DNA of 64,000 nucleotides from Candidatus Hydrogenedentota bacterium (GTDB taxonomy: Bacteria > Hydrogenedentota > Hydrogenedentia > Hydrogenedentales > JAJRTN01). The DNA is taken from NCBI GenBank assembly GCA_024278275.1, contig JAJRTN010000004.1, positions 3,149 through 67,148 on the forward strand, given 5' to 3'. The notes beneath the pieces were generated by a model. That model saw nothing but the letters and a program-made list of their open reading frames with translations, searched no databases and was not told the origin of the DNA. Shown here piece by piece: positions 1-64,000 of the stretch (within the stretch, counting starts at the first letter, position 1; the number at the start of each line of letters is the position of its first letter). A program made the position numbers and the translations under genes.

Positions 1-1530
1 CTGCAGAATCCGCCGCGTGGTCTCCTGCGCGTGTTGTCCACCTCCCCGTGCATTGATGCGGGCACCGTTTCGGCAGACGTGACGGATGATTTTGACGACG
101 TGGCGCGACCCCGGGGAAGTGCCTACGACATGGGTCTTTTCGAGTTCGTGGACGCCGATGAAGACGGCATGGACGATACGTGGGAAGGTCAAAACGGCCT
201 CAACCCCGGCGACGCGGCCGATGCCGCATCGGACGGGGACTCGGACGGGCTGACGGCGCTGCAAGAGTACGAAACGGGATCGGATCCACGGGATGGCGCC
301 GACCCGGTTTCCACCTTCCACGTGGCCCCCGGAGGCGATGATGAACTCGGCGACGGCAGCGCGGAGAACCCGTGGCGCACCATTGCCTTCGCCGTGGCGC
401 AGGCCGCGGCGCAGGCCAGCGAAAGCCACCCGGTTACCGTGCAACTGGCCGCGGGCACCTACGAGGAAAAAGTGCTGCTCGACGACAATATCATCCTGCG
501 GGGCGCGGACGACGCCGATCCTTCCTTGACCGTCATTGGACCGCGCACGAATCAACTGGCCACGGACGACGTGGTGGTCGAGGCGGGCGATGAAACCATT
601 CTCCAGGATCTTACGGTAAGGCTCCCCCTGGACGCCCCGTCGAACGTCAAGCTCCTGAAGATCGCCAACGTGGCCCTGGTGGCGGAAAACGTGGTGCTTG
701 ACGGGCAGAACAACAGCGACTCCATCGGTGTGGATATCCTTGGACTGGGATCTTCGGATGCCGTGGTCCGCGCATCGCGCATCGAAAACGTGACCAACGG
801 GATCCGGGCGCGGGAATCGCGGGCCAACATCGCGGGCAACACCTTTTCCGACATCCGCTTCGACGCCATCTTTGTGCGCGAGCCTTCGCGCAAGCAAACC
901 GCCGACGCCACGCCGCTGCTGGGTGACGCCACGCGGGAAGACACGGGCGGAAACATCTTTGAAGGGGTGGGAGGGCTGTTCATCAACAACAACAACCCCA
1001 ACGAGGTGAAGGCCGAGGCCAACGACTGGGGTACGGATTTATACGACGACATCAAGACCAACATGAACGGCAACGTGGATTTCACACCCTTCCTGACAGG
1101 CAGTGCCGGCCTGCTTTCGGCGACCCTGGTAATCACCTTGGAAGAGGAAGGATCGGGAACGCGGATTACAAGCGGCACGGTCGCGCTCGATCTGGCCGGG
1201 CTGGAGCCCGTCGCGGAGAATGACAACGGCGTGTACCTCTTCCCCGGCGTGGCGCCCGGGGCCTATACCTTGACGGCAAGCGCCACGGGATACGGGGATG
1301 CCACAACCGCCGTGGCGCCGGCCTCCGGCCAAGTGCTCCAGGTGACCGTGGTTCTGACGCCCCATGCAGGTGAGGGCGAAGGCGAGGGGGAAGGGGAAGG
1401 CGAGGGGGAAGGCGGAACCGGCTGTGCGCCCGGCCACGCCGGTTCGGGCCCCCGTGGCGACATGGTCCTGCTTGTATTGCTGACGGCGGTCTTGCTAGTT
1501 TGGTCTCGACGGGAAAAACGTACAAACTAA
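1..1530 (+). CDS. Cell-surface beta-helix protein (5' partial): TSP3-like Ca-binding Asp repeats, right-handed beta-helix repeats, carboxypeptidase-regulatory-like beta-sandwich, (GE)7 linker, C-terminal TM anchor with basic tail
   Basis: Reading frame stays open to nt 1 in the same frame, so the start lies outside the window. DxDxDGxxD motifs (DADEDGMDDTWEGQNG, DGDSDGLTALQEYETGSD). Beta-helix-like NxTNG / GNxF repeats. GEGEGEGEGEGEGEG followed by MVLLVLLTAVLLVWSRREKRTN-stop. Confidence 0.6.
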   Translation: MQNPPRGLLRVLSTSPCIDAGTVSADVTDDFDDVARPRGSAYDMGLFEFVDADEDGMDDTWEGQNGLNPGDAADAASDGDSDGLTALQEYETGSDPRDGADPVSTFHVAPGGDDELGDGSAENPWRTIAFAVAQAAAQASESHPVTVQLAAGTYEEKVLLDDNIILRGADDADPSLTVIGPRTNQLATDDVVVEAGDETILQDLTVRLPLDAPSNVKLLKIANVALVAENVVLDGQNNSDSIGVDILGLGSSDAVVRASRIENVTNGIRARESRANIAGNTFSDIRFDAIFVREPSRKQTADATPLLGDATREDTGGNIFEGVGGLFINNNNPNEVKAEANDWGTDLYDDIKTNMNGNVDFTPFLTGSAGLLSATLVITLEEEGSGTRITSGTVALDLAGLEPVAENDNGVYLFPGVAPGAYTLTASATGYGDATTAVAPASGQVLQVTVVLTPHAGEGEGEGEGEGEGEGGTGCAPGHAGSGPRGDMVLLVLLTAVLLVWSRREKRTN

Positions 1531-1812
1531 TCCCCATGCAGCCACTATATTGCATTTATATGAAGCGCCAAAGGCGCAGATTCATACCGGCGGTGCGGGG
1601 TTAGGTTGAATGGAGCGGGCTTTCGATTTTTCATGCTTTGCATGCGTTCTCCCGGGGCGTTGCCCCAGGCCGGTATGCTTGTGCCTTTGGCGCGCGGGAC
1701 GCTGCTTGTACCGTGATCCGACACCCCCCATCCGTCTTTTCCCGGCATCACACCCGGCCAGGAAGACATTTGGTCCGAATGAAGCGATGTTGTTGAAGTC
1801 AATCTAATCCCC

Positions 1813-3633
1813 GTGCAGGAGAGCCGTATGTCCAAAGCCAAAACATTACCCGAGAGAAGTGAAGTCCGGCCGGAAGACACTTGGGATCTGACCAAGGTGT
1901 TCAAGACGGACACCGCTTGGGAACGGGCCTACCGGAAGCTGGAGAAAATGGTCGGCGGTTTCGCCCGGTTCCACGGCAAGCTGGGCCGTTCGGCAAAAAC
2001 TATCCGGGCGTGCTGTGATTTCGAGACGGAACTGGACAAACTCGCGGAGAAGCTGGGGGTCTACGCCTACCTGAAATCGTCGGAAGACGTGACCAACAGC
2101 ACCTACCAGGGCATGGTGGCACGCTACACACACCTGGCCACCAAGGCCGGCGAGGCGGCGAGCTTCATCGCCCCCGAGCTCCAGGCCATCCCCAGGCGCA
2201 AGATGGCGACCTACCTCAAGAATCCCATACTCGCGCCCTATCGCTTCAACCTGGAGAAACTGCTCCGTTACCGGCCCCATATTCTTTCCGAGAATGAAGA
2301 GCGCCTGCTGGCCATGCAGGGCGAGGTGGCGGGCACGGCCTCGCGGATCTTCGGGCAACTCAACGACGCGGACATGAAGTTCGGCAAAGTCAAGAACGAG
2401 CGCGGCGAGGAAATGGAACTGACCCAAAGCTCTTTCCGCGTGTTCCTGGAATCACCGAAGCGCGCCGTGCGGAAGAAGGCCTTCCACCAGTACTACGCCG
2501 AGTACGAGGACCATGCCAACACCCTGGCCGCGGCCATGAGTGCTTCCGTTTTGCAGGATGTGTACATCGCCCGCGCCAGAAACTACCCTTCGGCCCTGGA
2601 AGCCGCTATTTTTTCCGACAATGTTCCCGTGACGGTCTACGACAGCCTTATCGACGCCGTCCACGATCACCTGGATACCATGTACCACTACCTGGAGGTC
2701 CGCAAGCGCGCCATGCGGCTTAAAGACCTGCACATGTACGATACTTACGCGCCCATTGTGAAATCCGCCCCGGTTAACATCCCCTACGAAGAAGCGGTGG
2801 AGACCGTTTGTGCGGCCGTGTAACCCCTGGGCGGCTCTTACGTCAACGTGCTGCGGAGAGGGCTGCTGGAAGCGCGATGGGTGGATCGTTACGAGAACCA
2901 GGGCAAGCGGAGCGGCGCATTCTCCTACGGCGCCTACGGCACGCCGCCCTACATCCTGATGAATTACCAGGCGGATGTTATCGACAGCATGTTCACCCTC
3001 GCCCACGAGGGCGGACACTCCATGCACTCCCACTACAGCACGACGCGCCAGCCCTACCAGGACAGCCACTACACCATCTTTGTGGCCGAGGTGGCGTCCA
3101 CCTTCAACGAACAACTCCTGGGCAAGCACCTTCTCGACCGGGCGACAGGCAGAAAAGAGCGGGCCCGCCTTATCAACCGTGAGATCGAAGAGATTCGCGG
3201 CACCATTGTTCGCCAGACCATGTTCGCCGAGTTCGAGAAAATCATCCACGCCATTGCCGAAGAGGGCGAAGCGCTCACGCTGGAACGACTGCGCGCCGAA
3301 TACCGGAAATTGCTCGAACGCTACTTCGGTCCCGGATTCGTCATCGACGAAGCGTTGGACCTGGAAGGGCTCCGCATTCCCCATTTCTACCGCGCCTTCT
3401 ATGTCTACAAGTACGCCACCGGTCTTTCCGCGTCCATCGCCCTGGCACGGGCCGTGATGGACGGCGGCAAGAAGGAACGGGAGCGCTACCTGCGTTTCCT
3501 CGCCAGCGGCGGCTCCAAGTTTCCCCTTGATCAACTTAAGGAGGCCGGCGTGGACCTTCGGAAGCCCGCGCCCGTCGCCCAAGCCATGACGCGCTTCAGG
3601 GAACTGGTCGAGGAGTTGGACACACTGGTATAG
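1813..3633 (+). pseudogene. pepF: Oligoendopeptidase F (M3B, PepF-like) interrupted by an in-frame TAA at 2821-2823
   Basis: ORFs 1813-2823 and 2848-3633 are in the same frame ((2848-1813) is divisible by 3). The downstream part carries the HEGGHSMHS zinc motif (HExxH). Combined length is about 600 aa, typical for PepF. Translation across the stop (PLGGSYVNVLRRGLLEARW) still looks protein-like. Confidence 0.75.
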
Positions 3634-3649
3634 AACCGGGAATATATCG

Positions 3650-5362
3650 ATGGAACCATGCTCAAGACGCGACTTTCTAAAACAAACGGGCCTGGGCGCG
3701 GCCATGCTGGCGGCGGGCACGGCGGTAACAGCGGCGGCGAAAACCGCCAGGCCCAACATCGTCCTCTTCTACTTCGACGACCTCGACTTCGACGAGCTTG
3801 GCGTCTATGATCCCCTTGCCTTCCCAACCTATTCGGGGGCGCGGGAAAAGGGGCTGTTCCGGGAAGACATGAATCCCTGGCTCGCCTACCTCGATTCGCC
3901 CGCCATCCACACGCCCACCATCGACGGCCTGGCGCAGGACGGTGCGCGCTTTGATCACTTCTACGTGACCTCCACCATCTGCTCCCCCAGCCGCTACGCC
4001 CTGCTCACGGGCCGATACGCCAGCCGCAGCGACGGCGTGTGCCGTGATTTCCCGCCGGGCGGTCCGGCCAACGTGGTCCAGAACGCCCACCTGGGCCCCG
4101 GGGAAAGCAACATCGCCAAACGTCTCAAGGCCCAAGGCTACGCCACGGGCATGGTGGGCAAATGGCACAACTCCGATTGGGACGGCCCCCATGGCGGACG
4201 CGTGAAGGGCGTCGCACCCGACGCCGACCCGCGTGATCCGAAGGTGGCCGCGGCCATTCGCGAGGTCTACGATCGGGGCGTGAATTATATTCGTGAACGC
4301 CTGGGCTTCGATTACGTGTCGCGGGTTTACCTGCAGAACAAGGAAGCCCTGGGCATTCCCAGGGCGCTGCAAGTTCATAACCTGGAGTGGCTGGTGGAAG
4401 GGGCGCTGGAGTTCATTGACGCTCACCACGAGGCGCCTTTCTTCCTCTACTTCGCCAGCACCACGCCCCACGGCTGGGTCGGTTCCGCCGACTTCCTGAA
4501 GGCCGACCCGTGCGCCACGCCGGCGGGCATGCTCGACACCCCCCCCAAGGGCATGCCGCCCCGGGAAGATACGGCCCGTCGTGCCCGCGCCGCCGGGGTC
4601 AAAGGACGCCTCGTGGAGGCCACCTGGTTCGATGACGCCGTCGCCGCCGTACTCGGGCGCATCGAGAAACTCGGCCTGGCGGAGAACACGCTGGTCCTCT
4701 TCATCAGCGACCATCAGAACCGGGGCAAGCGGACCCTCTACGAAGCGGCGCGGGTTCCCGCCCTGGCACGCTGGCCGAAACGCATCGCGCCGGGACAAAC
4801 CATCGGCAGCCTCTGTGCCAATATCGATGTGGCGCCCACGTTGCTCGATGCCTGCGGCGCGCCCACCCCGGCGGGCGCGGACATGGACGGCCGGAGCTTT
4901 CTGCCCCTGCTGACCGGGCGGGGGGATAGCGTTCCCTGGCGTGAATCGCTCCTTCTCGAAGTGGCCTACGCCCGCGCGGTGGTCACGAAGGACTGGAAAT
5001 ACATCGCCCTGCGCTACCCGCCGAAACTCCGCGAGGCCATCGGGCAGGCTGAGCCGAAGACCTACGCTTGGGACGGCACGGCGAAGCGCGTCACCGCGGG
5101 CAACCGCTGGAACAAGAAGGGCGCGGTCTACATCCCCTACGGCGCCAACAAGGACTTTCCGGGCTACTTTGATCCGGACCAGCTATATGACCTCAAGCAT
5201 GATCCCTACGAGCAGAAGAACCTTGCCGAGGACCCGGCCTGCGCGGAACGGCTGGCGGAGATGAAGGCCCTGCTTTCGCGCCACCTGCAGGACCTCTCCC
5301 ACACCTTCGGCGAGTTCACGCGGGGTGACGGCCATGGAGAAACCAGAATGAGGGGAAAGTGA
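3650..5362 (+). CDS. Tat-exported formylglycine-dependent sulfatase (arylsulfatase family)
   Basis: N-terminal twin-arginine signal SRRDFLKQTGLGAAMLAAG. Sulfatase signature CSPSRYALLTGRY (C-x-P-x-R). 570 aa. Confidence 0.85.
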   Translation: MEPCSRRDFLKQTGLGAAMLAAGTAVTAAAKTARPNIVLFYFDDLDFDELGVYDPLAFPTYSGAREKGLFREDMNPWLAYLDSPAIHTPTIDGLAQDGARFDHFYVTSTICSPSRYALLTGRYASRSDGVCRDFPPGGPANVVQNAHLGPGESNIAKRLKAQGYATGMVGKWHNSDWDGPHGGRVKGVAPDADPRDPKVAAAIREVYDRGVNYIRERLGFDYVSRVYLQNKEALGIPRALQVHNLEWLVEGALEFIDAHHEAPFFLYFASTTPHGWVGSADFLKADPCATPAGMLDTPPKGMPPREDTARRARAAGVKGRLVEATWFDDAVAAVLGRIEKLGLAENTLVLFISDHQNRGKRTLYEAARVPALARWPKRIAPGQTIGSLCANIDVAPTLLDACGAPTPAGADMDGRSFLPLLTGRGDSVPWRESLLLEVAYARAVVTKDWKYIALRYPPKLREAIGQAEPKTYAWDGTAKRVTAGNRWNKKGAVYIPYGANKDFPGYFDPDQLYDLKHDPYEQKNLAEDPACAERLAEMKALLSRHLQDLSHTFGEFTRGDGHGETRMRGK

Positions 5363-5500
5363 CGCCGGGTTCCCTTCTTACGTGGCACAACCGCCCCCTG
5401 TGGGCCGTACTCGGCCCGAACCGGGGGCTGTGGAGACCGGCAGGGCTTCAATCGGTTCTCATGCCCCGGCTTCCAGGTGGCTGACCATTGTCGCTTCCCC

Positions 5501-6070
5501 CTATGGTGCGCTGCTCGACGCGATGTCGATGAGTGCCAGCAGTTCCCGGACCACCTCCCGTTTATCGGCGTCGGCCTGGTAAAGGGCGCCCACCTTTTGG
5601 CGCGCGGCGCCCACGTCGCCACAGGCCTTCCCGCGCGACAGGAGCTCGCGGCACAAGGCGGGCATGGGCCCCCAGTTGCCGCACTCGACGAACCGGTCGC
5701 TGAGAAAAACGAACTTTGGGATGGCTTCGCCGCCGTTGGTGAGAAAACGGGCAAACACGTCCGGGTGTTGCCCCCGCTCGATGAAACGCACCTGGAGCTT
5801 GGGGGCCGCGTCGGCCAGGCGTTGCAACACGGGAACATGGCGCACCACGTCGCCACACCAATCCTCGGCGATGGCCACGACATGCACGGTTCGCGGCAAC
5901 GCGGCCAGCAGGGCCTCCTCGTGCGGTTCCAGGCGCTGGGCGGCCCGCTGTTCTTCCATGGCCTTCGCGTTATCGGGCGCTCCCGCATCCCCTATCCATT
6001 TGTCATAGGTTTTTCCGGACGTGAAAACCTCGGGCCAGTCAATGAGCGGTAGAATGGGGGGCTGGGGCAT
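5501..6070 (-). CDS. Thioredoxin-fold protein with a single-Cys WCGD motif
   Basis: Motif HVVAIAEDWCGDVVRHVP in a thioredoxin-like context. Convergent with the sulfatase gene. The opposite-strand ORF 5477-6052 looks like a GC-rich shadow. Confidence 0.5.
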   Translation of the reverse strand: MPQPPILPLIDWPEVFTSGKTYDKWIGDAGAPDNAKAMEEQRAAQRLEPHEEALLAALPRTVHVVAIAEDWCGDVVRHVPVLQRLADAAPKLQVRFIERGQHPDVFARFLTNGGEAIPKFVFLSDRFVECGNWGPMPALCRELLSRGKACGDVGAARQKVGALYQADADKREVVRELLALIDIASSSAP

Positions 6071-6265
6071 CTTCGGGCATCTCCTTGCGGTAACGGATCA
6101 CGGACAATTCCAAGCCCCGGAAGTGTAACGGCCGGCGACCCGAAACGCCAATTGCCTGATCAGGCACGTATCGCTCGGGGGAGGGAAATGCCTGGGTCCG
6201 CTTGATTGCCCCCGACGGTTTGACCTGTCATCCGGTCTGCGCTACGATGCCCTGGTCGATCAGCC

Positions 6266-7345
6266 ATGAAAGGACCGTGGGTGCGAACAATTCTGGTAAC
6301 AGGCGGCGCGGGCTTTGTCGGGTCGCGGTTGGCCATGGGACTCAAGGCCGCGCGGGAAGGTACGCGCGTCATCGCGCTGGACAATCTGCGGCGCCGGGGC
6401 TCGGAGTTGAACGTGCCCCGATTGGCCGCGTCGGGCGTCGAGTTCGTCCATGGCGACGTACGCCAGGCCGCCGACCTGGAGACCCTCGGGCCGGTGGATT
6501 GCATTCTCGAATGCAGCGCGGAACCGTCGGTGCTGGCGGGTTATGGCGAATCGCCGTGCTATGTTCTCGACACCAACCTGGTGGGCGCCGTCAATTGCCT
6601 CGAGGTGGCGCGGCGCCACGGCGCGGGCTTCATCTTCCTCTCCACGAGCCGCGTCTACCCCATTGAAGGTCTGCGCAACCTGCCTTACCGGGAAGGCGAG
6701 ACCCGTTTCGAGCTTATCGGCGAGGGGACGGCGCCCGGTGTTTCGCCGGCGGGAATCACCGAGGACTTCCCCCTCGCGGGCGCGCGGTCCATGTACGGCG
6801 CGTCCAAGCTCTGTGCCGAGTTGCTCCTGGCGGAATACCAGGCCATGTATGGCCTGCGCGGCCTGGTGAACCGGTGCGGCGTGATCACGGGACCGTGGCA
6901 GATGGGCAAGGTGGACCAGGGCGTGGTGGTGTTGTGGGCGGCACGGCATGCCTTTGGCGGCACGCTACGGTACATTGGCCATGGCGGTACGGGAAAGCAG
7001 GTGCGCGACCTCTTGCACGTGGACGACCTGCTCGATCTCATCCTGTACCAACTGGATCACCTGGATGCCCTGTCCGGACGGGTCTTCAACGTGGGCGGCG
7101 GACACGAGGTAAGCACGTCCTTGTGCGAGCTCACCGCCCTTTGCGTCCGGCTTACGGGAAATGCCATCCCCATCACCGCGCAAGCGGCCACCCGTGACGC
7201 GGACATACCGGTGTATATTACGGATCATGGCCGGGTAAGCGAAGCCACGGGCTGGCGTCCGCGCCGTGGTGTCGAGGAAACGGTGACCGACATTTGCCGC
7301 TGGTTGCGCGACCATGAAGCGGCGTTACGTCCCGTGTTGGGATGA
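6266..7345 (+). CDS. NAD-dependent epimerase/dehydratase (SDR extended family, CDP-paratose/UDP-sugar epimerase-like)
   Basis: Rossmann motif ILVTGGAGFVGSRL. Catalytic YGASK (YxxxK). 359 aa. Confidence 0.8.
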   Translation: MKGPWVRTILVTGGAGFVGSRLAMGLKAAREGTRVIALDNLRRRGSELNVPRLAASGVEFVHGDVRQAADLETLGPVDCILECSAEPSVLAGYGESPCYVLDTNLVGAVNCLEVARRHGAGFIFLSTSRVYPIEGLRNLPYREGETRFELIGEGTAPGVSPAGITEDFPLAGARSMYGASKLCAELLLAEYQAMYGLRGLVNRCGVITGPWQMGKVDQGVVVLWAARHAFGGTLRYIGHGGTGKQVRDLLHVDDLLDLILYQLDHLDALSGRVFNVGGGHEVSTSLCELTALCVRLTGNAIPITAQAATRDADIPVYITDHGRVSEATGWRPRRGVEETVTDICRWLRDHEAALRPVLG

Positions 7346-7361
7346 TAAGGAGACACCTGTC

Positions 7362-8201
7362 ATGTCCGGCAAGACACTTGTTGCGCTGACCCTCTTACTG
7401 CCGGCCGCTTTTCAGGGCGGCGCCATTGCGAAGGAACAAGCCATGTGGAACGCGAAGACCATTCCCGAGAAAACGGTGGTGCTGAGCTTTGACGATGCGG
7501 TGCGGTCTCATGTCGAGTTCGTCGGGCCGCTGCTCAAGCGGTACGGGTTCGGCGCCACCTTCTTCGTCTGTCACCTGTGGATGGACGACCAGGACAACTT
7601 CATGAACTGGAAGGACATCCGAAAGCTGCACGACATGGGCTTCGAAATCGGCAACCACACCTGGTCCCATGGCGGATTCAACACGCCGGAATCCGCGAAG
7701 CTGTTGCCCGAGGAACTGGACAAGGTGGACCGTGCCCTCGCGAAAGTGGGCGTGCCCAAACCGATCAGCTTTGCCTGGCCCGGCAACGGCTTCGGCCCCG
7801 AAGCGCTGGAAGTGGTCCGCGCCCACGGCTTCCGCTTTGCCCGGCGCGGCATGCAGCCGGAGCTGCCCTACGGCGAGATTCACCTGGGACCGCTCTACGA
7901 GCCCAGGCGTTATGATCCGCTCCTCATTCCCACCTCGGGCGATGCCTACCCCCAGTGGACCCTCGAACATTTCAAAAAACTCGTGGATCAGGCGGTGGAA
8001 GGCAAGGCGGTCATCGTTCAATTTCACGGCGTGCCCGACACGGCACACCCCTGGGTTCACACGCCACCGGAGATGTTCAAGCAATACATGGCCTATCTCA
8101 AAGAGGGAGGCTTCAACGTCATTGCCCTTCGCGACCTGGAACCTTACATCGACCGGACGCAAGACATCGACGATCCCACCGTAAAGCTTCGTTATCCATA
8201 G
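7362..8201 (+). CDS. Secreted polysaccharide deacetylase (NodB homology domain)
   Basis: AAGGAG RBS 8 nt upstream of ATG 7362. Signal peptide MSGKTLVALTLLLPAAF. Motifs VVLSFDDAVRSH and HTWSH typical of NodB-type deacetylases. Confidence 0.75.
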   Translation: MSGKTLVALTLLLPAAFQGGAIAKEQAMWNAKTIPEKTVVLSFDDAVRSHVEFVGPLLKRYGFGATFFVCHLWMDDQDNFMNWKDIRKLHDMGFEIGNHTWSHGGFNTPESAKLLPEELDKVDRALAKVGVPKPISFAWPGNGFGPEALEVVRAHGFRFARRGMQPELPYGEIHLGPLYEPRRYDPLLIPTSGDAYPQWTLEHFKKLVDQAVEGKAVIVQFHGVPDTAHPWVHTPPEMFKQYMAYLKEGGFNVIALRDLEPYIDRTQDIDDPTVKLRYP

Positions 8202-8293
8202 GGGATGAACCCATGTCCCCGTTCCCATGCGCCCCATGAGAGTACACAGGGCGTGATACGGATTCCTGGTCCCGGAAGAACCGACCGAAAAAC

Positions 8294-8353
8294 GTAGGGT
8301 GGGCCGTGGCCCACCATGGCCTCAACCGGCAGGCCCGAAGGCGGGAATCCACG
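8294..8353. repeat. REP-like composite palindromic element copy: GTAGGGTGGGCCGTGGCCCACCATGGCC hairpin plus CCCGAAGGCGGGAATCCACG unit
   Basis: Near-identical to the 5' end of the element at 61245 (gtagggtgggccttggccaccatgcccc). Contains the GGTGGGCC..GGCCCACC inverted repeat. Sits between convergent genes. Confidence 0.6.
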
Positions 8354-8472
8354 AAAAAAGGCCGCCGGGATCGGGGAGGGGCGGAACGTTTCGTTCCTGA
8401 CGCCAAGGGGAATCGATCCGCAGATTATTCCGCACACGTTTCCAGGCGTGCCATGACTTCGTGTGGCCGTCT

Positions 8473-9180
8473 TCAGCGAGCCGCCGTACAGTCGCCCTGG
8501 GCTTGCCAGGATGCGTTGCAGGCCTTGGATTCCGGCAGGGCGGCCAACGCGGCGATGGCGTCCTGCAGGTCCTCGACGCTTCGGGGGAGGCGTGCTTCCG
8601 GGGGAAGGATGAAGGGCTGCCCTTGTTGCCGCCGGAGCGCATCCAGGGCCTGGTGGAGTTCCCGGTGGCGGCGGCAGAGTTCTTCAACATCTTTCACGAC
8701 GCGCTTCACCTGTTTCCACAGGACGAAAAAACGCCGGACCCGTTCGGCTATTTGCATGGAGAGTTGCGCCAAATCCTCGGTGTAGCGCTGGGCAAGGGCC
8801 TCCTCGGCCTGGCGGGAGAGGGCCTCGTGGCACGCATCCATCTCCGCCAAGGCTTCCGCAATGTGATTCCGCTCGGCGATCAATGCCTGGTGCCGTAGCT
8901 GGTCCGCCAGCCGTTCTTCCCGGCCGTAAGGCGTCGCGCCACGAAGGTCAAGTTCAAGCCGCCGCGCCACGTCGGCCTCGTGCGCCGCAATGTGTTTATC
9001 CACGCCGGACGCGTTGCTTTCGAGGAGCATGCGTTTTGCGACCATGCGGGCCGCCTCGTTCTTGATGGCGTGCAGCTTGTCAAGCGGTGCGTTTTTGGGC
9101 GTCGCGGACGCAGGTGACATCGGGTCATTCTCCCTCGCGGTTTTGCCGGAAGGCCGTTCCGCGCGGCCGTCCGTGAACAT
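8473..9180 (-). CDS. Hypothetical coiled-coil protein
   Basis: Long Ala/Arg/Glu/Leu-rich heptad-like ORF with no recognisable catalytic motif. The true start may be the internal MSPASATPKN. Confidence 0.35.
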   Translation of the reverse strand: MFTDGRAERPSGKTARENDPMSPASATPKNAPLDKLHAIKNEAARMVAKRMLLESNASGVDKHIAAHEADVARRLELDLRGATPYGREERLADQLRHQALIAERNHIAEALAEMDACHEALSRQAEEALAQRYTEDLAQLSMQIAERVRRFFVLWKQVKRVVKDVEELCRRHRELHQALDALRRQQGQPFILPPEARLPRSVEDLQDAIAALAALPESKACNASWQAQGDCTAAR

Positions 9181-9282
9181 GCCCCGCCCTTTCCAAGGGG
9201 TTTGTAGCAGGCGACGGTGGCTTTGTCAAGAAGAAAATGATGGTATCGGCATTTTTTTTGCATGATACCCGTGGGGATGGCG

Positions 9283-11652
9283 TCACCGTGCCCCATGTGC
9301 CGTGTCCACCGTATCACGCAGCAGGCCCGCGCCACACCAGGGGACCACGGAGCGGGCCTCCCGGACACCGTAATTGAACACCATGAAGCCGCCCGTATGC
9401 CGTTGACGGGTCCGCTTCACCTGTTCGATGAAGGTCAACATGGGGTCGCGGCCGGTCCAGAGACCCAGGCCGATGCCCGGATAGACCGGCACCTCGCCCG
9501 CCCAGGCCTGCTGTTGCCGGATCCAGGTGTCGAATTGCCCCGTACGCTCCGTGTAGTCCATGGGGCAGACGAAATCCAGGTACCCCGCGTCGCACCAGGC
9601 CTTCCAGTCCTGCCCCACCGTATCGCGGTGCGTGGGCCACGTGATAAAAACCGCGGCGGACACTTTCACTTTCAGGTGACGTTCCTTAACCGCCTTATGC
9701 ACCCCGGCGACGACCCGCGTGATCTGGTCGCGGCGGAAGTCCCCCCATGCCCGCCGCAGCTTCGGGTCCTCGCGCATAGCGGCGGGCCAGGGCGAAACCG
9801 AATGCCCCAGACGCGCTTCGAATCCCTGTCGGCATGCTTCGCTGAACGAGGCGTCCTCGTCGGGATAGCGGATGTAATCAAAGTGGAGGCCGTCCACGTC
9901 GTAACGTTCGGCCACCTCCAGCATGGCGGCAGTTTCCAGCGCCCGATTGTCTTCCCGGCAGGGGCACAGCCAATTCGCTTCCTCGCCGCCATCGAAGCGC
10001 ACCTGGGTCCGGCCGGTCTTTTTCATGCGTTCGCGGAAAGCCTTGGGCGCGTGCCCCGTCATGTTCCAGCAGACCTTCCAGTAGTGCAACTCGATCCCGT
10101 ACTTCTTGCAGGCCGCCAGACACTCCGCCAGTTGGTCGCCCCGCTCCGCCACCTCGGGCGCCACGGGAAGGACATCGCTTTCGTAATACGCCACGCCGCC
10201 CCAGGCCATGTTGGGAAAAAGGGCGGTGAAACCGTTCTCCGCCAACAGGCGTACCGCTTCATCCCAGGTCATGCCCTCCACGCCAAAAGGACTGTGACAC
10301 CAGAATCCCCGGAACTCTCCGGCTTCGGGCCGTTGCCGCCGGTAATAGGCTTCGAGCATGGATTGACGTATTGCGCCCGCGGCGCGCAGGGCGCCGGGAT
10401 AATCCCCGGCGGCGACCCGTGCATCCACCGTGGCCGTGGCGGGCGGCGGGGAAGCCAGCGCCTGGGCCAGGGTGTCCAACGCCGAAACAGCGTGCCGCGC
10501 CGCCATGGGCCAGGCTTCTGGATACAGGGCACCCACCATCGCCAACAGGAGCCGGGCCTGGTTCTCCCGGTCGTCGTCGAGCAGGATGTGGGTCATGTGC
10601 GCCCCCGTACCGGACACCAGCACGGCGGCTTCGCCCGTGGCCCGGCCCGTGCCGTCATGCCACCAGGCGGCCACGCGGGCCTTGTCCGCCACGGGTTCCA
10701 TGGCAATGATGTTCCACGAGTGCTGCCGCACTTCGTCGGGCAGTCCCATGACGCCACCATCGGCCGCGGGCCGGATCGATGCAAAACGCGCGCCGGGCCC
10801 GCTTTGCATGTGGCGTCCCCTTGTCATGCCCAGGGCGCGCGCCAGTTTCGGCGGGATGGCGTAAAAAGTGATTACCTTGCCGCCATCGGCAATGAACCGC
10901 AGCAAGGCCGCCTCCGTTCGTTCGTCCATGGAAGGACAATAGGGTACGATGATCAGGCGGTGCCCCGCCGGCATGGCCTCTGCCATATCCACATCACTCA
11001 ATGGGGCATGGGGAATGCCGTTAGCCTCAAGATAAGACGCCACCCGCCGGGCCGTTTCCAGGACCGTCCGCGCTTCGCCCGGCTCCGCGCTCACCGACCG
11101 CTGCGCCTGCAACACGGCCACGCCCGGCGTGGCGGGTATGACGGCGAAATCCGACAGCAGGAACGTGGTGTCCTTGTCCGAACCACGCCACGCGGAAATA
11201 CGGATGCGGTCGATGCGGCGCCAGCCCCCGGGCGCGCCCTCCGTCCGCATGGCCATCCGGGGAATAAACATGCGTTCCGGCTTTCCTCCCGTCCCTTCGG
11301 GCGCGAAACCCGCCGAATACCAGCCCGACGCGGTGTGCAGGTAGAACGAAAAGCGGCTTACCGGCATGGGATCATCACACTGAGAGGTAAAAACCATGCC
11401 CAAGGCCCCGGACAAATCCAGCGCCACCGCCCGATCCCAGGAAACACGCGGTTCGGTGGTTTCGGCGAAGTTACAGCGGAAGCGCAGCCTTTCCCCCCCC
11501 TCCGCCATCTCCACCTTCGGGGTCGGTTCGACGGGCTGCCAGGCCGAAGCCGTTTCGGTCAAATCCGGCAATGGCTGCGCCGAAACCGCGTCCAGCGTAC
11601 AACAGCAACCCAAGACCACCAGGAGCGCAATACGTCCCATACCGCTCACCAT
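9283..11652 (-). CDS. Secreted GHL10/DUF187-family glycoside-hydrolase-like protein
   Basis: GGGAGGG RBS and ATG at 11652. Signal peptide MVSGMGRIALLVVLGCCCTLDAVSA. Family-typical motifs GLHFDYIRYP and HYWKVCWN. The opposite-strand 823-aa ORF is Pro/Arg/Gly-rich shadow. Confidence 0.65.
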   Translation of the reverse strand: MVSGMGRIALLVVLGCCCTLDAVSAQPLPDLTETASAWQPVEPTPKVEMAEGGERLRFRCNFAETTEPRVSWDRAVALDLSGALGMVFTSQCDDPMPVSRFSFYLHTASGWYSAGFAPEGTGGKPERMFIPRMAMRTEGAPGGWRRIDRIRISAWRGSDKDTTFLLSDFAVIPATPGVAVLQAQRSVSAEPGEARTVLETARRVASYLEANGIPHAPLSDVDMAEAMPAGHRLIIVPYCPSMDERTEAALLRFIADGGKVITFYAIPPKLARALGMTRGRHMQSGPGARFASIRPAADGGVMGLPDEVRQHSWNIIAMEPVADKARVAAWWHDGTGRATGEAAVLVSGTGAHMTHILLDDDRENQARLLLAMVGALYPEAWPMAARHAVSALDTLAQALASPPPATATVDARVAAGDYPGALRAAGAIRQSMLEAYYRRQRPEAGEFRGFWCHSPFGVEGMTWDEAVRLLAENGFTALFPNMAWGGVAYYESDVLPVAPEVAERGDQLAECLAACKKYGIELHYWKVCWNMTGHAPKAFRERMKKTGRTQVRFDGGEEANWLCPCREDNRALETAAMLEVAERYDVDGLHFDYIRYPDEDASFSEACRQGFEARLGHSVSPWPAAMREDPKLRRAWGDFRRDQITRVVAGVHKAVKERHLKVKVSAAVFITWPTHRDTVGQDWKAWCDAGYLDFVCPMDYTERTGQFDTWIRQQQAWAGEVPVYPGIGLGLWTGRDPMLTFIEQVKRTRQRHTGGFMVFNYGVREARSVVPWCGAGLLRDTVDTAHGAR

Positions 11653-11802
11653 GCCATCCCTCCCGTCTTTGGATGCGGGAGTATAGCAGGTCCGGCTCGG
11701 TCCCGCAGATGGCACATGCTGCGCCATCCATAAATTGTTGCGTTGAGGCGGTTAATCGCTTACCAATGAAGTTCCGCACGAATTGACGCGAAAAGGGGTT
11801 CA

Positions 11803-11830
11803 TGCTCCCGCCCCGTCATTCCCGCGAAGG
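11803..11830. repeat. REP-like hairpin unit GTCATTCCCGCGAAGGCGGGTG
   Basis: Stem-loop of the CCCGC-GAAG-GCGGG family, seen repeatedly in intergenic regions of this window. Confidence 0.5.
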
Positions 11831-12165
11831 CGGGTGTAAGGTGAACCTGTTTTCAGTACATCCCGGGGCACGTTGGCCCCCGAATGTGGAGGTGAGCTCC
11901 CGCCTTTTTTCGAGTCCCCCCCCTTGACGGATCCGTGAATCGCGTGTATCCTTATCATCCTAGGGTTAAATGACAGGTGGTTTGGTTCGGGTTTAACCCG
12001 GATGTTTCACCAACTTCGATGTGGCATGTGTGGATTGGGTCAGGCCAAAGGCCTGGTGAAGTGAGGCGGACGACGGCGTGTGGATACATGCCGCGTTCGT
12101 CGGGCGAAACAAGTCCTGGAGATGGCCCGGGATACGTGGGCGCAACAGGAGGCTGGTGAAGGATC

Positions 12166-12206
12166 CGGTTTAACGCCACCGGCCAAAGTTGAAACCGGCC
12201 TTTTTT
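12166..12206 (+). terminator. Candidate intrinsic terminator/attenuator hairpin followed by T6, in the leader of the PASTA-caspase gene
   Basis: ccggtttaac...gttgaaaccgg stem (one bulge) followed by cc-TTTTTT. No convincing ORF upstream in the 620-nt divergent intergenic region. Confidence 0.3.
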
Positions 12207-12351
12207 GTTATTGCGAAGGATGTCGAGCGACGGTGGCAATCTCCTATGCAAAGGCCTGTATTGGCACGTGAGTTCCTCTCTTTCTCGCAGTAACGGGCTT
12301 TTGTTGGTGGCGTTGGGTTATTTCGGAAAAAGAACGGGAAAGGTGGAGGTC

Positions 12352-14925
12352 ATGAAACACTATCGTTGGTTTTTGACGCTGGGGGCCCTGGTGAGCCTTG
12401 CTTTGGTGGGGTGTCCGCCGTCAATCGTTCCGGATGTGGTGGGCATGACGCAAGAGGCGGCGGAAGCCGCGATTGTCGCGGCCGGATTTTCCGTTGGTGC
12501 CGCGGCCGAGGAATACAGCGACACGGTGCCCGCGGGCGAGGTGATCAGCCAGGATCCGGCGGCGGGCGCCCACGCGGAACAGGGCAGTGTCGTGGCGCTT
12601 GTGGTGTCGATAGGACCCGAGTTAGAGGTGCAGGTTATTGAAGACACCAACCTGTCCACGGAGACGGGCCTAACGGACGGCGGGGTAACCCGCCAGGCCA
12701 CCCAGATGATGACCGGTACGGTGCCGAACCCGGCCGGCCCGGATGCCACCGAGTTCGAAGGCTCGGTGTTCCTGGTGCTTAATGGCGACAAGATCCCCGT
12801 CTCCGTCGTTCGCGAGACGGCGAAAACCGGCCAGGTGATCTACAAAAACGGCCAGGCCGAATTTCTCAACGATGCGGACCGCATCGCCCCGGAGACGGTC
12901 GAAGCCCTGTCCAAACAGGACGGTGCGTCGCTCTGGGTATTCCAGGTGACCTTCTCAGTGAACGCGGGACCGAATACGCTGCGTGTCGAGGTCTACGACC
13001 TGGAGGACTCCCTTTATGCACGCACGGAGGACTGGGATATTATCGGCGCAGTGGAGCCCACCAGCGTGGTCATCACCTTGTGGTGGGACACGAACCAGAC
13101 CGACATCGACCTGCATGTCAAGCAGTTCGACGAGGAAGGCACCGACGAGGGGCATTGCTATTACGCCAATCGGAGAGCGGGTGCCATGGAACTCGACTTC
13201 GACGACGTCAACGGCTTCGGCCCCGAGCATGTCACGGTCCCCGACGTGGTGGGGCACAAGCGTTTCGTCATTCGTGTCTACTACTACGCCGACCACAACG
13301 ACTCGGAAACCACGACGCCCACGCCGGTGCATATTACCGCGGAGGTGAATGGGGAAAACGAGCTGTCCGTGAGCAGCGTGCTGTCGTCGGAGAGCACCAA
13401 TTCCTCGTGGACCACGGGCGCGCATGTCTGGGAAGCGGGCGAGGTGGAGGCCTCGGGGGCGAATGTTTACACCATCAATCTGGCCGAGCCCGACCTGTCG
13501 GCCTGGCCCACGGTGAAGCTCACCATGAATGTCATGGATGAAGAGGGGGACCCGGTGGACGGGTTGACCGCGGACAACATTTACGTGATCAACTCCGGCA
13601 CCGCCATGTCGCCGATTACGGTGGCCGCGGCGAAAGCGGCCGGCGGCTATTCCCTCACCTATACCGATATTACCGCGGGTAAGCGCGATCTGTATGTCTA
13701 CATCTACAAGGCCGCGCAAAATGAAGGGGATCCCTCCGAGGGCGGCCTGTCGAATGTGCTCACCTATGGCAAGAATTACGGCGTGCTCGTCGGCTTGAAT
13801 GAATACCCCGCCGCATCGATGGACCCGGGCAACTTTTCCTGGGTCGGCGCCGCGGGCGGTGACTACGTGAACGTCACCGTGACCAAGACGCCCGACGGTC
13901 CCGGTGATTTCACCCTGATCTTCACCGATACCGAAGGCGGCACCAATCGGCCGGAGGTGAGTGTTACCCCCACCGCCATGGTGGGCGCGGCGTCACCTTA
14001 CCGCCTCAATTTCACCGAGCCGGCAAATTACGACGACTATGACCGGATCCAGGTGAAATACAAGAAGCAGTCCTGGTTGCAGGCCGCGGTGAAGGACGTG
14101 ACCGATATCAAGACCGCCCTCACCGGGACCTCCCTGGGGCAGGTCAACAACATGTGGACGGCGGCGGACTTCACCACCTACACCAACGCCGCCGCCAAGG
14201 AGGCCACCATTATCGACAAGATTAAGGCCATAGGCGGGGTGATGAAGAAATACGACCTCTTCTACTTCCACTTCTCCGGCCATGGCGCCAACGGCACCAC
14301 CGACGGCACCCAATACTTGTGCGCCTACGAGGATGCCAACTGGATCAGTGTCACCGACCTGTCGGCCGCGTTGGCCACCATACCCAAACCCGGCGCCACC
14401 AGCACCATTGCCAATGTGATCATCGGCATTGATGCCTGTCACAGCGGCAACTTTATCGACATGAAGCAGGTCTGCCTCTGCGACGACCCGGTACGGAACG
14501 AGCGGTGTCGAAACGTCGAGCCGCAGGCCGACACGCAAGAGAAGTATGACGGCCCCATATTGACCTTCCAGGAAGACCTGAAGGCCCTCACGGGAAACAA
14601 CCTCTTCGTGATGACGGCGGTGCCCGGCACCCATTCCGCCTGGGATGACACGTCCATCGGCGGCGCGGCCAACCCCGGGGGTAACGGCGTCTTCACCTAC
14701 TACCTCAAGCAGGGCATCAGCACCCAGGGCAAGTTCATGTCCGAGGTGGCCGCCAACACCAATCACGACACGTGGGTTACGGCCGAGGAAGCCTTCGCCT
14801 ACCTCGATCCCAAGGCCAACGCCCGCGTGACCACGGCCAACGGATTCCCCGCGGGTGCCGCGCAGGACCCGCAGGTCCTCGACAACAGCACCAGCAGCGT
14901 TACGCGGTTGGTCTACAACTGGTAG
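12352..14925 (+). CDS. Lipoprotein with an N-terminal PASTA domain, a DUF2135 (YfaP)-like region and a C-terminal caspase-like (peptidase C14) domain
   Basis: GGAGG RBS then ATG 12352. Lipobox LALVGC. PASTA consensus VPDVVGMTQEAAEAAIVAAGFSV...VISQDPAAGAHAEQGSVVALVVSIG. DUF2135-like WWDTNQTDIDLHVKQFDEEG...DFDDVNGFGPEHV. Caspase His-Cys dyad context FYFHFSGHGANG ... IGIDACHSGNF. Confidence 0.75.
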   Translation: MKHYRWFLTLGALVSLALVGCPPSIVPDVVGMTQEAAEAAIVAAGFSVGAAAEEYSDTVPAGEVISQDPAAGAHAEQGSVVALVVSIGPELEVQVIEDTNLSTETGLTDGGVTRQATQMMTGTVPNPAGPDATEFEGSVFLVLNGDKIPVSVVRETAKTGQVIYKNGQAEFLNDADRIAPETVEALSKQDGASLWVFQVTFSVNAGPNTLRVEVYDLEDSLYARTEDWDIIGAVEPTSVVITLWWDTNQTDIDLHVKQFDEEGTDEGHCYYANRRAGAMELDFDDVNGFGPEHVTVPDVVGHKRFVIRVYYYADHNDSETTTPTPVHITAEVNGENELSVSSVLSSESTNSSWTTGAHVWEAGEVEASGANVYTINLAEPDLSAWPTVKLTMNVMDEEGDPVDGLTADNIYVINSGTAMSPITVAAAKAAGGYSLTYTDITAGKRDLYVYIYKAAQNEGDPSEGGLSNVLTYGKNYGVLVGLNEYPAASMDPGNFSWVGAAGGDYVNVTVTKTPDGPGDFTLIFTDTEGGTNRPEVSVTPTAMVGAASPYRLNFTEPANYDDYDRIQVKYKKQSWLQAAVKDVTDIKTALTGTSLGQVNNMWTAADFTTYTNAAAKEATIIDKIKAIGGVMKKYDLFYFHFSGHGANGTTDGTQYLCAYEDANWISVTDLSAALATIPKPGATSTIANVIIGIDACHSGNFIDMKQVCLCDDPVRNERCRNVEPQADTQEKYDGPILTFQEDLKALTGNNLFVMTAVPGTHSAWDDTSIGGAANPGGNGVFTYYLKQGISTQGKFMSEVAANTNHDTWVTAEEAFAYLDPKANARVTTANGFPAGAAQDPQVLDNSTSSVTRLVYNW

Positions 14926-14947
14926 GCCGTTCATCGTGTGTTCATGC

Positions 14948-14989
14948 GTCCCCCGCGCGGAAGAGTGCGCGGGGGACGCTGTTTGTGTT
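14948..14989 (+). terminator. Rho-independent terminator
   Basis: cgtcccccgcgcg-gaagagt-gcgcgggggacg perfect GC-rich stem followed by ctgtttgtgtt, located 20 nt after the stop at 14925. Confidence 0.65.
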
Positions 14990-15053
14990 GAACAGAACGG
15001 CGCTGTAATCGTCTTCTTAGTGGACCATGGTATGGACCAGGGAGTATGAAACC

Positions 15054-15959
15054 ATGCGCGGAAATCCAGTCACCCATGCGGCGATACTGACCGTGACACT
15101 GCTTCTGGCGGCCATCCCCGCCTGGGCCGGGGGCCGGAGCCGGGCGGAAGTCGCCGAGGCCCCCTGTGTTTACAACGCCTGGCATCGCGACACCCTCATC
15201 TATGTGGCCCTGTTCAACCCGGGGGATGCCCCCTTGTCGCTGGACGTGGCCGTGGGGACACACGACACGGCCAGGCGCATTTTCCTGCGCAGCCGTGTTG
15301 AACTGGGGGCACACACGTTCCAGGTGGTCAATTTCCCCGTGGCCGGGCGAACCACCCCGCGTGGGGACCGGCAACGGGCGGACCGGGTCTTCGTGGGCCG
15401 CCCCGGGGAGACGCCCGCCATGGGCGTCATTCAGAATGCCTATCCCCCCCGAAACGCGGTCTTCCTGCGCGACCTGCTGGTTCCGTCAGGCGGCCCGGTT
15501 CGCTACGACTATTGGCCGGAGAAGCGCGCGGGGACGACCCTGCTTTTCCTGCCACGCGTTTTGGGCGAAGGTACGGGCGACGAAAGGAACGGTGATACCG
15601 CCACGTGTTCCCCGCCCCCGATCTCAAGCCGGGCGCTGGCCGGTTTGGCGTTGCCGGCGGCTTACCGCGACGAGATCCTCGCCAGGGCGAAAGACCATTT
15701 TGTCTTTCGGATTGACCATGGGGCCGGGATACCCGTCTCGGTCACCTATCCCGCGCCGAATGTCTCCCAATGCGCCAATCTCACGATTCACGCCTACCGG
15801 TACCGCCTCCATGAGGATGGCACGTTGCGTGCCGGAGGCGAGGCCGGCGCCGTCATCACCGTCTATAACCCTGCAACGATTCAGCACGCTCTTTCCTCCC
15901 CATCACCCGGCGCCATCGGCAAGAAGCCGCTTCCCACGAAAAGCAAAGGGAAATCGTAA
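15054..15959 (+). CDS. Hypothetical secreted protein
   Basis: Signal-peptide-like N-terminus MRGNPVTHAAILTVTLLLAAIPAWAGG. No recognisable domain. Confidence 0.4.
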   Translation: MRGNPVTHAAILTVTLLLAAIPAWAGGRSRAEVAEAPCVYNAWHRDTLIYVALFNPGDAPLSLDVAVGTHDTARRIFLRSRVELGAHTFQVVNFPVAGRTTPRGDRQRADRVFVGRPGETPAMGVIQNAYPPRNAVFLRDLLVPSGGPVRYDYWPEKRAGTTLLFLPRVLGEGTGDERNGDTATCSPPPISSRALAGLALPAAYRDEILARAKDHFVFRIDHGAGIPVSVTYPAPNVSQCANLTIHAYRYRLHEDGTLRAGGEAGAVITVYNPATIQHALSSPSPGAIGKKPLPTKSKGKS

Positions 15960-16135
15960 CGGGTTATCCGTCACCCGCTGAAACACCAACAAACCCCCTG
16001 GTGGCATAAATGGGCTTTGCAAAGGGGAAATAAGGAGACGATAAGCCCGTAATCACGGCCCAAAAGGAGTCACGGGAGCCGCGTCCCCGGCCCGAAAACC
16101 CACGCTGCCTGGATCGACCGGTCTTTGTGCCAACT

Positions 16136-17263
16136 TTATGCCAGCGGCGCGTGCTCGAAGGTCTCGATGATCCCGGCACAAAGCACGTAGCCCGCCTCGT
16201 CATAGCACACGGCCCACTGTCCGGGGGTTACCGCCTGTTCAACCCGCTTCAACTCGATGCGTGCTGCCCGGCCCATGGGGATTACCCGCGCCGGTACCCC
16301 CTCGTGGCGGGAGCGAAGCTGCACCCGGCCGTCGAAAGGTTCCGGTGCTGGGGCCATCCCGCCCCAGCACAGGGGCCCCGTGGTGAAACGGGCGCAGCCG
16401 GTTTCTTCCACGTGGCCGACGATTACCGCGTTCCGTTCGGGGTCGAGGCGGACCACGTAGTAAGGCCGTTCCGCCGCGATACCCAGTCCGCGCCGTTGCC
16501 CCAGGGTATGGTGGATGAGCCCCCGGTGCTCCCCGATAACATCGCCCCGCGTGTTCAACACGGGACCGGGACGGCTTGCCCCCGCCCGGGCCTCGACGAT
16601 CTTCGCGTAATCGCGGTCCGGCACGAAGCAGATTTCCATGCTTTCCGCTTTGTCGGCCGCAGGAAGGTTCAGCGCCCGCGCATGATTCCGCACCTCTTCC
16701 TTCGTCAACGCCCCCAGGGGGAAAAGGGCGCGCTTCAATTGCGGCTGGGTCAGCGGCGCGAGTACGTAACTCTGGTCCTTCGGCCGATGGACGGCCCGCC
16801 GCAGGGACCAGCGTGTACCCCGTTTTTCAAGCCGCGCATAATGCCCCATGGCAATATAGGCGGCCCCCAGCCGGTCGGCGTAGCGATAGAGCGCCCCAAA
16901 TTTAATCATTCGGTTGCAGCGTGCACAGGGATTCGGCGTCCGTCCCCGGGTGTACTCGCTCACGAAGTAGCGAATAATGTCACGGTCAAAGCGCTCGACG
17001 GCATGCATGATTCGGTGCGGAATACCAAGCTTTTCACAAACGCGCCGTGCATCCGAGGCGGCTTCAAGACCACAGCAGGGCTCGAAAACGGACTTCTCCC
17101 CGTGCTCCGGCACCAGGCGCATGGTGACGCCGATGCAGTCGTACCCACGGGCCGTCAGCAGGGCGGCGGTGACGGCGCTGTCCACCCCGCCACTCATGGC
17201 AACGAGAATTCTCGCGGATGGGGGAGGGTACATGCTGTTTGATCGCCGCGTTGCTTCAGGCAC
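16136..17263 (-). CDS. mnmA: tRNA-specific 2-thiouridylase MnmA
   Basis: PP-loop SGGVDSAVTAALL. Conserved Cys residues. Approximately 365 aa. An alternative start at the internal MYPPPS (17233) is possible. Confidence 0.85.
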   Translation of the reverse strand: MPEATRRSNSMYPPPSARILVAMSGGVDSAVTAALLTARGYDCIGVTMRLVPEHGEKSVFEPCCGLEAASDARRVCEKLGIPHRIMHAVERFDRDIIRYFVSEYTRGRTPNPCARCNRMIKFGALYRYADRLGAAYIAMGHYARLEKRGTRWSLRRAVHRPKDQSYVLAPLTQPQLKRALFPLGALTKEEVRNHARALNLPAADKAESMEICFVPDRDYAKIVEARAGASRPGPVLNTRGDVIGEHRGLIHHTLGQRRGLGIAAERPYYVVRLDPERNAVIVGHVEETGCARFTTGPLCWGGMAPAPEPFDGRVQLRSRHEGVPARVIPMGRAARIELKRVEQAVTPGQWAVCYDEAGYVLCAGIIETFEHAPLA

Positions 17264-17669
17264 GGGGGGCGGCGGACGCCGCGGACGCGGACACCGCTTT
17301 GGGCGGACGTTGGGCCGGGGCTTTCATGGCGCACTTGCCTTCGAAGAGCACCCCCTCGGCGATGCTGATACGGGGCGCGCTGATGTCGCCCGTCACCTTG
17401 CCGCCGGAGGTGATCTCAATGCGCTCGCGGGCCGTGACGTTGCCACGCACCTCGCCCGCGATGATGATCTGCGTGGCAATGAGATCCGCCTTGACCTTGC
17501 CCGTTTCCTGCACGACAATGCTGTCGGCGCAGTCAATGCGCCCGGTCACCGTGCCCTCGATACGCAGGGTGCCTTCCGAGTGAATCTCGCCATGGACAGC
17601 CGTCCCCGGCCCCACCATGCTGACAACACGGTTTTCGTTGTAACCCTTGCCTTTACGTGAATCCAGCAT
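17256..17669 (-). CDS. Bactofilin (CcmA-like cytoskeletal polymer)
   Basis: Beta-helical bactofilin repeats GTLRIEGTVTGRIDCADSIVVQETGKVKADLIATQIIIAGEVRGNV... Confidence 0.8.
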   Translation of the reverse strand: MLDSRKGKGYNENRVVSMVGPGTAVHGEIHSEGTLRIEGTVTGRIDCADSIVVQETGKVKADLIATQIIIAGEVRGNVTARERIEITSGGKVTGDISAPRISIAEGVLFEGKCAMKAPAQRPPKAVSASAASAAPRA

Positions 17670-17674
17670 GGCGG

Positions 17675-18682
17675 TTAATCCGGAAGGTACTTGCGGGGAT
17701 CGACCGCCTTGCCGCGGACCCGCACCTCGTAGTGCAAGTGGGGCCCCGTGCTTCGGCCCGTGCTCCCCACGCTGCCAATGCGATCGCCCGGCTCCACCTG
17801 CTGTCCCTCTTTCACCAACAACTTGGAAAGATGGGCAAACCGTGTCTGGATGCCGTTCCCATGATCCACCGTGATCAGCCGGCCATAATCGCCGTCGTAG
17901 CCCGCGAACACCACCACGCCCCGTCCCGTGGCATAAACCGGCGTCCCTCGCGGCGCGGCAATGTCCGAACCCGAATGAAGCCGCACGCGCCGGGTAAAAG
18001 GATCGCGGCGGTAACCGAATTGGGAGGAATAACGGCCCGCGCCCCGGCGGACGGGACGTCCCGTTGGAACACGTGCCACCTGGTCGTTGTGGACCTTCAT
18101 ATCGGCCACCAGCTCGGACAGGCTGTTGGTGCGCACCCGGATCTAGCGCAGAATCAGGTCCGCCGAAGGGCGAAGCATGCCATAGATGACTTGAGGCGGA
18201 CGGTATTTCGCCTCCACCGCCGTGAAGCCAACCCCCTGCTCACCCGTCAGCGGGCCGCCCTTACCCCCTCCCCCGCCCGACGCGGAGGCGTCTTGGCCGG
18301 TCTCGCGGGGTTCCAACAGATGGATTTCACGCGCCTTGGCCTCCATGTCATGGAGTTCCGCCAATTCCGCCGTAATAGCCGCGATACTGCTCTCGTAGTC
18401 GAGGCTCATGCGGGCCTCGATTGCTTTCAACTCCGCATCCGATATACCGGCCTGAGAAACGGTTTGGGGCGTACTGGCCAGTCGCCACTCCAGCGCACGG
18501 ATGTGCTCCCGGCGGACCTGGGCATTTCGCGCCTGCTTCCGGTCGCGCTGGTAGAAAAACGCCGTCGAAAAAACCAATAAGGCAAGCAGGGACACCCCCC
18601 CCCAGAAATGCAGGCTCGAAAGGTTTAGTGTTCTGGTGCTGCCCCGGTCATGGGGAATCAGCATCACGGTCCACTTCTTCAT
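17675..18682 (-). pseudogene. M23/LytM-family peptidase (TM + coiled-coil N-domain, C-terminal LytM domain) interrupted by an in-frame TAG at 18143-18145
   Basis: ORFs 18143-18682 (TM helix, coiled coil) and 17675-18136 (LytM domain with HxxxD and HLH motifs: LHSGSDIAAP, PHLHYEV) are in the same frame, separated by TAG + 6 nt. Domain order matches intact EnvC/Csd1-type proteins. Confidence 0.65.
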
Positions 18683-18897
18683 ACGGGACGTGGCTCCTGA
18701 AACGGCTGCTTCGATTCAGCGGGTACGGATGAGGGGGAACCGGTTGTACGCCGCACAACTCCGACCCATGGATGGCAACCCGGGGAAAAGCGTTCCCGCC
18801 AAACGGGGCTAATATAGCACTACGGCCCCATCAAGTCAACCATTCATGGATGATTGCGCGGTCTTGTCAATAGTTTAATGGCCTCGCTTTTCAGGCC

Positions 18898-19461
18898 TCA
18901 ACCCCTTTTCCTGCGCCGATATACCACGAACATTTCGATAAAATCCGAGGGCTTCTTGCCCTTGTATTCACGGCGATTGAAAACGGTCACCAAATCCGCG
19001 TAATCCTGTTGATGTTCGGCATCGTCCGAATAGAGCTCGTACAGGGGGGCCGTAGGTACCCGGCCATCGCGGTGGCGCGGACATCCCACGTCTTTATGAA
19101 GCGTAAACCCCTTGAACGTGCCCGCCCGGTTTTCCTGCAGCTTAAAGGGATACAGGCGGCAGAGAAGGGGGCGGGCCTCATACACCGTGCAATGGCGCGT
19201 TTTCTTGTCGAGAAAATGGCAACCCTTTTTGCCCCGTTTGAGGGCCATGAGATAGCGTTCCCCCCCCACCTCAAGCCACGTCGGGTCATTCTCTTCCACC
19301 TCGGTAATCTCGTCGGGCCGGATGAACTCAAGAAACTTGTAGGGGTTGGCCGCCCTTTCCCGCACGATGCGTACCACGTCCCACGGCGTGGGCAGACAGA
19401 CCACATCGGTGCAACAGTGCCCGCAGTGATGACAACTGAATTTGACAATGCTTTTGCCCAT
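18898..19461 (-). CDS. YkgJ/UPF0153-family Cys-cluster (putative Fe-S/Zn) protein
   Basis: AAGGAG RBS then ATG 19461. Motifs CHHCGHCC and CHFLDKKTRHCTVYEARPLLCRLYPF. The longer tool ORF from 19848 has an implausible N-terminus. Confidence 0.7.
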   Translation of the reverse strand: MGKSIVKFSCHHCGHCCTDVVCLPTPWDVVRIVRERAANPYKFLEFIRPDEITEVEENDPTWLEVGGERYLMALKRGKKGCHFLDKKTRHCTVYEARPLLCRLYPFKLQENRAGTFKGFTLHKDVGCPRHRDGRVPTAPLYELYSDDAEHQQDYADLVTVFNRREYKGKKPSDFIEMFVVYRRRKRG

Positions 19462-19811
19462 GGGCACTCCTTGTATTTCCCATTCTTCAGGGGAGTTATA
19501 CACCACCCGGTGTCCCGGGTTCATCAGGCCGGGAGAACACGGGGCGTTCCCTTTTGGCCCGGGGCAACGGCTCATGATATACTGCGCGACCCGGTACGCG
19601 GTGGCTTCGGGCCACGTGGAGAGGCGTTTGCAACTGCGAGGGCTCTCGTGCGTGCCATCCGTGGGAACCGTGTACCCGGCTCCGTGACGCCGCGGCTCGG
19701 CAACGCACGGTGTAACGGAGTCATGGCGTGATCGCGGAGAATCATCTTTATCGCGAAGGGCGTCTTGCGGGCGTGGGGTGAGGTGTGCGCATCCCGGTCT
19801 AGGAGTCGGCA

Positions 19812-21224
19812 TTGGGCAAGCTGTATTGCGGTGTAGATTTCGGAACAACGAATTCCAGCGTGGCGGTATCCGATGGCCGGGGCGTCCGTGTACTGGCCCT
19901 GGACGAACACAACGACAGTCCGACCTCGCTTCCCTCGCTGGTTTATATCACCCGTGATAACGAGTGTATCGTGGGGCGCCTGGCCGCCGATGCCTTCATC
20001 GAGCGCAATGTTGATCGCGAGGTGATCCTCAAGCAGGTTGATCTCGGCGCGAGTATCGAGGCCTACGTGGGCGGCGAACTGGACAAGGAAGACGGCTATC
20101 GTCCGCCCGCACCCGGCCAGATGACGCGGGAAGCGGTGCGCGCACATGCCATTGTCGAAGTGAACGCGCCCGGACGGCTGTTTCAGTCGCTGAAGACCCT
20201 ACTTCGATACCGCCAGTTCCGTGGCACTGAGGTTTTCGGCACCCACTATCAGATCGAGGAGCTGGTGGCGTTTATCCTTGCGCGGATGAAGGCTGGCGTG
20301 GATGAGGCCGCGGGGGAATCCGTGGAGCGGGCCGTGTTTGGGCGGCCCGTGCGTTTTTCCGAGAATGACCGCGAAAACGAAACCGCGGAGCGCCGCCTTC
20401 GCGTGGCCGCCGAACTGGCGGGCTTCAAGGAAGTCACCTTTTTCTACGAACCCGTGGGGGCGTGCGTCGAGTATGCCATGAAGGCCGATTCCCGGCAGCG
20501 CCTGATGGTCGTGGACATTGGCGGCGGTACCTGCGACGTGTGCATCATGGAGTTCGGTGGCGCCCATGACACGAAGACGCGCCTGGCGGAGAGCCGGATT
20601 CTCGGCGTGGCCGGCGTGCCCGTCGCCGGAGACGCCATCGACCGCGAAACCATACGGCGAAAACTGTTCCCCATTTTCGGGAGCCGCGCGCGCTACGGTC
20701 CTTCCCAATTGGCCATGCCCCAGTCGCTCTACAACCAGATTCTCGATTGGCAGAACCTCTACAAGCTCAACAACGAAGAAACCATTCATTGGCTTTGCGC
20801 GGCCGAGACCTCCTCGGATCAGCCCGAAGGGATACGGCGGTTGCGCGGGTTGATTCAGCGCAACTATGGCTATGTGGTTGCCCGGGAGGTGGAAGCGGCC
20901 AAGAAACGCCTTTCGAGCGCCCTTGAAACCCGGATCCAGCTCGAACACGAAGATGTACGGATTGACGAACGGATTGAGCGGGAGGAGTTTTCCCACATCA
21001 TTGAAATCCTCCTTGATCGCATGCTCAAGAGCATTGAGGAGGCCGAAGCGCGCGCCGGCGTCAAGCCGGGCGATATCGACCTGGTGTTGACCACGGGCGG
21101 AACAAGCCTTATTCCCGCCATACGGACCATGCTCGAACAGCGATACGACCCCGGCCGGATCCGCCGGCGCGACACCTTTACCAGTGTCGCCACCGGCCTG
21201 GCCATTGTCGCCCAATACGCCTGA
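19812..21224 (+). CDS. Hsp70-family protein lacking the canonical substrate-binding/lid region (YegD-like NBD protein)
   Basis: N-terminus GVDFGTTNSSVAV (phosphate-1 loop), DIGGGTCDV, TGGTSLIPAIR. 470 aa, shorter than the roughly 600-aa DnaK. Confidence 0.75.
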   Translation: MGKLYCGVDFGTTNSSVAVSDGRGVRVLALDEHNDSPTSLPSLVYITRDNECIVGRLAADAFIERNVDREVILKQVDLGASIEAYVGGELDKEDGYRPPAPGQMTREAVRAHAIVEVNAPGRLFQSLKTLLRYRQFRGTEVFGTHYQIEELVAFILARMKAGVDEAAGESVERAVFGRPVRFSENDRENETAERRLRVAAELAGFKEVTFFYEPVGACVEYAMKADSRQRLMVVDIGGGTCDVCIMEFGGAHDTKTRLAESRILGVAGVPVAGDAIDRETIRRKLFPIFGSRARYGPSQLAMPQSLYNQILDWQNLYKLNNEETIHWLCAAETSSDQPEGIRRLRGLIQRNYGYVVAREVEAAKKRLSSALETRIQLEHEDVRIDERIEREEFSHIIEILLDRMLKSIEEAEARAGVKPGDIDLVLTTGGTSLIPAIRTMLEQRYDPGRIRRRDTFTSVATGLAIVAQYA

Positions 21225-21326
21225 TCCGGGTAAGAAAGCCTTGCCGGTAGCGCCGTTGACATGTCACGGAAACGGATTACGGCACGCTTGAAGCGTGTAC
21301 CGCCTTTTTCGAGATTGCGAGGGATC

Positions 21327-21560
21327 ATGCCGCGAACGCGGAAAGAGTCGCCCCTTTCGGCCTTGCGCGCCTTGGGACTGGTGAGTGCCCTGGGCGCCAT
21401 GGTCGCCGTTTGCACGGTGGGCGGCACGCTGGTGGGGCTGTGGCTCGACGGGAAGGCCGGCACCGGCGGGTTTGTGGTGGTGGGCGTGTTCGCCGGCCTG
21501 GCGGCGGGAATCTATGGCGCCTACAGGCTTCTCGCGCGGGAATTACCATGGAACCAGTGA
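21327..21560 (+). CDS. atpZ: AtpZ/ATPase_gene1-family small membrane protein
   Basis: About 77 aa, two TM helices, pattern ALGLVSALG...GGTLVGLWLDGKAGTGGFVVVGVFAGLAAGIYGAYRLL typical of AtpZ, upstream of the atp operon. Confidence 0.7.
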   Translation: MPRTRKESPLSALRALGLVSALGAMVAVCTVGGTLVGLWLDGKAGTGGFVVVGVFAGLAAGIYGAYRLLARELPWNQ

Positions 21561-21928
21561 GACGATTTCGAATCATGGCCGTGCGTCTTTCCATCGCCAT
21601 TACCCTGGCGGCGGGCGCGATAGCCTTTCCTTTCGACCGCGTGGTGGCGCACGCGATCCTCTTATGCGGTCTTGGCGGCATTCTGGGTTTCTGGATTATG
21701 GCGTTGCGGATCGAAAAACTTGCATCGGTGTCCGGCGATAAGGTACATTCCTTGTCATTCAAGTGGGCTTTCCTTCGATATGTTATCTACGCGGCGGTTC
21801 TCGGCAGGGCGTTCACCCTTGACCGTGAGTCAATCAAGGGAATTCTTGCCGGTGTCGGCGGCTTGCTGATTATCCAGGCGGTGGTGGTGTTCCTTGGTTT
21901 GACCGGGTTGGATCGCCGTGTGACGTAA
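21548..21928 (+). CDS. atpI: ATP synthase protein I (AtpI-like) membrane protein
   Basis: 126 aa, four predicted TM segments, immediately upstream of atpB. ATG at 21548 overlaps the atpZ end. Confidence 0.5.
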   Translation: MEPVRRFRIMAVRLSIAITLAAGAIAFPFDRVVAHAILLCGLGGILGFWIMALRIEKLASVSGDKVHSLSFKWAFLRYVIYAAVLGRAFTLDRESIKGILAGVGGLLIIQAVVVFLGLTGLDRRVT

Positions 21929-21929
21929 C

Positions 21930-22718
21930 GTGACACGGAAGGGGAAAAAAAGTAGCGCCATGGAACGTATTGGCGAACGCCTTATCTGTCATTATTTGCC
22001 CTTCACCGACGTTGAGATTCCCCTCGGCGGTCTCAATGTGTTAACCGTTTTTAACACCTTGGTGGTCATGGTAATACTGTTGGGGTTGTCCCGGTGGGCC
22101 GTGCGCCGCTTCGCCCTGGTGCCCGGCCGCGGGCAGTGTGCCGTCGAACTTTTTGTCAGCGGCTTCGACAACCTGGTGACCAGTTCGCTGGAACTCGAAA
22201 CGAAACAGGCCAATCGCCGTTTCTTTGTGCTCATCGGGGCGTTGTTTCTTTTCCTCGTGCTCTGCAATTTCATGGGTTTCCTGCCGACCCACTATTTCGA
22301 GGAGCCCACGGCCGACATCAACTGTACCCTGGGCTTGGGTATCATGGGCATGGTCATCGCCACGTTCTGCGGCATGAAGGCGAAAGGGGTCTGGGGTTTC
22401 ATAGAAGAACTTTTCGGCCCCCTCTGGTCCCAGGAAGGCGCGAAGGGGGGAGCGCTGGTGGCGGGGAAACTTTCCGTTCTCTTTTTCTTTCCCTTGAACG
22501 TAGTGGGTGAACTGGCCAAGATTGTTTCCATATCGTTCCGTCTTTTCGGCAACATTATCGGCGGCGGCATCATTATCGTGGTGGTGTCCCAGTTGGTTTG
22601 GAACTTCAGTTGGCTTTCCATCGGTCTCGACGGCTTCTTCATCTTCTTCGTCGGCACCGTGCAGGCATTCGTGTTTACCATGCTGACCTTGACCTACATC
22701 GCGGTGGCCATTAAGTAG
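21930..22718 (+). CDS. atpB: F0 sector subunit a
   Basis: Conserved stator arginine motif FRLFGNIIGGG. Multi-TM. 262 aa (the start may instead be the internal MERIGERL). Confidence 0.85.
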   Translation: MTRKGKKSSAMERIGERLICHYLPFTDVEIPLGGLNVLTVFNTLVVMVILLGLSRWAVRRFALVPGRGQCAVELFVSGFDNLVTSSLELETKQANRRFFVLIGALFLFLVLCNFMGFLPTHYFEEPTADINCTLGLGIMGMVIATFCGMKAKGVWGFIEELFGPLWSQEGAKGGALVAGKLSVLFFFPLNVVGELAKIVSISFRLFGNIIGGGIIIVVVSQLVWNFSWLSIGLDGFFIFFVGTVQAFVFTMLTLTYIAVAIK

Positions 22719-22741
22719 GCGGGCCGCATTCAGAGGCGACA

Positions 22742-23719
22742 TTGTTCGAGTTTGAACCACATACTTGGGAGCTGCTGGGCCGGTATCTCGGCGCGGGCAT
22801 TGCCTTGGGTTTCGGCGGCATCGGCGCGGCCATCGGCATGGGCAACGCCGCGGCGCAGGCCAGCCACGGGATGATGCGTCAACCCGCCGTGCAGGGCGAG
22901 ATGCTGCGGACCATGCTTATCGGTCAGGCCGTGGGGAGCAGTCCCTCCATCTTCGCCCTGGTATTGGGCCTCATCATTCTTTTTGTTCCGGCGCAGGTGG
23001 TGGTGGGGGGAAGCTTCTGCGCCGCGCTGGTGGGCGGCGGACTGGCCATCGGCTTTGGCGCCCTGGGCAGCGGTCTGGGCTGCGGCTGGCCGGCCGGCCA
23101 TGCCTGCGACGGGGTCGCCCGTAACCCCGGCAACAGCAGCAACGTGACGCAGTCCATGATTATCGGTCAGGCCGTGGCGCAGTCGCCCAGCATTTTCGCC
23201 TTGGTGATAGGACTTATTCTCGTGTTCCGGCAGTCCCCCGGCACCGACGCGCTGGCCATGGGCATCGCCCTGGGCGCCGGTCTCTCCATCGGGGTGAGCG
23301 CTTTGGGCTCCGGAATCGGATCGGGACGCACTGCGGGGGGCGCGGTGGATGGCATCAGTTGCTGGCCCCAGTCCTACGGCACCACCCTGCGCACCATGCT
23401 GGTGGGCCAGGCGGTATGTGAAACCCCCGCCATTTTTGGCATGCTCGTGGCCTTCATCATGATGTTTGCCCTGCAGGACATGGACACGGGCCTCATTGGC
23501 TTCGCCAAGGTCTTCGGTGCGGCCGTGGCCGTGGGATTCGGGGGAATCGGCCCCGGCATCGGCAGTGGATTGGCCGCGGGAAGCGGCTGCGCCGCCACCG
23601 CGGCAAAGCCCCGCCACGACACGTTGATTCTGCGCACCATGCTTATCGGGCAGGCCGTGTCCCAATCCACGGCGATTTATGCCTTGATCATTTCCCTGAC
23701 CTTGCTTTACGTTTTGTAA
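22742..23719 (+). CDS. atpE: F0 subunit c, four fused hairpins (8 TM helices); only hairpin 3 retains the ion-binding Glu
   Basis: Four tandem c-subunit repeats, each with a GQAV helix-2 motif: AVGSSPSIF, AVAQSPSIF, AVCETPAIF, AVSQSTAIY. The canonical Glu becomes Ser, Gln, Glu, Gln. TTG start with an AGAGG RBS. The repeats have diverged (not identical). Confidence 0.8.
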   Translation: MFEFEPHTWELLGRYLGAGIALGFGGIGAAIGMGNAAAQASHGMMRQPAVQGEMLRTMLIGQAVGSSPSIFALVLGLIILFVPAQVVVGGSFCAALVGGGLAIGFGALGSGLGCGWPAGHACDGVARNPGNSSNVTQSMIIGQAVAQSPSIFALVIGLILVFRQSPGTDALAMGIALGAGLSIGVSALGSGIGSGRTAGGAVDGISCWPQSYGTTLRTMLVGQAVCETPAIFGMLVAFIMMFALQDMDTGLIGFAKVFGAAVAVGFGGIGPGIGSGLAAGSGCAATAAKPRHDTLILRTMLIGQAVSQSTAIYALIISLTLLYVL

Positions 23720-23850
23720 ACGCCTCCGCGTGTTGCGGAGCTTCAATGAGTGGATCGGTTGAAAGTGTGCCGCGTTAAGCGGCCAATACGACGCCTCATG
23801 GCGCGGGTGAAAAAGCACCCCGCGGGGCGCACGCGAAAGGATGAAATGGC

Positions 23851-24174
23851 ATGGACGTGACCACGCTTATTTCGGTGGTTGACACGGTCGTGAGCCAGCC
23901 CGCGGGGATGGTGGCCGATGCGGGCATCAGCGGCAAGGACGTTATCGAGGCCGGCGCGCTTATCGGCGCGGGCATCTGCATGGGCTTTGGCGCCATCGGC
24001 CCCGGCATCGGCGAGGGTTTTGCCGCGGGCAAGGCCTGCGAGGCCATTGGCCGCGCGCCCCAGGAAGCCGGTTTGTTGACCCGTACCATGCTCATCGGCC
24101 AGGCCGTTTCCGAGTCGACCGGTATCTACTCGCTCGTTGTGGCGCTGCTGATGCTTTTCGTCGTGGGCGCGTAA
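23851..24174 (+). CDS. atpE: F0 subunit c (single hairpin, Na+-type signature with two carboxylates)
   Basis: GIGEGFAAGKACEAIGRAPQEAG...MLIGQAVSESTGIYSLVVALLMLF closely matches the I. tartaricus/F. nucleatum Na+-binding c subunits (E in helix 1, E-S-T plus Y in helix 2). Confidence 0.85.
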   Translation: MDVTTLISVVDTVVSQPAGMVADAGISGKDVIEAGALIGAGICMGFGAIGPGIGEGFAAGKACEAIGRAPQEAGLLTRTMLIGQAVSESTGIYSLVVALLMLFVVGA

Positions 24175-24194
24175 GCGCGGAGATTGCCTGAAGC

Positions 24195-24626
24195 ATGGTC
24201 ACCATCAACCTGACATTGTTCATCGAGGTGGGCCTGTTCCTCGTCTTCCTTTGGGCGATGAACCGCCTTGTGTTTCGTCCGCTGTTGAACGTCATGGACG
24301 GTCGCGATGAAAAACGCTCGGGTGATCTCCAGGTGGCCCGGGAAGCCGGCGCCGAGGCGGATCAACTGGAGAAGCAGTACGCCTCGGAATCCGTCCGAAT
24401 TCACCACGAAGCCAGCCGCGAGGTGGTACGCGCGCACCGGCAGGCACAGGAAGCCCACTTTCAGCGGCTTGCCGAACTGAAACAGCGGGGCGAGGAAGAG
24501 CTTAACGCGGTGCAACGGGAGGTTTCGGAGGCCATGGCCCTGGAGCGGAAAAACTACGAAGCCCTGGCGGTGGAACTTGCCGAGGCCATGGCGGAACAGC
24601 TTGCCGGGAAAGGGAATGCCGCTTGA
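24195..24626 (+). CDS. atpF: F0 subunit b
   Basis: Single N-terminal TM followed by a long charged helix. Position in the operon. Confidence 0.75.
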   Translation: MVTINLTLFIEVGLFLVFLWAMNRLVFRPLLNVMDGRDEKRSGDLQVAREAGAEADQLEKQYASESVRIHHEASREVVRAHRQAQEAHFQRLAELKQRGEEELNAVQREVSEAMALERKNYEALAVELAEAMAEQLAGKGNAA

Positions 24627-25396
24627 GCCCCGCGAAGAAATTCCTAATAATCTTTTTCGGTGTCGCCCTCGTGATCTGGATCGGGGCGAACGTGGCGTTG
24701 GGTCCGCCGGGCTATAGCCGCGCGTACCTTGACCAGTATCAAAACGAGCACGAACACTATCTTGAGATTATCAAGAGCAGTTACTACAAGCTCTATTCCG
24801 AAAGGCCCCACCTGCACCCCGTGGATGGCAAGGACGCGCCGCAGGGCTTTGCCCACCAGGTGGATTTCGTAAAAAAATATGAAGGCCGCGAGGCCTTCAT
24901 CCAGGAGCAGCACCGCAGGCATCTTTACGAGCTTTTTTTCGAGTTCTTCAACACGGGTCTCGTGGTGGTGCTCATCTGGCGCTTTGGTCGCAAGCCCCTT
25001 TTGAACCTGCTTGACAGCCGAATCGCGGATTTGCGCGAGCGGATTGAATCGGCCGCCCAGGCCCGCAAGGCCGCCGAGGATCGGCGCCGCAAAGCGGAGA
25101 TGCAGATTTCCCAGATTGCCGAGGAGAAGGCGCGCGTGGCCGAAGAGACCCGCGAACGCATTCAACGGGAACTCGGCCAACTGGAGGAAGCCAACGAACT
25201 GAGCCTGAAACTCATGGGCGAGGAACTGGCCGACCGGAAGGACCGGATCTACCAGAATGCCAGGGTGCAGGTGAAGGAAGAGCTTGTGAAACGGGCCATC
25301 GCCAGGGTGGAGGCCGATTATCGCGAACGGTGGGATTCGGCACGGGAAGCGGCCCAGTTCGAGCAATTCATCGAAGGCGTGGAGAAGGGCGCATGA
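24623..25396 (+). CDS. atpF: F0 subunit b' with an approximately 100-aa N-terminal extension containing an extra TM helix
   Basis: Second TM (TGLVVVLIWRFGRKPLL) followed by a b-type coiled coil. Additional N-terminal TM (FLIIFFGVALVIWIGANVALG). Overlaps atpF by 4 nt. Confidence 0.65.
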   Translation: MSPAKKFLIIFFGVALVIWIGANVALGPPGYSRAYLDQYQNEHEHYLEIIKSSYYKLYSERPHLHPVDGKDAPQGFAHQVDFVKKYEGREAFIQEQHRRHLYELFFEFFNTGLVVVLIWRFGRKPLLNLLDSRIADLRERIESAAQARKAAEDRRRKAEMQISQIAEEKARVAEETRERIQRELGQLEEANELSLKLMGEELADRKDRIYQNARVQVKEELVKRAIARVEADYRERWDSAREAAQFEQFIEGVEKGA

Positions 25397-25938
25397 AGGA
25401 TTATCTCATCGCCGAACGATATGCCCGCGGGCTGAGCGAATCCCTTTCGGACCGGGAATCGCTTGAACCCATGGCGGAGGCGCTCGCCGCCCTGGGCGCT
25501 TTGTATGAAGAAAGCCATGACTTGCGCAGCGTTCTCTCGAATCCCGCCATTGATGTTGCCCGCCGTGTTGATGTGCTGAGGCAGGTCTGCGACGGTATGG
25601 GAACGCCTTCCGTCGTGTTTCGGCTCGCGGAACTCATGGTACGGCGGGGGCGGATTACGCTTATGGCCAACGTGGCGGCGATTTTTTCGGAATTGGCCGA
25701 TGAACGGTTGAACCGAATCACGGCGCGTGTTACTTCCGCGGCGCCTCTTGACGAGCCCCGTCGGAGCCGCATTTGCGAGGCCCTTCGGAAGCATACGGAC
25801 AAGCAGGTGCGGCTGGATTGCCGCGAGGACAAGGAATTGCTGGGCGGCGTACACGTTCAGCTTGGCGACCGCGTGTATGACGGAAGCCTCAAAACGCGGC
25901 TCAAGAATATGAAGGATGCCTTGCTGGCCGAGGGATAA
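25393..25938 (+). CDS. atpH: F1 subunit delta (OSCP)
   Basis: ATGA overlap with the b' stop. MKDYLIAERYARGL N-terminus typical of delta. 181 aa. Confidence 0.8.
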   Translation: MKDYLIAERYARGLSESLSDRESLEPMAEALAALGALYEESHDLRSVLSNPAIDVARRVDVLRQVCDGMGTPSVVFRLAELMVRRGRITLMANVAAIFSELADERLNRITARVTSAAPLDEPRRSRICEALRKHTDKQVRLDCREDKELLGGVHVQLGDRVYDGSLKTRLKNMKDALLAEG

Positions 25939-26054
25939 GAAGTCCCTTTGCGCCTCCGCATAGGACCAACGGACACGGCAGGGGATGCGCTTTCCCGCGC
26001 GGGAAGCGCGGATAATGCCGCAGCGATGGCCGTTCTCCAGGGAGAAGTGAACGC

Positions 26055-27587
26055 ATGAAGATCCAGGCAACGGAAATCACGGAAATCATCAAGCGGCAGA
26101 TCGCCGATTACGAATCCACCGTGGAGATCGCCGAAGTCGGCACGGTGATTCAGGCCGGCGACGGCATCGCCCGGGTATTCGGTCTTGAGAAGGCCATGGC
26201 CGGCGAGTTGCTTGATTTCCCTGGCGGCGTGACGGGCATGGTCCTCAACCTCGAAGAGGACAACGTCGGCGCGGTTCTCTTTGGGGAATACGAGAAGATC
26301 GCCGAGGGCGACACGGTCAAGCGCACCGGGCGCATTGCCTCGGTGCCCGTGGGCGACGCGCTTATTGGCCGCGTGGTCGATGCCTTGGGGCAGCCGGTTG
26401 ACGGGCGTGGCGCGATTGACACAAACGAGTTCAACCCGGTCGAACGCATTGCTCCCGGGATCGTCGACCGCCAGCCCGTGTGCGAGCCCCTGCAAACCGG
26501 CTTGAAGGCCATCGATTCCATGACCGCCATCGGCCGGGGCCAGCGTGAGCTCATCATCGGCGACCGCCAGACCGGCAAGACGGCCATCGCCCTCGACACC
26601 ATTATCAACCAGCGCGGCGGCGACGTTATCTGCATCTACGTGGCTATCGGGCAGAAGCGGTCCACCGTGGCCCGCGTCGTGGAGGAGCTCAAGGAAAACG
26701 GCGCCATGGATTACACCATCGTGGTGTCCGCCACCGCCTCCGAAACCGCCCCACTCCAGTACCTGGCGCCCTTCGCCGGGGCGGCCATGGGAGAATACTT
26801 CCGGGACGCGGGCAAGCATGTGTGTATCGTCTACGACGATCTGTCCAAGCATGCCGTGGCGTATCGTCAGCTTTCGCTGCTGCTGCGCCGTCCGCCGGGC
26901 CGTGAAGCCTATCCCGGCGATGTGTTCTACCTGCACTCCCGCTTGCTGGAGCGCGCGGCGAAACTGAGCGACGAACGGGGAGGCGGCAGCCTGACCGCCC
27001 TGCCCATTATCGAGACCCAGGCCGGCGACGTGTCCGCTTATATTCCGACGAACGTCATCTCCATCACGGACGGCCAGATCTTCCTGGAAGCCAACCTCTT
27101 CTACTCGGGCGTGCGGCCGGCCATCAACCCCGGCATCAGCGTTTCCCGCGTGGGCGGCGCGGCCCAGAACAAGGCCATGAAGAAGGTGCAGGGTTCGCTT
27201 CGCCTCGACTTGGCGCAGTATCGCGAACTGGAGGCCTTCGCACAATTTGGAAGCGACCTGGATAAAACGACCCAGGCCCAGCTTAATCGCGGTGCCCGGC
27301 TGGTTGAAATACTCAAGCAGCCTCAGTATAAGCCCCTTGCCGTGGAGTTCCAGATCCTGATTATCCATGCGGCGTCGAAAGGCAAGCTGGATGATGTGCC
27401 CGTGGCCGCCGTGGCGCGTTACGAGGAAGAGCTCTACGCCTATTTTGAATCGGAGGCCAAGGAAACGCTACAGGAACTTCGTGAAACCGGCGCCATGAGC
27501 GAGGAACTGACCGTGAAGATCGATGAGGCCATCGACCGTTTTACGGAACGTTTCATGATGCGAAGCCGCGAAGAGGCCACGCAGTAA
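26055..27587 (+). CDS. atpA: F1 subunit alpha
   Basis: Walker A GDRQTGKT. Highly conserved alpha-subunit sequence. 510 aa. Confidence 0.95.
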
Positions 27588-27614
27588 CAGCGGCGGTACT
27601 GGAGAGCGTAAAGC

Positions 27615-29922
<2,308 letters not shown>

Positions 29923-29925
29923 ACC

Positions 29926-30342
29926 GTGGCCGAAGGCACCATCACTGTCGAGTTGTACGGACCAGAACGCGACCCGGTTCGCTTCGAGGTTCACGAAGCC
30001 GTGTTCCCGGGCGGCGGCGGCGTTTTCACCGTCCAACCGGGCCATACCAGTCTTTTGACCACGCTTCTCGCGGGGGTTGTGATCCTGAGAACCCGGGAAG
30101 GCGACGATCAGTATTTTGCCATCAGTGACGGTTTCGCCGAAGTCCGCGATGACCATGTTCGCGTTCTAAGCAGCGTTTTTGAATCAGGGCAAGATGTGGA
30201 CGTGGCCCGTGCCGAGGCCGCCCGCGAGCGTGCCGAGAGCCGTCTGCGAAAACCCGATGAAGATCTGGATCTCGCCCGTGCCGAAATGGCCATTCACCGG
30301 GCCCTGGCGCGAATCCAGGCCAGCAAGCGGCAGGATTATTAG
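29926..30342 (+). CDS. atpC: F1 subunit epsilon
   Basis: 138 aa, GTG start 4 nt after the atpD stop. Epsilon-like beta-sandwich plus C-terminal helices. Confidence 0.8.
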   Translation: MAEGTITVELYGPERDPVRFEVHEAVFPGGGGVFTVQPGHTSLLTTLLAGVVILRTREGDDQYFAISDGFAEVRDDHVRVLSSVFESGQDVDVARAEAARERAESRLRKPDEDLDLARAEMAIHRALARIQASKRQDY

Positions 30343-30456
30343 TCCGACAAGGCGCGCGAGGGGGGAAGGTTGCGACGGTGCCCATGAAAGCGCATTGGTG
30401 TTCTTATGGTAACGACAGAACACCTTTGAAACAGGGGCGTTCCTCGCCGTGAACGG

Positions 30457-31416
30457 TTACTTGGGTCGCTCCTCTTCACCCGAGATGCGAAGGTCGGCGA
30501 TGGTGGCTTCCAATACGGCCTTTTCCGCGCGGCGCACGATGGCCGGGCCGATCCGCACCATGTACAGGCAATGAATCACCATTGCCGCGCAGACGGCGAC
30601 AATCCCGCCCCCCGGGATCCAGCGGACCAGGCAAGGCACGGAGTCGGCCCAGTCGGAAGTCAGGGCCGCCGCCACGCCGAGCCCGCCCGCGGCCCAGAGC
30701 AGGGCGAACACCACGTAAGGAAGAACGCTTCCCCCGAAGGTGGTGAGCAGGCGTGCCCGCGCGATATCCCGAAGCCCGTGAAGGAATCGTTCCGGCCCAT
30801 ACTTCGAAACGCCGTGGCGCCGCGGGTGGTGCCTGACGGGGACCTCGGTGACATCGTGGCCCGCATGGCGGGCGAAAACGGGAATCAGCCGGTGCATGTC
30901 ATCAAAGAGGGGGGTACATCTCGCCGCCTCGGCCCGCATCGCCTTGAAGCCCGTGTTGACATCATGCAAGCGCAGCCCGAAAGTCCGGGTAACATAAGCA
31001 TTGTACAACTTCGACGGCAAGGTCTTGTGCCAGGGATCCTTCCGGTCGGCCTTCCACCCACACACCATGTCATGGCCTTCAAACAGCTTCCCGAGCAAGG
31101 CGGGAATCTCGGCCGGGTCGTCCTGCAGATCCGCGTCCATGGTAACGAAAATATCCCCCCGTCCGTGGGCCAACCCGGCGGCGAGGGCCTGGGTTTTCCC
31201 CGCGTTCCGGGCAAACCGTATCAGGTCGACATGGGACATGCGCTCTTCCAGCGCACGCAGCACTTCGCCGGATCCGTCCGTGCTCCCGTCATCGATAAAC
31301 AGGATTCGGTGGGGCCAGGGGGCGGCATGTTCGGTGATGCCCTGGGCCAGCCGTTCAAGGGTGTCCTGCTCGTTGTAGACGGGCACAAGAAAAGTAATGG
31401 TGGGCGGGGGATTCAT
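30457..31416 (-). CDS. GT2 glycosyltransferase (polyprenol-phosphate sugar synthase, DPM1/ArnC/GtrB-like) with C-terminal TM helices
   Basis: FLVPVYNEQDTLERL and LFIDDGSTDGS motifs. DAD motif. Two C-terminal TM segments. Confidence 0.8.
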   Translation of the reverse strand: MNPPPTITFLVPVYNEQDTLERLAQGITEHAAPWPHRILFIDDGSTDGSGEVLRALEERMSHVDLIRFARNAGKTQALAAGLAHGRGDIFVTMDADLQDDPAEIPALLGKLFEGHDMVCGWKADRKDPWHKTLPSKLYNAYVTRTFGLRLHDVNTGFKAMRAEAARCTPLFDDMHRLIPVFARHAGHDVTEVPVRHHPRRHGVSKYGPERFLHGLRDIARARLLTTFGGSVLPYVVFALLWAAGGLGVAAALTSDWADSVPCLVRWIPGGGIVAVCAAMVIHCLYMVRIGPAIVRRAEKAVLEATIADLRISGEEERPK

Positions 31417-31574
31417 GCGGAGAATTGTACCCTATCGGCCAAAGCGGATCGACCGTCTTAAGAAGCCATTTAAAACATGGAAGATCTTTTGACCCGCCAT
31501 CCCGGGACAACGTGCAATCCAGCAGTCCCTAACCCGGCCAATCCGGAACCAGGAATCGTTACCGCCGTCCATGC

Positions 31575-31660
31575 CGCGATCCACCGTCATCCCCGCGAAA
31601 GCGGAGAGCCAGGGCGCGGGGAATCCCTGGATCGTTCACGTGGATTCCCGCCTTCGCCGG
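31575..31660. repeat. REP-like composite palindromic element (CGTCATCCCCGCGAAAGCGG plus GCGGGGAATCC..GGATTCCCGCCTTCGCC inverted repeat)
   Basis: Same hairpin family as 11803, 31990, 37243, 37670 and 61398. Confidence 0.55.
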
Positions 31661-31696
31661 ACGGTTTCGCTGAAATGGCCCCTTTGTAAATGGCCC

Positions 31697-31891
31697 TCAC
31701 CGTATGTCGGCGTCAAGCCACTTGATCAGCGACATCATGCCTCGGGCCCGCTTCAGCATGGTGGCCTTCAACCCGTGCTCACGGAGCTTCGCCTTGGCAT
31801 CGTGCCGGTCCTTGGCCACGATAATCCCCCCAACAAAGGATTTCTCCTCGTCGCCCTCGGCCCGGATCGCGTGATACTCGAAAGTCGCCAT
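31697..31891 (-). pseudogene. Fragment resembling the N-terminal cytoplasmic domain of a GspF/PilC-type (T2SS/T4P platform) protein
   Basis: MATFEYHAIRAEGDEEKSFVGGIIVAKDRHDAKAKLREHGLKATML follows the MAxFxYxAxDxxGxxxxGxxxAxxxxxAxxxLRxxGL pattern of GspF/PilC N-termini. Only about 64 aa, then a stop. Flanked by REP-like repeats. Confidence 0.4.
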
Positions 31892-31989
31892 GTCCCGTGT
31901 CTCCATTCCCCGGACTCATTGTACCATGCCCAACCTTTCCCGGGAATTGCGCACACGGCAGATCCATGTCGCATAAAGGCCGCGCCCCC

Positions 31990-32025
31990 CAGCTCCGTCA
32001 TCCCCGCGAAAGCGGGGACCCATGT
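31990..32025. repeat. REP-like hairpin unit CGTCATCCCCGCGAAAGCGGGGA
   Basis: Perfect 7-bp stem with GAAA loop. Same family as above. Confidence 0.55.
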
Positions 32026-32114
32026 CCCACACACCGCCCCTTGACACCTGAACATATATTCAGTATAATTTGCAGTGGCCAAGGACACAGGCAAAGGAGG
32101 AAAGGGGTATTCCC

Positions 32115-34718
32115 ATGAGGATGATCGAACTTATGCGCTATGACGTGCCGCCGGAGGTGATTGCTTTGTGGCGGGAACGGGAAAGCGACACGCTGCTGCC
32201 GTTGCAGGAAATGGCGGTGAAGCGCTACAGGCTCTTTGAGAAGGGCAATCGCCTGATCCAGGCGCCCACCAGCTCGGGCAAGACCTTTATTGGCGAAATG
32301 GCGGCGCTCCAGACGGCCATGCGGCGGAAGAAGGTGGTCTACCTGGTGCCCTTGAAGGCCCTGGCCGAGGAGAAGTACCACGACTTCCGGGAGAAATACG
32401 AAAGCTATGGTTTGAAGGTCATCGTTTCGAGCCGGGATCGACGGGAGTTCGACCGCGACCTGGAGACGGGGGATTTCTCCATCGCGGTGGTGGTGTATGA
32501 AAAGCTGTCGCAGCTCCTCGTGCGTCGCCCGGAGCGGCTGGAAGAGATAGACCTTATTATCGCGGACGAGTTGGAAATCCTGTCGGACCCGGAGCGGGGC
32601 GCCATGGTGGAGTTGCTGCTTACGCGCATTCTGCAGTCGGCGTGTCGTCTCATCGGGTTGTCGGCGGTGATCGGCGAGGCGGAACGGTTGGCCCGGTGGA
32701 TGAAGGCGGAGTTGCTCCATTACGACCGGCGGCCGGTGGAACTGCGCTACGGCGTGCTCCACGAAGGGGTCTTCCGTTATCGCACCTACAACGATTGCGC
32801 CGAGGGCGAGGAAAGCCTGGTGGACGCCCATGGGGAGTCCACTTGGGAAGGGGTGATCCAAAACGTGTGCGCTTTCGTTGCGCGGGGGGAGACCTGTCTC
32901 ATATTCGTGAAGGCCAAGCACGAATCGCGGCGGGGGGCGGAATTGCTCAAAGACCGCCTCCATGAACCCGCCGCGACGGAGGCGGTGGAGAAACTGCGCG
33001 GCCTTGAAGCGACGCGGTCGCGGGACGCACTGATCGAGTGCATGAACCAGGGTGTGGCCTTTCATAACGCGGATCTTTCACAGGCGGAACGTCTCGTGGT
33101 GGAAGAGGCCTTTCGAAAGGGCGAGGTGAAACTCATGATTTCAACGAGCACCCTCGCGGTGGGATTGAACATGCCGGCGCGGAATGTTTTCCTTACCCCG
33201 GAGAAATGGCGCTATGATCAACGCCTTGACATGCCGTGGAAGACGCCCATCCTGCATACGGAATACGAGAACATGGGCGGCCGCGCGGGGCGCTACGGCG
33301 CGGGCCATGCCTTTGGCCGGTCGATCCTGGTCGCCGCGACGCCCTTCGATTTCGAGACCCTGTGGCGGCGCTACATACAGGGGGAACGGGAAAGTATCGA
33401 GCCCCGCCTGGCGAAGGAGCCGCTGGAAAACCACGTGCTCCGCCTGGTGGCCTCCCGCTTCTGCCGAACCCTGGCGGAACTGTTGACCTTTCTGGAAAAC
33501 ACCCTCACGGGCCGGTGGATTTGGGCCGAGACCTTCACCCTGGAGGAGATCGCGTTTCGCATCCGCGCCGCCGTCAATCGCTGCATCGACGCGGGGGTGC
33601 TCACGTCGAACGAGGGGGGCCGCCTGGAGGCCACGCCTTTCGGGCTGGCCATCGCCTCGAAGGGTATTTGCATTGCCACGGCGCGGGAACTGGAGCATTG
33701 GATCAGTGAATCCGAAACGCGGGAGTGGAGCGATATCGATCTCATTTTCGCCGCCGCCGTCACGCCCGACGGGCGCATGTTCCAGGTGATGCTTACAGCG
33801 CGGGAGTATGAGCACGCCGACTATACGGGCCGCATCAGGCGTCACACGGTCCGGGACGACCTCGCCGCCGACACGCCCCTGAACCGAATCCGAAAGGGCA
33901 ACCTCACGCCCTTCTTCGAGGAGGTGCGGGCCATCAAGATCGCCCTGTTCCTCGAACACTGGATCGCGCAGGAACCCGTTCACGGCCTGGAAGAGCAGTT
34001 TCACACCATGTCCGGGCAGATCGTGTCCGCCGCGCAGCAGATCAGTTGGCTTCTCGACGCCACGGCCACCATCGCTTCCGCCCTCGGGGGAAAAAAGACC
34101 TTTATCACGCGCATCCGTCTCCTTTCCGAGCGGCTCCAGTACGGGGTGCTGGAGGAGACGCTTCCCCTGGCCCGGCAACGTCTCGCGAAGGGACGACGCG
34201 GCGTGGTACTGGAGATGGCGCGTGCGGGGCTTCACACGCCGGAGGCCCTGGCCGGGGCGTCCGAGGCCCAACTCCGGCCCTGGCTGAAACCCGCGGCAAT
34301 TCGCCGGCTCCAGGAATGGGCGCGGACCCAATGCCGGTCCCGGAAGCACCCGGCGGCGGAGACCGCCTCAAGCCCGGCCCCGGTTCTCGTGGTGGACGAC
34401 CGCCAGCCGGATCGTATCGAACTCGATGGGAAAGTGGTTATCCTGCAGGAAAAGCAGTACTGCCTCATTCGAATCCTGGCCGCCACGCCGGGGCAGTGCG
34501 TGCCCTACGACACGATCTACGCGGCCCTATGGGGCGATACCGTGGTGGAGAACAACCAGATGCACTACCAGAAGCAGAACCTGCTCAAGCGGATCCGATC
34601 CACGGTTCCGGACCGCGCCAACCTGGTCCGCACCATCCCCAAACGCGGTTTTGTCCTGGATCTCCCGGAGGAGGCGGTGCGCTGCCCGGAAAGCCCGGCC
34701 ATGTCTCCCGCCGCATGA
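32115..34718 (+). CDS. Ski2/Hel308-like DExH helicase fused to a C-terminal HhH motif and an OmpR/CadC-type winged-helix (trans_reg_C) DNA-binding domain
   Basis: AAGGAGG RBS and ATG 32115. Walker A APTSSGKT. DExH-type motif IIADELEIL. Helicase C-domain motifs. HhH-like LEMARAGLHTPEALAGA. C-terminal wHTH VVILQEKQYCLIRILAATPGQCVPYDTIYAALWG...LVRTIPKRGFVLD. Confidence 0.75.
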   Translation: MRMIELMRYDVPPEVIALWRERESDTLLPLQEMAVKRYRLFEKGNRLIQAPTSSGKTFIGEMAALQTAMRRKKVVYLVPLKALAEEKYHDFREKYESYGLKVIVSSRDRREFDRDLETGDFSIAVVVYEKLSQLLVRRPERLEEIDLIIADELEILSDPERGAMVELLLTRILQSACRLIGLSAVIGEAERLARWMKAELLHYDRRPVELRYGVLHEGVFRYRTYNDCAEGEESLVDAHGESTWEGVIQNVCAFVARGETCLIFVKAKHESRRGAELLKDRLHEPAATEAVEKLRGLEATRSRDALIECMNQGVAFHNADLSQAERLVVEEAFRKGEVKLMISTSTLAVGLNMPARNVFLTPEKWRYDQRLDMPWKTPILHTEYENMGGRAGRYGAGHAFGRSILVAATPFDFETLWRRYIQGERESIEPRLAKEPLENHVLRLVASRFCRTLAELLTFLENTLTGRWIWAETFTLEEIAFRIRAAVNRCIDAGVLTSNEGGRLEATPFGLAIASKGICIATARELEHWISESETREWSDIDLIFAAAVTPDGRMFQVMLTAREYEHADYTGRIRRHTVRDDLAADTPLNRIRKGNLTPFFEEVRAIKIALFLEHWIAQEPVHGLEEQFHTMSGQIVSAAQQISWLLDATATIASALGGKKTFITRIRLLSERLQYGVLEETLPLARQRLAKGRRGVVLEMARAGLHTPEALAGASEAQLRPWLKPAAIRRLQEWARTQCRSRKHPAAETASSPAPVLVVDDRQPDRIELDGKVVILQEKQYCLIRILAATPGQCVPYDTIYAALWGDTVVENNQMHYQKQNLLKRIRSTVPDRANLVRTIPKRGFVLDLPEEAVRCPESPAMSPAA

Positions 34719-35016
34719 ACAGCCCACCCACGCACCGCGAAGCGCCGCACGAGGCAATGCCCGCATCATCGAAGCCAACGGGGGCGCCGCCCCTTCAAGG
34801 CCATCAGGGAAAGCCACCATGGATCGCCCCCCGGGGATAACTTGAATACCACCCCCTGCAAGGCAATACTTACAGGACCGGGTGCGGCACGGTTACACGG
34901 CGCCCGCTGCACTTCCTGATCGTGGCTGACAGCGATAACCGTTCACGGAGAGCACGATGCTGCCGGTGCCGGGGATCCAGGCGGATGTGGCAGGGGGGCG
35001 ATGGCCGGAGAGTGGC

Positions 35017-35784
35017 ATGGAAGCTCAATCGGATACCAACACGAACCATGGCAAGGACCCCGCGCCCTGCCTCTCCCTGGTCATCCCCGCCTACAACGAG
35101 GAATCCCGGATCGGCGCCACCCTCCGTCATGTCCTGGCCTATCTCGACGCGCAACCCTACAGCGCCGAGGTTATCGTTGTGGACGACGGCAGCGTGGACG
35201 GCACCGGCCGTATCACGCGGGCCGCTTTCGCGGCGCGGAAGAACGCCCACCTGTTATCACATCACACCAACCGCGGCAAAGGCGCCGCTGTCCGAACCGG
35301 TATGTCGGCGGCGCGGGGAAGCTACCGCGTGTTCTACGACGCCGACGCCTCCACCCCCATCGAGGAACTGGAAAAACTCCGGCCCCGATTCGAGGATGGC
35401 GCCGACATCGTCATCGGCTCACGGGCCCTGGCGGATTCCGATATACAGGTCCGGCAGTCCTGGTACCGGGAGGCCATGGGCCGGATTTTCAACATCATGC
35501 TCCGTGCCTTGGCCCTGACACCGTTCCGCGATACCCAATGTGGTTTCAAAGGATTTACCGCGCCGGCCGCCGAAGTGGTCTTCTCCCGGCAGACCCAGGA
35601 GGGTTTCGCCTTCGACACCGAAATCCTCTTCATCGCCGCCGGCATGGGCCTGCGCATCGACGAAGTGCCCGTCCGATGGGTCAACTGCTCCCACACCCGC
35701 CTCCGCCCTTTTCACCACGTCCCCCGCATGTTCCTGGACATGTTGCGGCTCCGACTGCGCGCCTGGCGCGGAAGTTACCGCTGA
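35017..35784 (+). CDS. GT2 glycosyltransferase (dolichyl/polyprenyl-phosphate beta-glucosyl- or mannosyltransferase-like)
   Basis: CLSLVIPAYNEESRIGATL and VIVVDDGSVDGT motifs. Soluble. 255 aa. Confidence 0.8.
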   Translation: MEAQSDTNTNHGKDPAPCLSLVIPAYNEESRIGATLRHVLAYLDAQPYSAEVIVVDDGSVDGTGRITRAAFAARKNAHLLSHHTNRGKGAAVRTGMSAARGSYRVFYDADASTPIEELEKLRPRFEDGADIVIGSRALADSDIQVRQSWYREAMGRIFNIMLRALALTPFRDTQCGFKGFTAPAAEVVFSRQTQEGFAFDTEILFIAAGMGLRIDEVPVRWVNCSHTRLRPFHHVPRMFLDMLRLRLRAWRGSYR

Positions 35785-35888
35785 CCCGCGACGGCATCGC
35801 AAATCGTGGGCGTTTGCCTGTCCCCCGTGGCCGTTCGAAATAACAAAGACACGGCTTTCGCGGATGGCACTCGGGGATGGCTCTCTCC

Positions 35889-37166
35889 TTATGGATGGGC
35901 GGTGTGATGGAACAGGAATTCCGCGAGGGCCCGGTAGATCCAGGCCACGCCCCAGCGGGGAGCCACCAATTTGGACCGGAAAAAGGGGTATTGACGGTAA
36001 TAAGGGGCGCCATCGGCCGGTCGCCGAAGGTGCAGGTAGGTCCATTTCAAGGTCTTTTGCGCCAAGCCGCGCGCCGAAGGCAGGGCCTTCATCAGTACGG
36101 AGGGGCACAGAATGCCCTCGGCGCGAGCGTGTATATCCACCGGGTAACGGCCGCTTGCCGTAATGGGCATTCCGGAAGGGGTAAAGAGGGTGCGATAATA
36201 GCGCATGCCCCGGTGCAGCGCTTCCTCCATGTCCCCGGTGGGCCTGGAATGCTGGATGGCATGGAGCGCGCGCAGCACGAAGCCCGTGTGGTGGTGGTCC
36301 ACCAGGCGCATGAGGGACGCTTCGTAGGGCTCGGCCGCGTCCGATTCACCATAGGGCCAGGCGCCATCGGGGCGTTGGCGTGACAGGGAGAAGGCCTCCG
36401 CCCGTTCGGCCCGCTCCGCGCCGGGATTTTCACCGGCCACGTCGGCCAATTGTCTCAGAAAGGCCGCCACCAGCAGGTTGGCGTTATGTACCCGTCGCCG
36501 GTCGGTGACGGCGTAGGCGAAACAGCCCGTGCCGTCCGGCTGGTCCAGGTAAGGCAGCCCCTCCAGCAGAAAGGTCGCCACGGACCGCGCCGCAGACACG
36601 TAGGAATCGTTCCCCGTCAGGGAGGCCGCCCGGAGAAAGGCCTCGCCGCCCTGGGCGCACACCACCGCGACCGGCGTGTCCTTCGGCGTGTTCAGCCCCC
36701 TCGCCGTCACGTCGAAGGGGTATCCCCAGCACAGCCCCGGAAAGTCCTTGTTCCCCCGGCGGAGAAGCCAATCCAGGGAAGCCTTCGCGCCGTCGAGGTA
36801 CGACTCGTCCGCCGTAAGCTGAAAAAGACGCAGCTTCCCCAAGGCCACCAGGGCATGGGCCTTGGGGTTCTCCGACGGGGCGACCCCCAGTACGCGGCGG
36901 GCGGCCAGTGGAAAGAGGTCACACAAAAGGGTCGTGCCTTTTCGGAGAAGCGGACGCCCTTGTGCGCGCCGAACCAACCCGTGCTGCTTCACGTCAAAGG
37001 GGTCATACCCGGTCAGCCCGTGCCGGGCAATCCAGGTGTCCAGTTCCAACACCCAGGACTGGGCGGCTGCGATAATGGACTGGTTGGACGATTCCATATA
37101 ATGGTCCTGTGTATCAATAAACCCGGGGCCGCATGGTACGGTGCGCCACGCCGCGCATGCAACCAA
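35889..37166 (-). CDS. Hypothetical protein, possibly an (alpha/alpha)-toroid glycan-modifying enzyme
   Basis: 425-aa ORF with repeated aromatic/Gly-rich helical hairpin-like segments. No catalytic motif recognised. The start may be the internal MESSNQ (37097). Confidence 0.4.
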   Translation of the reverse strand: MVACAAWRTVPCGPGFIDTQDHYMESSNQSIIAAAQSWVLELDTWIARHGLTGYDPFDVKQHGLVRRAQGRPLLRKGTTLLCDLFPLAARRVLGVAPSENPKAHALVALGKLRLFQLTADESYLDGAKASLDWLLRRGNKDFPGLCWGYPFDVTARGLNTPKDTPVAVVCAQGGEAFLRAASLTGNDSYVSAARSVATFLLEGLPYLDQPDGTGCFAYAVTDRRRVHNANLLVAAFLRQLADVAGENPGAERAERAEAFSLSRQRPDGAWPYGESDAAEPYEASLMRLVDHHHTGFVLRALHAIQHSRPTGDMEEALHRGMRYYRTLFTPSGMPITASGRYPVDIHARAEGILCPSVLMKALPSARGLAQKTLKWTYLHLRRPADGAPYYRQYPFFRSKLVAPRWGVAWIYRALAEFLFHHTAHP

Positions 37167-37242
37167 ACCCCGTGATCCTTATTAATCCCCTACCCGTGAA
37201 GTTCTGTGCAAATGGTCATGAAAACGTGTTTCTCCCTCCCTT

Positions 37243-37275
37243 TTGTCATTACCGCGAAAGTCGGGAATCCACGGA
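37243..37275. repeat. Degenerate REP-like unit GTCATTACCGCGAAAGTCGGGAATCCACGG
   Basis: Matches the consensus GTCATCCCCGCGAAAGCGGGGAATCCACG with substitutions. Confidence 0.4.
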
Positions 37276-37519
37276 AATACGATGAACCTCAAAAAGGCGG
37301 TTAAATTGCAGGATTGGTCGTGAGTCATTGCCGAAAAGTGCTTTACATGCGTCAGTGCATTCACCTCTTGGGGGCGTGGATTTCAACGGCCGCGCCGTTG
37401 ATAACCGTCGATATACGTCCATGCCCCATGGCGAAATAGAACGAGTAGAAGCCTCCGCAATAAGGGTGCAACGGCCCTTTTCAGGTTCAACCACGAAACA
37501 CACAAAATACACGAAATCA

Positions 37520-37690
37520 ATGGGCCTTGACCCACCATAATCTTCCCCCATGGCAAGATGGTCTCGCCTCAAACACATAGGCATGGTGAGCCAAGGCCCA
37601 CCCACCACGCTCTGCATGGGAACGAGAGAATCTGTGTTCATCTGCGCAATCTGCGGATACATAATCATGGAGCCCCGCCTTCGCGGGAAA
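37520..37690 (+). repeat. Composite approximately 170-nt repeat element, copy 1 (GGGCCTTG..CAAGGCCCACC hairpins + conserved 60-nt core + CCCCGC hairpin)
   Basis: Collinear with 61245-61432. Shared core ggaacgRgagaatctg..cgcaatctgcggatacatWatcatggagccccgccttcgcggg. Lies in a 660-nt lower-GC noncoding gap. Confidence 0.7.
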
Positions 37691-37827
37691 ATGTAGAAGC
37701 GGCTTCCGGCCGCTTTAAATGCGCCGGGATGGCGCATCTATTCTTCGTTCCGACCAGGCCGGGTGGTTCGGAACCAGGAATTGCCGCCGCCGCCCGTGCC
37801 ACGAACAACATGCTGTGCCGTGATCGG

Positions 37828-38271
37828 TTACATTCCCCGAAAGGCATCCCGGATTCGGTCCAGCAGGGCGGTGTCCTCGCCGGTGGCGATGAGCATGAGC
37901 ATGCCTTTCCGGGCGGTCCGTTGGGGAACTTCCTTGGGCTTGGCCGCACCGAGGGCGTCGGCCAGCCCCCATGCTTCGACGATGGCCGTACCGGCGTCCT
38001 TCTTCTGGTATTCAAGGTTTCGAACGATCTTGCCTTCGTCGCCGTATTGGTAAATATCGACCGACGCATCCCCGATGGTCATGGAGACCTGCGCCACGGC
38101 TTCCAGGCCGGGCGTCACTTCCCGGTAATCTGCGATGTCCAGACCGGCCTTCTCGAAGGCGGCCTTCGCACGGGCGAAGGTCTTGGGCTTGGGAAGGAGG
38201 TGGGGAACGACGGGCACGAGGAGCAGGATCACGACAAGAGCGGTAAAGACTTTGACCAGGGGACTGTTCAT
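37828..38271 (-). CDS. Hypothetical membrane-anchored protein at the distal end of the fliP operon
   Basis: TAATG stop/start overlap with fliP. N-terminal TM MNSPLVKVFTALVVILLLVPVV. Not FliQ-like. Confidence 0.45.
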   Translation of the reverse strand: MNSPLVKVFTALVVILLLVPVVPHLLPKPKTFARAKAAFEKAGLDIADYREVTPGLEAVAQVSMTIGDASVDIYQYGDEGKIVRNLEYQKKDAGTAIVEAWGLADALGAAKPKEVPQRTARKGMLMLIATGEDTALLDRIRDAFRGM

Positions 38272-39080
38272 TACTGGAAACTCCTGGAGAGGCCGCCGAG
38301 GAGAAGATGCCACCCGTCGGCCAGGACGAACATGATGATCTTGAAGGGCAGGGATACGAAGATGGGCGGAAGCATCATCATGCCCATGGCCATGAGCGTG
38401 CTCGCCACCACCATATCCACGATGAGGAAGGGGATGTAAAGGAGGAAGCCAATCATGAAGGCCGTGGTCATTTCGCTGACGACAAAGGCGGGAACCAGCA
38501 CATGGGTGGGTACGTCGTCCCACCGCTCGGGCCGGGGCAACTTGGCGATATCCATGAAGAGCTTGATGTCGTTGTCCCGGGTCTGACGAAACATGAAGGT
38601 GCGTATGGGGTCGAGGGCCGCCGTGATGGCTTCCGCCTGGGTGATTTCATCATTAAGATAGGGTTGCAGTGCGCGCTCGTTGACCTGTTGATAGGTGGGC
38701 ATCATGATGAAGAAGGTGAGGAAAAGGGCCAGGCCCACCAGCACCTGGTTGGGCGGGGTCTGCTGGGTGGCCATGGCCTGGCGCAGAAAACCGAGTACGA
38801 CGATAACCCGGGTGAAACAGGTGGTCATCACCAGGATGGCGGGCGCCAGGGAGATGACGGTGATGACGAAAACGATGACGAGGGATGTGGGCAGGTTCTC
38901 CGTATTGACGGCGTCCCGCGCACCCTGAATCAGGTTCATCCCCAGGGGGTTGGGGTCCGGCTGGGCCTGCGCCGCGCCCGCGGCCACGATCATGGCCAGG
39001 AAGATCCATGGGGCGATGTATTTACGATTCCCGGTCACGGACACTTTCCCGGAGGTGACGTTGCAGACGCTGCAAGTCAC
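38271..39080 (-). CDS. fliP: Flagellar export apparatus protein FliP
   Basis: Signal peptide plus conserved FliP core VIVFVITVISLAPAILVMTTCFTRVIVVLGFLRQAMATQQTPPNQVL. Confidence 0.9.
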   Translation of the reverse strand: MTCSVCNVTSGKVSVTGNRKYIAPWIFLAMIVAAGAAQAQPDPNPLGMNLIQGARDAVNTENLPTSLVIVFVITVISLAPAILVMTTCFTRVIVVLGFLRQAMATQQTPPNQVLVGLALFLTFFIMMPTYQQVNERALQPYLNDEITQAEAITAALDPIRTFMFRQTRDNDIKLFMDIAKLPRPERWDDVPTHVLVPAFVVSEMTTAFMIGFLLYIPFLIVDMVVASTLMAMGMMMLPPIFVSLPFKIIMFVLADGWHLLLGGLSRSFQ

Positions 39081-39762
39081 TTCGGAGTTGGGTCAATTCG
39101 TCGTCGGAAGCGGACGTCGGCTCCTCTTTGCCCGTGGCCGCGCCGAGGGCCGCCAGAAAGTCCTGCCGCGACCCCGGGAGGTCGGGGGCGGCGGCTCCTT
39201 CCGGGAGGTACTCGGCAAAGGCGTCTTCCCCGAATTCGGCGACGGGTGCCACGCCGTTTTGCGAGACACCGACGACGAGGACACGTCCGCCGGTATGCAC
39301 GTAAAACAGGGCGGCGCGCGGCCCCAGGCTGACCCTGCCGATGACCCGGCCCAATTGCTGCCCCATGAGCAGCGGGGTTCGGGCGGCGTACCTGCGCAAA
39401 AGAAAACCGGACAGGAGGATCATCCCGACGACGATGCACAACGCCCCCAACGCTTTCCACAGGACATCATTCATGTCGGGCGGCCCGTTGGGGATGGCGC
39501 CCTCCGATGGCGTGCCACCCACCTCGGAACCACCGCCATAAACCGTTTCCATTCGTTTGCGGAAGGCTTCTTCCTCGGCCTGCTCGGCGGGTGTTCGAAT
39601 CGGCGCGGCTTCTTCGCCCCCCTCCGGCGTGGGGAAATCGCGCCCCTCAAGCTCCCACGTAACCGGCGTGGTGTTTTGCAGTGAAGGGGCGCTTTCCTGG
39701 CCGGCCGCGCCCAGCACGACGAGAGCAGCCAGGGCAAGACAGGCTCCTCTTTCCCTATTCAT
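39022..39762 (-). CDS. fliO: FliO-like flagellar protein with an extended acidic N-terminal region
   Basis: C-terminal TM plus FliO-like segment LWKALGALCIVVGMILLSGFLLRRY...GRVSLGPRAALFYVHTGGRVLVVGVSQ. Position directly upstream of fliP. The start MNRERG overlaps the fliN end. Confidence 0.5.
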   Translation of the reverse strand: MNRERGACLALAALVVLGAAGQESAPSLQNTTPVTWELEGRDFPTPEGGEEAAPIRTPAEQAEEEAFRKRMETVYGGGSEVGGTPSEGAIPNGPPDMNDVLWKALGALCIVVGMILLSGFLLRRYAARTPLLMGQQLGRVIGRVSLGPRAALFYVHTGGRVLVVGVSQNGVAPVAEFGEDAFAEYLPEGAAAPDLPGSRQDFLAALGAATGKEEPTSASDDELTQLRSDLQRLQRHLRESVRDRES

Positions 39763-40105
39763 GACCGGATGTTCCCAATTCATCCAAACCGGCAATCTCC
39801 GCGATCCGCACGCTGAGACCGTCCACCAACACAACCACCTCGCCCCGGGCGAAGGGCAGTCCATTGATTTGGAGGTCGGCCATCTCCCCGGCCAGCTTGT
39901 CCAGGGGGAGCACGGAGCCTTCGCGCAAGGCCAGTACGTCGCGCACGGTTGTCTTGCACTTGCCAAGGTCCGCGGTAATGCTGAAGCGCACCTTCAGCAG
40001 GTCCTGAATATCGAGCGTCTCCGGGCCGGGCTGAACCGGACGCAGTTCTTCGTCAAAGTCGTGATCGACCGCTTCGCCGCGCTCTGTCGGATGCTCGTCA
40101 CTCAT
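39755..40105 (-). CDS. fliN: Flagellar motor switch protein FliN (SpoA domain)
   Basis: ETLDIQDLLKVRFSITADLGKCKTTVRDVLALREGSVLPLDKLAGEMADLQINGLPFARGEVVVLVDGLSVRIAEI. Confidence 0.8.
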   Translation of the reverse strand: MSDEHPTERGEAVDHDFDEELRPVQPGPETLDIQDLLKVRFSITADLGKCKTTVRDVLALREGSVLPLDKLAGEMADLQINGLPFARGEVVVLVDGLSVRIAEIAGLDELGTSGHE

Positions 40106-40629
40106 GGCACAATGGGACTGAACTGTTTGTACTTGGACTCCAGGACATAATACTCCTCGGGTGCGCCAAAACGTTTGAGCAGATCGTTGGCCTTTTGCGT
40201 AACCTGCTTGAGAATGGCGTCTTGCGTATAACGGTCGTTCACCTCCGTCAGGGTGCGGTTTCGGTGGAGTTCGGCCACCATGGTGGTAAACCAGGACTTT
40301 CGGCTCTCGATAAGATCGGTCGTTTCGGGGGTTGAGCAGAAAAGAACCACCTGGAAAATAAGGATCGGAACCGGGGCTTCAGGATCGTCCGTCAGCACGG
40401 CGGCCTGCATGGATTCGAGCTCGATTGGCGTGGCCGCCTGGGGGATGATATCGATGGGATCCTTGGGCTCCGCCTCGGCCGGTCCCGCGAGCATTCCGCT
40501 CAAGACGAACTTGTACAACACCACCGCCAATATGGCCGACACGAGGACGATCCCCGTCACGACAATGAGTGTGCTCCGCAGCGGGGAACCGGCCTTACCT
40601 TCCTGTTCCTGTTTCTCTTCATCGGCCAT
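40102..40629 (-). CDS. fliL: Flagellar basal-body-associated protein FliL
   Basis: Single TM (LIVVTGIVLVSAILAVVLY) followed by a FliL-like periplasmic domain. Operon position after motB. Confidence 0.7.
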   Translation of the reverse strand: MADEEKQEQEGKAGSPLRSTLIVVTGIVLVSAILAVVLYKFVLSGMLAGPAEAEPKDPIDIIPQAATPIELESMQAAVLTDDPEAPVPILIFQVVLFCSTPETTDLIESRKSWFTTMVAELHRNRTLTEVNDRYTQDAILKQVTQKANDLLKRFGAPEEYYVLESKYKQFSPIVP

Positions 40630-40632
40630 GAT

Positions 40633-41433
40633 TTACTCCAAGCCTCCGCGGTATTCGACCGGCGAAACGGGATAGCCCCGGGTATTGCGCGGCATCTTCT
40701 CCTCGAGCCGGTCGTAGAGCCCTTCTATGTTACTCCTGTCAACAAGGCCACGCACATAAATCTCCACGCGCCGGTTGGCTTCACGCCCTTCCGGGGTATC
40801 ATTCGTGGCTTTGGGTTGATTGGGACCGACGGCGGTGATTTCGAATTGCTCCGAGGGTATGCCCCCGGTGGTGTAAAGATAGCGGGCCACCGCGTCGGCG
40901 CGATAATAGCTCAGCTCGTAGTTGTCCCGAAAACGGGCGGACTCCGTGACGGGGGTCGCATCGGTGTGGCCGCGAACCTCGATGAAGGCATCGGGCAATT
41001 GGCGAAGTGTTTCGGCCACTTCCCGCAAAAGGGGGTAGGCGTCGGGGCGCAACGTCGCCTGCCCCAAATCGTAGAGCATGGCGCCCGGCAGGCTCAATTT
41101 AAGTCCTCCCACCGCGTCATACTCAATCTTCACCTGGTGCTCTTTACCCTGTATCATCAAGCGCTGCCGAAGGTTGCGTGCCGCTTTTTTCGCCTCGGCG
41201 CTTTTCTTCTTGGGCGGCTGGTACTGGAGCTGAAGCGGGCTTGACTGCCCGGAAAAAATACCAAACGATGCTTGCAGCGCGACCATGGCGTCGTTGAAGT
41301 CTTCCTCGCTGATGGTGGAAAAGGAAAGGAGCAGCACGAAAAAAGTGAGCAGGAGGCTCATGAGATCGCTGAAGGTCACGATCCATGCCGGCGCGCCTTC
41401 CTCGCAGGGCGGACATTTCTTCTTTGCCGCCAT
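40633..41433 (-). CDS. motB: Flagellar stator protein MotB (OmpA-like peptidoglycan-binding C-terminus)
   Basis: WIVTFSDLMSLLLTFFVLLLS plug/TM with the conserved Asp. C-terminal OmpA motif YELSYYRADAVARYL. Confidence 0.85.
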   Translation of the reverse strand: MAAKKKCPPCEEGAPAWIVTFSDLMSLLLTFFVLLLSFSTISEEDFNDAMVALQASFGIFSGQSSPLQLQYQPPKKKSAEAKKAARNLRQRLMIQGKEHQVKIEYDAVGGLKLSLPGAMLYDLGQATLRPDAYPLLREVAETLRQLPDAFIEVRGHTDATPVTESARFRDNYELSYYRADAVARYLYTTGGIPSEQFEITAVGPNQPKATNDTPEGREANRRVEIYVRGLVDRSNIEGLYDRLEEKMPRNTRGYPVSPVEYRGGLE

Positions 41434-41436
41434 GGC

Positions 41437-42204
41437 CTATGCCACCGTGAGTTTCTCACGGATCTCGGGCGAGACGAAAGCCTTCAGCTTCTGCTCGACG
41501 ACCCGCGGATTATCACCGGATTGAATGGACAGAATACCCTCGATGGTGATTTCCTTCTGAAGAAGTTCCATGGCGGTGCGTACCTTGAGCTTTCCCGCCG
41601 ATGGCAGGAAAACAAGGTTGGCGAGAATGGCGCCATAGAGGGTGGTGAGCAAGGCGACGGCCATACCGCCACCGATGGCGGAGGGATCGTCCAGGCCCTG
41701 GAGCATCTGGACCAGGCCGATAAGCGTTCCGATCATGCCGAAGGCCGGCGCGAAAGCGGCCATGGCGTTGAGCACCGCCTGTCCCATGGCATGACGGTCC
41801 TCCATGAAAGCAATCTCGGTGGTCAGGATATCCTTGATGAGCTCGGGCGGCGTGCCGTCAATGGCAAGTTGAACACTCTTCTGCAAGAATTCGTCCCCCG
41901 CCTCACCGGCATGACTTTCCAGGGCGAGAATCCCCTCGCGGCGCGCTACCGTGGCGAACTCAATGATCTTCTGAATCAATTGCTCCGTGGTGCTCTCTTT
42001 CTGAAAGAAGGCGTTCTTGAGCGTTTTCATGACACTCAAAACATCGGCAAGGGGGAAATTGATGAGGGTCGCGGCCAGGGTACCGCCGAAAACCATGATT
42101 ACCGAGGGGATATTAACGAAGGCACCGGCGTTGCCCCCAAGCATGATAGTGATGAATACGAGCGAAATTCCCGACACGAAACCCAGTACGGTTGCAATAT
42201 CCAT
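41437..42204 (-). CDS. motA: Flagellar stator protein MotA
   Basis: Four TM helices. Conserved MotA cytoplasmic loop and C-terminal motifs (LGTLIGLVQML, GGMAVALLTTLYG). Confidence 0.9.
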   Translation of the reverse strand: MDIATVLGFVSGISLVFITIMLGGNAGAFVNIPSVIMVFGGTLAATLINFPLADVLSVMKTLKNAFFQKESTTEQLIQKIIEFATVARREGILALESHAGEAGDEFLQKSVQLAIDGTPPELIKDILTTEIAFMEDRHAMGQAVLNAMAAFAPAFGMIGTLIGLVQMLQGLDDPSAIGGGMAVALLTTLYGAILANLVFLPSAGKLKVRTAMELLQKEITIEGILSIQSGDNPRVVEQKLKAFVSPEIREKLTVA

Positions 42205-42553
42205 AGGGCTCCCTCTCTACCGGAAGTGACACGGTTGGATTCTTTCGGACATGGCGTATGGGGAGGGGCGCAACACCTTTCCCTTCCCACGCAACCGCCT
42301 GCGCGCTTCATCCACGCGCAGGAAACACGCCGCGCCGAATTACGAACTTCATTCTAACACCCCATCACCGGTATCGTCCAAGGCGCGTGTGGAACCCGCC
42401 GGGTGCGTGGTTTGCGCTGGACAGCTTGCCTGCCAGTGCTCTTGCGCCGGTCTTCCACTGGCGGACAAGCTGCCTGTGGCACCGCAAAGGGGTCGTGGCG
42501 ATTGCGCCGTTTCAGACAATCCGCGAGCGCCTGCTGTCATCCTTATGACGATT

Positions 42554-42586
42554 GCGCGGTCGGGGAAAAAAGGGTCCCCGACCGCG
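42554..42586 (-). terminator. Strong 11-bp GC-rich stem-loop about 40 nt downstream of flgE (T-run in the loop, not a canonical intrinsic terminator)
   Basis: cgcggtcgggg-aaaaaagggt-ccccgaccgcg perfect inverted repeat in the flgE-motA intergenic gap. Confidence 0.3.
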
Positions 42587-42624
42587 CTGCGCGATACACA
42601 GAGGTTACGTCACATCACGGGGGA

Positions 42625-43929
42625 CTACCGAACGAGGTTCACGGTCTCCTGCAAAATGGTATCCGCCGCGGTGATGGTCCGGGCGTTGGCCTGGTAACCG
42701 CGCTGGGTGATAATGAGATTGCTGAATTCCTCACCCAGGTCCACGTTTGAGTTTTCGAGCACGCCGCCGGAAACGGTTCCGCGACCGCCGGTGCCCGGCC
42801 GGCCCACCTGGGCGTTGCCCGAGGAAGGCGTCTCGACGAAGGTGTTGTCACCATCGCGGGACAACCCGCCCAGGTTCGCGAAGTTGGCCAAGGCCACCTG
42901 CGCGATGGTCCGGGTCAGGCCGTTGGTGAAGACCCCGTTGATCTCGCCGTTGGCGCCAATGTTGAAGCTCTCCAGCACGCCCCGGGGAAAACCGTTCTGC
43001 GAGCGCAGGGCGATATCGCTGGTGGCCGGGTCGCCGGAGGTGGGATCGAAGCCCGCGCTGAGCTGGGTCACCTCGTCCATGTCGACAACGAACTGGAAGG
43101 GCAACGTGGGAAGGGAATCGGGCAGGGGCGTGCCCAAATCGCCCGATTCCAGGCTGATGGCCAGGGTGGTGCCGGCGGCCAGGGTACCGTCGGTCTGGAA
43201 GGTGATTACATCCGTGGCGCCGCCACCGCCCACGTTCGCGGGAGTGCCGCTTCCGTTGTCAAAGGTGGCTTCCCAGGCCCACTCATTGGCGGTGGTTCCC
43301 TTGGTGAAGACCAGGGAGATCTCACGCTCCGTGCCCAGTGAATCGTAGACCACGATGGTTCGGGTGACGGTGTCCCCGTCGCTCACGTCGGAGTTCAGGT
43401 TGCCCGTCATGGTGGCGGTGGTGGTGGCCTGTACGATGCCCTGGCCGCCCACGGGCACAACAATATCCGAAGCGATGGCGTCGCTGGGAATGACACCGTT
43501 CTCATCGGCCTGGAAACCCTGGACACGCATCCCGGACCCCGGCTCGATCAGTATGCCATTGACATTGAGCGTAAACGAGCCGTCGCGGGTATAGGCGGCG
43601 TTACCGTTGATATCTTCCAAAACGAAGAAGCCCGACCCCTGAATGGCCAGGTCCGACGATATGCCGGTGGTCATCAGCGAACCCTGTCCATGGTTCACGT
43701 CGATGCTGGCGATGTTGGCGCCCAACCCGATCTGGAGCGGGTTGCTGCCGCCGAAACCGCCGAGGGGCGCGGAACCGCCCGCCAGGGTCTGGGAAAAGAG
43801 ATCCTGAAACAACATGCGCGAGGAGCGGTAGCCAACGGTGTTCACGTTGGCGATGTTGGCCGCCACCACGTCAAGCCGGCGCTGATGCGCCCGCAAACCG
43901 GTTACACCGGTAAACATTGCACTTCCCAT
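42625..43929 (-). CDS. flgE: Flagellar hook protein FlgE
   Basis: N-terminal LRAHQRRLDVVAANIANVNTVGYR. C-terminal NVDLGEEFSNLIITQRGYQANARTITAADTILQETVNLVR. Confidence 0.9.
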   Translation of the reverse strand: MGSAMFTGVTGLRAHQRRLDVVAANIANVNTVGYRSSRMLFQDLFSQTLAGGSAPLGGFGGSNPLQIGLGANIASIDVNHGQGSLMTTGISSDLAIQGSGFFVLEDINGNAAYTRDGSFTLNVNGILIEPGSGMRVQGFQADENGVIPSDAIASDIVVPVGGQGIVQATTTATMTGNLNSDVSDGDTVTRTIVVYDSLGTEREISLVFTKGTTANEWAWEATFDNGSGTPANVGGGGATDVITFQTDGTLAAGTTLAISLESGDLGTPLPDSLPTLPFQFVVDMDEVTQLSAGFDPTSGDPATSDIALRSQNGFPRGVLESFNIGANGEINGVFTNGLTRTIAQVALANFANLGGLSRDGDNTFVETPSSGNAQVGRPGTGGRGTVSGGVLENSNVDLGEEFSNLIITQRGYQANARTITAADTILQETVNLVR

Positions 43930-43942
43930 GAGAATACACTCC

Positions 43943-44452
43943 TTAGGTCATGGCGCCGCGTCGGTCGTTCCGCGGTGCCCGGGCGTCCCTCAAGGGGTCC
44001 GGCCCGTATACTGAGTTCAATGCCGTATCCGCCCGGGCTTCGGGCCGATCCGGTCGGTGCTCCGCCTCGCTCGTGGGGAGCACGGCGGCACTGTCGATGT
44101 GGGTAAAGATGGACGCATTGCCGTCACTCGTGTCAACGGCCGTGATAATCGTCCGGTTGGGGACACTGGCCACGAGGGCCACATCGCCCAGCAGGACCAA
44201 TGCCTCTTTTCCGCCTTTCCCGGCCAATTGGTCGAGCGTCTCGCCCACGCGGGCCAGGTCTTCAGCGGACAATTCGACACCGCGCGTTCGGAGCCGTTGC
44301 GCCGCGTGCGCCGAAACGCGCACGGCCCGGGAGGCCTCCATGGTTTCGCCGAGAATATCGGCAAAGCGCGTGCCTGGGGTTGCGGCCGGCCGTGTGTCCG
44401 ATGGCACGGAACGGAACGTCACCCGTGCTTCGAGGGATACAGGGTTAACCAT
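43943..44452 (-). CDS. Flagellar operon protein of unknown function (flgD-flgE intergenic gene, TIGR02530-like position)
   Basis: Conserved location between flgD and flgE as in Bacillus/spirochaete operons. No catalytic motif. The start MVNPVSLEA overlaps the flgD stop by 8 nt. Confidence 0.45.
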   Translation of the reverse strand: MVNPVSLEARVTFRSVPSDTRPAATPGTRFADILGETMEASRAVRVSAHAAQRLRTRGVELSAEDLARVGETLDQLAGKGGKEALVLLGDVALVASVPNRTIITAVDTSDGNASIFTHIDSAAVLPTSEAEHRPDRPEARADTALNSVYGPDPLRDARAPRNDRRGAMT

Positions 44453-45020
44453 GGTCCGACTCCGCCACGGGCGCTTCATCGGCCACCGACAGCACGTTGG
44501 TCATGGGCAGCACTTCTCCGTCTACCGTCAGGACCACGATACTGCCCTCCAGGTGTACGGCATCGACCGTACCGGTCACGGCGCCTCCATCCATCCCAAC
44601 GCCCTCGACATACTTGCCGAGCATACTTTGGGCATTGATGAAGTTAAGCTGATCAATGTTGCCGGTCAGGTATTCAAGCCCGGTCACAACGCCTTCGAAA
44701 CGGTCGTTCAGTTGCTGCATCTGTTCGAGGGAAGAAAACTGGGCCAGTTGGGCGACCATCTCGGCGTTATCAACGGGCTCCAGCGGGTTCTGATTCTGCA
44801 TCTCCAACACAAGCAGTTGAAGAAAGGCATCCCGGTCAAGTTGATCGCCGGCGGCGCCGGCGACCGGCTCCCCGGTATCGACGGCCTTGTCGGTGGAACC
44901 CGGGGCAACCGCGGACGCCTTGGCGTTGGCGCTGATTGTTTCTCGAGCGGCTTGCCGGTCCGCCTTGGTCACCGAGAGAGTTCCGGAGACATTGGCACGG
45001 AACGCTACAAGTGCGTTCAT
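44445..45020 (-). CDS. flgD: Flagellar hook assembly/capping protein FlgD
   Basis: RDAFLQLLVLEMQNQNPLEPVDNAEMVAQLAQFSSLEQMQQL signature. Confidence 0.85.
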   Translation of the reverse strand: MNALVAFRANVSGTLSVTKADRQAARETISANAKASAVAPGSTDKAVDTGEPVAGAAGDQLDRDAFLQLLVLEMQNQNPLEPVDNAEMVAQLAQFSSLEQMQQLNDRFEGVVTGLEYLTGNIDQLNFINAQSMLGKYVEGVGMDGGAVTGTVDAVHLEGSIVVLTVDGEVLPMTNVLSVADEAPVAESDHG

Positions 45021-45099
45021 GGAACACTTCCTCCTCTTTTTCGAATCGGGTCCGTCACGGCAACGGGCCGCAACGGCGTTTCATGATTGTTTGCGCAGG

Positions 45100-47298
45100 C
45101 TACACCAGCAGGTTAAGCCCCTTCGCGGACAGGTAGTCCCGCGGACGCCGCGTGCCCGTTCCCGGCGTCCCGGAATAGGTCCGGGAAGCCGAAGCGGCCG
45201 GGTGCCACCATCCGCGAGGCGCATGGGCCTGCCCGCCGTTATCGCGTCCCATGGAACCACCGCCCGGTTCCGGGTGGGACCCCATGTGAGCGCTTACATC
45301 CACCCGCGACAGGTGTGTTCCGTCGCGTGCGAGGGCCTCCCGCAATGCGGGCACGTGAACTTCCATCACATCCCGAACCACGGGACTGGCGGATACGAGC
45401 CGAACGCTGACTTCGCCCTTCCGGCCGCGGACTTCCACGTGAAGTTCCCCCAGGGATTGGGGGACCAGCCGAATCCGGACGCGCTGTCCACCGCCGGCCA
45501 GCAGGCTTTTCACCTGCCGAACCGTCTCCTCGCCCAACGACTCCAGGGAGACGCGGGAAGGGGAGTCACCGGCATGACTGACGGCCGGCGGCGATGGGTG
45601 CCCGTCCGCCGCCCGAACCGTCACGCCTTCGGCGTGGGACACGGGCGCGACCGGCCCGTTCTCAACACGGACGTGGGCTTCGCCGGACACGGGGTGCCGC
45701 AACGGAACCGTTTTTTCCGTTTCGGGCGCCTGGGCCGTGTCCCGCTGTGACGCGACACGCGCCGCCGCCACGTTCACACTGTCCCGTGTTACGGAACGAA
45801 AGTTCGCTTCCGTCACCACGGGTTTCGCGGAGCCTTCAACCACGCGCAGCGCCGATTTCACGGCAAACGGTTCCGGTTTCGTCACGGTATCCGCCGCCAC
45901 AGCCTTCGGTGCCGCGACAGGTTCCTTCGCCGATTCCACCACCGGGGTTGCCGAAGGCAAACCAGATGGTGCCGCCACCGTCTCGCTTGTAACGGTCGTC
46001 AAAATGACCGGACGGGCCGAAGCCGTGCCGTTCACCTCGATGCTCCGAAACACCGGGGCCGGGGATTCCGACCTGGCCACCATCTTCCCGGTATCCGCTT
46101 TGGACGAAAGGACCGTTACCACCGGCCCCTTCGGCGCCGCAGCATCCATAGGAACACCCCTGTCGGCCAGCTTGGCATCACGACCCGCCGCCATGGCACC
46201 GGCCCGTGACAGGTCGACCACCGGCACGACCCGGGCGGGCCGGGCTTCCACCGGGCGGGCCGCCGCGTCGGTCAAAGACACCTTCGTGGCTTTCGACGGC
46301 ACGTCGGCCGTTTCGACCGCTTCGCCTGCGAATGCTGCCACGGGGGCGGTCTTCGCGGGGGGTGACGATGAAACCCAAACCCCGGTTTCATCAATCGCCG
46401 GTGAGACTGCCGGAGCGCTCGCCGCTTCCACGCCGCGAGGCACGGAAACCCGCGGAGCAGGACCGTTGTCCGTGCCCGTTTCACCGGCGACGATAAAAGC
46501 GGCACGTTCCGACCCGGCCGCCACCTTGGTTTGGGCCGGTGCGGGATTCGAAGCGGCCTGGGACCGCCTCGGTACGACAAGTTCCGGCATCACGGGCGGT
46601 GGTTCAGTGGACGGAACCCGTGGTTTTGTGCCATCACCCGTGGCGCGCCCGGTGAACTCGGCGGCCGCCCCGGTAGCGGACCCGGCCGGAATTGCTTCAC
46701 CGGGACTCGTCCGGGGCGTGACGGCCAGATCTCTCAGCGCGGAGGACCGGGTAAGCCGGAAGGGAGCCGGTGCCTCACCCGTGTGGTTTTCCGCTTCCTC
46801 CGAGAGAAACCCAGCGGAAGCCATTGCCACCTCGGCGTTTGGCGCTTGAACACTTTCCACCGCCACCACCGAATTTTCGGCCGTGCCGGATTCAAGCACC
46901 GTTCCCTCCACGGATGCAAGGTCCGAGACAGGCACCATGCCTGTCTGGTCCGTGGGTGCCGGGGCCGCAAGGACATCCTCGCCACTCGCTGACGGTGGCG
47001 AAGGTGGGACACTTGCGTTCTCCACCTCACCGGACGCGGCCAGGGCCGTTGAAAGCGCCTGACCCGTCTCTCCGGCGTCCGCAACCTCGGGCAGGCTCCC
47101 GCTCGGGCTTTCGTCTTCCACGGCGCTTTCCTCGACCGTGTCCTGCGAAGGTTCAGGCGGGACGATTCCCTGGAAGGACGCAAGCAATTCGCCGAACGCC
47201 TCCTCCGGGATATCGCGCTTTGCCTTTCCTGTTTCCGGCCCTGCTGAAGAAGCGGCGTCAGAAGAAGGCTGAAGCATCTGTAACAAGTTTACATACAT
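45100..47298 (-). CDS. fliK: Flagellar hook-length control protein FliK (long Pro/Ala/Val-rich spacer, C-terminal Flg_hook domain)
   Basis: C-terminal RIRLVPQSLGELHVEVRGRKGEVSVRLVSASPVVRDVMEVHVPALREALARDGTHLSRVDV. Confidence 0.7.
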   Translation of the reverse strand: MYVNLLQMLQPSSDAASSAGPETGKAKRDIPEEAFGELLASFQGIVPPEPSQDTVEESAVEDESPSGSLPEVADAGETGQALSTALAASGEVENASVPPSPPSASGEDVLAAPAPTDQTGMVPVSDLASVEGTVLESGTAENSVVAVESVQAPNAEVAMASAGFLSEEAENHTGEAPAPFRLTRSSALRDLAVTPRTSPGEAIPAGSATGAAAEFTGRATGDGTKPRVPSTEPPPVMPELVVPRRSQAASNPAPAQTKVAAGSERAAFIVAGETGTDNGPAPRVSVPRGVEAASAPAVSPAIDETGVWVSSSPPAKTAPVAAFAGEAVETADVPSKATKVSLTDAAARPVEARPARVVPVVDLSRAGAMAAGRDAKLADRGVPMDAAAPKGPVVTVLSSKADTGKMVARSESPAPVFRSIEVNGTASARPVILTTVTSETVAAPSGLPSATPVVESAKEPVAAPKAVAADTVTKPEPFAVKSALRVVEGSAKPVVTEANFRSVTRDSVNVAAARVASQRDTAQAPETEKTVPLRHPVSGEAHVRVENGPVAPVSHAEGVTVRAADGHPSPPAVSHAGDSPSRVSLESLGEETVRQVKSLLAGGGQRVRIRLVPQSLGELHVEVRGRKGEVSVRLVSASPVVRDVMEVHVPALREALARDGTHLSRVDVSAHMGSHPEPGGGSMGRDNGGQAHAPRGWWHPAASASRTYSGTPGTGTRRPRDYLSAKGLNLLV

Positions 47299-47458
47299 AT
47301 ATTACTCACCTCCTTTCCTGTGGGAATACCAATACCGGGGGCGAACACCCCCGGGGGTTGGGAAGAATGTGGTCGTACAGGGGGATGGGACGTATGAGAC
47401 ATATGGGACGTATGGAATACATACATCCCCTGGAAGCCCCCGAAACCATCTTGTGCGG

Positions 47459-48022
47459 CTAATTTCCGAGACGTTTCAACTCGCGAAGGATGCGGGTCGC
47501 ATCGCTGGGGTCGAGGGCGTCGAGAATCTTGCCGGCCTCCTGCGTCTTGATGGTGTTGAAAACCCGCGCCGCGTCCTCGGGATTTTCATCGGCGAGTTCC
47601 TTGAGCACCTTCGCGGCCTTGTCGGGCTTCATGGCTTCCATGCGCACGGCGATGGATTCAAGGCGCTTGGCCCGCTCTTTCTCACGATCATCAATGGTGG
47701 CGTCAATCTCGGCACGCAGGGTTTCCATCTGGGCCACAAGCTGTTGAAGGTTTGTTTCGCGTTCGTTAAGCTGTGTTTCGCGCTGGTCGAGTTGCTCTTG
47801 CCGCTTGCGCAGTTCCGCTTCTTTTTTCTTGAGCCGGTCGGCAAGGGAACCCAGTTCGTCAACGGGAGCGGCCTGCTCGGGTGCTTTCTCCACGGGGGCG
47901 GTTTCGCCGCCCAGGAGCCGGTCCAGGGCCTCTTGATTGAGGTTGCCGGTAAAGAAGAGCATGAGCGCCAGGCATGCTGCGAACGACATGATTCCAATAA
48001 GGGCATAGATCACTATTTTCAT
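47459..48022 (-). CDS. FlbB/MotE-like flagellar protein (MgtE_N-like helical domain)
   Basis: N-terminal TM, coiled coil, C-terminal AAKVLKELADENPEDAARVFNTIKTQEAGKILDALDPSDATRIL MgtE_N-type repeats. Confidence 0.5.
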   Translation of the reverse strand: MKIVIYALIGIMSFAACLALMLFFTGNLNQEALDRLLGGETAPVEKAPEQAAPVDELGSLADRLKKKEAELRKRQEQLDQRETQLNERETNLQQLVAQMETLRAEIDATIDDREKERAKRLESIAVRMEAMKPDKAAKVLKELADENPEDAARVFNTIKTQEAGKILDALDPSDATRILRELKRLGN

Positions 48023-48501
48023 GTGTTTTCCCGCCATCCATGGGCCGCGTCATCCGTCACCGAACGCGCCGCGCGCGTGGAGCCGGTCTCGTCCAGCAAT
48101 TTCTGTTCCGCCCGATCCAAATCGCGCCGCCACAACGCTTCACGTCGTTCAATGAGCCGCTCCACCATGCGCCGCTCCTTCATGGCGGCCTCCAAAGAGG
48201 CACGCTCCACCTCCGAGCGGTCCCGTAACGCATGCAGTTCGGCATCCTTCGCGACCGTCCGTTCGGCCAGATGCCGTTCGTATTGATAGTAGCGCCGCGC
48301 CTCGCCCGCGTCAAAGGTTCCCGAGGCGCGCCTGCCCGCCTCGTGCAGCGCCCGGCGCCGTGCCCGCATCAGCTCTTCCCGCTGACGCTCGGCCATGTCG
48401 GCCTCGCGGCGAAGCTCCGCCAGGAGCCGGGCCTGCATGTCCTCTTTCCGCTTGCGCACGCGCAAGAGGGTGTCGAAACATCTCTTAGGCCGCCTCGTCA
48501 T
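48019..48501 (-). CDS. fliJ: Flagellar export chaperone FliJ
   Basis: About 160-aa all-coiled-coil Arg/Glu/Ala-rich protein between fliI and fliK. Confidence 0.6.
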   Translation of the reverse strand: MTRRPKRCFDTLLRVRKRKEDMQARLLAELRREADMAERQREELMRARRRALHEAGRRASGTFDAGEARRYYQYERHLAERTVAKDAELHALRDRSEVERASLEAAMKERRMVERLIERREALWRRDLDRAEQKLLDETGSTRAARSVTDDAAHGWRENT

Positions 48502-48505
48502 GGTC

Positions 48506-49819
48506 TTACCCTCGAAGTGCCCTGGTCATGCGCGCCTCGATCTCCCCGAAATCCGAACGTTCCCAAAGGCCTTGCCGGAGGAAGGCGTCAATACTCGGCT
48601 TCAGCCGCAAGACCGTGTCCACCTCCGCGTTGCTGCCGGCCACGTAGGCGCCAATGTTGATGAGATCCTCCGTGTCACGGTAGGCCGCGAGCAACTGACG
48701 CATGCGAATGGCCAGTTCACGGTGGGTGTCGCTCGTAACTTCATTCATGGAGCGGCTCACGCTGTCCAACACATCCACGGGTGGATAATGACCGCGGCCC
48801 GCGAGGTCGCGCGAAAGCGATACATGACCGTCGAGGATGCTGCGAACGGCGTCGCCCACGGGATCCTGTATGTCGTCGCCCTCGATGAGTACGGCGTAGA
48901 AACCGGTGATACTGCCCTTTTCGGACATGCCCGCGCGCTCCAGCAGTTTGGGCAAGAGGGAAAAAACAGAGGGGGGATAGCCCTTGGTGGTGGGGGGCTC
49001 GCCGATGGCCAGGCCCACCTCGCGCTGGGCCATGGCGAACCGTGTCACCGAGTCCATCACCAGCATCACGTCGGCACCTTGCGCTCGGAACCATTCGGCA
49101 ACGGCCGTGGCGGCGTAGGCGGCGCTGATACGGCGCAAGGCCGGTTCATCGGAGGTGGCGACCACCACCACGGCACGGGCCAGGCCGTCCTCGCCCAGGT
49201 CGCTTTCGATAAACTCCCGAACCTCGCGGCCCCGCTCGCCCACCAGGGCGATCACGGTCACATCGGCACTGGTGTTGCGGGCGATCATACCGACCAGTTT
49301 ACTCTTGCCCACGCCGCTTCCGGAAAACACGCCCATGCGCTGCCCCCGGCCACAGGTAACACAGCCGTCGATGGCCCGGATGCCCGTGGCGATGGGTTCG
49401 AGAATGCGCCGCCGGCTCATGGGGGGCGGCGGATCGTTAAGCAGAGGGACTTCGTCTTCCCAAAGCGGGGCGGGTTTTCCGTCGATAGGTTGCCCCATGG
49501 CGTCCACCACGCGCCCCAAGAAATCGGCGCCCACCCGCAACATGCGGGGCCGGTTCGTGGGGATGAGGAGGTTGCCGGGCGCGATACCACGCATGTCGCC
49601 CAGGGGCATGAGCAGGATGTGACGCCCGCGAAAACCCACCACTTCAACGGGAATCCGGCTGCCGTTGTCGCGGCGGATATGGCAGAGATCCCCCACCGTC
49701 ATGCGGGGGCCGGTGGCCCGAAGGGTGAGTCCTACCACGTCCACGACCTTGCCATAGGGCCGCATCGGGTCCAGGTCCCGAATCCTCCCCTTGTACGGTT
49801 CGAGATCAATGATGCTCAT
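48506..49819 (-). CDS. fliI: Flagellum-specific ATPase FliI
   Basis: Walker A GSGVGKSKL. F1/T3SS-ATPase fold motifs. 437 aa. Confidence 0.95.
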   Translation of the reverse strand: MSIIDLEPYKGRIRDLDPMRPYGKVVDVVGLTLRATGPRMTVGDLCHIRRDNGSRIPVEVVGFRGRHILLMPLGDMRGIAPGNLLIPTNRPRMLRVGADFLGRVVDAMGQPIDGKPAPLWEDEVPLLNDPPPPMSRRRILEPIATGIRAIDGCVTCGRGQRMGVFSGSGVGKSKLVGMIARNTSADVTVIALVGERGREVREFIESDLGEDGLARAVVVVATSDEPALRRISAAYAATAVAEWFRAQGADVMLVMDSVTRFAMAQREVGLAIGEPPTTKGYPPSVFSLLPKLLERAGMSEKGSITGFYAVLIEGDDIQDPVGDAVRSILDGHVSLSRDLAGRGHYPPVDVLDSVSRSMNEVTSDTHRELAIRMRQLLAAYRDTEDLINIGAYVAGSNAEVDTVLRLKPSIDAFLRQGLWERSDFGEIEARMTRALRG

Positions 49820-50535
49820 GTCGCCGGTCGTTCCAGGGCGGCCAGCACCTCGGCCAGCAGACAGTCCATGCGGGCCTCCACGTGCATCAACTCGGAATCC
49901 ACCAGGCAGTCGCCCGGCGCCACGTCTTCATCCACCTCGACGGCCATGTCCACCTCGCCGTCAAAATCCGCCAGCAGGGCAATCTTGTGTTCTTGCAGGG
50001 CTTCCAGGTCCGCCGGATTGATCCGCAGCTTCAAGTGTTGCCGGTCAACGATGCACGCCAACGCCCGGCGAACGGTGGAAAGAATCAGATCGGGATCGGT
50101 GCGCACTTCCCGTTGCAGCACCCGTTCCGCGATCAGGGTGGCCAGCTCGGTCACTTGGGGTTCGAGGGAGGCCAGGAATTCGTGGCGGGCCGATTGCATG
50201 GCCTCCGCGGCCCGGTGAAGGGCGGCGGCGCATTCCGAAACGGAGGCCTCAAAGGCCTCGCGCCCCTTTTCCATGCCCCGCTGGAACCCCGCCTCGAAGG
50301 CTTCTTTCACCTTGGCCTCGGCTTCCGCCCGGGCCTCCTCCAGGATAGCGGCCCGGATGGCCGCGGGATCGACGACCTCTTCTTCCACCTCGACGGTCCC
50401 TTCCTCGGGCAGGTCATAGGTGGAAGGCGGCGTGTCGGGAAACTCCTCAAGCGCGTCACGCCCGAAGTCGAGAACGCGGGGCGGCGCCGTAGAGGCACCC
50501 TTCCAGATTTTCGCCATTCCGTGCTCCGTTCCCAA
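49816..50535 (-). CDS. fliH: Flagellar assembly protein FliH
   Basis: Acidic coiled-coil N-terminus and FliH/AtpE-like C-terminus. Overlaps fliI by 4 nt. Confidence 0.7.
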   Translation of the reverse strand: MGTEHGMAKIWKGASTAPPRVLDFGRDALEEFPDTPPSTYDLPEEGTVEVEEEVVDPAAIRAAILEEARAEAEAKVKEAFEAGFQRGMEKGREAFEASVSECAAALHRAAEAMQSARHEFLASLEPQVTELATLIAERVLQREVRTDPDLILSTVRRALACIVDRQHLKLRINPADLEALQEHKIALLADFDGEVDMAVEVDEDVAPGDCLVDSELMHVEARMDCLLAEVLAALERPAT

Positions 50536-50554
50536 TCCCGCTTATATCGGCGGC

Positions 50555-51595
50555 CTACACCAAAACGTCGTCGTCGCCCCCGCCTCGGCCGGACATAACC
50601 ACTTCGCCGGATTCCTCGAGACGGCGAATGACCGCCACGATTTTCTGTTGCGCCTCTTCCACGTTGCGCATCCGAACCGGTCCCATGAACTCGATCTCTT
50701 CCTTGATCATTTCCCGGGCACGCTCGGACATGTTGCGCAGGATCTTTTCGCTCACTTCCTCGCCCGCGGCCTTGAGCGCCAGGGCCAGGTCCTTGCTCTC
50801 CACCTCGCGCAAGGTTTTCTGGATGCCCGTGTCATCCACGTAAACAATATCGTCGAAGGTGAACATGAGCCGGGAGATTTCATCCGCCAACTCGGGGTCC
50901 CGTTCCTCCAGGTCGGCCATGATCGTCTTTTCAGCGGCGCGGTCAACCAGGTTCAGGATGTCGGCCACCTCGCGCACGCCCCCGGCGAAGGTGAAGCCCT
51001 GGCTGAACACGGCCGCCATCTTGCGTTCGAGAACACGTTCCACTTCGCGCACGATCTCCGGGGCCGTGCGGTCCATGGTGGCGATGCGAATGATCACTTC
51101 GGCCTGCACGGCCTGGGGCAGCGCCGACAATACAATGGCGGAGGTTTGCGGAGGAAGATGGGCCAGGATAAGCGCCACGGTCTGGGGGTGTTCTTCAAGG
51201 ATGAAACTGGAAATCTGTGAAGGGTCCGCTTTCTTGAGAAACTGGAAAGGCACTTCCTGCAAGCTGGACTGAAGGCGGTTCAGGATCTCGAAGGCACGCT
51301 CCGAACCAAAGGAGCGTTCCAGGACCTCTTTCGCGTATTCGATACCGCCCGACGTGACAAAACGCTTCGCCACCGCCATCTGGTAGAACTCGTCCATCAC
51401 CTCGGCCTTGACATCGGCGTCCACGTTTCCGAGACCGGCCAAATCCAGGGTGATCTGCTCCACTTCGTCCTCGCTCATGGCGCCGAGTACATGGCTGGCC
51501 TGTTGCGGGCCAAGGCTCGCCAATAAGATGCTTGCCTTGGTGCGTCCGGGCAGATTCGCCAAGCCCGAAGTGTTTTCTTCCTGCTCAGTCTTCAT
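50555..51595 (-). CDS. fliG: Flagellar motor switch protein FliG
   Basis: ILLASLGPQQASHVLGAMSEDEVEQITLDLAGL and C-terminal torque-helix region. 346 aa. Confidence 0.9.
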   Translation of the reverse strand: MKTEQEENTSGLANLPGRTKASILLASLGPQQASHVLGAMSEDEVEQITLDLAGLGNVDADVKAEVMDEFYQMAVAKRFVTSGGIEYAKEVLERSFGSERAFEILNRLQSSLQEVPFQFLKKADPSQISSFILEEHPQTVALILAHLPPQTSAIVLSALPQAVQAEVIIRIATMDRTAPEIVREVERVLERKMAAVFSQGFTFAGGVREVADILNLVDRAAEKTIMADLEERDPELADEISRLMFTFDDIVYVDDTGIQKTLREVESKDLALALKAAGEEVSEKILRNMSERAREMIKEEIEFMGPVRMRNVEEAQQKIVAVIRRLEESGEVVMSGRGGGDDDVLV

Positions 51596-53144
51596 CTTCG
51601 GTCATCCAGGATCTCAGTAACGCCGCGACCACTTCCGGTTCATTCACGGCCAGGTCCGTAATCTCACTGGACACGTTTTGCCGGCGCATATCCTCGCGGG
51701 TGGCCTCGGGGATTTCGGCCACCTCTTCTTCTTCCTCGGAAATAAGCTCGGGCGAGGCGATGACACGGCGCAGCAGAATGCGCACCATCAGGAACCCCAG
51801 GATAATGAGCAATACCTGCACGCCTGTCCAAATCCAGCTTTGCATGCGGTCCCGCGCCTCCGCGGCCGAGACACCCTCGGTGGCCGCGGCCAGGCGCCAG
51901 CCACCGGCCAGCAGATCCTGATCGCCGATGACCACCTCGGTGGCCTCGCTACCTTCACCCACGATGGCCCGAATCATCTCCTCGAAGCTCTTGCGCTTCT
52001 CCGGGCTGAGACCGGCGTAGATGGGGTTGCCGTCCGCATCCTCGCCTTCATAGTCGCCCTGGATGATGGCGCCCACCTGGAATTTTACCACATTGCCGGG
52101 CTCGGTCACCGTCCGGGTGGTCCGCCTCGAAGGCTCCGAATTGGTAATTTCTTCCTCGTCCTCTTCGGAGGTGCTGGTGCCGCCGGGCGTACCGGCGGCC
52201 TCGGCCACGTTGGCCAGCGCGCCGGGCGATCCCTCGGGGGGCATTTCCTGGATGGTGCTCGACGTGGTGCGCGTGTACCGGCTCACATCGCTCCCATCGT
52301 AGACATTGATGTCTTCCACCTCTTTGCGGTCGTAGTCCACCACGGCGCTCACCTTGAAGATGGCCGGGAGGTTCCGCATGTCGAAGAAATCCTGGAGACG
52401 GCTTTCCCGTTCCCGTTCAAGCATGCTCTTGTAATTGAGCTTCTCGCTGGCGAGCAAGGCGATACCGTCTTCACTTGGATCCCACAAGGTCTTGCCGTCG
52501 GAAGTGCCCACGGTCACGTGATCGCGCGTCAGCTTGGGACCGCCGCTCCGGACCACCGTGCTCACGAGAAGCTTCACTTCCCGCTCCGTGGGGGGACGCG
52601 AAACGGTTAATACGACAGACGCCGTGGCGGGCTCCTGGTCCGCCGTGAAATAGACCCGGCGCGGCTCGTTCAGGATAACCTGCGCGGCCTGGACAAAATC
52701 GTATTCTTCCAACTGGGCCTGCAAGGCGCCCTGCCGGGCACGGGTAAGCTTGATCCCGTTGAGCATTTGATTGCTGCTCATCATGTCGGGCTGATCAAAA
52801 AGCTCCCACGCCGGAGACCGCTTGCGCCCGATGCTGAGGTTTTTCTCCGCGGCCAGCATCTGGGCGTCCTTGAGCTTGCTGGCGGGCACCAGCACCGTGG
52901 CGTAACCGTTTTCCTGGCGGTAGGGGATGTCCGCCGCGTCGAGGGCGTTAATCAGGGCGCCGGCATCGTTGGCGGAGAGCCCCGTGGCGAGGTTCACGTA
53001 GAGCGGCGCATCGCCCGTGAGGGCCACGAAAAGAACGATGGCCACAACCGCCACCCCCGCCAAAACGATGTTGACGCGGGCAGCCAGGGTAAGCTGTTGC
53101 CAGGCTTCGCGGATACCGTTGGCAATCTGGCGGAGAAAATCCAC
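51585..53144 (-). CDS. fliF: Flagellar MS-ring protein FliF
   Basis: N-terminal TM VNIVLAGVAVVAIVLFV, large periplasmic domain, C-terminal TM. 519 aa. Confidence 0.9.
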   Translation of the reverse strand: MDFLRQIANGIREAWQQLTLAARVNIVLAGVAVVAIVLFVALTGDAPLYVNLATGLSANDAGALINALDAADIPYRQENGYATVLVPASKLKDAQMLAAEKNLSIGRKRSPAWELFDQPDMMSSNQMLNGIKLTRARQGALQAQLEEYDFVQAAQVILNEPRRVYFTADQEPATASVVLTVSRPPTEREVKLLVSTVVRSGGPKLTRDHVTVGTSDGKTLWDPSEDGIALLASEKLNYKSMLERERESRLQDFFDMRNLPAIFKVSAVVDYDRKEVEDINVYDGSDVSRYTRTTSSTIQEMPPEGSPGALANVAEAAGTPGGTSTSEEDEEEITNSEPSRRTTRTVTEPGNVVKFQVGAIIQGDYEGEDADGNPIYAGLSPEKRKSFEEMIRAIVGEGSEATEVVIGDQDLLAGGWRLAAATEGVSAAEARDRMQSWIWTGVQVLLIILGFLMVRILLRRVIASPELISEEEEEVAEIPEATREDMRRQNVSSEITDLAVNEPEVVAALLRSWMTEDED

Positions 53145-53353
53145 GGTTCACACCTTTTCGTATACGCACGCCCATGGGTTCACGCCCGGCGCCGCCGGGG
53201 CATCATCACTCGCGCCTGGAAAAGGCTCACGGCCACACTTCGGCCCGCACCAAAGCATGCCCTCACCGCTCCGTACCGTCCGGCGCGAACCCCGCGGGGG
53301 ATCCCAAGTCCGCCCGTGGACACCGAACAACCGATACGAAATTGTGAATTAAA

Positions 53354-53383
53354 TTATAACCTCCGCGCCGGGTCATCCAGCAA
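53354..53383 (-). promoter_or_regulatory. Candidate sigma-70-type promoter upstream of fliF (-35 TTGCTG, 18-nt spacer, -10 TATAAT)
   Basis: On the minus strand: TTGCTGgatgacccggcgcggaggtTATAAT within the AT-rich patch aattgtgaattaaattataacc of the 320-nt fliE-fliF intergenic region. Confidence 0.35.
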
Positions 53384-53467
53384 TTCCACCGGACAACCAG
53401 TCCGAAAAACCTGCCGGGGATGCAGCCTTTTTGACGGAAACGCCTTCCCCGGTCACTTTCGGCCTCG

Positions 53468-53788
53468 CTATATCTGCATCCGCATGATCTCCTCGTAGGC
53501 GGACATGACCTTGCTTCGCACGGTCATCATGGTCTGAAAAGCAACATCCGCTTTCTCGATGGCGACCATCGCCTCGGATACATCCTTGATTTCCCCCGCC
53601 ACCAACTGCTTGATGGTGGTGTCCGCCTCGTTCTGGAGCTGTTGCACTTCGGTCACCGCGTCGGCGAGCACCTCCTTGAAGGAAGCGGTCTCCCCCGTCG
53701 CGCCGGGCAAACGGGCCGGTCGCATCTGCTTGGCGCTCACCTCGATGTTCGAGCGCCCGATAGCCGGTATTTTGAGCGGATCCGCCAT
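53468..53788 (-). CDS. fliE: Flagellar hook-basal body protein FliE
   Basis: FKEVLADAVTEVQQLQNEADTTIKQL...AMVAIEKADVAFQTMMTVRSKVMSAYEEIMRMQI. Confidence 0.85.
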   Translation of the reverse strand: MADPLKIPAIGRSNIEVSAKQMRPARLPGATGETASFKEVLADAVTEVQQLQNEADTTIKQLVAGEIKDVSEAMVAIEKADVAFQTMMTVRSKVMSAYEEIMRMQI

Positions 53789-53805
53789 GGCAGAGACAGT
53801 TTACC

Positions 53806-54228
53806 TTAGTTCTCGATAATGCGCAACGTCTGTTGTTCCATACGCTTGCTGTTGGCGATGACCGCGATGTTCGCTTCATAAGCCCGCTGGGCCGAAATGA
53901 GGTTCACCATCTCCACCGCCACGTCAATGTTGGGATACGACACAAACCCGTCCGCGTTGGCGTCGGGATGGCCGGGCTCGTAGACCGGACGAAGCGGCGA
54001 CATGTCGCTCACAATACGCTTGACCTCCACCCCCGCCTTGCTGCCGGGGCCCGAACGGCCCAGGCGTTCCCCGCGAAGGAGAACCATCTGGCGCCGAAAG
54101 GCGCCCCCACCGCCCTCGGTGCGGGTCGTGCCGACATTGGCCAGGTTGTTGGCGATGATGTTCATGCGGATCCGCTGGGCCTTAAGTCCGCTTACCGCGA
54201 TCTCGTTGGCGGAGATGGCTTCCATCAT
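53806..54228 (-). CDS. flgC: Flagellar basal-body rod protein FlgC
   Basis: MMEAISANEIAVSGLKAQRIRMNIIANNLANVGTTRT and C-terminal AYEANIAVI rod motif. Confidence 0.9.
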   Translation of the reverse strand: MMEAISANEIAVSGLKAQRIRMNIIANNLANVGTTRTEGGGGAFRRQMVLLRGERLGRSGPGSKAGVEVKRIVSDMSPLRPVYEPGHPDANADGFVSYPNIDVAVEMVNLISAQRAYEANIAVIANSKRMEQQTLRIIEN

Positions 54229-54239
54229 GTCAACAATTC

Positions 54240-54638
54240 CTAACGGCTCAGCGCATTCAAAGTGGTCTTCAATACGGCGAAACGCTTGGCCAGTATTCGT
54301 GCGTAAGTCGTGTATTTACCAGTGTTTTCAGCCAGCTTGGCCATCTGATCATCCAAGTCTACTTTATTGTAGTCATTTTTGGACAAAAATGCAATACCTT
54401 CGAATTGTGGGCGATCCGTGCGAAAGTCGAGATGCCGGGGTTGGGTGGTGCGGAGAGCGAACCCACCCCGGCCCTCGATTGCTTCACGCAAAGTCGCCTT
54501 GAAGTCCAGCTCTGTGGGGGTATAGCCGGGGGTATCGACGTTGGCGATGTTGTTGGCGATGTAGCGGTGGTTCAGCGCCGCCGCGCGCATGGCCCCCAGC
54601 AGCACCTGGTCGGTATCTATCCCGGCGAATGCACCCAA
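54240..54638 (-). CDS. flgB: Flagellar basal-body rod protein FlgB (TTG start)
   Basis: AAGGAGA RBS 7 nt upstream of an in-frame TTG. RAAALNHRYIANNIANVDTPGYT rod N-motif. The longer 308-aa tool ORF reads through the promoter region. Confidence 0.8.
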   Translation of the reverse strand: MGAFAGIDTDQVLLGAMRAAALNHRYIANNIANVDTPGYTPTELDFKATLREAIEGRGGFALRTTQPRHLDFRTDRPQFEGIAFLSKNDYNKVDLDDQMAKLAENTGKYTTYARILAKRFAVLKTTLNALSR

Positions 54639-54676
54639 TGAGAGGTCTCCTTCTCGCGTTTCCGTCAACAATGGAA

Positions 54677-54691
54677 AGCAAACGGCGTGCC
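54677..54691 (-). promoter_or_regulatory. Sigma-54 (RpoN) promoter, -24/-12 elements TGGCAC-GCCGT-TTGC
   Basis: Minus-strand sequence tggcacgccgtttgct matches TGGCAC-N5-TTGCW. Located about 35 nt upstream of the flgB TTG start. Confidence 0.6.
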
Positions 54692-54751
54692 ATGTGGGGA
54701 AAAGAAACACACGAACGGACATGGACTCGCACGGGAAGGGGATTCCAGCAC

Positions 54752-54791
54752 GGTCCGTGCCCGTCCGTGTTGGTCCGTGTTCGTCCGTACA
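54752..54791. promoter_or_regulatory. Four tandem 10-bp direct repeats (GTCCGTGNNN) 60-100 bp upstream of the sigma-54 promoter; candidate enhancer/bEBP-binding array
   Basis: gtccgtgccc|gtccgtgttg|gtccgtgttc|gtccgtacag with an exact 10-bp period (one helical turn). Confidence 0.45.
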
Positions 54792-54850
54792 GCCTACCGA
54801 GTGGGAAAGGCTTGCCCACCCGGCGGACCATCCTTGCCGGTAGGGCCGGG

Positions 54851-57800
54851 TCAGAAACGGGCGGACACCGTGATCTCTCCGCCCGAGGGGGCCAGGCGAA
54901 TGGTATCGCGGCCGGCGTCGATGCCCAGGAGCCTGGCGCCTTTCACGTCGGCGCTCTGGATGGTCCGGCCTTCGGGATGGCGCAGGCGCACCACGATTTC
55001 CGCCGGGGGCGTCCGACGGGGCGGGCTGATGGCAGCCTCGATCACGCCTTGCGCCATGCGGGAGGTGAGGGTATAGCTCACCTTGCCAAAGAACGTCGGC
55101 ATATCCCGTACATCGACAGCCTGGCCGTCGGCCATCCAGGCGGAGGGCACGAAAGGCGCCAGCCACAGCGCATCCTTCCGCTCCATGACGAACATGAGGC
55201 GGGACTGGTAAAGGAAGTAACCGGTCTCGTGGGTCTTGTTGAACGCGCCGTTCATGAAGTGTTCCCAGAGGGAGAGGTCTTCACGATTAAGCAGGGAGAC
55301 CACCGCGTTGAAATAGTTGCGGATAAAGGGCTTCACATCATCGCGTTGCGCGCAGACTTCCGCGTTGCGGGCGTAATAGGGCTGCACCTTGGCGAAGCCG
55401 CCCCGGTTGAACCAGTCGGCCTGGTTGCCCTCTTCGGGGTAGTAGAACCAGCCGGACTTCAGGAACTGGACATCCTCCATGTGGTTCAGCATCCACCCCA
55501 CGCCCGGGTCCCGGGGCTCCAGCACGCCCATGGGCACAAGGTGATGGGCGCCCAGTTCCACGTCATAGCACCAACTCCGGCCCGCGTCGTCGCCCCAGTA
55601 CATATCGGCGATGGGCATGGGGCAGTAAAGCTGGGTGGGATAGGCGGGCACCCAGGTGCCGTCCCGCAGGGGCAGCACCGGGGCCTGGCCCTGGACATGG
55701 GTGAACGCTCGCCGGATGTCCTGCCGGAATTGGGCGGCCTGGTCGAGCATGGCGGGAGCACCCTCCCAGCCCACGTCGGCCAGGGCCTTGCCCGCCCATT
55801 CCAGGCCGGCGTAATAATTGCCGTTAAGATAGAAGTAATGGCTGTACACCCCCCAATCGGCCAGCACGCCCGGCGGCATGAGACCATACTCCGGGTAGGG
55901 TTGGCCGAAAGCGTCCTGTTGTTGCGTCTTTTCGCGCTGGGCAAGAATCCACCGGCAAAGGCGGCTTACCTCGGGCGCGACTCCGCGCATCCAGTCGGCA
56001 TTCTTGTTGAGGGCGTAATACTCGCCCAAGGCCCACAGGTGCCAGCCGGTGCCGATGAGGGTGTAACCGGTGGTGAGGTAGCCCTCGTCGTTGTAGCGGT
56101 TGATGAAGAACTCCAGGCCACGCCGGGCAAAGTCCTCGTGGCCCATGAAGGCCATGCCCCGGACCAGGGAGTGGGCCTCGCTTTCCAGGGGGCCGTAGTG
56201 GGTGGAGGCAATCCAGGGCGCGATGCGCTTCCCTTCCTCGTTGCGGGCCGCCAGCATGCAATGGACGCGGGAGGCCCGGACCAGGTTGTTCAACATGGGG
56301 TCGGGCGTGGTGATCTGGGCGGTGCCGTTCATGACCTGAAGCCAGTGGGCGCGGGTGGCTTCGGCCAATGCTTCCGTGCCTGTCGCGGCGGGCAGGGCTT
56401 CGGGCGGGACCGTCCAGCCGGGGATAAGAAGTACGCAACGGGCGCTTTCTCCCGTATTCAGAGCGCCCGAAACCGTGATGGTGCTTCCTTCCACCTGGAT
56501 GTCGAGGGGGCCGGCTTCCGTGGTGTCGAGCAGGGCGCAGGGACCGTCCGACGCGGCGAAAACGACCCCGCGCGCGTCCCGGCGCAGGGACGCGCCGGCT
56601 TCCGCGGTGAACGTGAACGTGAGCGCCACGGGCCGGGCGGTATCGGCCGTGTTCGCAAAGGTGTACTCCGCGACACAGAGGGGCTGGTCGTCATACCACG
56701 ACGCCATCCCCTCGCCCGGGCCGTTCCCCGTGGGCGCGACGAAGGTGCGCTGCCGGACTTCGACCCCGTCCTGGCGATGGGTGATGACGGGGATGGGCAT
56801 CCAGCCATCTTCGAGGCGGCGTTCGATGGATTCGTTGGCCTGGCCTTCCCAACCCACCGTAATGTTGCGCTTCTGTCCGGCGTACTGGCCGGGGGCGTCG
56901 AAGCCGATGGACCCGTTCCGCTGTAGAAGGAACTTCTCGTCGCCATGGGCCAGGGAGAGCAGCGTGGGACCGTAATCCGCCTCGGGACGGTGGACGTGTT
57001 CAAGGGCTTGGGCGAAGGTCTGATCGGGCAGGGCCCGAACCTCCTCCAGGATGGTTTTGCCCCGGGCCGTTTCCGCCACGTGGGCCATGGCGGCGTCTTC
57101 CTCCCCGGCGGGAAAAGCCACGATGCCGGCGCTTTCCACATAGACACAACCGCTTTCCATGATGTCATCGACGGCGATGCCGAAGTCCCGGCCCGGCAGG
57201 TCGAGGCGAAGGACGGTCTTCTCCGCGCGGGACCAGGGGCGGTCCACCACCTTGCGCACGCGAAGACGCAACGGCTTCTCCAGGGACCATGCCCGGGAAC
57301 CGGTGGATGTGTCGTCGCCAGGGAAATGCCCGTTATAGATCCGCACCATGGCCGATTCCCCCGTTCCGCCCTTCAGGGCACGCAGGGTGACGTCCACATC
57401 CTCCCAGGTGGCGTCCGAGTAGGCCGAGAGCCGCCTGATACGGTGTTCCTTCAATTCCCGTGGAATCAGCCAACGTATCTTCATGGTGGCGGGCCGCTGC
57501 CAACCGTTCAATACCGGCGGAAAATCAACGGACCATCCGTTTTCCTCCCGCACGATGGGGGCATCGAGATGTTCCCAGTGCCCCTGCCAGCGGGAGACGC
57601 CGGGTGTGCCGCCATGGGGGTCGGGCGTCATGGCCCAATACTCCATGGCCGCACCCGCGGAGGACGGCGCGGGACCGTCGAAAACCAGTTCGGCACGCCG
57701 GATACGGCGCTGTTCGAGCCATTCCACGCCGATACACCCCATCCCGATATCCGCGTGGGGGTGTTCGACCATGGGAATGGCACAGGTGCCATCCACGGGT

Positions 57801-58486
57801 TTCACGTCCGTGCCGGGAAAGAGGTCACGGGCGGGAAACGCTTCGGTGCGGCGGGCGTGGGTGCCATCCTTGATGTAGGGGTTCCACGTAAGAATCCGCC
57901 CGAAGGGGGCCATGTCCACGGCCGGGATCGGCGGCTTTTTGCCCCGACTGGACGCCGGCGAAGGCGTAAGCCGCAGGCTGACCCAGTCGGCGCAATCGCA
58001 GATCAACCCGTCACCGCCGTCCCCGTTCTCAAGCCGCAGGTAGTTCACGCCCTCCACGGAAACCCGGATCGTCTTCGCCCCGTCGGACTGGCGCAACACG
58101 CCGCTGTCAAACAGCAGCGCATCGTCGCCATAGACACGAAACACCACGGAACCCTGGTCCTGCGGCTGTTTCTGCACCCCCACTTCCGCCTCAAAGAGCG
58201 CATAGCGCCCTTCCAGGGCCAGCCAGGTTTCTCCCGGCGCGTGCATGCCCAGTCCCTGGGCGTAGTTTCGATCACCGATTTGGAGGGGCAGGGGTTCGGC
58301 ACTTCCCCCATGGGCGCATGTGTCCAGGCCAAGCCGGCCCCACCCCTGGGTGTGGTAGACCATGAGGGGTAACACATCGCGGGCGGAGAGAACGGGGGCA
58401 TCCATGGCATCGGTCCTTTCGTGAAAGAGCGTACTGAGGGCAAGCGCCAGGCACGCCAATCCAACGTTGCGCAGGGGAATGAGCAT
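54851..58486 (-). CDS. Secreted large glycoside-hydrolase-like protein with an N-terminal NPCBM carbohydrate-binding module and an (alpha/alpha)6-type catalytic region
   Basis: Signal peptide MLIPLRNVGLACLALALSTLF. NPCBM-like segment GLGMHAPGETWLALEGRYALFEAEVGVQ...GSVVFRVYGDDALLFDSGVLRQSDGAKTIRVSVEGVNYLRLENGDGGDG. 1211 aa. Confidence 0.6.
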   Translation of the reverse strand: MLIPLRNVGLACLALALSTLFHERTDAMDAPVLSARDVLPLMVYHTQGWGRLGLDTCAHGGSAEPLPLQIGDRNYAQGLGMHAPGETWLALEGRYALFEAEVGVQKQPQDQGSVVFRVYGDDALLFDSGVLRQSDGAKTIRVSVEGVNYLRLENGDGGDGLICDCADWVSLRLTPSPASSRGKKPPIPAVDMAPFGRILTWNPYIKDGTHARRTEAFPARDLFPGTDVKPVDGTCAIPMVEHPHADIGMGCIGVEWLEQRRIRRAELVFDGPAPSSAGAAMEYWAMTPDPHGGTPGVSRWQGHWEHLDAPIVREENGWSVDFPPVLNGWQRPATMKIRWLIPRELKEHRIRRLSAYSDATWEDVDVTLRALKGGTGESAMVRIYNGHFPGDDTSTGSRAWSLEKPLRLRVRKVVDRPWSRAEKTVLRLDLPGRDFGIAVDDIMESGCVYVESAGIVAFPAGEEDAAMAHVAETARGKTILEEVRALPDQTFAQALEHVHRPEADYGPTLLSLAHGDEKFLLQRNGSIGFDAPGQYAGQKRNITVGWEGQANESIERRLEDGWMPIPVITHRQDGVEVRQRTFVAPTGNGPGEGMASWYDDQPLCVAEYTFANTADTARPVALTFTFTAEAGASLRRDARGVVFAASDGPCALLDTTEAGPLDIQVEGSTITVSGALNTGESARCVLLIPGWTVPPEALPAATGTEALAEATRAHWLQVMNGTAQITTPDPMLNNLVRASRVHCMLAARNEEGKRIAPWIASTHYGPLESEAHSLVRGMAFMGHEDFARRGLEFFINRYNDEGYLTTGYTLIGTGWHLWALGEYYALNKNADWMRGVAPEVSRLCRWILAQREKTQQQDAFGQPYPEYGLMPPGVLADWGVYSHYFYLNGNYYAGLEWAGKALADVGWEGAPAMLDQAAQFRQDIRRAFTHVQGQAPVLPLRDGTWVPAYPTQLYCPMPIADMYWGDDAGRSWCYDVELGAHHLVPMGVLEPRDPGVGWMLNHMEDVQFLKSGWFYYPEEGNQADWFNRGGFAKVQPYYARNAEVCAQRDDVKPFIRNYFNAVVSLLNREDLSLWEHFMNGAFNKTHETGYFLYQSRLMFVMERKDALWLAPFVPSAWMADGQAVDVRDMPTFFGKVSYTLTSRMAQGVIEAAISPPRRTPPAEIVVRLRHPEGRTIQSADVKGARLLGIDAGRDTIRLAPSGGEITVSARF

Positions 58487-58676
58487 CGGTCTATCCTTTC
58501 ACAACGCGCACATCCGCATGGACATTCACGCGCATGGTCAATCGGCCTTCATGCTTATTTTGCAGACTGTTACTCAATGAATCCATGCACCATACGGTCG
58601 CTTTCATGTATGATCCTGCCGTATTGATCCGATTCCTGCGACCTTCTTGGGTCCCGTCAAATGAGGAGAAAGAACC

Positions 58677-59516
58677 ATGCAGATGGGCGGAGTCTGGGAA
58701 GACACGGCGGACACGGGGTGGGTGCTTCACGCCTGTCATTACATGCGCGTCACCGGCGCCACGGGCGAAGGCCGGTTCCGCAACGACCGATGGGTCCTGG
58801 ACTACACCTTCGAACCGGGAGGCCGGTATCGCGTGGGCCACGCGGGCAACCCGTGGCGGGTTCGGGAGGCGCGCACGGGCCACCTCTATGCGCCGGGCAC
58901 GGTCTATTGGGAAGATTTCCAGGAGACGACCCACCGCCACAGCGGCTTTTTTCTCTTCACCGGACCGGAAACGCACATACTGCAATCGTGGACGGACGGC
59001 GCGGGGTACGCGCAATTCACCGACCCCTTGGGGTTCCTGGGCGATTGTATCCGGGAAGGCGCGCAGGCGGGACGGCATGAGGGAAGCAAAGGACGCCTCC
59101 TGGCGCAAGCGCACCTCTACCGCGCCCTGGCCCTGCTCCACGGCGCGCTCCACGAGACAGGCTCACGCTACAGAATCGCCGGGGAGGCCGCGCCCCATGA
59201 AATGCCCTTCGTGGATGCCGTGGACGGTTTCCTGCGCCGGCACCTGGGTGAACGCCTCGGCCTGGCGGACGTGGCGCGGGCCGTCCATGTTTCCCCCTCG
59301 ACCTTGTCGCACCGCTACCGCCGTGAAACGGGACAGACCCCCATGCAACGACTGCGTCAACTTCGTTTGGACCTCGCCAAGGCCCTGTTGCACAAGGGCT
59401 ACGCCTTGGAGCATATTGCCGAGGTTACGGGCCACTGCGATGCCTTTCACCTGTCCCGCGTGTTCAAGCAGGCGGAAGGCGTGGCGCCACGGTACTATCT
59501 GGAAAGCAAGGGATAA
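58677..59516 (+). CDS. AraC-family transcriptional regulator
   Basis: C-terminal dual HTH LADVARAVHVSPSTLSHRYRRETGQTPMQRLRQLRLDLAKALL...IAEVTGHCDAFHLSRVFK. Divergent from the NPCBM GH gene. Confidence 0.8.
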   Translation: MQMGGVWEDTADTGWVLHACHYMRVTGATGEGRFRNDRWVLDYTFEPGGRYRVGHAGNPWRVREARTGHLYAPGTVYWEDFQETTHRHSGFFLFTGPETHILQSWTDGAGYAQFTDPLGFLGDCIREGAQAGRHEGSKGRLLAQAHLYRALALLHGALHETGSRYRIAGEAAPHEMPFVDAVDGFLRRHLGERLGLADVARAVHVSPSTLSHRYRRETGQTPMQRLRQLRLDLAKALLHKGYALEHIAEVTGHCDAFHLSRVFKQAEGVAPRYYLESKG

Positions 59517-59540
59517 AACGTCTCGATAAGGAAACGTATC

Positions 59541-59882
59541 ATGGAAACCTGGTTTGGCGAACAGTATTACTTGTACATCTGGATTCCCGGCACGGCGCTG
59601 GGCTGTCTCGCGGGCCTGACCGGCGCGCTGGCGGGCGTCTTCGCGCCGCGCGGAAGAATGCGCGGGCTGGTCTACGCGCTTTGCGCGTTGATCATGGGCG
59701 GTTCCGCCGTTATGCTGGTGGCGGCCATCGTGGCTAAACTGGGTGGACAACCCTATGGCATCTGGTATGGCCTGGGGCTGCCCGGATGTATCGGGATCTT
59801 CGTCATGGGTTTCAACTTTCCCGTGGTCCGACGAGTCTATGCCAACGCCGAAATGCGCCGGCTTCAAGCCAGGGATGGGTGA
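59541..59882 (+). CDS. Small predicted membrane protein (3 TM)
   Basis: 113-aa hydrophobic ORF. No motif. Overlaps the N-terminal extension of the next tool ORF. Confidence 0.3.
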   Translation: METWFGEQYYLYIWIPGTALGCLAGLTGALAGVFAPRGRMRGLVYALCALIMGGSAVMLVAAIVAKLGGQPYGIWYGLGLPGCIGIFVMGFNFPVVRRVYANAEMRRLQARDG

Positions 59883-59917
59883 ACGGCCTGGACGGGCGGG
59901 CGATGGAAGGTTCGAAA

Positions 59918-61246
59918 ATGAAAACACGATTCTTTTTTCAACTGGCTTTGACGCTGTCTTTGGGAATCAATGCCATGGCGATACCGGGTACTCTTGATGG
60001 CGTGGCGGAAGCCGTGATGCGGCCCTATGCCGGACCGAGTGTGCGGGGCGTGGACACGTCCACGCTGACGGGCAAGGTGATGTGCGGCTACCAAGGCTGG
60101 TTCACCTGCGAAGGGGACGGGGCGGAACGGGGATGGTTCCACTGGGGCAACCGCGGCGGATTCAAGCCCGGATCGTGCAGTATCGACTTCTGGCCGGACG
60201 TGTCGGAGCTGGACAGGGACGAGTTGTATGCCACACCCTTTCGGCATGGCGACGGGCGGACCGCGTACGTGTTCAGTTCGATGAACCGCAAAACCGTGTT
60301 GCGCCACTTCCAATGGAGCAAGACCTACGGCATTGACGGCATGTTCGTGCAGCGTTTCGCCGTGGAAACGCTGCACCCGTCCGGGCTGAACCATAAGACC
60401 ACGGTGTTGGCCCACTGTCGGGAGGGCGCGAATCGCTATGGCCGGGCCTATGCGGTGATGTACGACCTGTCGGGCTTGCGCGAGGGTCAGATGGCGGGTG
60501 TCATGGCCGACTGGCGCCGCCTGGTGGACCGCATGAAACTGACGCGGGACCCCGCGGACCGGGCCTATCTGCACCACAAGGGAAAACCGGTGGTGGCGGT
60601 GTGGGGCATCGGGTTCAACGACCACCGGCAATACACTCTCGACGAGTGCGGCGCGCTGATCGACTTCCTCAAGTATGATCCCGAGTACGGCGGATGCACG
60701 GTCATGATCGGGGTGCCCTCCTATTGGCGGAACAGCGATGGCAAGCGTGACGCGGTGGCCGATCCCAAGCTCATCGAGGTGATGCTGAAGGCCGACATCA
60801 TCAGCCCGTGGAGCGTGGGCCGATACGGAAACCCCAAGGGCGCCTTGCGCTACGCCAAAAACGTATGGGAAGGGGATATCGCGTGGTGCAGGGACCACGG
60901 AAAAGACTACCTGCCGGTGGTGTTTCCGGGATTCAGTTGGCACAATCTGCGGGGCAATGCGCCGTTGGACCAGATACCGCGCCTGAAAGGAACGTTTCTC
61001 TGGAGCCAATACGCCGCCGCGGTGGAATCGGGGGCGACCATGGTGTACCAGGCCATGTTCGACGAAGTGGACGAAGGGACGGCCATCTTCAAATGCACCA
61101 ACGACCCGCCCGTGGGAAAGTCCTCTTTCGTGACCTACGAGGGCTTACCAAGCGACTACTACCTCTGGCTGGTGGGACAGGCGGCCGCGTTCCTGCGCAA
61201 CGGAAAGCCGATCCCGAAGGAGATGCCCGCCTACCCGGCGAAGTAG
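59918..61246 (+). CDS. Secreted glycoside-hydrolase-like protein (GH99/GH71-like TIM-barrel candidate)
   Basis: RBS GGAAGG and ATG 59918. Signal peptide MKTRFFFQLALTLSLGINAMA. Motifs GYQGWFTCEGDG, WGNRGGF, QAMFDEVDEGTAIFK. Confidence 0.5.
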   Translation: MKTRFFFQLALTLSLGINAMAIPGTLDGVAEAVMRPYAGPSVRGVDTSTLTGKVMCGYQGWFTCEGDGAERGWFHWGNRGGFKPGSCSIDFWPDVSELDRDELYATPFRHGDGRTAYVFSSMNRKTVLRHFQWSKTYGIDGMFVQRFAVETLHPSGLNHKTTVLAHCREGANRYGRAYAVMYDLSGLREGQMAGVMADWRRLVDRMKLTRDPADRAYLHHKGKPVVAVWGIGFNDHRQYTLDECGALIDFLKYDPEYGGCTVMIGVPSYWRNSDGKRDAVADPKLIEVMLKADIISPWSVGRYGNPKGALRYAKNVWEGDIAWCRDHGKDYLPVVFPGFSWHNLRGNAPLDQIPRLKGTFLWSQYAAAVESGATMVYQAMFDEVDEGTAIFKCTNDPPVGKSSFVTYEGLPSDYYLWLVGQAAAFLRNGKPIPKEMPAYPAK

Positions 61247-61432
61247 GGTGGGCCTTGGCCACCATGCCCCTCTTCCAAGGGAGACTGTTTTGTCGTCAAG
61301 GTTTCAGTCTTGGTGGGCCAAGGCCCACCCTGCGGAGCTACCCGCCACGCCCTGCGTAGGAACGGGAGAATCTGCGCAATCTGCGGATACATTATCATGG
61401 AGCCCCGCCTTCGCGGGGATGACGGAAGGCAG
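61245..61432 (+). repeat. Composite approximately 185-nt repeat element, copy 2 (two GGTGGGCC-NN-GGCCCACC hairpins + conserved core + CCCCGCCTTCGCGGGG hairpin)
   Basis: Collinear with 37520-37690 in the same orientation. Starts at the stop codon of the upstream gene and lies between convergent genes. Confidence 0.7.
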
Positions 61433-61469
61433 GGGTGACCATTTGTACCAAACTTCACGGGTAAGGAAC

Positions 61470-63062
61470 TTACCAGCCGCTTGGCCGGGGTTCCGGACTT
61501 TTCCCCAGGGCGATGTTGATAATGTGCTGAACATCGGTCACCGTGGCGCCGCCCCCGTCCACGTCCGCGTCCACCGCCCCCGGTTGCCGGAGCACGGCGG
61601 CGATGGCCATCTGGATATCCACCGCCTCGACCCATCCGTCTCCATTGAGATCACCATCGGACAGGGTCACGTCGCGTCGCACCGCACCGCCTTCTTCCAC
61701 CGTGACCCCCCGTACCAGGTAGGGGATATAACCGGGCGCGAAAAACTCCATGTCATACATTCCGGGCAACAACAGACGGTGGTAATCCCCCACCTCCGGG
61801 TCGGTGAACACCCTTTGCGTGTTTCCCCGCACACGCACCTGCGCCCACACGGGCAGGCCCGTTTTTTTATCCGTCACCAGGCCCCGGACACCAAGATGGA
61901 CCCCCTCCAGGTAGGACAACATGGCCTCCTCATTGTCCGCCCATAAACCGGGCAGCGCGGTGTCATCCGGCCACTTGGTATCGGATAACTCAATGGTCAT
62001 GTCGATACAGCCCACGTAACGGTAGTTCCAGTCCTGCATCCCCCCCAGGATGCTGTACCAGGCGGATCCATTGACAATTCCGTCGGTGAAAAAAGGGCTG
62101 TTCCACATGACGGGGTTGTTCATGGCATAGCGCAGGGAGAGGGACTCCATGAGGGCGTCATCGGCCGTGGGCGCGTCCTGACCGCTTGGGATCCCGGGCT
62201 CGTTATCAAAGGGATAGTTCACCACGGTGGCCCCGGTGTGGAAATTGGCCGACAACACGAAACTGTTTTCCGCGGTCCACCGCATGATGTGGCCCACTTC
62301 GACGGGCCGCCCCGCGTCGGAAAGGGCATCTCCGCCGAAGAACGTACCGGAATAATCTTCCGGGTATACGGGGAAACTCCGGTTCAAATCCTGGCCGTCC
62401 AGGTTATACCGCTGGCCCAACATGCGGCCATCGGGATTGGCCAGGGGGACCACCCAAATGGAGGTCTCGTCCACCAACCCGGTGATGCGGGGATTGGATC
62501 CATATTCCGACAGAAGAAGCCCGATAAAGTCGAGGCACAATTCCGTGCCAATCGGCTCATCCCCATGCAGGGTTGCCAGGTACTTGAACTCCGGTTCGTC
62601 TTCTTCATCGGTGGGATTATCGGAAATGTGCAGTGCCCAAAGTTCCCGGCCCCCCTCCGATTGTCCCAGCGAAACCAGGTTCGTGATCTCGGGATAGCCC
62701 TCGGTGAAAGCCGCCAGGGCCGCCGTGACCTCGGGGTAGTCATGGTAGTTCTCCCTCCCCTTGGGCAGGGCCGCCGGCTGCCATTCGGTAATGCGGTAGG
62801 GCAGCTCAAGAGCGTCGAGCGCTTCTATCCGTGATGCCGGGACATATATCTCCGCCCGGTCCGAACGAACCCGGGAAATGGTGGCGCCCGTGGCGCGGAT
62901 TCGCTGGAGATCGGCCCGGTCCGAAAAAGTGATTTCAACGACCGCCGTGCGCGGCGGAACCCCCCTTGCCGCGGCCATGATCACCACGAGGATAGACGCG
63001 GCCAAAACAGCGAGCCTAAGGCCCTTCTCGCGGCTCGACCACCATGTTAAAGGTTTGTTCAC
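61470..63062 (-). CDS. Secreted M14 zinc carboxypeptidase with a C-terminal dockerin-type Ca-binding repeat
   Basis: Signal peptide. M14 motifs (ATLHGDEPIGTELCLDF with the HxxE zinc ligands; catalytic region). C-terminal DLNGDGWVEAVDIQMAIAAVL dockerin repeat. Confidence 0.75.
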   Translation of the reverse strand: MNKPLTWWSSREKGLRLAVLAASILVVIMAAARGVPPRTAVVEITFSDRADLQRIRATGATISRVRSDRAEIYVPASRIEALDALELPYRITEWQPAALPKGRENYHDYPEVTAALAAFTEGYPEITNLVSLGQSEGGRELWALHISDNPTDEEDEPEFKYLATLHGDEPIGTELCLDFIGLLLSEYGSNPRITGLVDETSIWVVPLANPDGRMLGQRYNLDGQDLNRSFPVYPEDYSGTFFGGDALSDAGRPVEVGHIMRWTAENSFVLSANFHTGATVVNYPFDNEPGIPSGQDAPTADDALMESLSLRYAMNNPVMWNSPFFTDGIVNGSAWYSILGGMQDWNYRYVGCIDMTIELSDTKWPDDTALPGLWADNEEAMLSYLEGVHLGVRGLVTDKKTGLPVWAQVRVRGNTQRVFTDPEVGDYHRLLLPGMYDMEFFAPGYIPYLVRGVTVEEGGAVRRDVTLSDGDLNGDGWVEAVDIQMAIAAVLRQPGAVDADVDGGGATVTDVQHIINIALGKSPEPRPSGW

Positions 63063-64000
63063 TCGTCTGCTTTCGTTTGTCGGTCAGGCGGACCCGGATG
63101 CGGTATTCACCGGGTGCCTTATAAGCATGGGTCACTTGATCGCCTTTGCGCTTTCCACCATCACCAAAGCGCCACTCCACGGACTTGATCCCGGCGGACG
63201 GGTCATAGCGCAGTCCCCAGCCCGCGGGAAAAACATCGCCCACCCGGACGGGAAGTTTTCCCGTGGGGCTGTGGGCCACGTCCCGGATATCATAGGTTAA
63301 GGGCTCTCCCACGCGGGCCGTGAGGGGCCTGGACCGCGGGGGAAGGGCAATGGCTCCCTCGCCCACCAGGATCTCGGCCACGGCCAGCAGGGATTGGTCG
63401 TACGTGGCGGAATCACAATAAGCGGCCACCATGGCATCGGCATCGTCCAATTCGGCCAGCGCGGCCGGGTAACCCAGAAAAACCACCACCACCCGCGTGC
63501 CGGCATCTTTCAGGGCGCGCACCAGCCGCACCATGCCGGGCACGCGCAACTGATCCGTTAACACGCAAACCACGGTGCGTATGCCCCGAATGTGAGAAGT
63601 CAGACGCTGAATCTCGAAGTCCTGAATGTCGCCCAGGTACCGGGCCGAGTTAATGGCCTGTTCCGAAACGGGCTTCATGTATTTTTCCAGGGCATCCCGC
63701 AGGGGTTCCACCCCCACCACGCCGGTAACACCGACGGGCATGGCTTTTGCCTTGGTCAGGGGGAGAATACCTCCCGCGTTTTTCACGAGCGTAATGGATT
63801 TCCGTTCGATGGCGAAGGTATCGCGGACCAGGTCCTTCCGGTTTTCGAGCCGTGCCGCGGCACGCTCATCCACCTTCTCCCGGACGTTAATGCGTTGGGC
63901 GAACTTACAGGCCAGGACCCGGCGTACGGCGCGGTCCAGGGTTTCGGACGGAATAAGACCTTCCCCCACGGCCTGGACTATGCGTTCCACGGCGTGAATC
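63016..64000 (-). CDS. GH3-family C-terminal domain protein with a C-terminal PKD domain (start beyond the window end)
   Basis: GH3 C-domain-like VVVVFLGYPAALAELDDADAMVAAYC. PKD-like WRFGDGGKRKGDQVTHAYKAPGEYRIRVRLTD. The ORF continues past nt 64000 on the minus strand. Confidence 0.6.
   Translation of the reverse strand, partial: IHAVERIVQAVGEGLIPSETLDRAVRRVLACKFAQRINVREKVDERAAARLENRKDLVRDTFAIERKSITLVKNAGGILPLTKAKAMPVGVTGVVGVEPLRDALEKYMKPVSEQAINSARYLGDIQDFEIQRLTSHIRGIRTVVCVLTDQLRVPGMVRLVRALKDAGTRVVVVFLGYPAALAELDDADAMVAAYCDSATYDQSLLAVAEILVGEGAIALPPRSRPLTARVGEPLTYDIRDVAHSPTGKLPVRVGDVFPAGWGLRYDPSAGIKSVEWRFGDGGKRKGDQVTHAYKAPGEYRIRVRLTDKRKQTSEQTFNMVVEPREGP

Follow-up and report, generated by a model that had tools for sequence, protein, structure and literature searches.

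Among solved relatives of the protein described here, the best match in sequence profile (E = 2.4e-9) and in fold (Foldseek probability of 1.0) is GSU0716 of Geobacter sulfurreducens (3BIJ), a 285-aa stand-alone domain with no prodomain. GSU0716 has been classed among the bacterial type I metacaspases, and its linker is about 50 aa long (PMC3734836). The metacaspases AtMC4 (6W8S), TbMCA2 (4AFR), and Yca1 and the orthocaspase MaOC1 are cytoplasmic enzymes that share the caspase-hemoglobinase fold, a His/Cys dyad, the acidic S1 motifs CVND, SGHG, and DxC, and control by way of a linker that contains a basic residue. Orthocaspases cleave after basic residues (excerpt of PMC6426788). An exported protease of the caspase family carrying a proposed peptidoglycan-binding domain is also on record, Bradyrhizobium A5ECX2, in which Peptidase_C14 is combined with YARHG (Coggill and Bateman 2012, PMC3355149).

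The extracytoplasmic PASTA domain is familiar from the kinases PknB and PrkC/Stk1 and from class B penicillin-binding proteins. Muropeptides are ligands of the PASTA domains in PknB and PrkC (excerpts of PMC3145798 and PMC5786024; also PMC3601408). Many other PASTA domains bind no peptidoglycan, serving instead as rulers or in protein interactions (PMC7654742, which also cites a rule by which the residue that ends strand beta'1 tells binders, with Arg/Glu, from nonbinders, with Pro). E. coli YfaP, a small stand-alone periplasmic protein, is the DUF2135 member of the alpha-2-macroglobulin-like operon yfaA-yfaT-yfaS-yfaQ-yfaP. Finally, in the staphopain-staphostatin operons, the gene for a cysteine protease precedes that for a beta-barrel inhibitor dedicated to it; staphopain belongs to clan CA, and the staphostatins are cytoplasmic.

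Here we analyze a locus in a 64,000-nucleotide stretch of Candidatus Hydrogenedentota DNA (GCA_024278275.1, JAJRTN010000004.1:3149-67148; "the window"). Relatives of MnmA assign the window to this phylum. All coordinates are window positions, and the two genes described below, with the elements in and between them, lie on the plus strand. The gene at 12352 to 14925 encodes an 857-aa predicted lipoprotein made of a PASTA head, a beta-sandwich stalk, and a metacaspase-type domain. The protein is an unusual variant of a widespread protease-plus-partner gene pair, of the kind represented by bacterial multidomain metacaspases. Compared with GSU0716, it adds a lipid anchor, the PASTA domain, a stalk of about 380 aa, a module of about 81 aa, and a dedicated partner gene.

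Results

The open reading frame (ORF) runs from an ATG at 12352 to a TAG at 14923 to 14925. A strong Shine-Dalgarno sequence, AAGGTGGAGG (12340 to 12349), ends 2 nt before this ATG, which we therefore take as the true start. NCBI contains a protein identical to the product (P0001). The N terminus, MKHYRWFLTLGALVSLALVGC, has basic residues K2, H3, and R5, then a hydrophobic core and the lipobox LVGC at aa 18 to 21, so that the signal peptide spans 12352 to 12414 and ends at Cys21. This agrees with the rule we used (basic n-region, hydrophobic h-region, and [LVI][ASTVI][GAS]C), by which the protein reads as a substrate of SPase II with predicted lipidation. About half of the homologues have the lipobox Cys; in the remainder, a Gly-rich linker comes after the signal sequence. 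On the strength of these sequence features, the protein is predicted to be exported, lipid anchored, and extracytoplasmic. Both the reading frame and the lipobox had been called in a first-pass annotation of this DNA, and both hold.

The same annotation had argued for conditional expression from two upstream motifs, a terminator-like hairpin followed by T6 and a sigma-54-like site. The hairpin region (12150 to 12206) folds no better than its shuffles (z = -0.91), and a terminator scan made no call there. The sigma-54-like sequence TGGCACGTGAGTTCC (12262 to 12276) departs from the consensus (GG at -24 and GC at -12, TGGCAC-N5-TTGC) at one position, and that mismatch (TTCC) removes the conserved G of the GC at -12. 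The window holds 9 sites with one mismatch where 5.6 ± 2.4 would be expected, a count equaled or exceeded in 15 of 100 shuffles. Both motifs are thus at the level of chance, and they lend the argument for conditional expression no support.

The C-terminal part of the protein (13759 to 14922) is a C14, clan CD peptidase of the metacaspase type, with a p20 region, a linker of about 49 aa, and a p10-like region. Peptidase_C14 (PF00656) matched aa 569 to 794 with E = 3e-9 and 37.3 bits (gathering cutoff, 21.4 bits). Profile matches in the PDB included, besides GSU0716, AtMC4 (7.5e-7) and TbMCA2 (8.6e-6). We then have an AlphaFold2 (AF2) model with a mean pLDDT of 77.6 and a p20 core at about 85 to 96, for which Foldseek returned, at probability 1.0, AtMC4 (6W8R/S), 3BIJ, MALT1, TbMCA2, and caspase-1, all pointing to the caspase-hemoglobinase fold. 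Sequence identity to the structural metacaspase matches is only 10 to 16%. Profile and structure searches thus bear out the caspase-fold C14 domain proposed in the first pass.

The proposed His-Cys dyad is intact as well. The motifs FHFSGHGA and IDACHSGNF lie at aa 639 to 646 and 693 to 701. In 42 sequences with identities down to 40%, the catalytic His644 (14281 to 14283) is invariant, as is the whole G643-H644-G645, and it aligns with the SGHG of 3BIJ and AtMC4. Asp694, Ala695, and Cys696 (14431 to 14439) are each present in 42/42; this triplet, in which the catalytic Cys is preceded two residues earlier by an Asp of the S1 pocket, aligns with D-S-C-H-S-G of AtMC4 and 3BIJ. In TbMCA2, the S1 residues are Cys92, Asp95, Ser156, and Asp211 (PMC4357240), and the CVND, SGHG, and DxC motifs map them to A579, D582, S642, and D694 of our protein. 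Asp582 (14095 to 14097), a predicted S1 acid on helix alpha1, aligns with the D of the AtMC4 CVND and is found in 42/42; S642 is found in 41/42. Position 579 is Ala in the window protein and Cys in metacaspases and in 34 of the 42 relatives. The acidic pocket formed by Asp582, Ser642, and Asp694 predicts cleavage after Arg or Lys. The domain labeled "caspase-like" in the first pass is better described as metacaspase/orthocaspase-like, with a predicted specificity for Arg/Lys and not for Asp. An extracytoplasmic, lipid-anchored protein with an apparently active caspase-fold peptidase is what these features predict, as proposed.

The first pass had also described an insertion of roughly 150 aa in this domain. 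Extra sequence is indeed present, but it consists of two separate elements. One is a beta-rich module of about 81 aa (aa 487 to 567; 13810 to 14052) between caspase strand beta1, NYGVLVGLNEYP (aa 475 to 486), and helix alpha1. The AF2 model places beta1 at 475 to 481, the strands of the module at 484 to 553, and alpha1 at 579 to 591. When aa 488 to 567 were removed, the start of the Pfam C14 match moved from model position 11 to 5 and the score rose from 39.7 to 42.8 bits. The module is absent from L026, L027, and L008, all members of the family. The other element is the p20-p10 linker (aa 702 to 750; 14455 to 14601), which has low pLDDT and a near-invariant motif, [KR]-x-R720-x-x-x-P-Q, with R720 in 41/42 and Q725 in 40/42 sequences. 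A YR..PQ motif aligns in 3BIJ, and the 3BIJ match extends through the linker; a p10-like region after such a linker is the bacterial type I layout, and the window protein resembles GSU0716 in having no prodomain. From its position and conservation, R720 is likely a candidate site of autoprocessing or self-inhibition. The p10-like region (aa 751 to 857) is conserved after the linker, with D765 and N778-G-x-F781 invariant.

Between the head and the catalytic domain lies a stalk of beta-sandwiches. Homologues align from aa 92 to 96 or so onward, and the first conserved sandwich (aa ~95 to 235; 12634 to 13056) marks the start of the core shared by the family; it is all-beta in the AF2 model at pLDDT of about 80 to 90, and our search found no Pfam family for it. 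The second (13072 to 13344) contains the motifs WWDTNxTDIDLHV and DFDDVNGFGPEH and had been called DUF2135-like. Its homology to the C-terminal domain of E. coli YfaP is clear: residues 145 to 230 of YfaP align with 241 to 331 of the query at 37% identity over 94 aa (pairwise BLASTP, E = 6e-13), hhalign gives a probability of 96.9% (E = 1.7e-10), and the two share W-D-T-[DN]-x-T-D-[LI]-D-L-H-V and D-x-D-x-x-x-G-[YF]-G-P-E. The Pfam family itself did not match (PF09906, E ≤ 1 with the whole protein and E ≤ 10 with the isolated segment), because its model of 48 positions covers only YfaP 199 to 244 and the recognized motif lies upstream of it. Whereas YfaP stands alone, its counterpart here forms part of a protease stalk; one family member (L025) lacks it. 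An Ig-like sandwich follows (aa ~375 to 468; 13474 to 13755), with a weak, below-threshold match to Big_1 (E = 0.026). Foldseek relates the stalk to strings of Ig-like domains such as those of PrgB and FdeC.

The head is a single PASTA domain (aa 25 to 86; 12424 to 12609). PF03793 matched it over model positions 2 to 63 of 64 with E = 2e-17 and 63.3 bits, far above the curated gathering cutoff of 23.2 bits, and its PDB matches are PASTA units of S. aureus PrkC and M. tuberculosis PknB (E = 1e-17, for S. aureus PrkC, to 3e-16). It is closer to the membrane-proximal units of PknB/PrkC than to PknB PASTA4. Unlike in the kinases and penicillin-binding proteins, it is one unit, at the membrane-proximal N terminus of a lipoprotein that has neither a kinase nor a transpeptidase. 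The AF2 model has pLDDT of 29 to 55 over aa 1 to 90 and a helix at 34 to 43 as its sole predicted element of the compact PASTA fold, in which a helix lies against a small sheet; no other row of the alignment carries PASTA, and the low confidence reflects this lack of depth. The PASTA assignment made in the first pass thus stands, and so does its remark that the architecture is unfamiliar: among the 120 matches listed, the window protein alone combines PASTA with C14, and in our literature search the two terms co-occurred in one paper, on a different fusion (C14 plus YARHG).

About 60 relatives in several phyla have the same core of about 760 aa behind other heads, namely a bare linker, FN3, an Ig-like domain, or a beta-repeat domain of about 450 aa. 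None of the relatives of the core carries PASTA, nor does any of 30 related loci. In the closest relative (76% identity), the lipobox leads straight into the core, and a second relative, at 68% identity, likewise keeps the core, the dyad, the partner gene, and the hairpin with no PASTA. The core family thus predates the PASTA head, which was substituted once at an N-terminal position where heads are interchangeable. Its own closest kin are the repeats of Hydrogenedentes proteins with tandem PASTA arrays (54 to 70% identity), and the same subtype occurs in Hydrogenedentota surface proteins fused to EF-hands, subtilase S8, metzincin-like, PKD, LamG-like, and beta-propeller domains. This subtype is a promiscuous extracellular repeat of Hydrogenedentota, carried by many unrelated effectors, including other protease classes. 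Since it is so promiscuous, a tether or spacer that was swapped in is a better reading of the PASTA head than a dedicated sensor.

Downstream of the protease gene, after a spacer of 128 nt, lies a gene for a 301-aa secreted protein with two beta-sandwich domains (15054 to 15959). A partner gene of this kind, encoding about 300 aa, is directly downstream in all 21 informative nonredundant loci, which come from metagenome-assembled genomes (MAGs) labeled Nitrospirales, Bacteroidota, Desulfarculia, Syntrophobacterales, and Thermodesulfobacteriota. No other neighbor is conserved across the loci. The fold of the partner is generic; our searches assigned it to no known family. It would most likely be a dedicated regulator (an inhibitor or chaperone), a docking factor, or a substrate, which is a guess. 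By analogy, the arrangement recalls staphopain and staphostatin, in that a protease gene is followed by a small all-beta partner gene strictly coinherited with it, but the partner here is exported, larger, and of two domains.

Between the two genes is a GC-rich stem-loop of 14 bp (12 of them G-C) followed by TGTTTGTGTT (14946 to 14979), found by both terminator scan and folding (z = -4.66). An equivalent hairpin lies 0 to 12 nt past the stop codon in 21/21 nonredundant loci, each within the top 0 to 0.7% of 44-nt windows at its own locus, and 4 of 7 consensus pairs show compensatory changes. At one locus (L006), the ribosome binding site of the partner follows the hairpin directly, which leaves no room for a promoter. 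The stem-loop probably sets the relative expression of the protease and partner genes; in loci with a long spacer, it may be no more than a terminator, and the partner may then have a transcript of its own. The first-pass annotation had mentioned neither the partner gene nor this hairpin.

Discussion

We lean toward the view that the locus encodes a lipid-anchored protease of the metacaspase type, working in a two-gene module, with an interchangeable head that here holds PASTA as a tether and not as a switch. The protein would be an extracytoplasmic cysteine protease of the metacaspase/orthocaspase type with the layout of GSU0716 (p20, a linker of about 50 aa, and a p10-like region), its catalytic domain carried on the distal end of a rigid beta-sandwich stalk, one sandwich of which is homologous to the C-terminal domain of YfaP. 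Its His644/Cys696 dyad and acidic S1 pocket would direct cleavage after Arg or Lys, and Arg720, in the disordered linker, may serve autoprocessing or self-inhibition. The secreted two-sandwich partner would act together with the protease as a conserved two-gene module, the stem-loop between the genes presumably adjusting how much of each is made. The head between the anchor and the stalk would be an exchangeable accessory, replaced in this case by one PASTA repeat of the lineage, which most likely tethers or spaces the anchor-proximal end at the cell-wall layer without switching the protease on. Such an enzyme, predicted to be exported and lipid anchored, would differ from the cytoplasmic metacaspases and MaOC1. 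A5ECX2 is a precedent for a caspase-family protease with a proposed wall-binding domain, but that domain is YARHG, a helical C-terminal tandem, it has no stalk, and a conserved partner is not reported for it.

A nutritional or envelope-maintenance role, with gingipain-like processing and a partner that captures substrate or serves as a docking subunit instead of inhibiting, overlaps with this explanation and differs from it in physiological role only. Gingipains are surface proteases of clan CD with an S1 Asp (PMC4357240), and the predicted Arg/Lys specificity and lipid anchor recall them; FN3 and Ig-like heads are typical of surface enzymes, and the hosts are mostly MAGs labeled Syntrophales, Desulfarculia, Thermodesulfobacteriota, and Bacteroidota. 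We regard this role as unlikely, since surface exposure has no direct support and neither peptide-uptake genes nor any other conserved neighbors are linked to the loci.

The first pass had proposed that the protease is gated by a cell-wall signal: PASTA would sense muropeptides or uncross-linked peptidoglycan and control the protease allosterically, giving wall-dependent proteolysis, remodeling, or cell death. The PASTA domain is genuine by Pfam and PDB, those of PknB and PrkC do bind muropeptides, a secreted C14 protease with a putative peptidoglycan-binding YARHG domain exists, and a combination that is unique among the matches listed might be an innovation of the lineage. However, the relatives at 76% and 68% identity and some 60 others keep the core, dyad, partner, and hairpin with no PASTA, so regulation of the protease needs no PASTA. 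The domain also sits beside the lipid anchor, separated from the catalytic domain by about 380 residues and three beta-sandwiches. It belongs to a generic repeat subtype fused to many unrelated effectors, it is closer to the membrane-proximal units of PknB/PrkC than to PknB PASTA4, and many PASTA domains bind no peptidoglycan. With a core family that works behind interchangeable heads and a closest relative devoid of PASTA, we consider gating distinctly improbable, although, with the PASTA segment modeled at low confidence, there is a slight chance of genuine muropeptide binding or even of allosteric control.

We give still less credence to a surface adhesin or scaffold in which the caspase fold is a binding module or pseudoenzyme and the Ig-like stalk and partner are structural. 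Ig-like sandwiches account for over half of the protein, as in the adhesin stalks of PrgB, FdeC, and Cna, the partner looks like a tandem-Ig scaffold protein of the RbmA kind, and bacterial pseudo-orthocaspases exist; the ones described in the excerpt of PMC6426788, though, have Tyr and Ser in place of His and Cys, while here His644, Cys696, the flanking glycines, and the S1 acids are invariant in 42/42 sequences down to 40% identity, the pattern of an active enzyme. The least credible reading is an anti-phage, abortive-infection, or programmed-cell-death system, like the proteases that activate gasdermins or are associated with CRISPR/CBASS: the generic "caspase" model of PADLOC matches (E = 1.6e-12), the module is patchily distributed across phyla, and it lies in a variable region where synteny with a related genome ends exactly at the end of mnmA, but export signals on both proteins would put the protease outside the cytoplasm, the PD-T4-6 models match the PASTA segment only, the partner has no PADLOC match and is not gasdermin-like, no other neighbors are conserved across the loci, and beyond these generic matches PADLOC found no known anti-phage system or gasdermin-caspase set in the neighborhood.

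Returning to the tethered, lipid-anchored metacaspase that we favor, a bolder form of it can be put forward as a minority view. The stalked protease, the stem-loop, and the partner, which are strictly coinherited, would together make up an undescribed proteolytic system of the envelope, in which the protease is specific for Arg/Lys, the partner is its cognate inhibitor, activator, or substrate, the head decides where the enzyme is deployed, and PASTA couples it to the peptidoglycan layer. If this is true, the window protein would be the first metacaspase tied physically, and possibly functionally, to the cell wall.

Catalytic domain and stalk

The protease gene runs from an ATG at 12352 to a TAG at 14923-14925 on the plus strand and encodes 857 aa; a strong Shine-Dalgarno sequence, AAGGTGGAGG, can be read just ahead of it at 12340-12349 (+). 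NCBI has an identical copy of the protein, on a 132-kb contig. The first-pass annotation had described a lipoprotein that joins a PASTA domain to a caspase-like peptidase, and this outline holds. By a rule-based reading, the N-terminus, MKHYRWFLTLGALVSLALVGC, looks like a lipoprotein signal containing the lipobox LVGC, as had been proposed. Pfam assigns aa 25-86 to PASTA (E=2e-17) and aa 569-794 to Peptidase_C14 (E=3e-9), and both scores exceed the curated cut-offs. NCBIfam is consistent with Pfam, its matches being partial and at the domain level only. The two motifs quoted for the active site, FHFSGHGA and IDACHSGNF, are present at aa 639-646 and 693-701.

We then considered whether the His-Cys dyad is intact, as claimed. 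In an alignment of 42 relatives (40-76% identity), G643-H644-G645, D694-A695-C696, G699-N-F701, D582, D585, D765 and N778-G-x-F781 are all invariant, and this includes both dyad residues, H644 and C696. A profile search of the PDB gave GSU0716 of Geobacter (3BIJ) as the best match (E=2.4e-9), with Arabidopsis metacaspase-4 (AtMC4) at 7.5e-7 and T. brucei MCA2 (TbMCA2) at 8.6e-6, and the SGHG and DxCHSG motifs are in register in these profile alignments, 3BIJ and AtMC4 among them. An AlphaFold2 model of the protein has a mean pLDDT of 77.6, with 85-96 in the p20 core. Foldseek matched this model to AtMC4, 3BIJ, MALT1, TbMCA2 and caspase-1 with a probability of 1.0, in agreement with a caspase fold.

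The S1 pocket of TbMCA2 is formed by Cys92, Asp95, Ser156 and Asp211 (PMC4357240). Their counterparts, located by way of the CVND, SGHG and DxC motifs, are position 579, D582, S642 and D694; position 579 is Ala in the window protein and Cys in 34 of the 42 relatives. From the mapping onto D582, S642 and D694 we infer a P1 specificity for Arg/Lys, like that of metacaspases, and not for Asp. GSU0716, which consists of a p20, a linker of about 50 aa and a p10 and has no prodomain, is described as a "bacterial type I metacaspase" (PMC3734836); the window protein has the same p20/linker/p10 layout. Its interdomain linker, aa 702-750, is disordered in the AlphaFold2 model. The linker carries a near-invariant motif, [KR]-x-R720-x-x-x-P-Q, which aligns in 3BIJ too, and R720 may be an autoprocessing or self-inhibitory site. 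Three linker cysteines, at aa 708, 710 and 719 (QVCLCDDP...ERCR; window 14455-14520), occur only in a subclade made up of the window protein and two database homologues, P0002 and P0003; in an exported protein, disulfide formation between them is conceivable.

The catalytic domain had also been credited with an insertion of roughly 150 aa. Strand NYGVLVGLNEYP (aa 475-486), the canonical first one of the caspase fold, lies about 90 residues upstream of the start of the Pfam C14 match, and G473, Y476, Y485 and P486 are invariant. In the AlphaFold2 model, a beta-rich module (aa 487-567) lies between this strand and helix alpha1. When aa 488-567 were removed in silico, the Pfam match began at model position 5 instead of 11 and the C14 score rose from 39.7 to 42.8 bits. 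The family members at loci L026, L027 and L008 naturally lack exactly this ~81-aa module. The extra sequence is therefore real, but it is not a single insertion: it consists of the ~81-aa module plus the ~49-aa interdomain linker.

Upstream of the catalytic domain, a segment had been likened to DUF2135 (YfaP). E. coli YfaP 145-230 aligns with aa 241-331 at 37% identity (pairwise E=6e-13), and hhalign of YfaP against the family profile gave a probability of 96.9%. These values establish homology to YfaP. Strict membership of PF09906 (DUF2135) is another matter, since Pfam returned no match to that model, even when the segment was searched alone at E<=10. The PF09906 model has only 48 positions and spans YfaP 199-244, and the motifs noted in the first pass sit upstream of it, which explains the miss. 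A literature search on DUF2135 found nothing. The remaining parts of the stalk, aa ~95-235 and ~375-468, are beta-sandwiches with no significant family match. One family member, at locus L025, lacks the YfaP-like domain. The stalk of the protease family is modular, with module-less members at L025, L026, L027 and L008.

Exchangeable heads and the role of PASTA

The matches listed by the homologue search fall into two clean sets. The first comprises about 50 proteins that align over aa ~92-857, none of them with PASTA. Their fullest annotation is "caspase family protein", and their source MAGs carry the labels Bacteroidota, Syntrophales and Deltaproteobacteria. The second set, again among the matches listed, aligns with the PASTA segment only and consists of large secreted proteins, many named Candidatus Hydrogenedentes. 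Inspection of the individual sequences of the first set showed that the heads preceding the ~760-aa core of stalk and protease vary: a lipobox or signal sequence with a Gly-rich linker, FN3, an Ig-like domain (P0003, 68% identity), or a ~450-aa beta-repeat domain (P0026 and P0032). The closest relative among the matches listed, P0002 (76% identity), has a true N-terminus made of a lipobox, LGNVGC, and a 20-residue linker leading into the core, with no PASTA. Its gene (locus L012; GCA_964456765.1, CAYWCQ010000010.1) is split by an assembly gap of Ns, at 7950-7962, into called genes of 139 and 672 aa, and the database entry is therefore truncated N-terminally and has no Pfam annotation.

Across 30 related loci, drawn from reference genomes and metagenomes, a tblastn search with the PASTA segment found no match. 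With no PASTA in the core relatives or in these loci, the combination of PASTA and C14 is a singleton among everything retrieved, and a literature search found no description of it; the architecture is as unusual as first supposed. A search of the window for further PASTA ORFs was negative. The PASTA-C14 fusion represents an exchange of heads within a family of exported metacaspase-type proteases that existed before it and is itself modular.

Where the head came from is suggested by the second set. The window PASTA is 54-70% identical to repeats in Hydrogenedentota proteins among the matches listed, and the best named relatives of the MnmA encoded in the window (64-68% identity) are exclusively Candidatus Hydrogenedentes/Hydrogenedentota. 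In this lineage, PASTA occurs in tandem arrays of 5-15 copies, often straight after a lipobox, fused to EF-hands, PKD, LamG-like, beta-propeller, FGE-sulfatase and beta-lactamase-family domains. Arrays are also fused to a subtilase S8 domain (P0069, lipobox and 8 PASTA repeats) and to a metzincin-like HExxH domain, HEVGHTLNLGHDG (P0058), so PASTA fusions to other protease classes already exist. On the most economical reading, a lineage-typical extracellular module would have been shuffled into a variable head position.

The first-pass annotation had taken PASTA for a sensor and proposed a protease gated by a cell-wall signal. Compared with solved structures, the window PASTA is a good match to the membrane-proximal units of PrkC/PknB and a poor one to PknB PASTA4. 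Published work has shown for many PASTA units that they bind no peptidoglycan and serve instead as rulers or protein-interaction modules (PMC7654742). The PASTA domain adjoins the lipid anchor, ~380 residues from the catalytic domain, and relatives without PASTA keep all other features. A sensor role, though conceivable, finds no specific support in this protein, and gating by peptidoglycan is not supported. PASTA here is probably a tether or spacer that holds the protein at the wall.

Partner gene and intercistronic hairpin

Directly downstream of the protease gene is a previously unannotated ORF, 15054-15959 (+), encoding 301 aa. Its product has a signal peptide ending in AWA, ahead of GGR, and belongs to a family of ~300-aa secreted two-beta-sandwich proteins with no known family match. 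Wherever the contig of a close-family locus continues, the caspase gene is followed directly, on the same strand, by a partner homologue. The count is 21 non-redundant loci, window included; partner genes lie at L001 12376-13320 and L012 10089-10973, and also in L003-L007 and L013-L027. The partner is missing only at contig ends (L002, L028) and in the distant relatives of ~31% identity, L008 and L009. No other neighbours were found to be conserved across related loci, and a PADLOC scan found no defence-system signature. An exhaustive HMMER search among 1.84 billion proteins found only 25 representatives of the partner family; a word-indexed search returned the partner alone. A relation of the partner to the ~450-aa head of P0026/P0032 was considered and rejected (hhalign 3.5%, a match of the signal peptide only).

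Between the two genes is a strong GC-rich stem-loop, at 14946-14979 in the window. In 21/21 non-redundant loci from several phyla, such a stem-loop of 10-18 bp starts 0-12 nt past the protease stop codon, and in all 21 it ranks within the top 0-0.7% of the 44-nt windows of its own locus. The whole intercistronic spacer of the window folds with z=-4.66. Many stems have a GGCCCGCYYCC...GGRRGCGGGCC core; several, including those of the window, L001, L003 and L024, are unrelated in sequence. In an alignment of the hairpins, 4 of 7 consensus pairs have compensatory changes. Because MAFFT misaligns several divergent stems and the sequences were picked for forming hairpins, this covariation support is formally weak. 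Rfam has no matching family. Most of these hairpins lack a U-tract, and at L006 the partner RBS follows the hairpin immediately, leaving no space for a promoter. The hairpin may be an intra-operon element that sets the ratio of protease to partner, which it could do through partial termination or by stabilising the 3' end of the upstream mRNA.

Upstream region and genomic context

Two upstream signals proposed in the first pass did not survive. The sigma-54-like site lacks the conserved G at -12, and such sites occur at chance frequency; the hairpin with T6, read as a terminator, folds no better than shuffled sequence. Within the 620-nt divergent intergenic region, a 258-nt stretch at 11953-12210 (+) folds better than shuffled sequence (z=-3.13; one of 200 shuffles did as well). 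It is flanked by a sigma-70-like site, of a kind not enriched over chance, and by the T6 run at its end. Rfam does not match this stretch, nor is it conserved in relatives; it could be a small RNA or a structured leader. The DNA upstream of the protease gene shows no similarity to that of the closest relatives. Rfam returned nothing for the whole window at gathering thresholds or for the upstream region at E<=5 (the best, wcaG, E=0.42, is noise), and a tRNA/tmRNA scan found nothing.

Divergent from the protease gene is a gene for an 814-aa GHL10/DUF4015 glycoside-hydrolase-like protein, 9283-11727 (-). A spurious 823-aa antisense ORF (+), typical of high-GC DNA, overlies it. Downstream of the module, on the opposite strand, are mnmA, bactofilin and M23 peptidase genes. 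None of these four genes is linked to the module in other genomes. On a related metagenomic contig, L033, positions 1-2247 carry an M23-bactofilin-mnmA block syntenic with window 16136-18682 (-), at 76% nucleotide identity (MnmA, 85% identical). The synteny stops exactly at the end of mnmA (window 16137), with unrelated genes beyond, which places the protease module in a variable region. Together with its patchy distribution across phyla, this suggests that the module may have spread horizontally. Other genes of the window, namely the flagellar genes for a FliK-like protein (45100-47298, -) and FliF (51585-53144, -) and those for a Hel308-like helicase (32070-34718, +) and a sulfatase-family protein (3650-5362, +), fit a motile Hydrogenedentota bacterium.

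Discussion

The fusion of PASTA to C14 is genuinely unusual. More general is the finding that protease, hairpin and partner form a strictly conserved trio. Specificity, autoprocessing, and the roles of the partner, PASTA and the hairpin are what we infer from these data. Bacterial caspase homologues are usually discussed as cytoplasmic cell-death enzymes. They are numerous, but to our knowledge the substrate, location or regulator is known for almost none of them. This family is clearly exported, has a modular stalk, and is constantly paired with one small secreted protein and an RNA hairpin. The protease and its partner offer a concrete enzyme-partner pair for learning what an extracytoplasmic metacaspase does. 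The case also counsels caution: function should not be read from one striking fusion. PASTA in Hydrogenedentota is a general-purpose extracellular repeat. The PASTA variant and its PASTA-less relative at 76% identity are a natural experiment in head swapping, and their comparison could show whether a single PASTA unit suffices to position an unrelated enzyme at the wall or to control it there.

Follow-up and report, generated by a model that had tools for sequence, protein, structure and literature searches.

The number of ion sites in the c-ring of an ATP synthase fixes the ion/ATP ratio, a basic bioenergetic constant of a cell. The rotor of Acetobacterium woodii serves as a model for the evolution of synthases into V-type pumps and is, to our knowledge, the only characterised natural F-type design that includes a blank hairpin, one in 11. 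The A. woodii ring consists of nine single-hairpin c subunits and one copy of the two-hairpin c1, and plasmid-based production of the enzyme in E. coli has been achieved (PMC9171764). An earlier note on the DNA studied here regarded A. woodii as the sole known F-type hybrid; this statement has to be amended, as the same c1/c2 pair is present in C. aceticum (Clostridium aceticum; PMC7911925). In V/A-type proteolipids, hairpins are likewise fused and outnumber the carboxylates, which results in a lower ion/ATP ratio (PMC9171764). Examples are E. hirae NtpK, the eukaryotic c/c'/c'' subunits, the V-type c subunits of Pyrococcus or E. callanderi and the A-type K subunits of M. jannaschii (3 hairpins) and M. 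kandleri (13 hairpins). We know of no V/A-type proteolipid in which two or more blank hairpins are adjacent. In addition, single-chain c-rings were engineered for Bacillus PS3 FoF1. In the fused c10 ring, a single E56Q exchange abolishes ATP synthesis, and adjacent defective sites are better tolerated than dispersed ones (PMC8809890).

The window analysed here, a stretch of 64,000 nucleotides from a Hydrogenedentota bacterium, contains an ATP synthase operon with the gene order atpZ-I-a-c4-c-b'-b-delta-alpha-gamma-beta-epsilon (Table 1). Its description as an otherwise standard F-type operon is upheld by Pfam, which recognised all subunits, AtpI by a weak match. The atpI gene is matched at the equivalent position of related loci (phmmer), and most Hydrogenedentota loci have an atpZ-like gene where it stands here. 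Met47 of ORF 21410-21928 is the probable start of atpI, and atpH probably starts at Met22 of ORF 25330-25938, overlapping the stop codon of the b gene (ATGA). Subunit a keeps the essential Arg (SFRLFGN) and the equivalents of E. coli a R210, N214 and Q252, as judged by alignment to the E. coli sequence. Two other enzyme types were considered and rejected. An N-type ATPase (atpDCQRBEFAG, without delta) is incompatible with the presence of delta/OSCP (E 1.3e-41) and the standard F-type gene order, and V-type K families of NCBIfam scored 54-81 bits against cutoffs of 101-211 in an operon that is F-type.

Table 1. Operon genes and c4 hairpins, with positions in the 64,000-nucleotide window.
Feature	Position	Strand	Evidence and remarks
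small membrane protein, atpZ-like, at the head of the operon	21261..21560	+	PF09527 ATPase_gene1, E 1.2e-10
atpI, c-ring assembly factor	21548..21928	+	PF03899 ATP-synt_I, E 8.6e-4, under gathering score; start probable
atpB, Fo subunit a	21930..22718	+	PF00119, E 4.2e-41; TIGR01131 above cutoff
c4, 325-aa c subunit, four fused hairpins (8 TM helices)	22742..23719	+	four ATP-synt_C stretches
hairpin R1 of c4, aa 1-84	22742..22993	+	S66 (codon 22937-22939); Met at helix-1 ligand position; loop MRQP
hairpin R2 of c4, aa 85-165	22994..23236	+	Q147 (codon 23180-23182), followed by S-P-x-x-F; loop ARNP
hairpin R3 of c4, aa 166-245	23237..23476	+	E227 (codon 23420-23422), sole carboxylate; Ser at helix-1 ligand position
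hairpin R4 of c4, aa 246-325	23477..23716	+	Q308 (codon 23663-23665); V306, S309, T310, Y313 kept
single-hairpin c, two-carboxylate Na+ motif	23851..24174	+	ATG start, 107 aa; Pfam, alignment, PDB matches
atpF' (b')	24195..24626	+	PF00430, E 2.4e-7
atpF (b)	24623..25396	+	PF00430, E 3.2e-5, slightly under cutoff; position conserved
atpH (delta/OSCP)	25393..25938	+	PF00213, E 1.3e-41; start probable
atpA (alpha)	26055..27587	+	Pfam ATP-synt_ab N, core and C domains
atpG (gamma)	27615..28475	+	PF00231, E 2.7e-99
atpD (beta)	28489..29922	+	Pfam ATP-synt_ab
atpC (epsilon)	29926..30342	+	PF02823 and PF00401

The first of the two c genes is a single ORF that begins with a TTG codon and codes for the protein termed c4. 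Pfam ATP-synt_C (PF00137) matches c4 in four stretches (E 2.9e-52, 175 bits), and c4 scores above the cutoffs of both NCBIfam NF005521 and NF009999. Its score of 134.8 against TIGR03322 (cutoff 130.85) is owed to the summing of four repeats, and the single-hairpin c reaches 61.8. An AlphaFold2 model (pLDDT 97, pTM 0.93) exhibits four hairpins formed by eight long helices, in agreement with the earlier view of four c hairpins and eight transmembrane helices in one chain. When the four repeats are aligned with the c subunits of I. tartaricus, E. coli and A. woodii (c2/3), the essential Glu/Asp column is occupied by S66, Q147, E227 and Q308, within the helix-2 motifs AVGSSPSIF, AVAQSPSIF, AVCETPAIF and AVSQSTAIY of R1 to R4. 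The S/Q/E/Q pattern read from the DNA before was thereby confirmed, and the concern that the Ser and Gln positions might not be homologous to the canonical carboxylate was removed. A carboxylate is thus present in only one of four hairpins, while the family is characterised by a helix-2 Glu/Asp in every hairpin. Among 117 homologues, the site column of R1 is occupied by Gly (94), Ser (20) or Glu (3) and that of R2 by Gln in 116 cases; the R3 column contains Gln in 63 and a carboxylate in 54 (52 Glu and two Asp).

Tandem atpE copies that were collapsed or joined into a chimera during assembly, or read as one gene during annotation, could in principle mimic such an ORF. The four repeats are, however, merely 32-44% identical to each other at the protein level, each carries its own conserved signature, and a search with Tandem Repeats Finder detected no tandem repeat of hairpin length in the DNA, only two short period-12 arrays with scores of 37-38. 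Moreover, more than 100 homologues from independent assemblies, 316-333 aa long and 60-86% identical, align colinearly with c4 over its N-terminus and all four hairpins, and an identical c4 protein is recorded on a 132-kb NCBI contig. Given the diverged repeats, the lack of a tandem repeat in the DNA and the independent homologues, an artefact is barely conceivable. The possibility of collapsed tandem copies, raised in the earlier note, found no counterpart in either the repeat search or the homologue comparison.

The second c gene codes for a single hairpin (one ATP-synt_C stretch, E 2.5e-17) with an N-terminal extension of about 25 aa. The two-carboxylate Na+ motif consists of a helix-1 Glu and a helix-2 Glu-Ser-Thr...Tyr (PMC3692424), and the corresponding residues of this protein are E55, V86, E88, S89, T90 and Y93, with E55 aligned to the position of I. 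tartaricus Q32 and F. nucleatum E32. The best sequence matches in the PDB are A. woodii c1/c2 and the c subunits of I. tartaricus and F. nucleatum. Identity to I. tartaricus c is 53%, and the hairpin is 82% identical to that of a Desulfobacteraceae single c. The E32/E65/S66/T67/Y70 motif is shared with F. nucleatum, and the helix-1 Glu, which is Gln in A. woodii, is likewise of the F. nucleatum type. By motif identity, the protein is assigned as a putative F. nucleatum-type Na+ c subunit, so that the canonical Na+-type c reported next to the fused gene is indeed found there. In contrast to this arrangement, the c11 rings of F. nucleatum and I. tartaricus are homomeric, every hairpin carrying one site, and possess neither a fused partner nor the extension. 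The two c genes are separated by 131 nt. The predicted RNA fold of this spacer is no more stable than that of shuffled sequence (z = -0.72), and there is consequently no case for a regulatory RNA structure. A scan of the operon revealed no promoter-like and no plus-strand terminator-like site in the spacer, with counts at chance level; the sole promoter-like match nearby is located inside the c4 gene and is itself at chance level.

The closest solved chain to c4 is A. woodii c1 (4BEM_J; phmmer, E 4.9e-24). In the phmmer alignment, R3 and R4 correspond to hairpins 1 and 2 of c1, with E227 opposite the c1 Glu and Q308 opposite the c1 Gln, and Foldseek superposes c4 on 4BEM_J (159 columns, 39% identity) with an rmsd of 1.5 A. 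As in A. woodii, a multi-hairpin c gene is located directly upstream of a gene for a single-hairpin, Na+-type c within an F-type operon. The last hairpin of c4 resembles that of c1 in that Glu is replaced by Gln while the Thr and Tyr ligands are kept, and the motifs of c1, AVAETSGIF and AVAQTTGIY, follow the same positional rule as c4, with Phe at the Tyr position in hairpin 1. However, one of the two hairpins of c1 bears a complete site and the other is blank, whereas c4 comprises four hairpins, none of them complete and 3-4 of them consecutively blank, and nothing in c1 corresponds to R1 and R2. The hosts differ as well, with Firmicutes acetogens on the one side and Hydrogenedentota on the other. 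V/A-type proteolipids are structural neighbours of c4 (Foldseek), but they are encoded in V/A-type operons and are distant in sequence, whereas the enzyme in the window is F-type throughout. Covalent fusion of hairpins is compatible with ring assembly in the PS3 single-chain rings, and c4 is similar in this respect. These fusions are artificial and one E56Q is fatal to synthesis, whereas the natural family retains 3-5 consecutive Gln or blank hairpins. From these comparisons, the rotor with c4 is probably a hybrid of the A. woodii type, extended to include 3-4 ion-less hairpins in a row.

The earlier note recommended a search for further atpE genes of 300-350 aa, and independent homologues of about 325 aa do exist, more than 100 in number, as mentioned above. 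The seemingly singular four-fold fusion turned out to be a member of a widespread 2-6-hairpin series: fused c subunits with 3 to 6 hairpins were found in at least 80 species genomes from about 10 bacterial groups, as judged by record titles. Of 80 genome loci compared, 78 contain the pair of multi-hairpin and single c genes, and nearly all share the gene order a, multi-hairpin c, single c, b'.... The loci stem from Hydrogenedentota, Desulfobacterota-type lineages, Planctomycetota/Brocadiia, Cloacimonadota, Anaerolineae, Spirochaetota, Coatesbacteria, Verrucomicrobiota and Marinamargulisbacteria and include, within the Desulfobacterota-type lineages, a cultured isolate, Dethiosulfatarculus sandiegensis SPR, with a five-hairpin c and a single c (locus L036). 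Fifty columns are invariant among 100 c4 homologues and Q147 and Q308 are nearly so, which is the pattern expected of strong purifying selection on c4. In Hydrogenedentota, 34 of 37 loci have a GTG or TTG start for c4 and 35 of 37 an ATG start for the single c; in other phyla, the Shine-Dalgarno interaction is stronger for the single c (median -9.4 vs -5.85 kcal/mol). These differences would fit a sub-stoichiometric amount of c4. No description of an F-type c subunit with three or more hairpins was found in the searchable literature, and a mention in a review on hybrid rotors remains conceivable. A 2026 mBio paper mentions no more than 'two to four atpE copies' for Desulfatiglandales.

The residues surrounding the ion site follow the position of a hairpin within the chain. 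In solved Na+ rings, the adjacent subunit contributes V63 and S66, and Y70 and T67 support the site (PMC3692424). In about 75 of 79 loci, V63, S66, T67 and Y70 (I. tartaricus numbering) are kept in the last hairpin of the fused subunit, and the site residue itself is Gln in 64 of these 79. Phe70 is present in 76 of 79 first hairpins and in 136 of 145 middle hairpins, Pro67 is present in 125 of the 145 middle hairpins, and E65, T67 and Y70 are found in every one of the 79 single c subunits. An internal hairpin with Tyr70 is followed by a carboxylate hairpin in all four instances in the loci and in 12 of 13 instances in representatives; not one of the 191 blank hairpins in the loci follows such a hairpin. 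These sequence statistics lead us to infer that the ligands of hairpin i-1 serve the Glu of hairpin i. As Tyr70 hairpins precede carboxylate hairpins, R4 would have to adjoin a Glu-bearing hairpin, and since R1 of c4 carries no carboxylate, the neighbour of R4 would be a single c. The retention of ligands in the last hairpin thus argues for a position of c4 in a mixed ring beside single c subunits.

We assign a probability of roughly 70% to the reading that the operon codes for a Na+-coupled F1Fo ATP synthase with a mixed c-ring, as an extended version of the A. woodii F/V-hybrid rotor. In this model, many copies of the single-hairpin c with their E55/E88 two-carboxylate Na+ site would form the bulk of the ring, and one or a few copies of c4 would be inserted among them, contributing eight helices and not one complete Na+ site. 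Of its hairpins, R1 (Ser) and R2 (Gln) would be blank, R3 would provide an orphan Glu that lacks its usual co-ligands, and R4 (Gln) would be blank as well, with its Val, Ser, Thr and Tyr completing the Na+ site of the next single c. The ring would then include 3-4 consecutive ion-less steps and have a Na+/ATP ratio below that of an all-c ring of equal size; with an assumed size of 11 hairpins and an assumed single copy of c4, 7-8 ions would be translocated per 3 ATP, compared to 11. Such a ratio would allow steeper Na+ gradients when the enzyme is pumping, or synthesis at low phosphorylation potential or high sodium-motive force. The earlier proposal of a hetero-oligomeric ring with fewer sites than hairpins gains support from the likeness to c1, the conserved gene pair and the retained Val/Ser/Thr/Tyr, while co-assembly, stoichiometry, ion specificity and physiological direction are inferred from the observed architecture, homology, residue patterns and conservation. 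As one E56Q in the PS3 c10 ring is sufficient to abolish synthesis, 3-4 consecutive blanks are mechanistically hard to square with ATP synthesis.

Instead of a mixed ring, c4 and c might form two alternative homomeric rotors that are switched as gears, a c4-only ring of three copies, for example, having 12 hairpins, 3 Glu and about one ion per ATP. Two distinct c genes in one operon, the one carboxylate of this c4 and the differing translation signals, which could permit differential expression, are in line with this idea. However, most of the 63 close homologues without an R3 carboxylate have none anywhere in c4, so that a c4-only ring would be unable to translocate ions. The conserved Val/Ser/Thr/Tyr of R4 would serve no site, as the R1 opposite them in the next c4 lacks a carboxylate, the genes are co-oriented across a spacer devoid of promoter-like or plus-strand terminator-like sites, and A. 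woodii, the precedent, has a mixed ring (PMC9171764), which makes two switched rotors very unlikely. Alternatively, c4 might not be a working rotor part at all and act as a scaffold or template for c-ring assembly, as a membrane plug, or be a decaying but tolerated paralogue. Loss of carboxylates would be expected of a non-catalytic paralogue, and the weak start codons suggest low expression; yet conservation is high and position-specific over a wide phylogeny, including Gly motifs, loop motifs and the site Gln, and a decaying gene would not remain intact in at least 80 species genomes. The ligand rule for the last hairpin is sensible only in a ring beside a functional site, and neighbouring hairpins of c4 match the ring conformation of A. 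woodii c1 on superposition. A role outside the rotor is therefore regarded as unlikely.

Within the mixed ring, the status of E227 allows for a variant in which this residue is a true additional coupling site, for H+ or as a low-affinity site for Na+, and c4 contributes one ion per turn. H+-type c-rings require little beyond the carboxylate, R3 aligns with the site-bearing hairpin 1 of A. woodii c1, and the closest relatives keep an R3 carboxylate (Glu or Asp in loci L001-L009, Asp in L020 and L024). On the other hand, the helix-1 Glu/Gln partner is replaced by Ser, the preceding hairpin R2 offers Pro149 and Phe152 in place of Thr and Tyr, and Glu and Gln interchange among close relatives (54 carboxylates vs 63 Gln). 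All 31 R3-type carboxylates in the loci belong to the same 'orphan' class as E227. None of the four c4 hairpins examined unites the equivalent of Glu65, the equivalent of Glu/Gln32 and a preceding hairpin with Tyr; c4 may thus contribute no canonical Na+ site, and an extra coupling site at E227 is possible but doubtful. Of the earlier claim that c4 has one coupling site, the single carboxylate stands, while its function as a site is questionable in view of the Ser partner, the preceding Pro/Phe and the Gln of the 63 homologues.

Beyond this operon, the odds appear evenly balanced that the family represents an undescribed and widespread class of F-type rotors in anaerobic and uncultured bacteria, in which a chain of 3-6 hairpins would put 2-5 contiguous ion-less (Gln/Gly/Ser) positions into a Na+ c-ring. 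If true, ion/ATP ratios would fall below those of any characterised F-type enzyme, and the a/c interface would have to cross about one third of a turn without ion exchange, a situation for which current torque-generation models and the PS3 E56Q result do not predict viable synthesis. With 3-5 blanks in a row, a conserved family of this kind would extend the A. woodii series far beyond its single blank and provide a test of rotor stepping across long ion-less arcs. As the series includes the cultured D. sandiegensis SPR and the A. woodii enzyme can be produced in E. coli, the question is open to experiment. Its answer would bear on the gearing of ATP synthases in organisms that exist at the limit set by thermodynamics, or that need steep Na+ gradients.

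The gene for the four-hairpin fused c subunit (c4, with hairpins R1 to R4 from N to C terminus) is directly followed by a gene for a one-hairpin c subunit (single c), and both open reading frames lie where the earlier note had placed them. Four ATP-synt_C stretches were recognized in c4 by Pfam (E 2.9e-52) and one in single c. When the repeats are aligned to reference c subunits (I. tartaricus, E. coli, A. woodii c2/3), S66, Q147, E227 and Q308 occupy the column that holds the essential Glu/Asp of helix 2 (site column), which bears out the earlier reading of S, Q, E and Q. PDB searches were consistent with these reference sequences. At the ligand position of helix 1 (Q32 in I. tartaricus), R1 to R4 have M, C, S and S. 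The neighboring gene had been described as a canonical Na+-type c subunit and, judged by its sequence, it is: helix 1 contributes E55 and helix 2 V86-S-E88-S89-T90-x-x-Y93, the two-carboxylate Na+ motif known from F. nucleatum (PMC3692424). The operon is otherwise a standard F-type one, as proposed, with the order AtpZ-like, AtpI (weak match), a, c4, c, b', b, delta, alpha, gamma, beta and epsilon, and the essential Arg is retained in subunit a.

The c4 gene has a GC content of 65% (window, 62%). A 362-aa antisense ORF spans the whole gene and comparable ones cover most of the operon; it was rejected as a gene and is read as a by-product of high GC. The N terminus of single c is extended by a non-hydrophobic stretch of ~25 aa (MDVTTLISVVDTVVSQPAGMVADAGISGK); single c subunits measure 102-131 aa in Hydrogenedentota versus 78-103 aa in most loci from other phyla.

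Coordinates of features in the window and of one fused c subunit from another genome
Feature	Position	Strand	Remark
c4 ORF	22742-23719	+	TTG start, 325 aa
R1 loop	22877-22885		R46-Q47-P48
R2 loop	23120-23128		R127-N128-P129
R3 loop	23363-23368		W208-P209
R4 loop	23609-23611		P290
Antisense ORF	22730-23818	-	rejected as gene
Single c ORF	23851-24174	+	ATG start, 107 aa
Single c N-terminal extension	23851-23930		
906-aa protein	12205-14925	+	PASTA and caspase (Peptidase_C14) domains
882-aa DEAD/Ski2-like helicase	32070-34718	+	'archaeal helicase domain 4'; just downstream of atp operon
Flagellar gene cluster	42625-53144	-	
FlgE hook	42625-43929	-	
FliK	45100-47298	-	
FliI ATPase	48506-49819	-	
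FliF	51585-53144	-	
Five-hairpin c, Dethiosulfatarculus sandiegensis SPR	L036 (fetched genome locus) 7998-9215		

An assembly artefact as the source of the c4 ORF can be excluded for practical purposes. Pairwise identity among the four repeats is 32-44%, each repeat has its own invariant signature across 100 homologues, and Tandem Repeats Finder detected only two 12-bp micro-repeats in the window DNA. A search for further atpE products of 300-350 aa, suggested in the earlier note, recovered more than 100 proteins of 316-333 aa from independent assemblies that are 60-86% identical to c4 and whose N-termini match its TTG start. Those that are named are Candidatus Hydrogenedentes or Hydrogenedentota proteins, and the exact c4 protein is already recorded at NCBI.

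Among PDB sequences, c4 is matched best by A. woodii c1 (4BEM_J, E 4.9e-24), which aligns to R3-R4 with E227 opposite its Glu and Q308 opposite its Gln. An AlphaFold2 model of c4 (100-sequence alignment; pLDDT 97, pTM 0.93) exhibits four hairpins with eight helices, and 4BEM_J is likewise the top Foldseek match (rmsd 1.5 A, 159 columns, 39% identity). The Foldseek matches cover at most about half of the model (TMq <= 0.46), and none is a solved chain of three or more hairpins. The A. woodii ring consists of nine single c subunits and one c1 (PMC9171764), and the same c1/c2 gene pair is present in C. aceticum (PMC7911925).

A genome scan with one genome per species gave 323 matching stretches, of which the best 80 loci were taken; as some scan patterns also occur in single c genes, claims are confined to these inspected loci. 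In 78 loci, a c ORF of several hairpins (3, 4, 5 or 6) directly precedes a single-hairpin c gene with E/E (or Q/E) and S-T-x-x-Y, and the loci share the gene order a, c(multi), c(single), b' and onward. Record names comprise Hydrogenedentota, Desulfobacteraceae, Desulfarculia, Desulfatiglandales, Brocadiaceae, Phycisphaerae, Planctomycetota, Cloacimonadota, Anaerolineae, Spirochaetota, Coatesbacteria, Verrucomicrobiota, Marinamargulisbacteria and Dethiosulfatarculus sandiegensis SPR, a cultured isolate whose five-hairpin c is experimentally usable. HMMER was also run exhaustively over 1.84 billion cluster representatives, with 71 clusters reaching E <= 1e-30 and 322 reaching E <= 1e-10; most of the listed representatives are 2-6-hairpin proteins. 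In other phyla, the first hairpin usually has a full E/E site and the rest Gln (e.g., E,Q,Q,Q or E,Q,Q,Q,Q,Q), and the nearest neighbors there are the first hairpin for R1, the second or third for R2, the third for R3 and the last for R4. The multi-hairpin architecture is therefore old, with the R1 site lost secondarily in Hydrogenedentota. In the full-text literature searched, F-type c subunits with at least three hairpins are not described, although they may have been mentioned before; databases name c4-type proteins plainly 'ATP synthase F0 subunit C'.

Other architectures were also encountered. Five- or six-hairpin F-type c subunits (405-489 aa; loci L036, L048, L051, L053, L068, L079; HMMER representatives P0044, P0054, P0058, P0118) have the site pattern E,Q,Q,Q,(Q,)Q or E,Q,Q,Q,E, and in every case a single E/E c gene comes next. 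A second large four-hairpin family (P0178, P0185, P0206, P0216 and ~60 further representatives; ~312-324 aa) is 27-32% identical to c4, has the pattern E,Q,E,D/E and is F-type-like by NCBIfam. Giant polypeptides carry 8-15 hairpins (P0157, 968 aa; P0141, 1139; P0249, 1042; P0211, 784; P0191, 631). The 13 hairpins of P0157 mostly bear a two-carboxylate 'E...LVESAY' motif and, because it scores best to F0F1 subunit C models, this one chain may make up a complete F-type ring. P0141 and P0249, like the Methanopyrus kandleri K subunit, belong to the V/A type.

A site in solved Na+ rings combines Glu65 and Glu/Gln32 of one subunit with Val63 O and Ser66 of the adjacent one, with support from Tyr70 and Thr67 (I. 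tartaricus numbering; PMC3692424). Across the 80 loci, the last hairpin of the fused c subunits retains V63/S66/T67/Y70 in ~75/79 cases, its own site residue being Gln in 64/79. Phe is found at position 70 in 76/79 first and 136/145 middle hairpins, and Pro at position 67 in 125/145 middle ones. Internal Tyr70 hairpins are followed by a carboxylate hairpin in 4/4 cases in the loci and 12/13 in the representatives. Of the 191 blank hairpins (no carboxylate at the site) in the loci, none follows a Tyr70 hairpin, and the reverse association is absent. A. woodii c1 obeys the same positional rule (AVAETSGIF, then AVAQTTGIY). V/S/T/Y of hairpin i-1 would hence serve the Glu of hairpin i. R4 would then have to abut a Glu-bearing hairpin and, since R1 of c4 lacks a carboxylate, this neighbor would have to be single c. 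The last-hairpin ligand rule is the strongest sequence-based argument for a hetero-oligomeric ring of c4 and single c. Start codons are GTG or TTG for c4 in 34/37 Hydrogenedentota loci and ATG for single c in 35/37; outside this phylum, single c has the stronger Shine-Dalgarno. These translation signals agree with c4 as a minor species, and GTG/TTG starts may be a translational way to a low c4:c ratio.

Separate homomeric rings of c4 and single c are unlikely, as most c4 relatives are devoid of any carboxylate and the ligands of R4 would be wasted. Similarly, the position-specific conservation across many phyla speaks against c4 being a non-rotor scaffold or relic, which we also consider unlikely. 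We rate c4 plus single c as an extended A. woodii-type hybrid rotor and infer that the two co-assemble.

The earlier note had assigned c4 a single coupling site; its lone carboxylate, E227, stands, but we do not regard it as a canonical Na+ site. In the site column of 117 close homologues, R1 shows G94/S20/E3, R2 and R4 each Q116, and R3 Q63/E52/D2, and more than half of these proteins contain no carboxylate anywhere. E and Q are thus exchanged at R3 among close relatives, with E or D retained in the nearest ones. Under the i-1 to i rule, R2 would have to complete E227; it could supply V145 and S148, but it has Pro149 and Phe152, and the helix-1 ligand of R3 is Ser. Neither the E/Q32 partner nor a preceding Tyr accompanies any of the 31 non-first carboxylates of this type in the loci. 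On these alignments we regard E227 as an orphan carboxylate, i.e., without the usual co-ligands; it is possibly H+-bound or a partner of the subunit-a Arg during passage, and a genuine coupling role is rather unlikely.

In the hybrid rotor, 3-4 ion-less hairpins would follow one another in an unbroken arc. Assuming 11 hairpins and one c4, 7-8 sites would remain, corresponding to 2.3-2.7 Na+ per ATP versus 3.7. The cytoplasmic loop of each c4 hairpin has its own nearly invariant motif (RQP, RNP, WP and P in 100 homologues), from which it may be speculated that gamma/epsilon dock at a fixed position on c4. For A. woodii, Gln has reportedly been proposed to satisfy the subunit-a Arg during passage, and by analogy the near-invariant Gln of R2 and R4 may do so here. 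A long ion-less arc would be hard to square with ATP synthesis, since one E56Q in the fused c10 of Bacillus PS3 abolishes synthesis, with adjacent defects being better tolerated (PMC8809890). If the hybrid rotor is real, it would favor either steep gradients in pump mode or synthesis restricted to high sodium-motive force or low phosphorylation potential.

Follow-up and report, generated by a model that had tools for sequence, protein, structure and literature searches.

The locus lies in a 64-kb window, by which we mean the whole stretch of DNA analysed, and its features are collected in Table 1. Its main open reading frame is a complete five-domain Hel308/Hjm-type SF2 helicase followed by a linker and a terminal OmpR/PhoB-type winged helix (wHTH). 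The length of 868 aa given in the original prediction is right as a number of codons with the stop included, while the protein itself has 867 residues. The Shine-Dalgarno-like aaaggagg lies 14 nt 5' of the start codon, and further upstream is a sigma-70 promoter that matches the consensus at 12 of 12 positions and is the sole promoter-like site in 31400-35100. The GC content rises slightly along the helicase gene.

Two GT2 genes indeed flank the helicase, but they do not make up the glycosyltransferase cluster in which it had been described as embedded: there are just two of them, with an ATP synthase operon on one side and a flagellar cluster on the other. In the comparison of neighbourhoods, which was made on ortholog loci, the orthologs are found in unrelated surroundings, apparently monocistronic and with no conserved neighbouring gene, so the GT2 neighbours are incidental. 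An operon of the helicase with GT2 was considered and rejected, the gap being 239 nt and the arrangement not conserved. The supposed gspF fragment is a 64-aa ORF on the minus strand (31697-31891) with no Pfam support, and the REP-like repeats are real, their 28-nt unit being present at 31584, at 31995 and once more at 61402.

Table 1. Features of the helicase gene and its upstream region (positions in the window)
Feature	Position	Strand	Remarks
Sigma-70 promoter, TTGACA-17 nt-TATAAT	32041..32069	+	-35 at 32041-32046, -10 at 32064-32069
Palindrome CTGAACATATATTCAG (CTGAA-N6-TTCAG), putative LexA (SOS) box	32048..32063		Fills the -35/-10 spacer
Shine-Dalgarno-like purine tract aaaggaggaaagggg	32093..32107	+	Read from the sequence, before ATG 32115
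CDS, Hel308-like SF2 helicase with C-terminal OmpR-type wHTH	32115..34718 (incl. stop codon)	+	867 aa
RecA1 and RecA2 motor, aa 1 to ~425	32115..33389	+	Pfam DEAD, Helicase_C; Foldseek to Hjm/Hel308
Hel308 domain 3 (winged helix, aa ~430-515) and domain 4 (ratchet, aa ~516-678)	33402..34148	+	Boundaries approximate
Domain 5, helix-hairpin-helix-like, aa ~679-744	34149..34346	+	NCBIfam alignment, weak HHH_5 in relatives
Flexible linker, aa 745-756	34347..34382	+	pLDDT <50 at 745-753
OmpR/PhoB-type winged helix, aa 757-860	34383..34694	+	Trans_reg_C, AF2 topology, Foldseek

The helicase part is matched by Pfam DEAD at aa 29-187 (1e-21), by Helicase_C at aa 308-395 and by Helicase_dom4_arc, the Hel308-specific archaeal helicase domain 4, at aa 598-677 (2e-11). 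The NCBIfam Hel308-type models align end-to-end, with residues 9-740 on positions 6-707 of 739 (E 9e-110), and the equivalog cut-offs are not reached (368 vs 887 bits for PRK02362, 277 vs 1200 for helicase_Hel308); a ligase-associated DEXH model matches at 2e-23 in the N-terminal part only. The full-length AF2 model (pLDDT 90.1, pTM 0.80) has its best Foldseek matches in Hjm/Hel308, with TM (target) of 0.85-0.89, followed by the PolQ helicase domain and Brr2, and it superposes on 2zj2, 2va8 and 2p6r over 708-759 alignment columns. Searched by phmmer against the PDB sequences, the protein finds Hjm at 7e-75 and Hel308 at 6e-63; over residues 10-709 the matches to the archaeal Hel308/Hjm structures range from 7e-75 to 2e-60, and the layout of RecA1, RecA2, winged helix, ratchet and HhH is common to both sides. 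By fold and architecture, the protein is a member of the Hel308 family, not an equivalog of the archaeal enzyme, from which it also differs in being bacterial and in having a sixth domain, the OmpR-type wHTH, on a flexible linker.

The motor motifs comprise the Q motif (Q31), Walker A APTSSGKT (50-57), motif II DELE (151-154), motif III SAV (183-185) and motif VI GRAGR (389-393). In 45 distant and 65 close relatives, no or nearly no variation is seen at Q31, G55-K56-T57, D151-E152, S183 and G389-R390...R393. Motif II had been read as of the DExH type, which is incorrect since the His is missing: it is DELE here and DELQ in the wider family, while Hel308 has DEIH. W616 and W645 in the region of domain 4 are conserved among relatives. 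For domain 5, the predicted helices lie at 680-744, R695 and G705 do not vary, and the HHH_5 profile gives weak matches, in relatives only. Judged by homology, the enzyme would be a 3'-to-5' ssDNA translocase or helicase for forks, gaps and D-loops, both its polarity and its substrates being predicted from sequence.

At the C-terminus, the proposed trans_reg_C wHTH holds. Pfam Trans_reg_C at aa 772-848 has a marginal score (E 1.1e-5, 25.9 bits vs a gathering score of 26.2), which is backed by the relatives, the AF2 topology and Foldseek. The same profile is matched (E<=0.01) by 43 of 45 distant full-length relatives, with a best E of 2e-13, and two AF2 models analysed with DSSP show the OmpR topology, namely an N-terminal antiparallel sheet, alpha1-beta-alpha2-alpha3 and a C-terminal hairpin wing. 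The elements are the beta-sheet (758-776), alpha1 (779-790), alpha2 (798-806), the recognition helix (815-830) and the wing (838-848). The top 50 PDB matches of the isolated wHTH in Foldseek are all OmpR/PhoB/CadC/ToxR-type DNA-binding domains, with those of ArlR, BaeR, CadC, RpaA, PhoB, RstA and GlnR as the best. Compared with the effectors PhoB (1gxp), ArlR (6iju), BaeR, CadC (5ju7) and ToxR, the topology of sheet, three helices and wing is the same (Foldseek E 4e-6 to 1e-3, TM (target) 0.66-0.81), and W806-G807, a hydrophobic face of alpha3 and R844-G845 in the wing are present as hallmarks of the family. Unlike in these regulators, the domain here is joined to a motor protein, coming after helicase domain 5, and there is neither a membrane anchor nor a BTAD; a Response_reg receiver domain has no match in the protein by profile search. 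The signature V811, E812, Q815, [HQ]819 and [KR]820 together with R844 and G845 of the wing is conserved over the 45 members, and in alpha3 (Q815, [HQ]819, [KR]820) it does not diverge from lineage to lineage in the manner of paralogous regulators. The linker has pLDDT below 50 (residues 745-753) in a model otherwise at pLDDT 90; among relatives its position is conserved while its length and sequence are variable. On the whole, the architecture first noted, a Hel308-like helicase with an HhH domain 5 and an OmpR-type wHTH, is borne out by Pfam/NCBIfam, AF2 and Foldseek, and the fusion, described as unusual, is indeed uncommon.

The conservation of this fusion is observed at several distances. 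More than 100 Hydrogenedentota orthologs from independent assemblies have the same full-length architecture with 58-84% identity, and the best matches (120 of 120) are ~865-930 aa long, nearly all with PF00486. Among the distant members, 43 of 45 have DEAD, Helicase_C and Trans_reg_C together, and the named genomes with the wHTH form belong to Hydrogenedentota, Armatimonadota, Atribacterota, Sumerlaeota and Zipacnadia. Some members of the clade have no wHTH or have another C-terminal module in its place; the wHTH subfamily, for its part, is almost confined to Hel308-like helicases of this kind. That the fusion of the helicase gene with a fragment of a response regulator near 34300 is the product of a chimeric assembly, a danger named in the original prediction, is practically out of the question, for the architecture recurs in all these independent assemblies as well as in distant phyla, the frame runs through without a break and the linker keeps its position, while nothing besides the unusual architecture and the slight rise in GC would speak for it.

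The promoter contains a feature that had been overlooked. Its spacer is filled by the palindrome CTGAA-N6-TTCAG, a putative SOS box, which points to a DNA-damage-response helicase. The pattern CTGW-N8-WCAG has a single match in the window, at this very site, and the design of promoter and palindrome is kept in all 32 Hydrogenedentota orthologs with upstream sequence. No further strong site is present in ~360 kb of Hydrogenedentota ortholog loci plus the window, and in the same DNA a first pass found neither lexA/recA nor a second box. As far as sequence can tell, the palindrome would be a LexA operator, with binding of LexA and induction by damage as its expected consequences. With such an operator in its own promoter, the helicase gene would itself be a target of regulation.

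Other loci support this assignment. We scanned metagenomes with the promoter-operator pattern (a sigma-70 promoter with CTGAA-N6-TTCAG as its spacer), and the scan yielded 15 helicase orthologs, ~30 lexA and one recA, and in addition dinB(-lexA), imuA-like, SRAP and integron-integrase-like genes behind the same promoter-operator. The operator of the helicase is thus seen to be identical with that before lexA, recA and dinB, the box of recA having the related form CTGAAC-N4-GTTCAG. The lexA group is of Binatia and the recA (L089) of Elusimicrobiota, so these genes inform on the identity of the motif and are not a proof within the phylum. The link within the phylum comes from a single metagenomic contig, L095, which in its 13.7 kb has two boxes and no more (0.2 expected), at the promoters of lexA and of the helicase; its lineage is taken as Hydrogenedentota-type from the similarity of its helicase only, which is 56-59% identical to named Hydrogenedens/Hydrogenedentes orthologs. 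The box inside the promoter studied here is of the same type as that on the lexA of this contig.

In wHTH-bearing members of other phyla, the same spacer position is taken by GAAC-N4-GTTC, in 10 of 11 cases with <=1 mismatch, for which the calculated expectation is ~0.08 per locus; this is the LexA box of the B. subtilis (Gram-positive) type (PMC4234289). Among the relatives in Myxococcota, one lies 10 nt downstream of recA (L036) and another is likewise arranged (L040), while a third (L054) lies 39 nt downstream of a lexA that has GAAC-N4-GTTC in its own promoter. The Myxococcota proteins in these recA/lexA operons have a C-terminal extension without a Trans_reg_C match, and therefore their linkage supports the clade and not the fusion. 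A near match (15/17 by manual reading) to the M. xanthus SOS box (PMC9705874) is found at L058. In Atribacterota, lexA is divergent from the helicase at one locus (L073), where no shared box was recognised, and the Binatia homologs have no C-terminal extension and no box, though the lexA of Binatia has CTGAA-N6-TTCAG. SOS control is not universal in the wider helicase clade. Nevertheless, the operator shared with lexA, recA and dinB, the conserved promoter design and the LexA boxes across phyla make a helicase of the SOS regulon the most likely identity of the gene.

We consider it likely that this locus encodes a LexA-controlled repair helicase of the Hel308/Hjm branch, whose wHTH tail is probably a DNA anchor and not a promoter-specific transcription factor. 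According to this proposal, a LexA dimer on CTGAA-N6-TTCAG between -35 and -10 would hold a promoter of consensus strength shut, and DNA damage would lead, through RecA-stimulated cleavage of LexA, to a burst of helicase. The product is a bacterial Ski2-like SF2 enzyme of the Hel308/Hjm branch with all ATPase motifs intact. Held on a flexible linker of ~12 residues behind the HhH domain 5, the OmpR-type wHTH most probably serves as an added anchor for double-stranded DNA or branch points, by which the motor would be positioned or retained on damaged intermediates of replication or recombination. For the wHTH, anchoring to duplex or branch is our best guess.

The role of the wHTH is where other readings are to be weighed. 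The original prediction offered, as one of two possibilities, a helicase-type transcriptional regulator acting on R-loops at specific promoters. In the form weighed here, the wHTH would sit on specific promoters and the motor would remodel DNA, R-loops or RNA polymerase, which would make the protein an SOS-induced second-tier regulator. Canonical OmpR-type domains are normally sequence-specific; the C-terminal domain here is a canonical OmpR/PhoB effector, every structural relative of which is a sequence-specific regulator, its DNA-contact positions in recognition helix and wing are strongly conserved, and its subfamily is almost exclusive to such helicases. On the other side, the ortholog loci show no conserved neighbours and no candidate target operon, the same recognition helix is present in phyla without an obvious common regulon, the nearest relatives of the fully intact motor are repair helicases, and the domain is absent or replaced in some clade members. 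We regard a promoter-specific factor as improbable, and this part of the original prediction is not upheld: no regulon is seen, and the recognition helix is constant while the operator varies by phylum. The signature VE-xx-Q-[IV]-xx-[HQ]-[KR] remains unchanged where the promoter operators differ, so the operator is not read by the wHTH. The conservation of this signature across phyla would, however, fit a conserved specific target sequence equally well. An SOS-induced helicase may then be addressed by its wHTH, as a true sequence reader, to a defined DNA sequence spanning the phyla, and we give this no better than a small chance; the target, for example a conserved chromosomal site or a class of promoters, is proposed with the same reserve. 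If so, ATP-driven unwinding would there set replication going again, remove R-loops or RNA polymerase, or switch transcription, and the protein would be a motor-coupled transcription factor in a second tier of the SOS response.

Autoregulation, in which the helicase's own wHTH and not LexA would occupy the promoter palindrome, might be suggested by the strict conservation of the palindrome with the gene in Hydrogenedentota and by its single copy in the window. We hold it to be very unlikely, as the identical promoter-operator is found on lexA, recA, dinB, imuA-like and SRAP genes without an adjacent helicase, as the lexA of L095 carries the box too, and as the operator becomes GAAC-N4-GTTC in other phyla with the wHTH recognition signature unchanged; moreover, OmpR-type domains usually read direct repeats, not 16-bp inverted repeats. 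Even more doubtful is a component of an anti-phage or nucleic-acid surveillance system in the manner of the Hachiman helicase HamB, with which the protein has a Ski2-like core in common; the original prediction had named an uncharacterised nucleic-acid surveillance system as its other possibility. PADLOC HamB profiles do match with E down to 3.5e-38, and the HamB structure 8vx9 is matched at 3e-15, but the PADLOC matches are confined to the generic RecA1/RecA2 core and the similarity to Hel308 (7e-75) is far above that to HamB. There is no HamA/DUF1837-like partner and no defence-island context, the adjacent ORFs being without family and the neighbours GT2, ATP synthase and flagellar genes. 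A partner of this kind is missing from the ortholog loci as well, and vertical conservation of the gene extends over a phylum while its neighbourhood is not conserved.

A LexA-controlled repair helicase with an anchoring tail, which we prefer, has counterparts among known systems. The LexA-regulated DinG, UvrD and RuvB of E. coli follow the same logic, with a LexA box that occludes the helicase promoter and is freed on DNA damage. LexA-regulated RecQ and RecG are reported in Bacteroidetes (PMC8565304). The present helicase comes from a family unrelated to all of these. Its gene also differs from that of archaeal Hel308 in being under a putative LexA operator, and to our knowledge archaea have no LexA. 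Membership in Lhr, for which we know of no OmpR-type domain, was rejected, as 5v9x is matched at E 3e-7 only, over the motor domains, and the domain 4 and the C-terminal region of Lhr are its own. The Lhr of mycobacteria can be induced by DNA damage and is an SF2 3'-5' translocase that has a winged-helix domain and further C-terminal modules (PMC5758891). HELQ and the helicase-like domain of DNA polymerase theta are of the same fold family and form the second tier of structural matches (TM ~0.7-0.8, identity ~21%), while the protein here has no N-HELQ region and no polymerase domain, and its added module sits at the C-terminus and belongs to a type known from bacterial transcription factors. 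In HELQ/PolQ, a role in gating ssDNA and in controlling the switch between annealing and unwinding is ascribed to domain 5 (PMC13623763), which makes a DNA-binding module right after domain 5 mechanistically plausible.

Our literature searches (Hel308 with OmpR/winged helix, Hel308 with LexA, and Trans_reg_C with helicase) returned no description of this helicase-wHTH family, nor of a Hel308-type helicase as an SOS gene. Helicases of the Hel308/HELQ/PolQ type have a central place in fork repair and in the control of recombination in archaea and eukaryotes, and in bacteria they are usually deemed marginal. Our analysis defines a widespread bacterial branch in Hydrogenedentota, Armatimonadota, Atribacterota and Sumerlaeota, with relatives in Myxococcota and Binatia, and membership in the LexA regulon of several phyla, the first of two testable features, would provide it with a physiological setting. 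The databases label this branch merely as 'DEAD/DEAH box helicase'. A second testable feature is the fusion of the OmpR-type domain behind domain 5, the presumed gate between annealing and unwinding in Hel308/PolQ. If the wHTH is an anchor, the family would show, as an experiment of nature, how Hel308 motors are tuned by accessory DNA binders, and if it is sequence-specific, the protein would be a new kind of motor-coupled regulator. A limited literature search by the name Hydrogenedentota found no published SOS motif for the phylum. In addition, putative LexA operators are gained from this analysis, CTGAA-N6-TTCAG for Hydrogenedentota and Binatia, and CTGAAC-N4-GTTCAG on the recA of Elusimicrobiota.

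On the whole, Pfam, the structural model and the PDB matches agree for both the core and the tail of the encoded protein, and thus confirm the original prediction of a Hel308-like helicase carrying an OmpR-type winged helix-turn-helix (wHTH) at its C-terminus. The DExH label, which was part of the same prediction, has to be dropped: motif II (aa 151-154, 32565-32576) is DExH in Hel308/Ski2, but reads DELE in the helicase and each of its close orthologs, with DELQ across the bacterial clade at large; the Pfam DEXQc_Suv3 model matches the helicase too. Each helicase motif is intact as well as conserved (Q31, APTSSGKT 50-57, D151-E152, S183 and GRAGR 389-393), and NCBIfam Hel308-type models cover residues 9-740 with an E of 9e-110, far under their equivalog cut-offs. 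The AlphaFold2 model, built from 65 orthologs, has a mean pLDDT of 90.1 and a pTM of 0.80, with 745-753 as its sole disordered internal stretch. Its top PDB structure matches are Hjm/Hel308 (2zj2, 2va8 and 2p6r, TM on target 0.85-0.89), the PolQ helicase domain and Brr2 ranking next. By fold the helicase is a member of the Hel308/Hjm family and would work in the same way, but it does not count as an equivalog of the archaeal enzyme. At the sequence level, the E values are 7e-75 for Hjm and 6e-63 for Hel308, whereas Hachiman HamB reaches 3e-15 and Lhr 3e-7, and identity with either of the latter two is rejected. The tail (757-860) shows OmpR topology in the predicted structure, with a pLDDT of 81.8 when modelled alone, and the 50 best PDB matches of the isolated tail are all OmpR/PhoB/CadC/ToxR-type DNA-binding domains, which bears out the wHTH; the Trans_reg_C match of the tail falls just below the gathering score. 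This fold is common to OmpR/PhoB response regulators, but the helicase is not a response regulator.

Features located in the window and domains of the helicase
Feature	Position	Strand	Remark
F-type ATP synthase operon	23851-30342	+	upstream of helicase
REP-like element (C)CGTCATCCCCGCGAAAGCGGGGA	31584-31611, 31995-32022, 61402-61423 (-)		internal CCCCGC-GAAA-GCGGGG hairpin
64-aa ORF (MATFEYHAIRAEGDEEKSF...)	31697-31891	-	between two REP-like repeats
TTGACA-17-TATAAT promoter	32041-32069		upstream of helicase; 12/12 consensus positions
Helicase CDS	ATG 32115, stop 34716-34718	+	867 aa
DEAD	aa 29-187		Pfam
Helicase_C	aa 308-395		Pfam
Archaeal helicase domain 4	aa 598-677		Pfam
Trans_reg_C	aa 772-848		Pfam, E 1.1e-5, 25.9 bits; gathering score 26.2
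ORF, 425 aa	35889-37166	-	coding-like GC3, no Pfam family
ORFs	37558-38439, 38307-39332		no family found
Flagellar cluster	38271-54228	-	downstream of helicase

The fusion is kept in the 120 best database matches (58-84% identity, about 865-930 aa, nearly all annotated PF00486), of which the named ones are mostly Candidatus Hydrogenedentes and in a few cases carry the label Nitrospiraceae. Since these matches keep both the length and PF00486, the chimeric assembly considered beforehand is ruled out. Searching 1.84 billion representatives with the C-terminal 177 residues gives 471 matches, many of them proteins of 840-990 aa matched at their C-terminus; DEAD, Helicase_C and Trans_reg_C occur together in 43 of 45 such proteins, with 24-55% identity to the query. 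Among species-representative genomes, full-length matches with the wHTH are found in Hydrogenedentota, Armatimonadota, Atribacterota, Sumerlaeales, Zipacnadia and a few others; the fusion is widespread. The homologs of Myxococcota, Fimbriimonadaceae, Planctomycetota and Zixibacteria have a different C-terminal extension with no Trans_reg_C match, and those of Binatia (731-754 aa) lack any C-terminal extension. Archaeal Hel308 comes next in this survey, with 30-32% identity.

The only promoter-like site in the helicase region is TTGACA-17-TATAAT, and the palindrome CTGAACATATATTCAG, the sole CTGW-N8-WCAG match within the 64-kb window, occupies its spacer; a purine-rich Shine-Dalgarno-like tract can be read 5' of the ATG. 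The design TTGACA-n-CTGAW-N6-TTCAG-TATAnT is present in each of the 32 Hydrogenedentota orthologs whose upstream sequence is available, with a degenerate left half-site in two and the exact E. coli-type CTGT-N8-ACAG in one. No second strong box is found in about 360 kb of Hydrogenedentota ortholog loci plus the window. In one ortholog locus (L003, 7816-8000) the promoter-operator lies some 180 nt ahead of the start codon versus the usual 50 nt or so, which implies a long 5' leader.

Known LexA boxes are CTGT-N8-ACAG in E. coli and GAAC-N4-GTTC in B. subtilis (PMC4234289, PMC8565304). Scanning metagenomes with the pattern TTGACANCTGAWNNNNNNTTCAGTAT yields at least 80 loci (L084-L163). Among the matches listed, the genes downstream include about 30 lexA (Peptidase_S24 and LexA_DNA_bind), 15 helicase orthologs, five integron-integrase-like recombinases, three cases of dinB followed by lexA, several RecA-fold imuA-like genes, and one each of recA, the SOS-response-associated peptidase (SRAP) and gyrB; a few of the listed matches are likely to be chance. 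The lexA group with the box in a TTGACA/TATAnT spacer is from Binatia, and the recA with the operator is from Elusimicrobiota, where the form is CTGAAC-N4-GTTCAG, while the dinB, imuA-like, SRAP and integron-integrase-like genes are on untyped contigs. The box is a predicted LexA motif, with a partial regulon, for Binatia and Elusimicrobiota. To our knowledge neither group has a published SOS description. The most important link for the identity of the box is the contig L095, on which lexA is convergent with a helicase of 56-59% identity to the named Hydrogenedens/Hydrogenedentes orthologs, ending in the wHTH. Exactly two box matches occur in its 13.7 kb, versus 0.2 expected, one at the lexA promoter (TTGACA-17-TATACTGAAACTATATTCAGTA) and the other at the helicase promoter.

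Outside Hydrogenedentota, the wHTH-bearing members have the other LexA box type at the equivalent position, for example TTGACTtgCGAACatttGTTCGATATACT in L064. Allowing one mismatch, GAAC-N4-GTTC is found within 200 nt upstream in 10 of 11 such members, versus 0.08 or so expected per locus by calculation; the strict form gives seven matches in 39 non-Hydrogenedentota loci, the background being 0.009 per 200 nt. In Myxococcota, the Hel308-like gene itself follows recA or lexA: recA (3741-4883) precedes it (4894-7566) by a 10-nt gap in the MAG locus L036, L040 has the same arrangement, and in the MAG locus L054 lexA (3564-4238) precedes it (4278-7079) with a 39-nt gap, the spacer of the lexA promoter TTGACAGAACatttGTTCggTATTAA containing a GAAC-N4-GTTC box. 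The proteins of these operons carry a C-terminal extension without Trans_reg_C match. A near match to the M. xanthus SOS box (PMC9705874), 15/17 as read by eye, is seen in L058. Given the same box at lexA, recA and other SOS genes, the L095 pair, the GAAC-type boxes and the recA/lexA operons, it is most likely, judging from sequence, that the operator is LexA's and that the helicase gene is an SOS regulon member in several phyla. A caveat to this assignment is that the Binatia homologs, which have no tail, are without a LexA box, though the Binatia lexA carries one. The database label of the helicase is only "DEAD/DEAH box helicase", and in the literature searched we found neither a Hel308-OmpR fusion nor a LexA-controlled Hel308-type helicase. 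We regard it as a coherent and testable, phylum-spanning uncharacterised putative SOS gene whose domain fusion is unusual, not as something categorically new.

In several Binatia loci (among L034, L035, L039, L052 and L060) a long inverted repeat, AAAGAGTAAACGTATCC-N22-GGATACGTTTACTCTTT, is present some 60-120 nt ahead of the helicase start. In L073 (Atribacterota), lexA (772-1598) and the helicase diverge from an AT-rich gap of about 800 nt; GTTTTAGTTTTAGTTAAAAAA is common to L070 and L073, just upstream of the helicase, and no recognisable LexA box was identified.

As to the role of the tail, the recognition-helix signature V811-E812-x-x-Q815-[IV]-x-x-[HQ]819-[KR]820...L823 and the wing motif P842-[KRG]-R844-G845 are kept in 45 members from different phyla. 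Several of these positions are presumably those of PhoB DNA contacts, by our alignment with PhoB. The tail might be a sequence-specific reader, making the protein an "addressed helicase" or a regulator, which we consider improbable. The signature stays constant whether a lineage has CTGAA-type or GAAC-type operators, which speaks against autoregulation via the palindrome and favours a ligand common to all lineages. In the model the tail is placed behind the HhH domain 5, with a flexible linker between them. Domain 5 of Hel308, HELQ and PolQ is described as a brake or gate, sensing ssDNA and governing the choice between annealing and unwinding (PMC13623763). Our best reading, which we only infer, is that the wHTH would be an extra duplex or branch anchor, placing the motor at damaged forks or at intermediates of recombination. 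Accessory winged helices of RecQ or PriA position the motor similarly.

The window is ordinary chromosome. The helicase is flanked by a divergent GT2 gene on one side and by a co-directional GT2 gene 239 nt downstream, and the glycosyltransferase cluster proposed as its setting is incidental, because three orthologs on long contigs, apparently monocistronic, have three unrelated neighbourhoods, and because the helicase has around it the ATP synthase operon (a, c, b, alpha, gamma, beta, epsilon) and the flagellar cluster (MotA/MotB, FliO, FliP, FliE, FliF, FliG, a T3SS-type ATPase and rod proteins). The small ORF immediately before the helicase promoter, formerly called a gspF fragment, matches nothing in Pfam significantly (the best match, a DUF, has an E of 0.08), leaving the GspF assignment unsupported. 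The REP-like repeats reported beside it are located as three copies: two direct ones, 411 nt apart, bracket this ORF, and the third is at 61.4 kb, with none expected by chance. In addition, the G+C content, mostly about 0.6-0.67 in the window, dips to 0.52-0.53 at 37000-37750.
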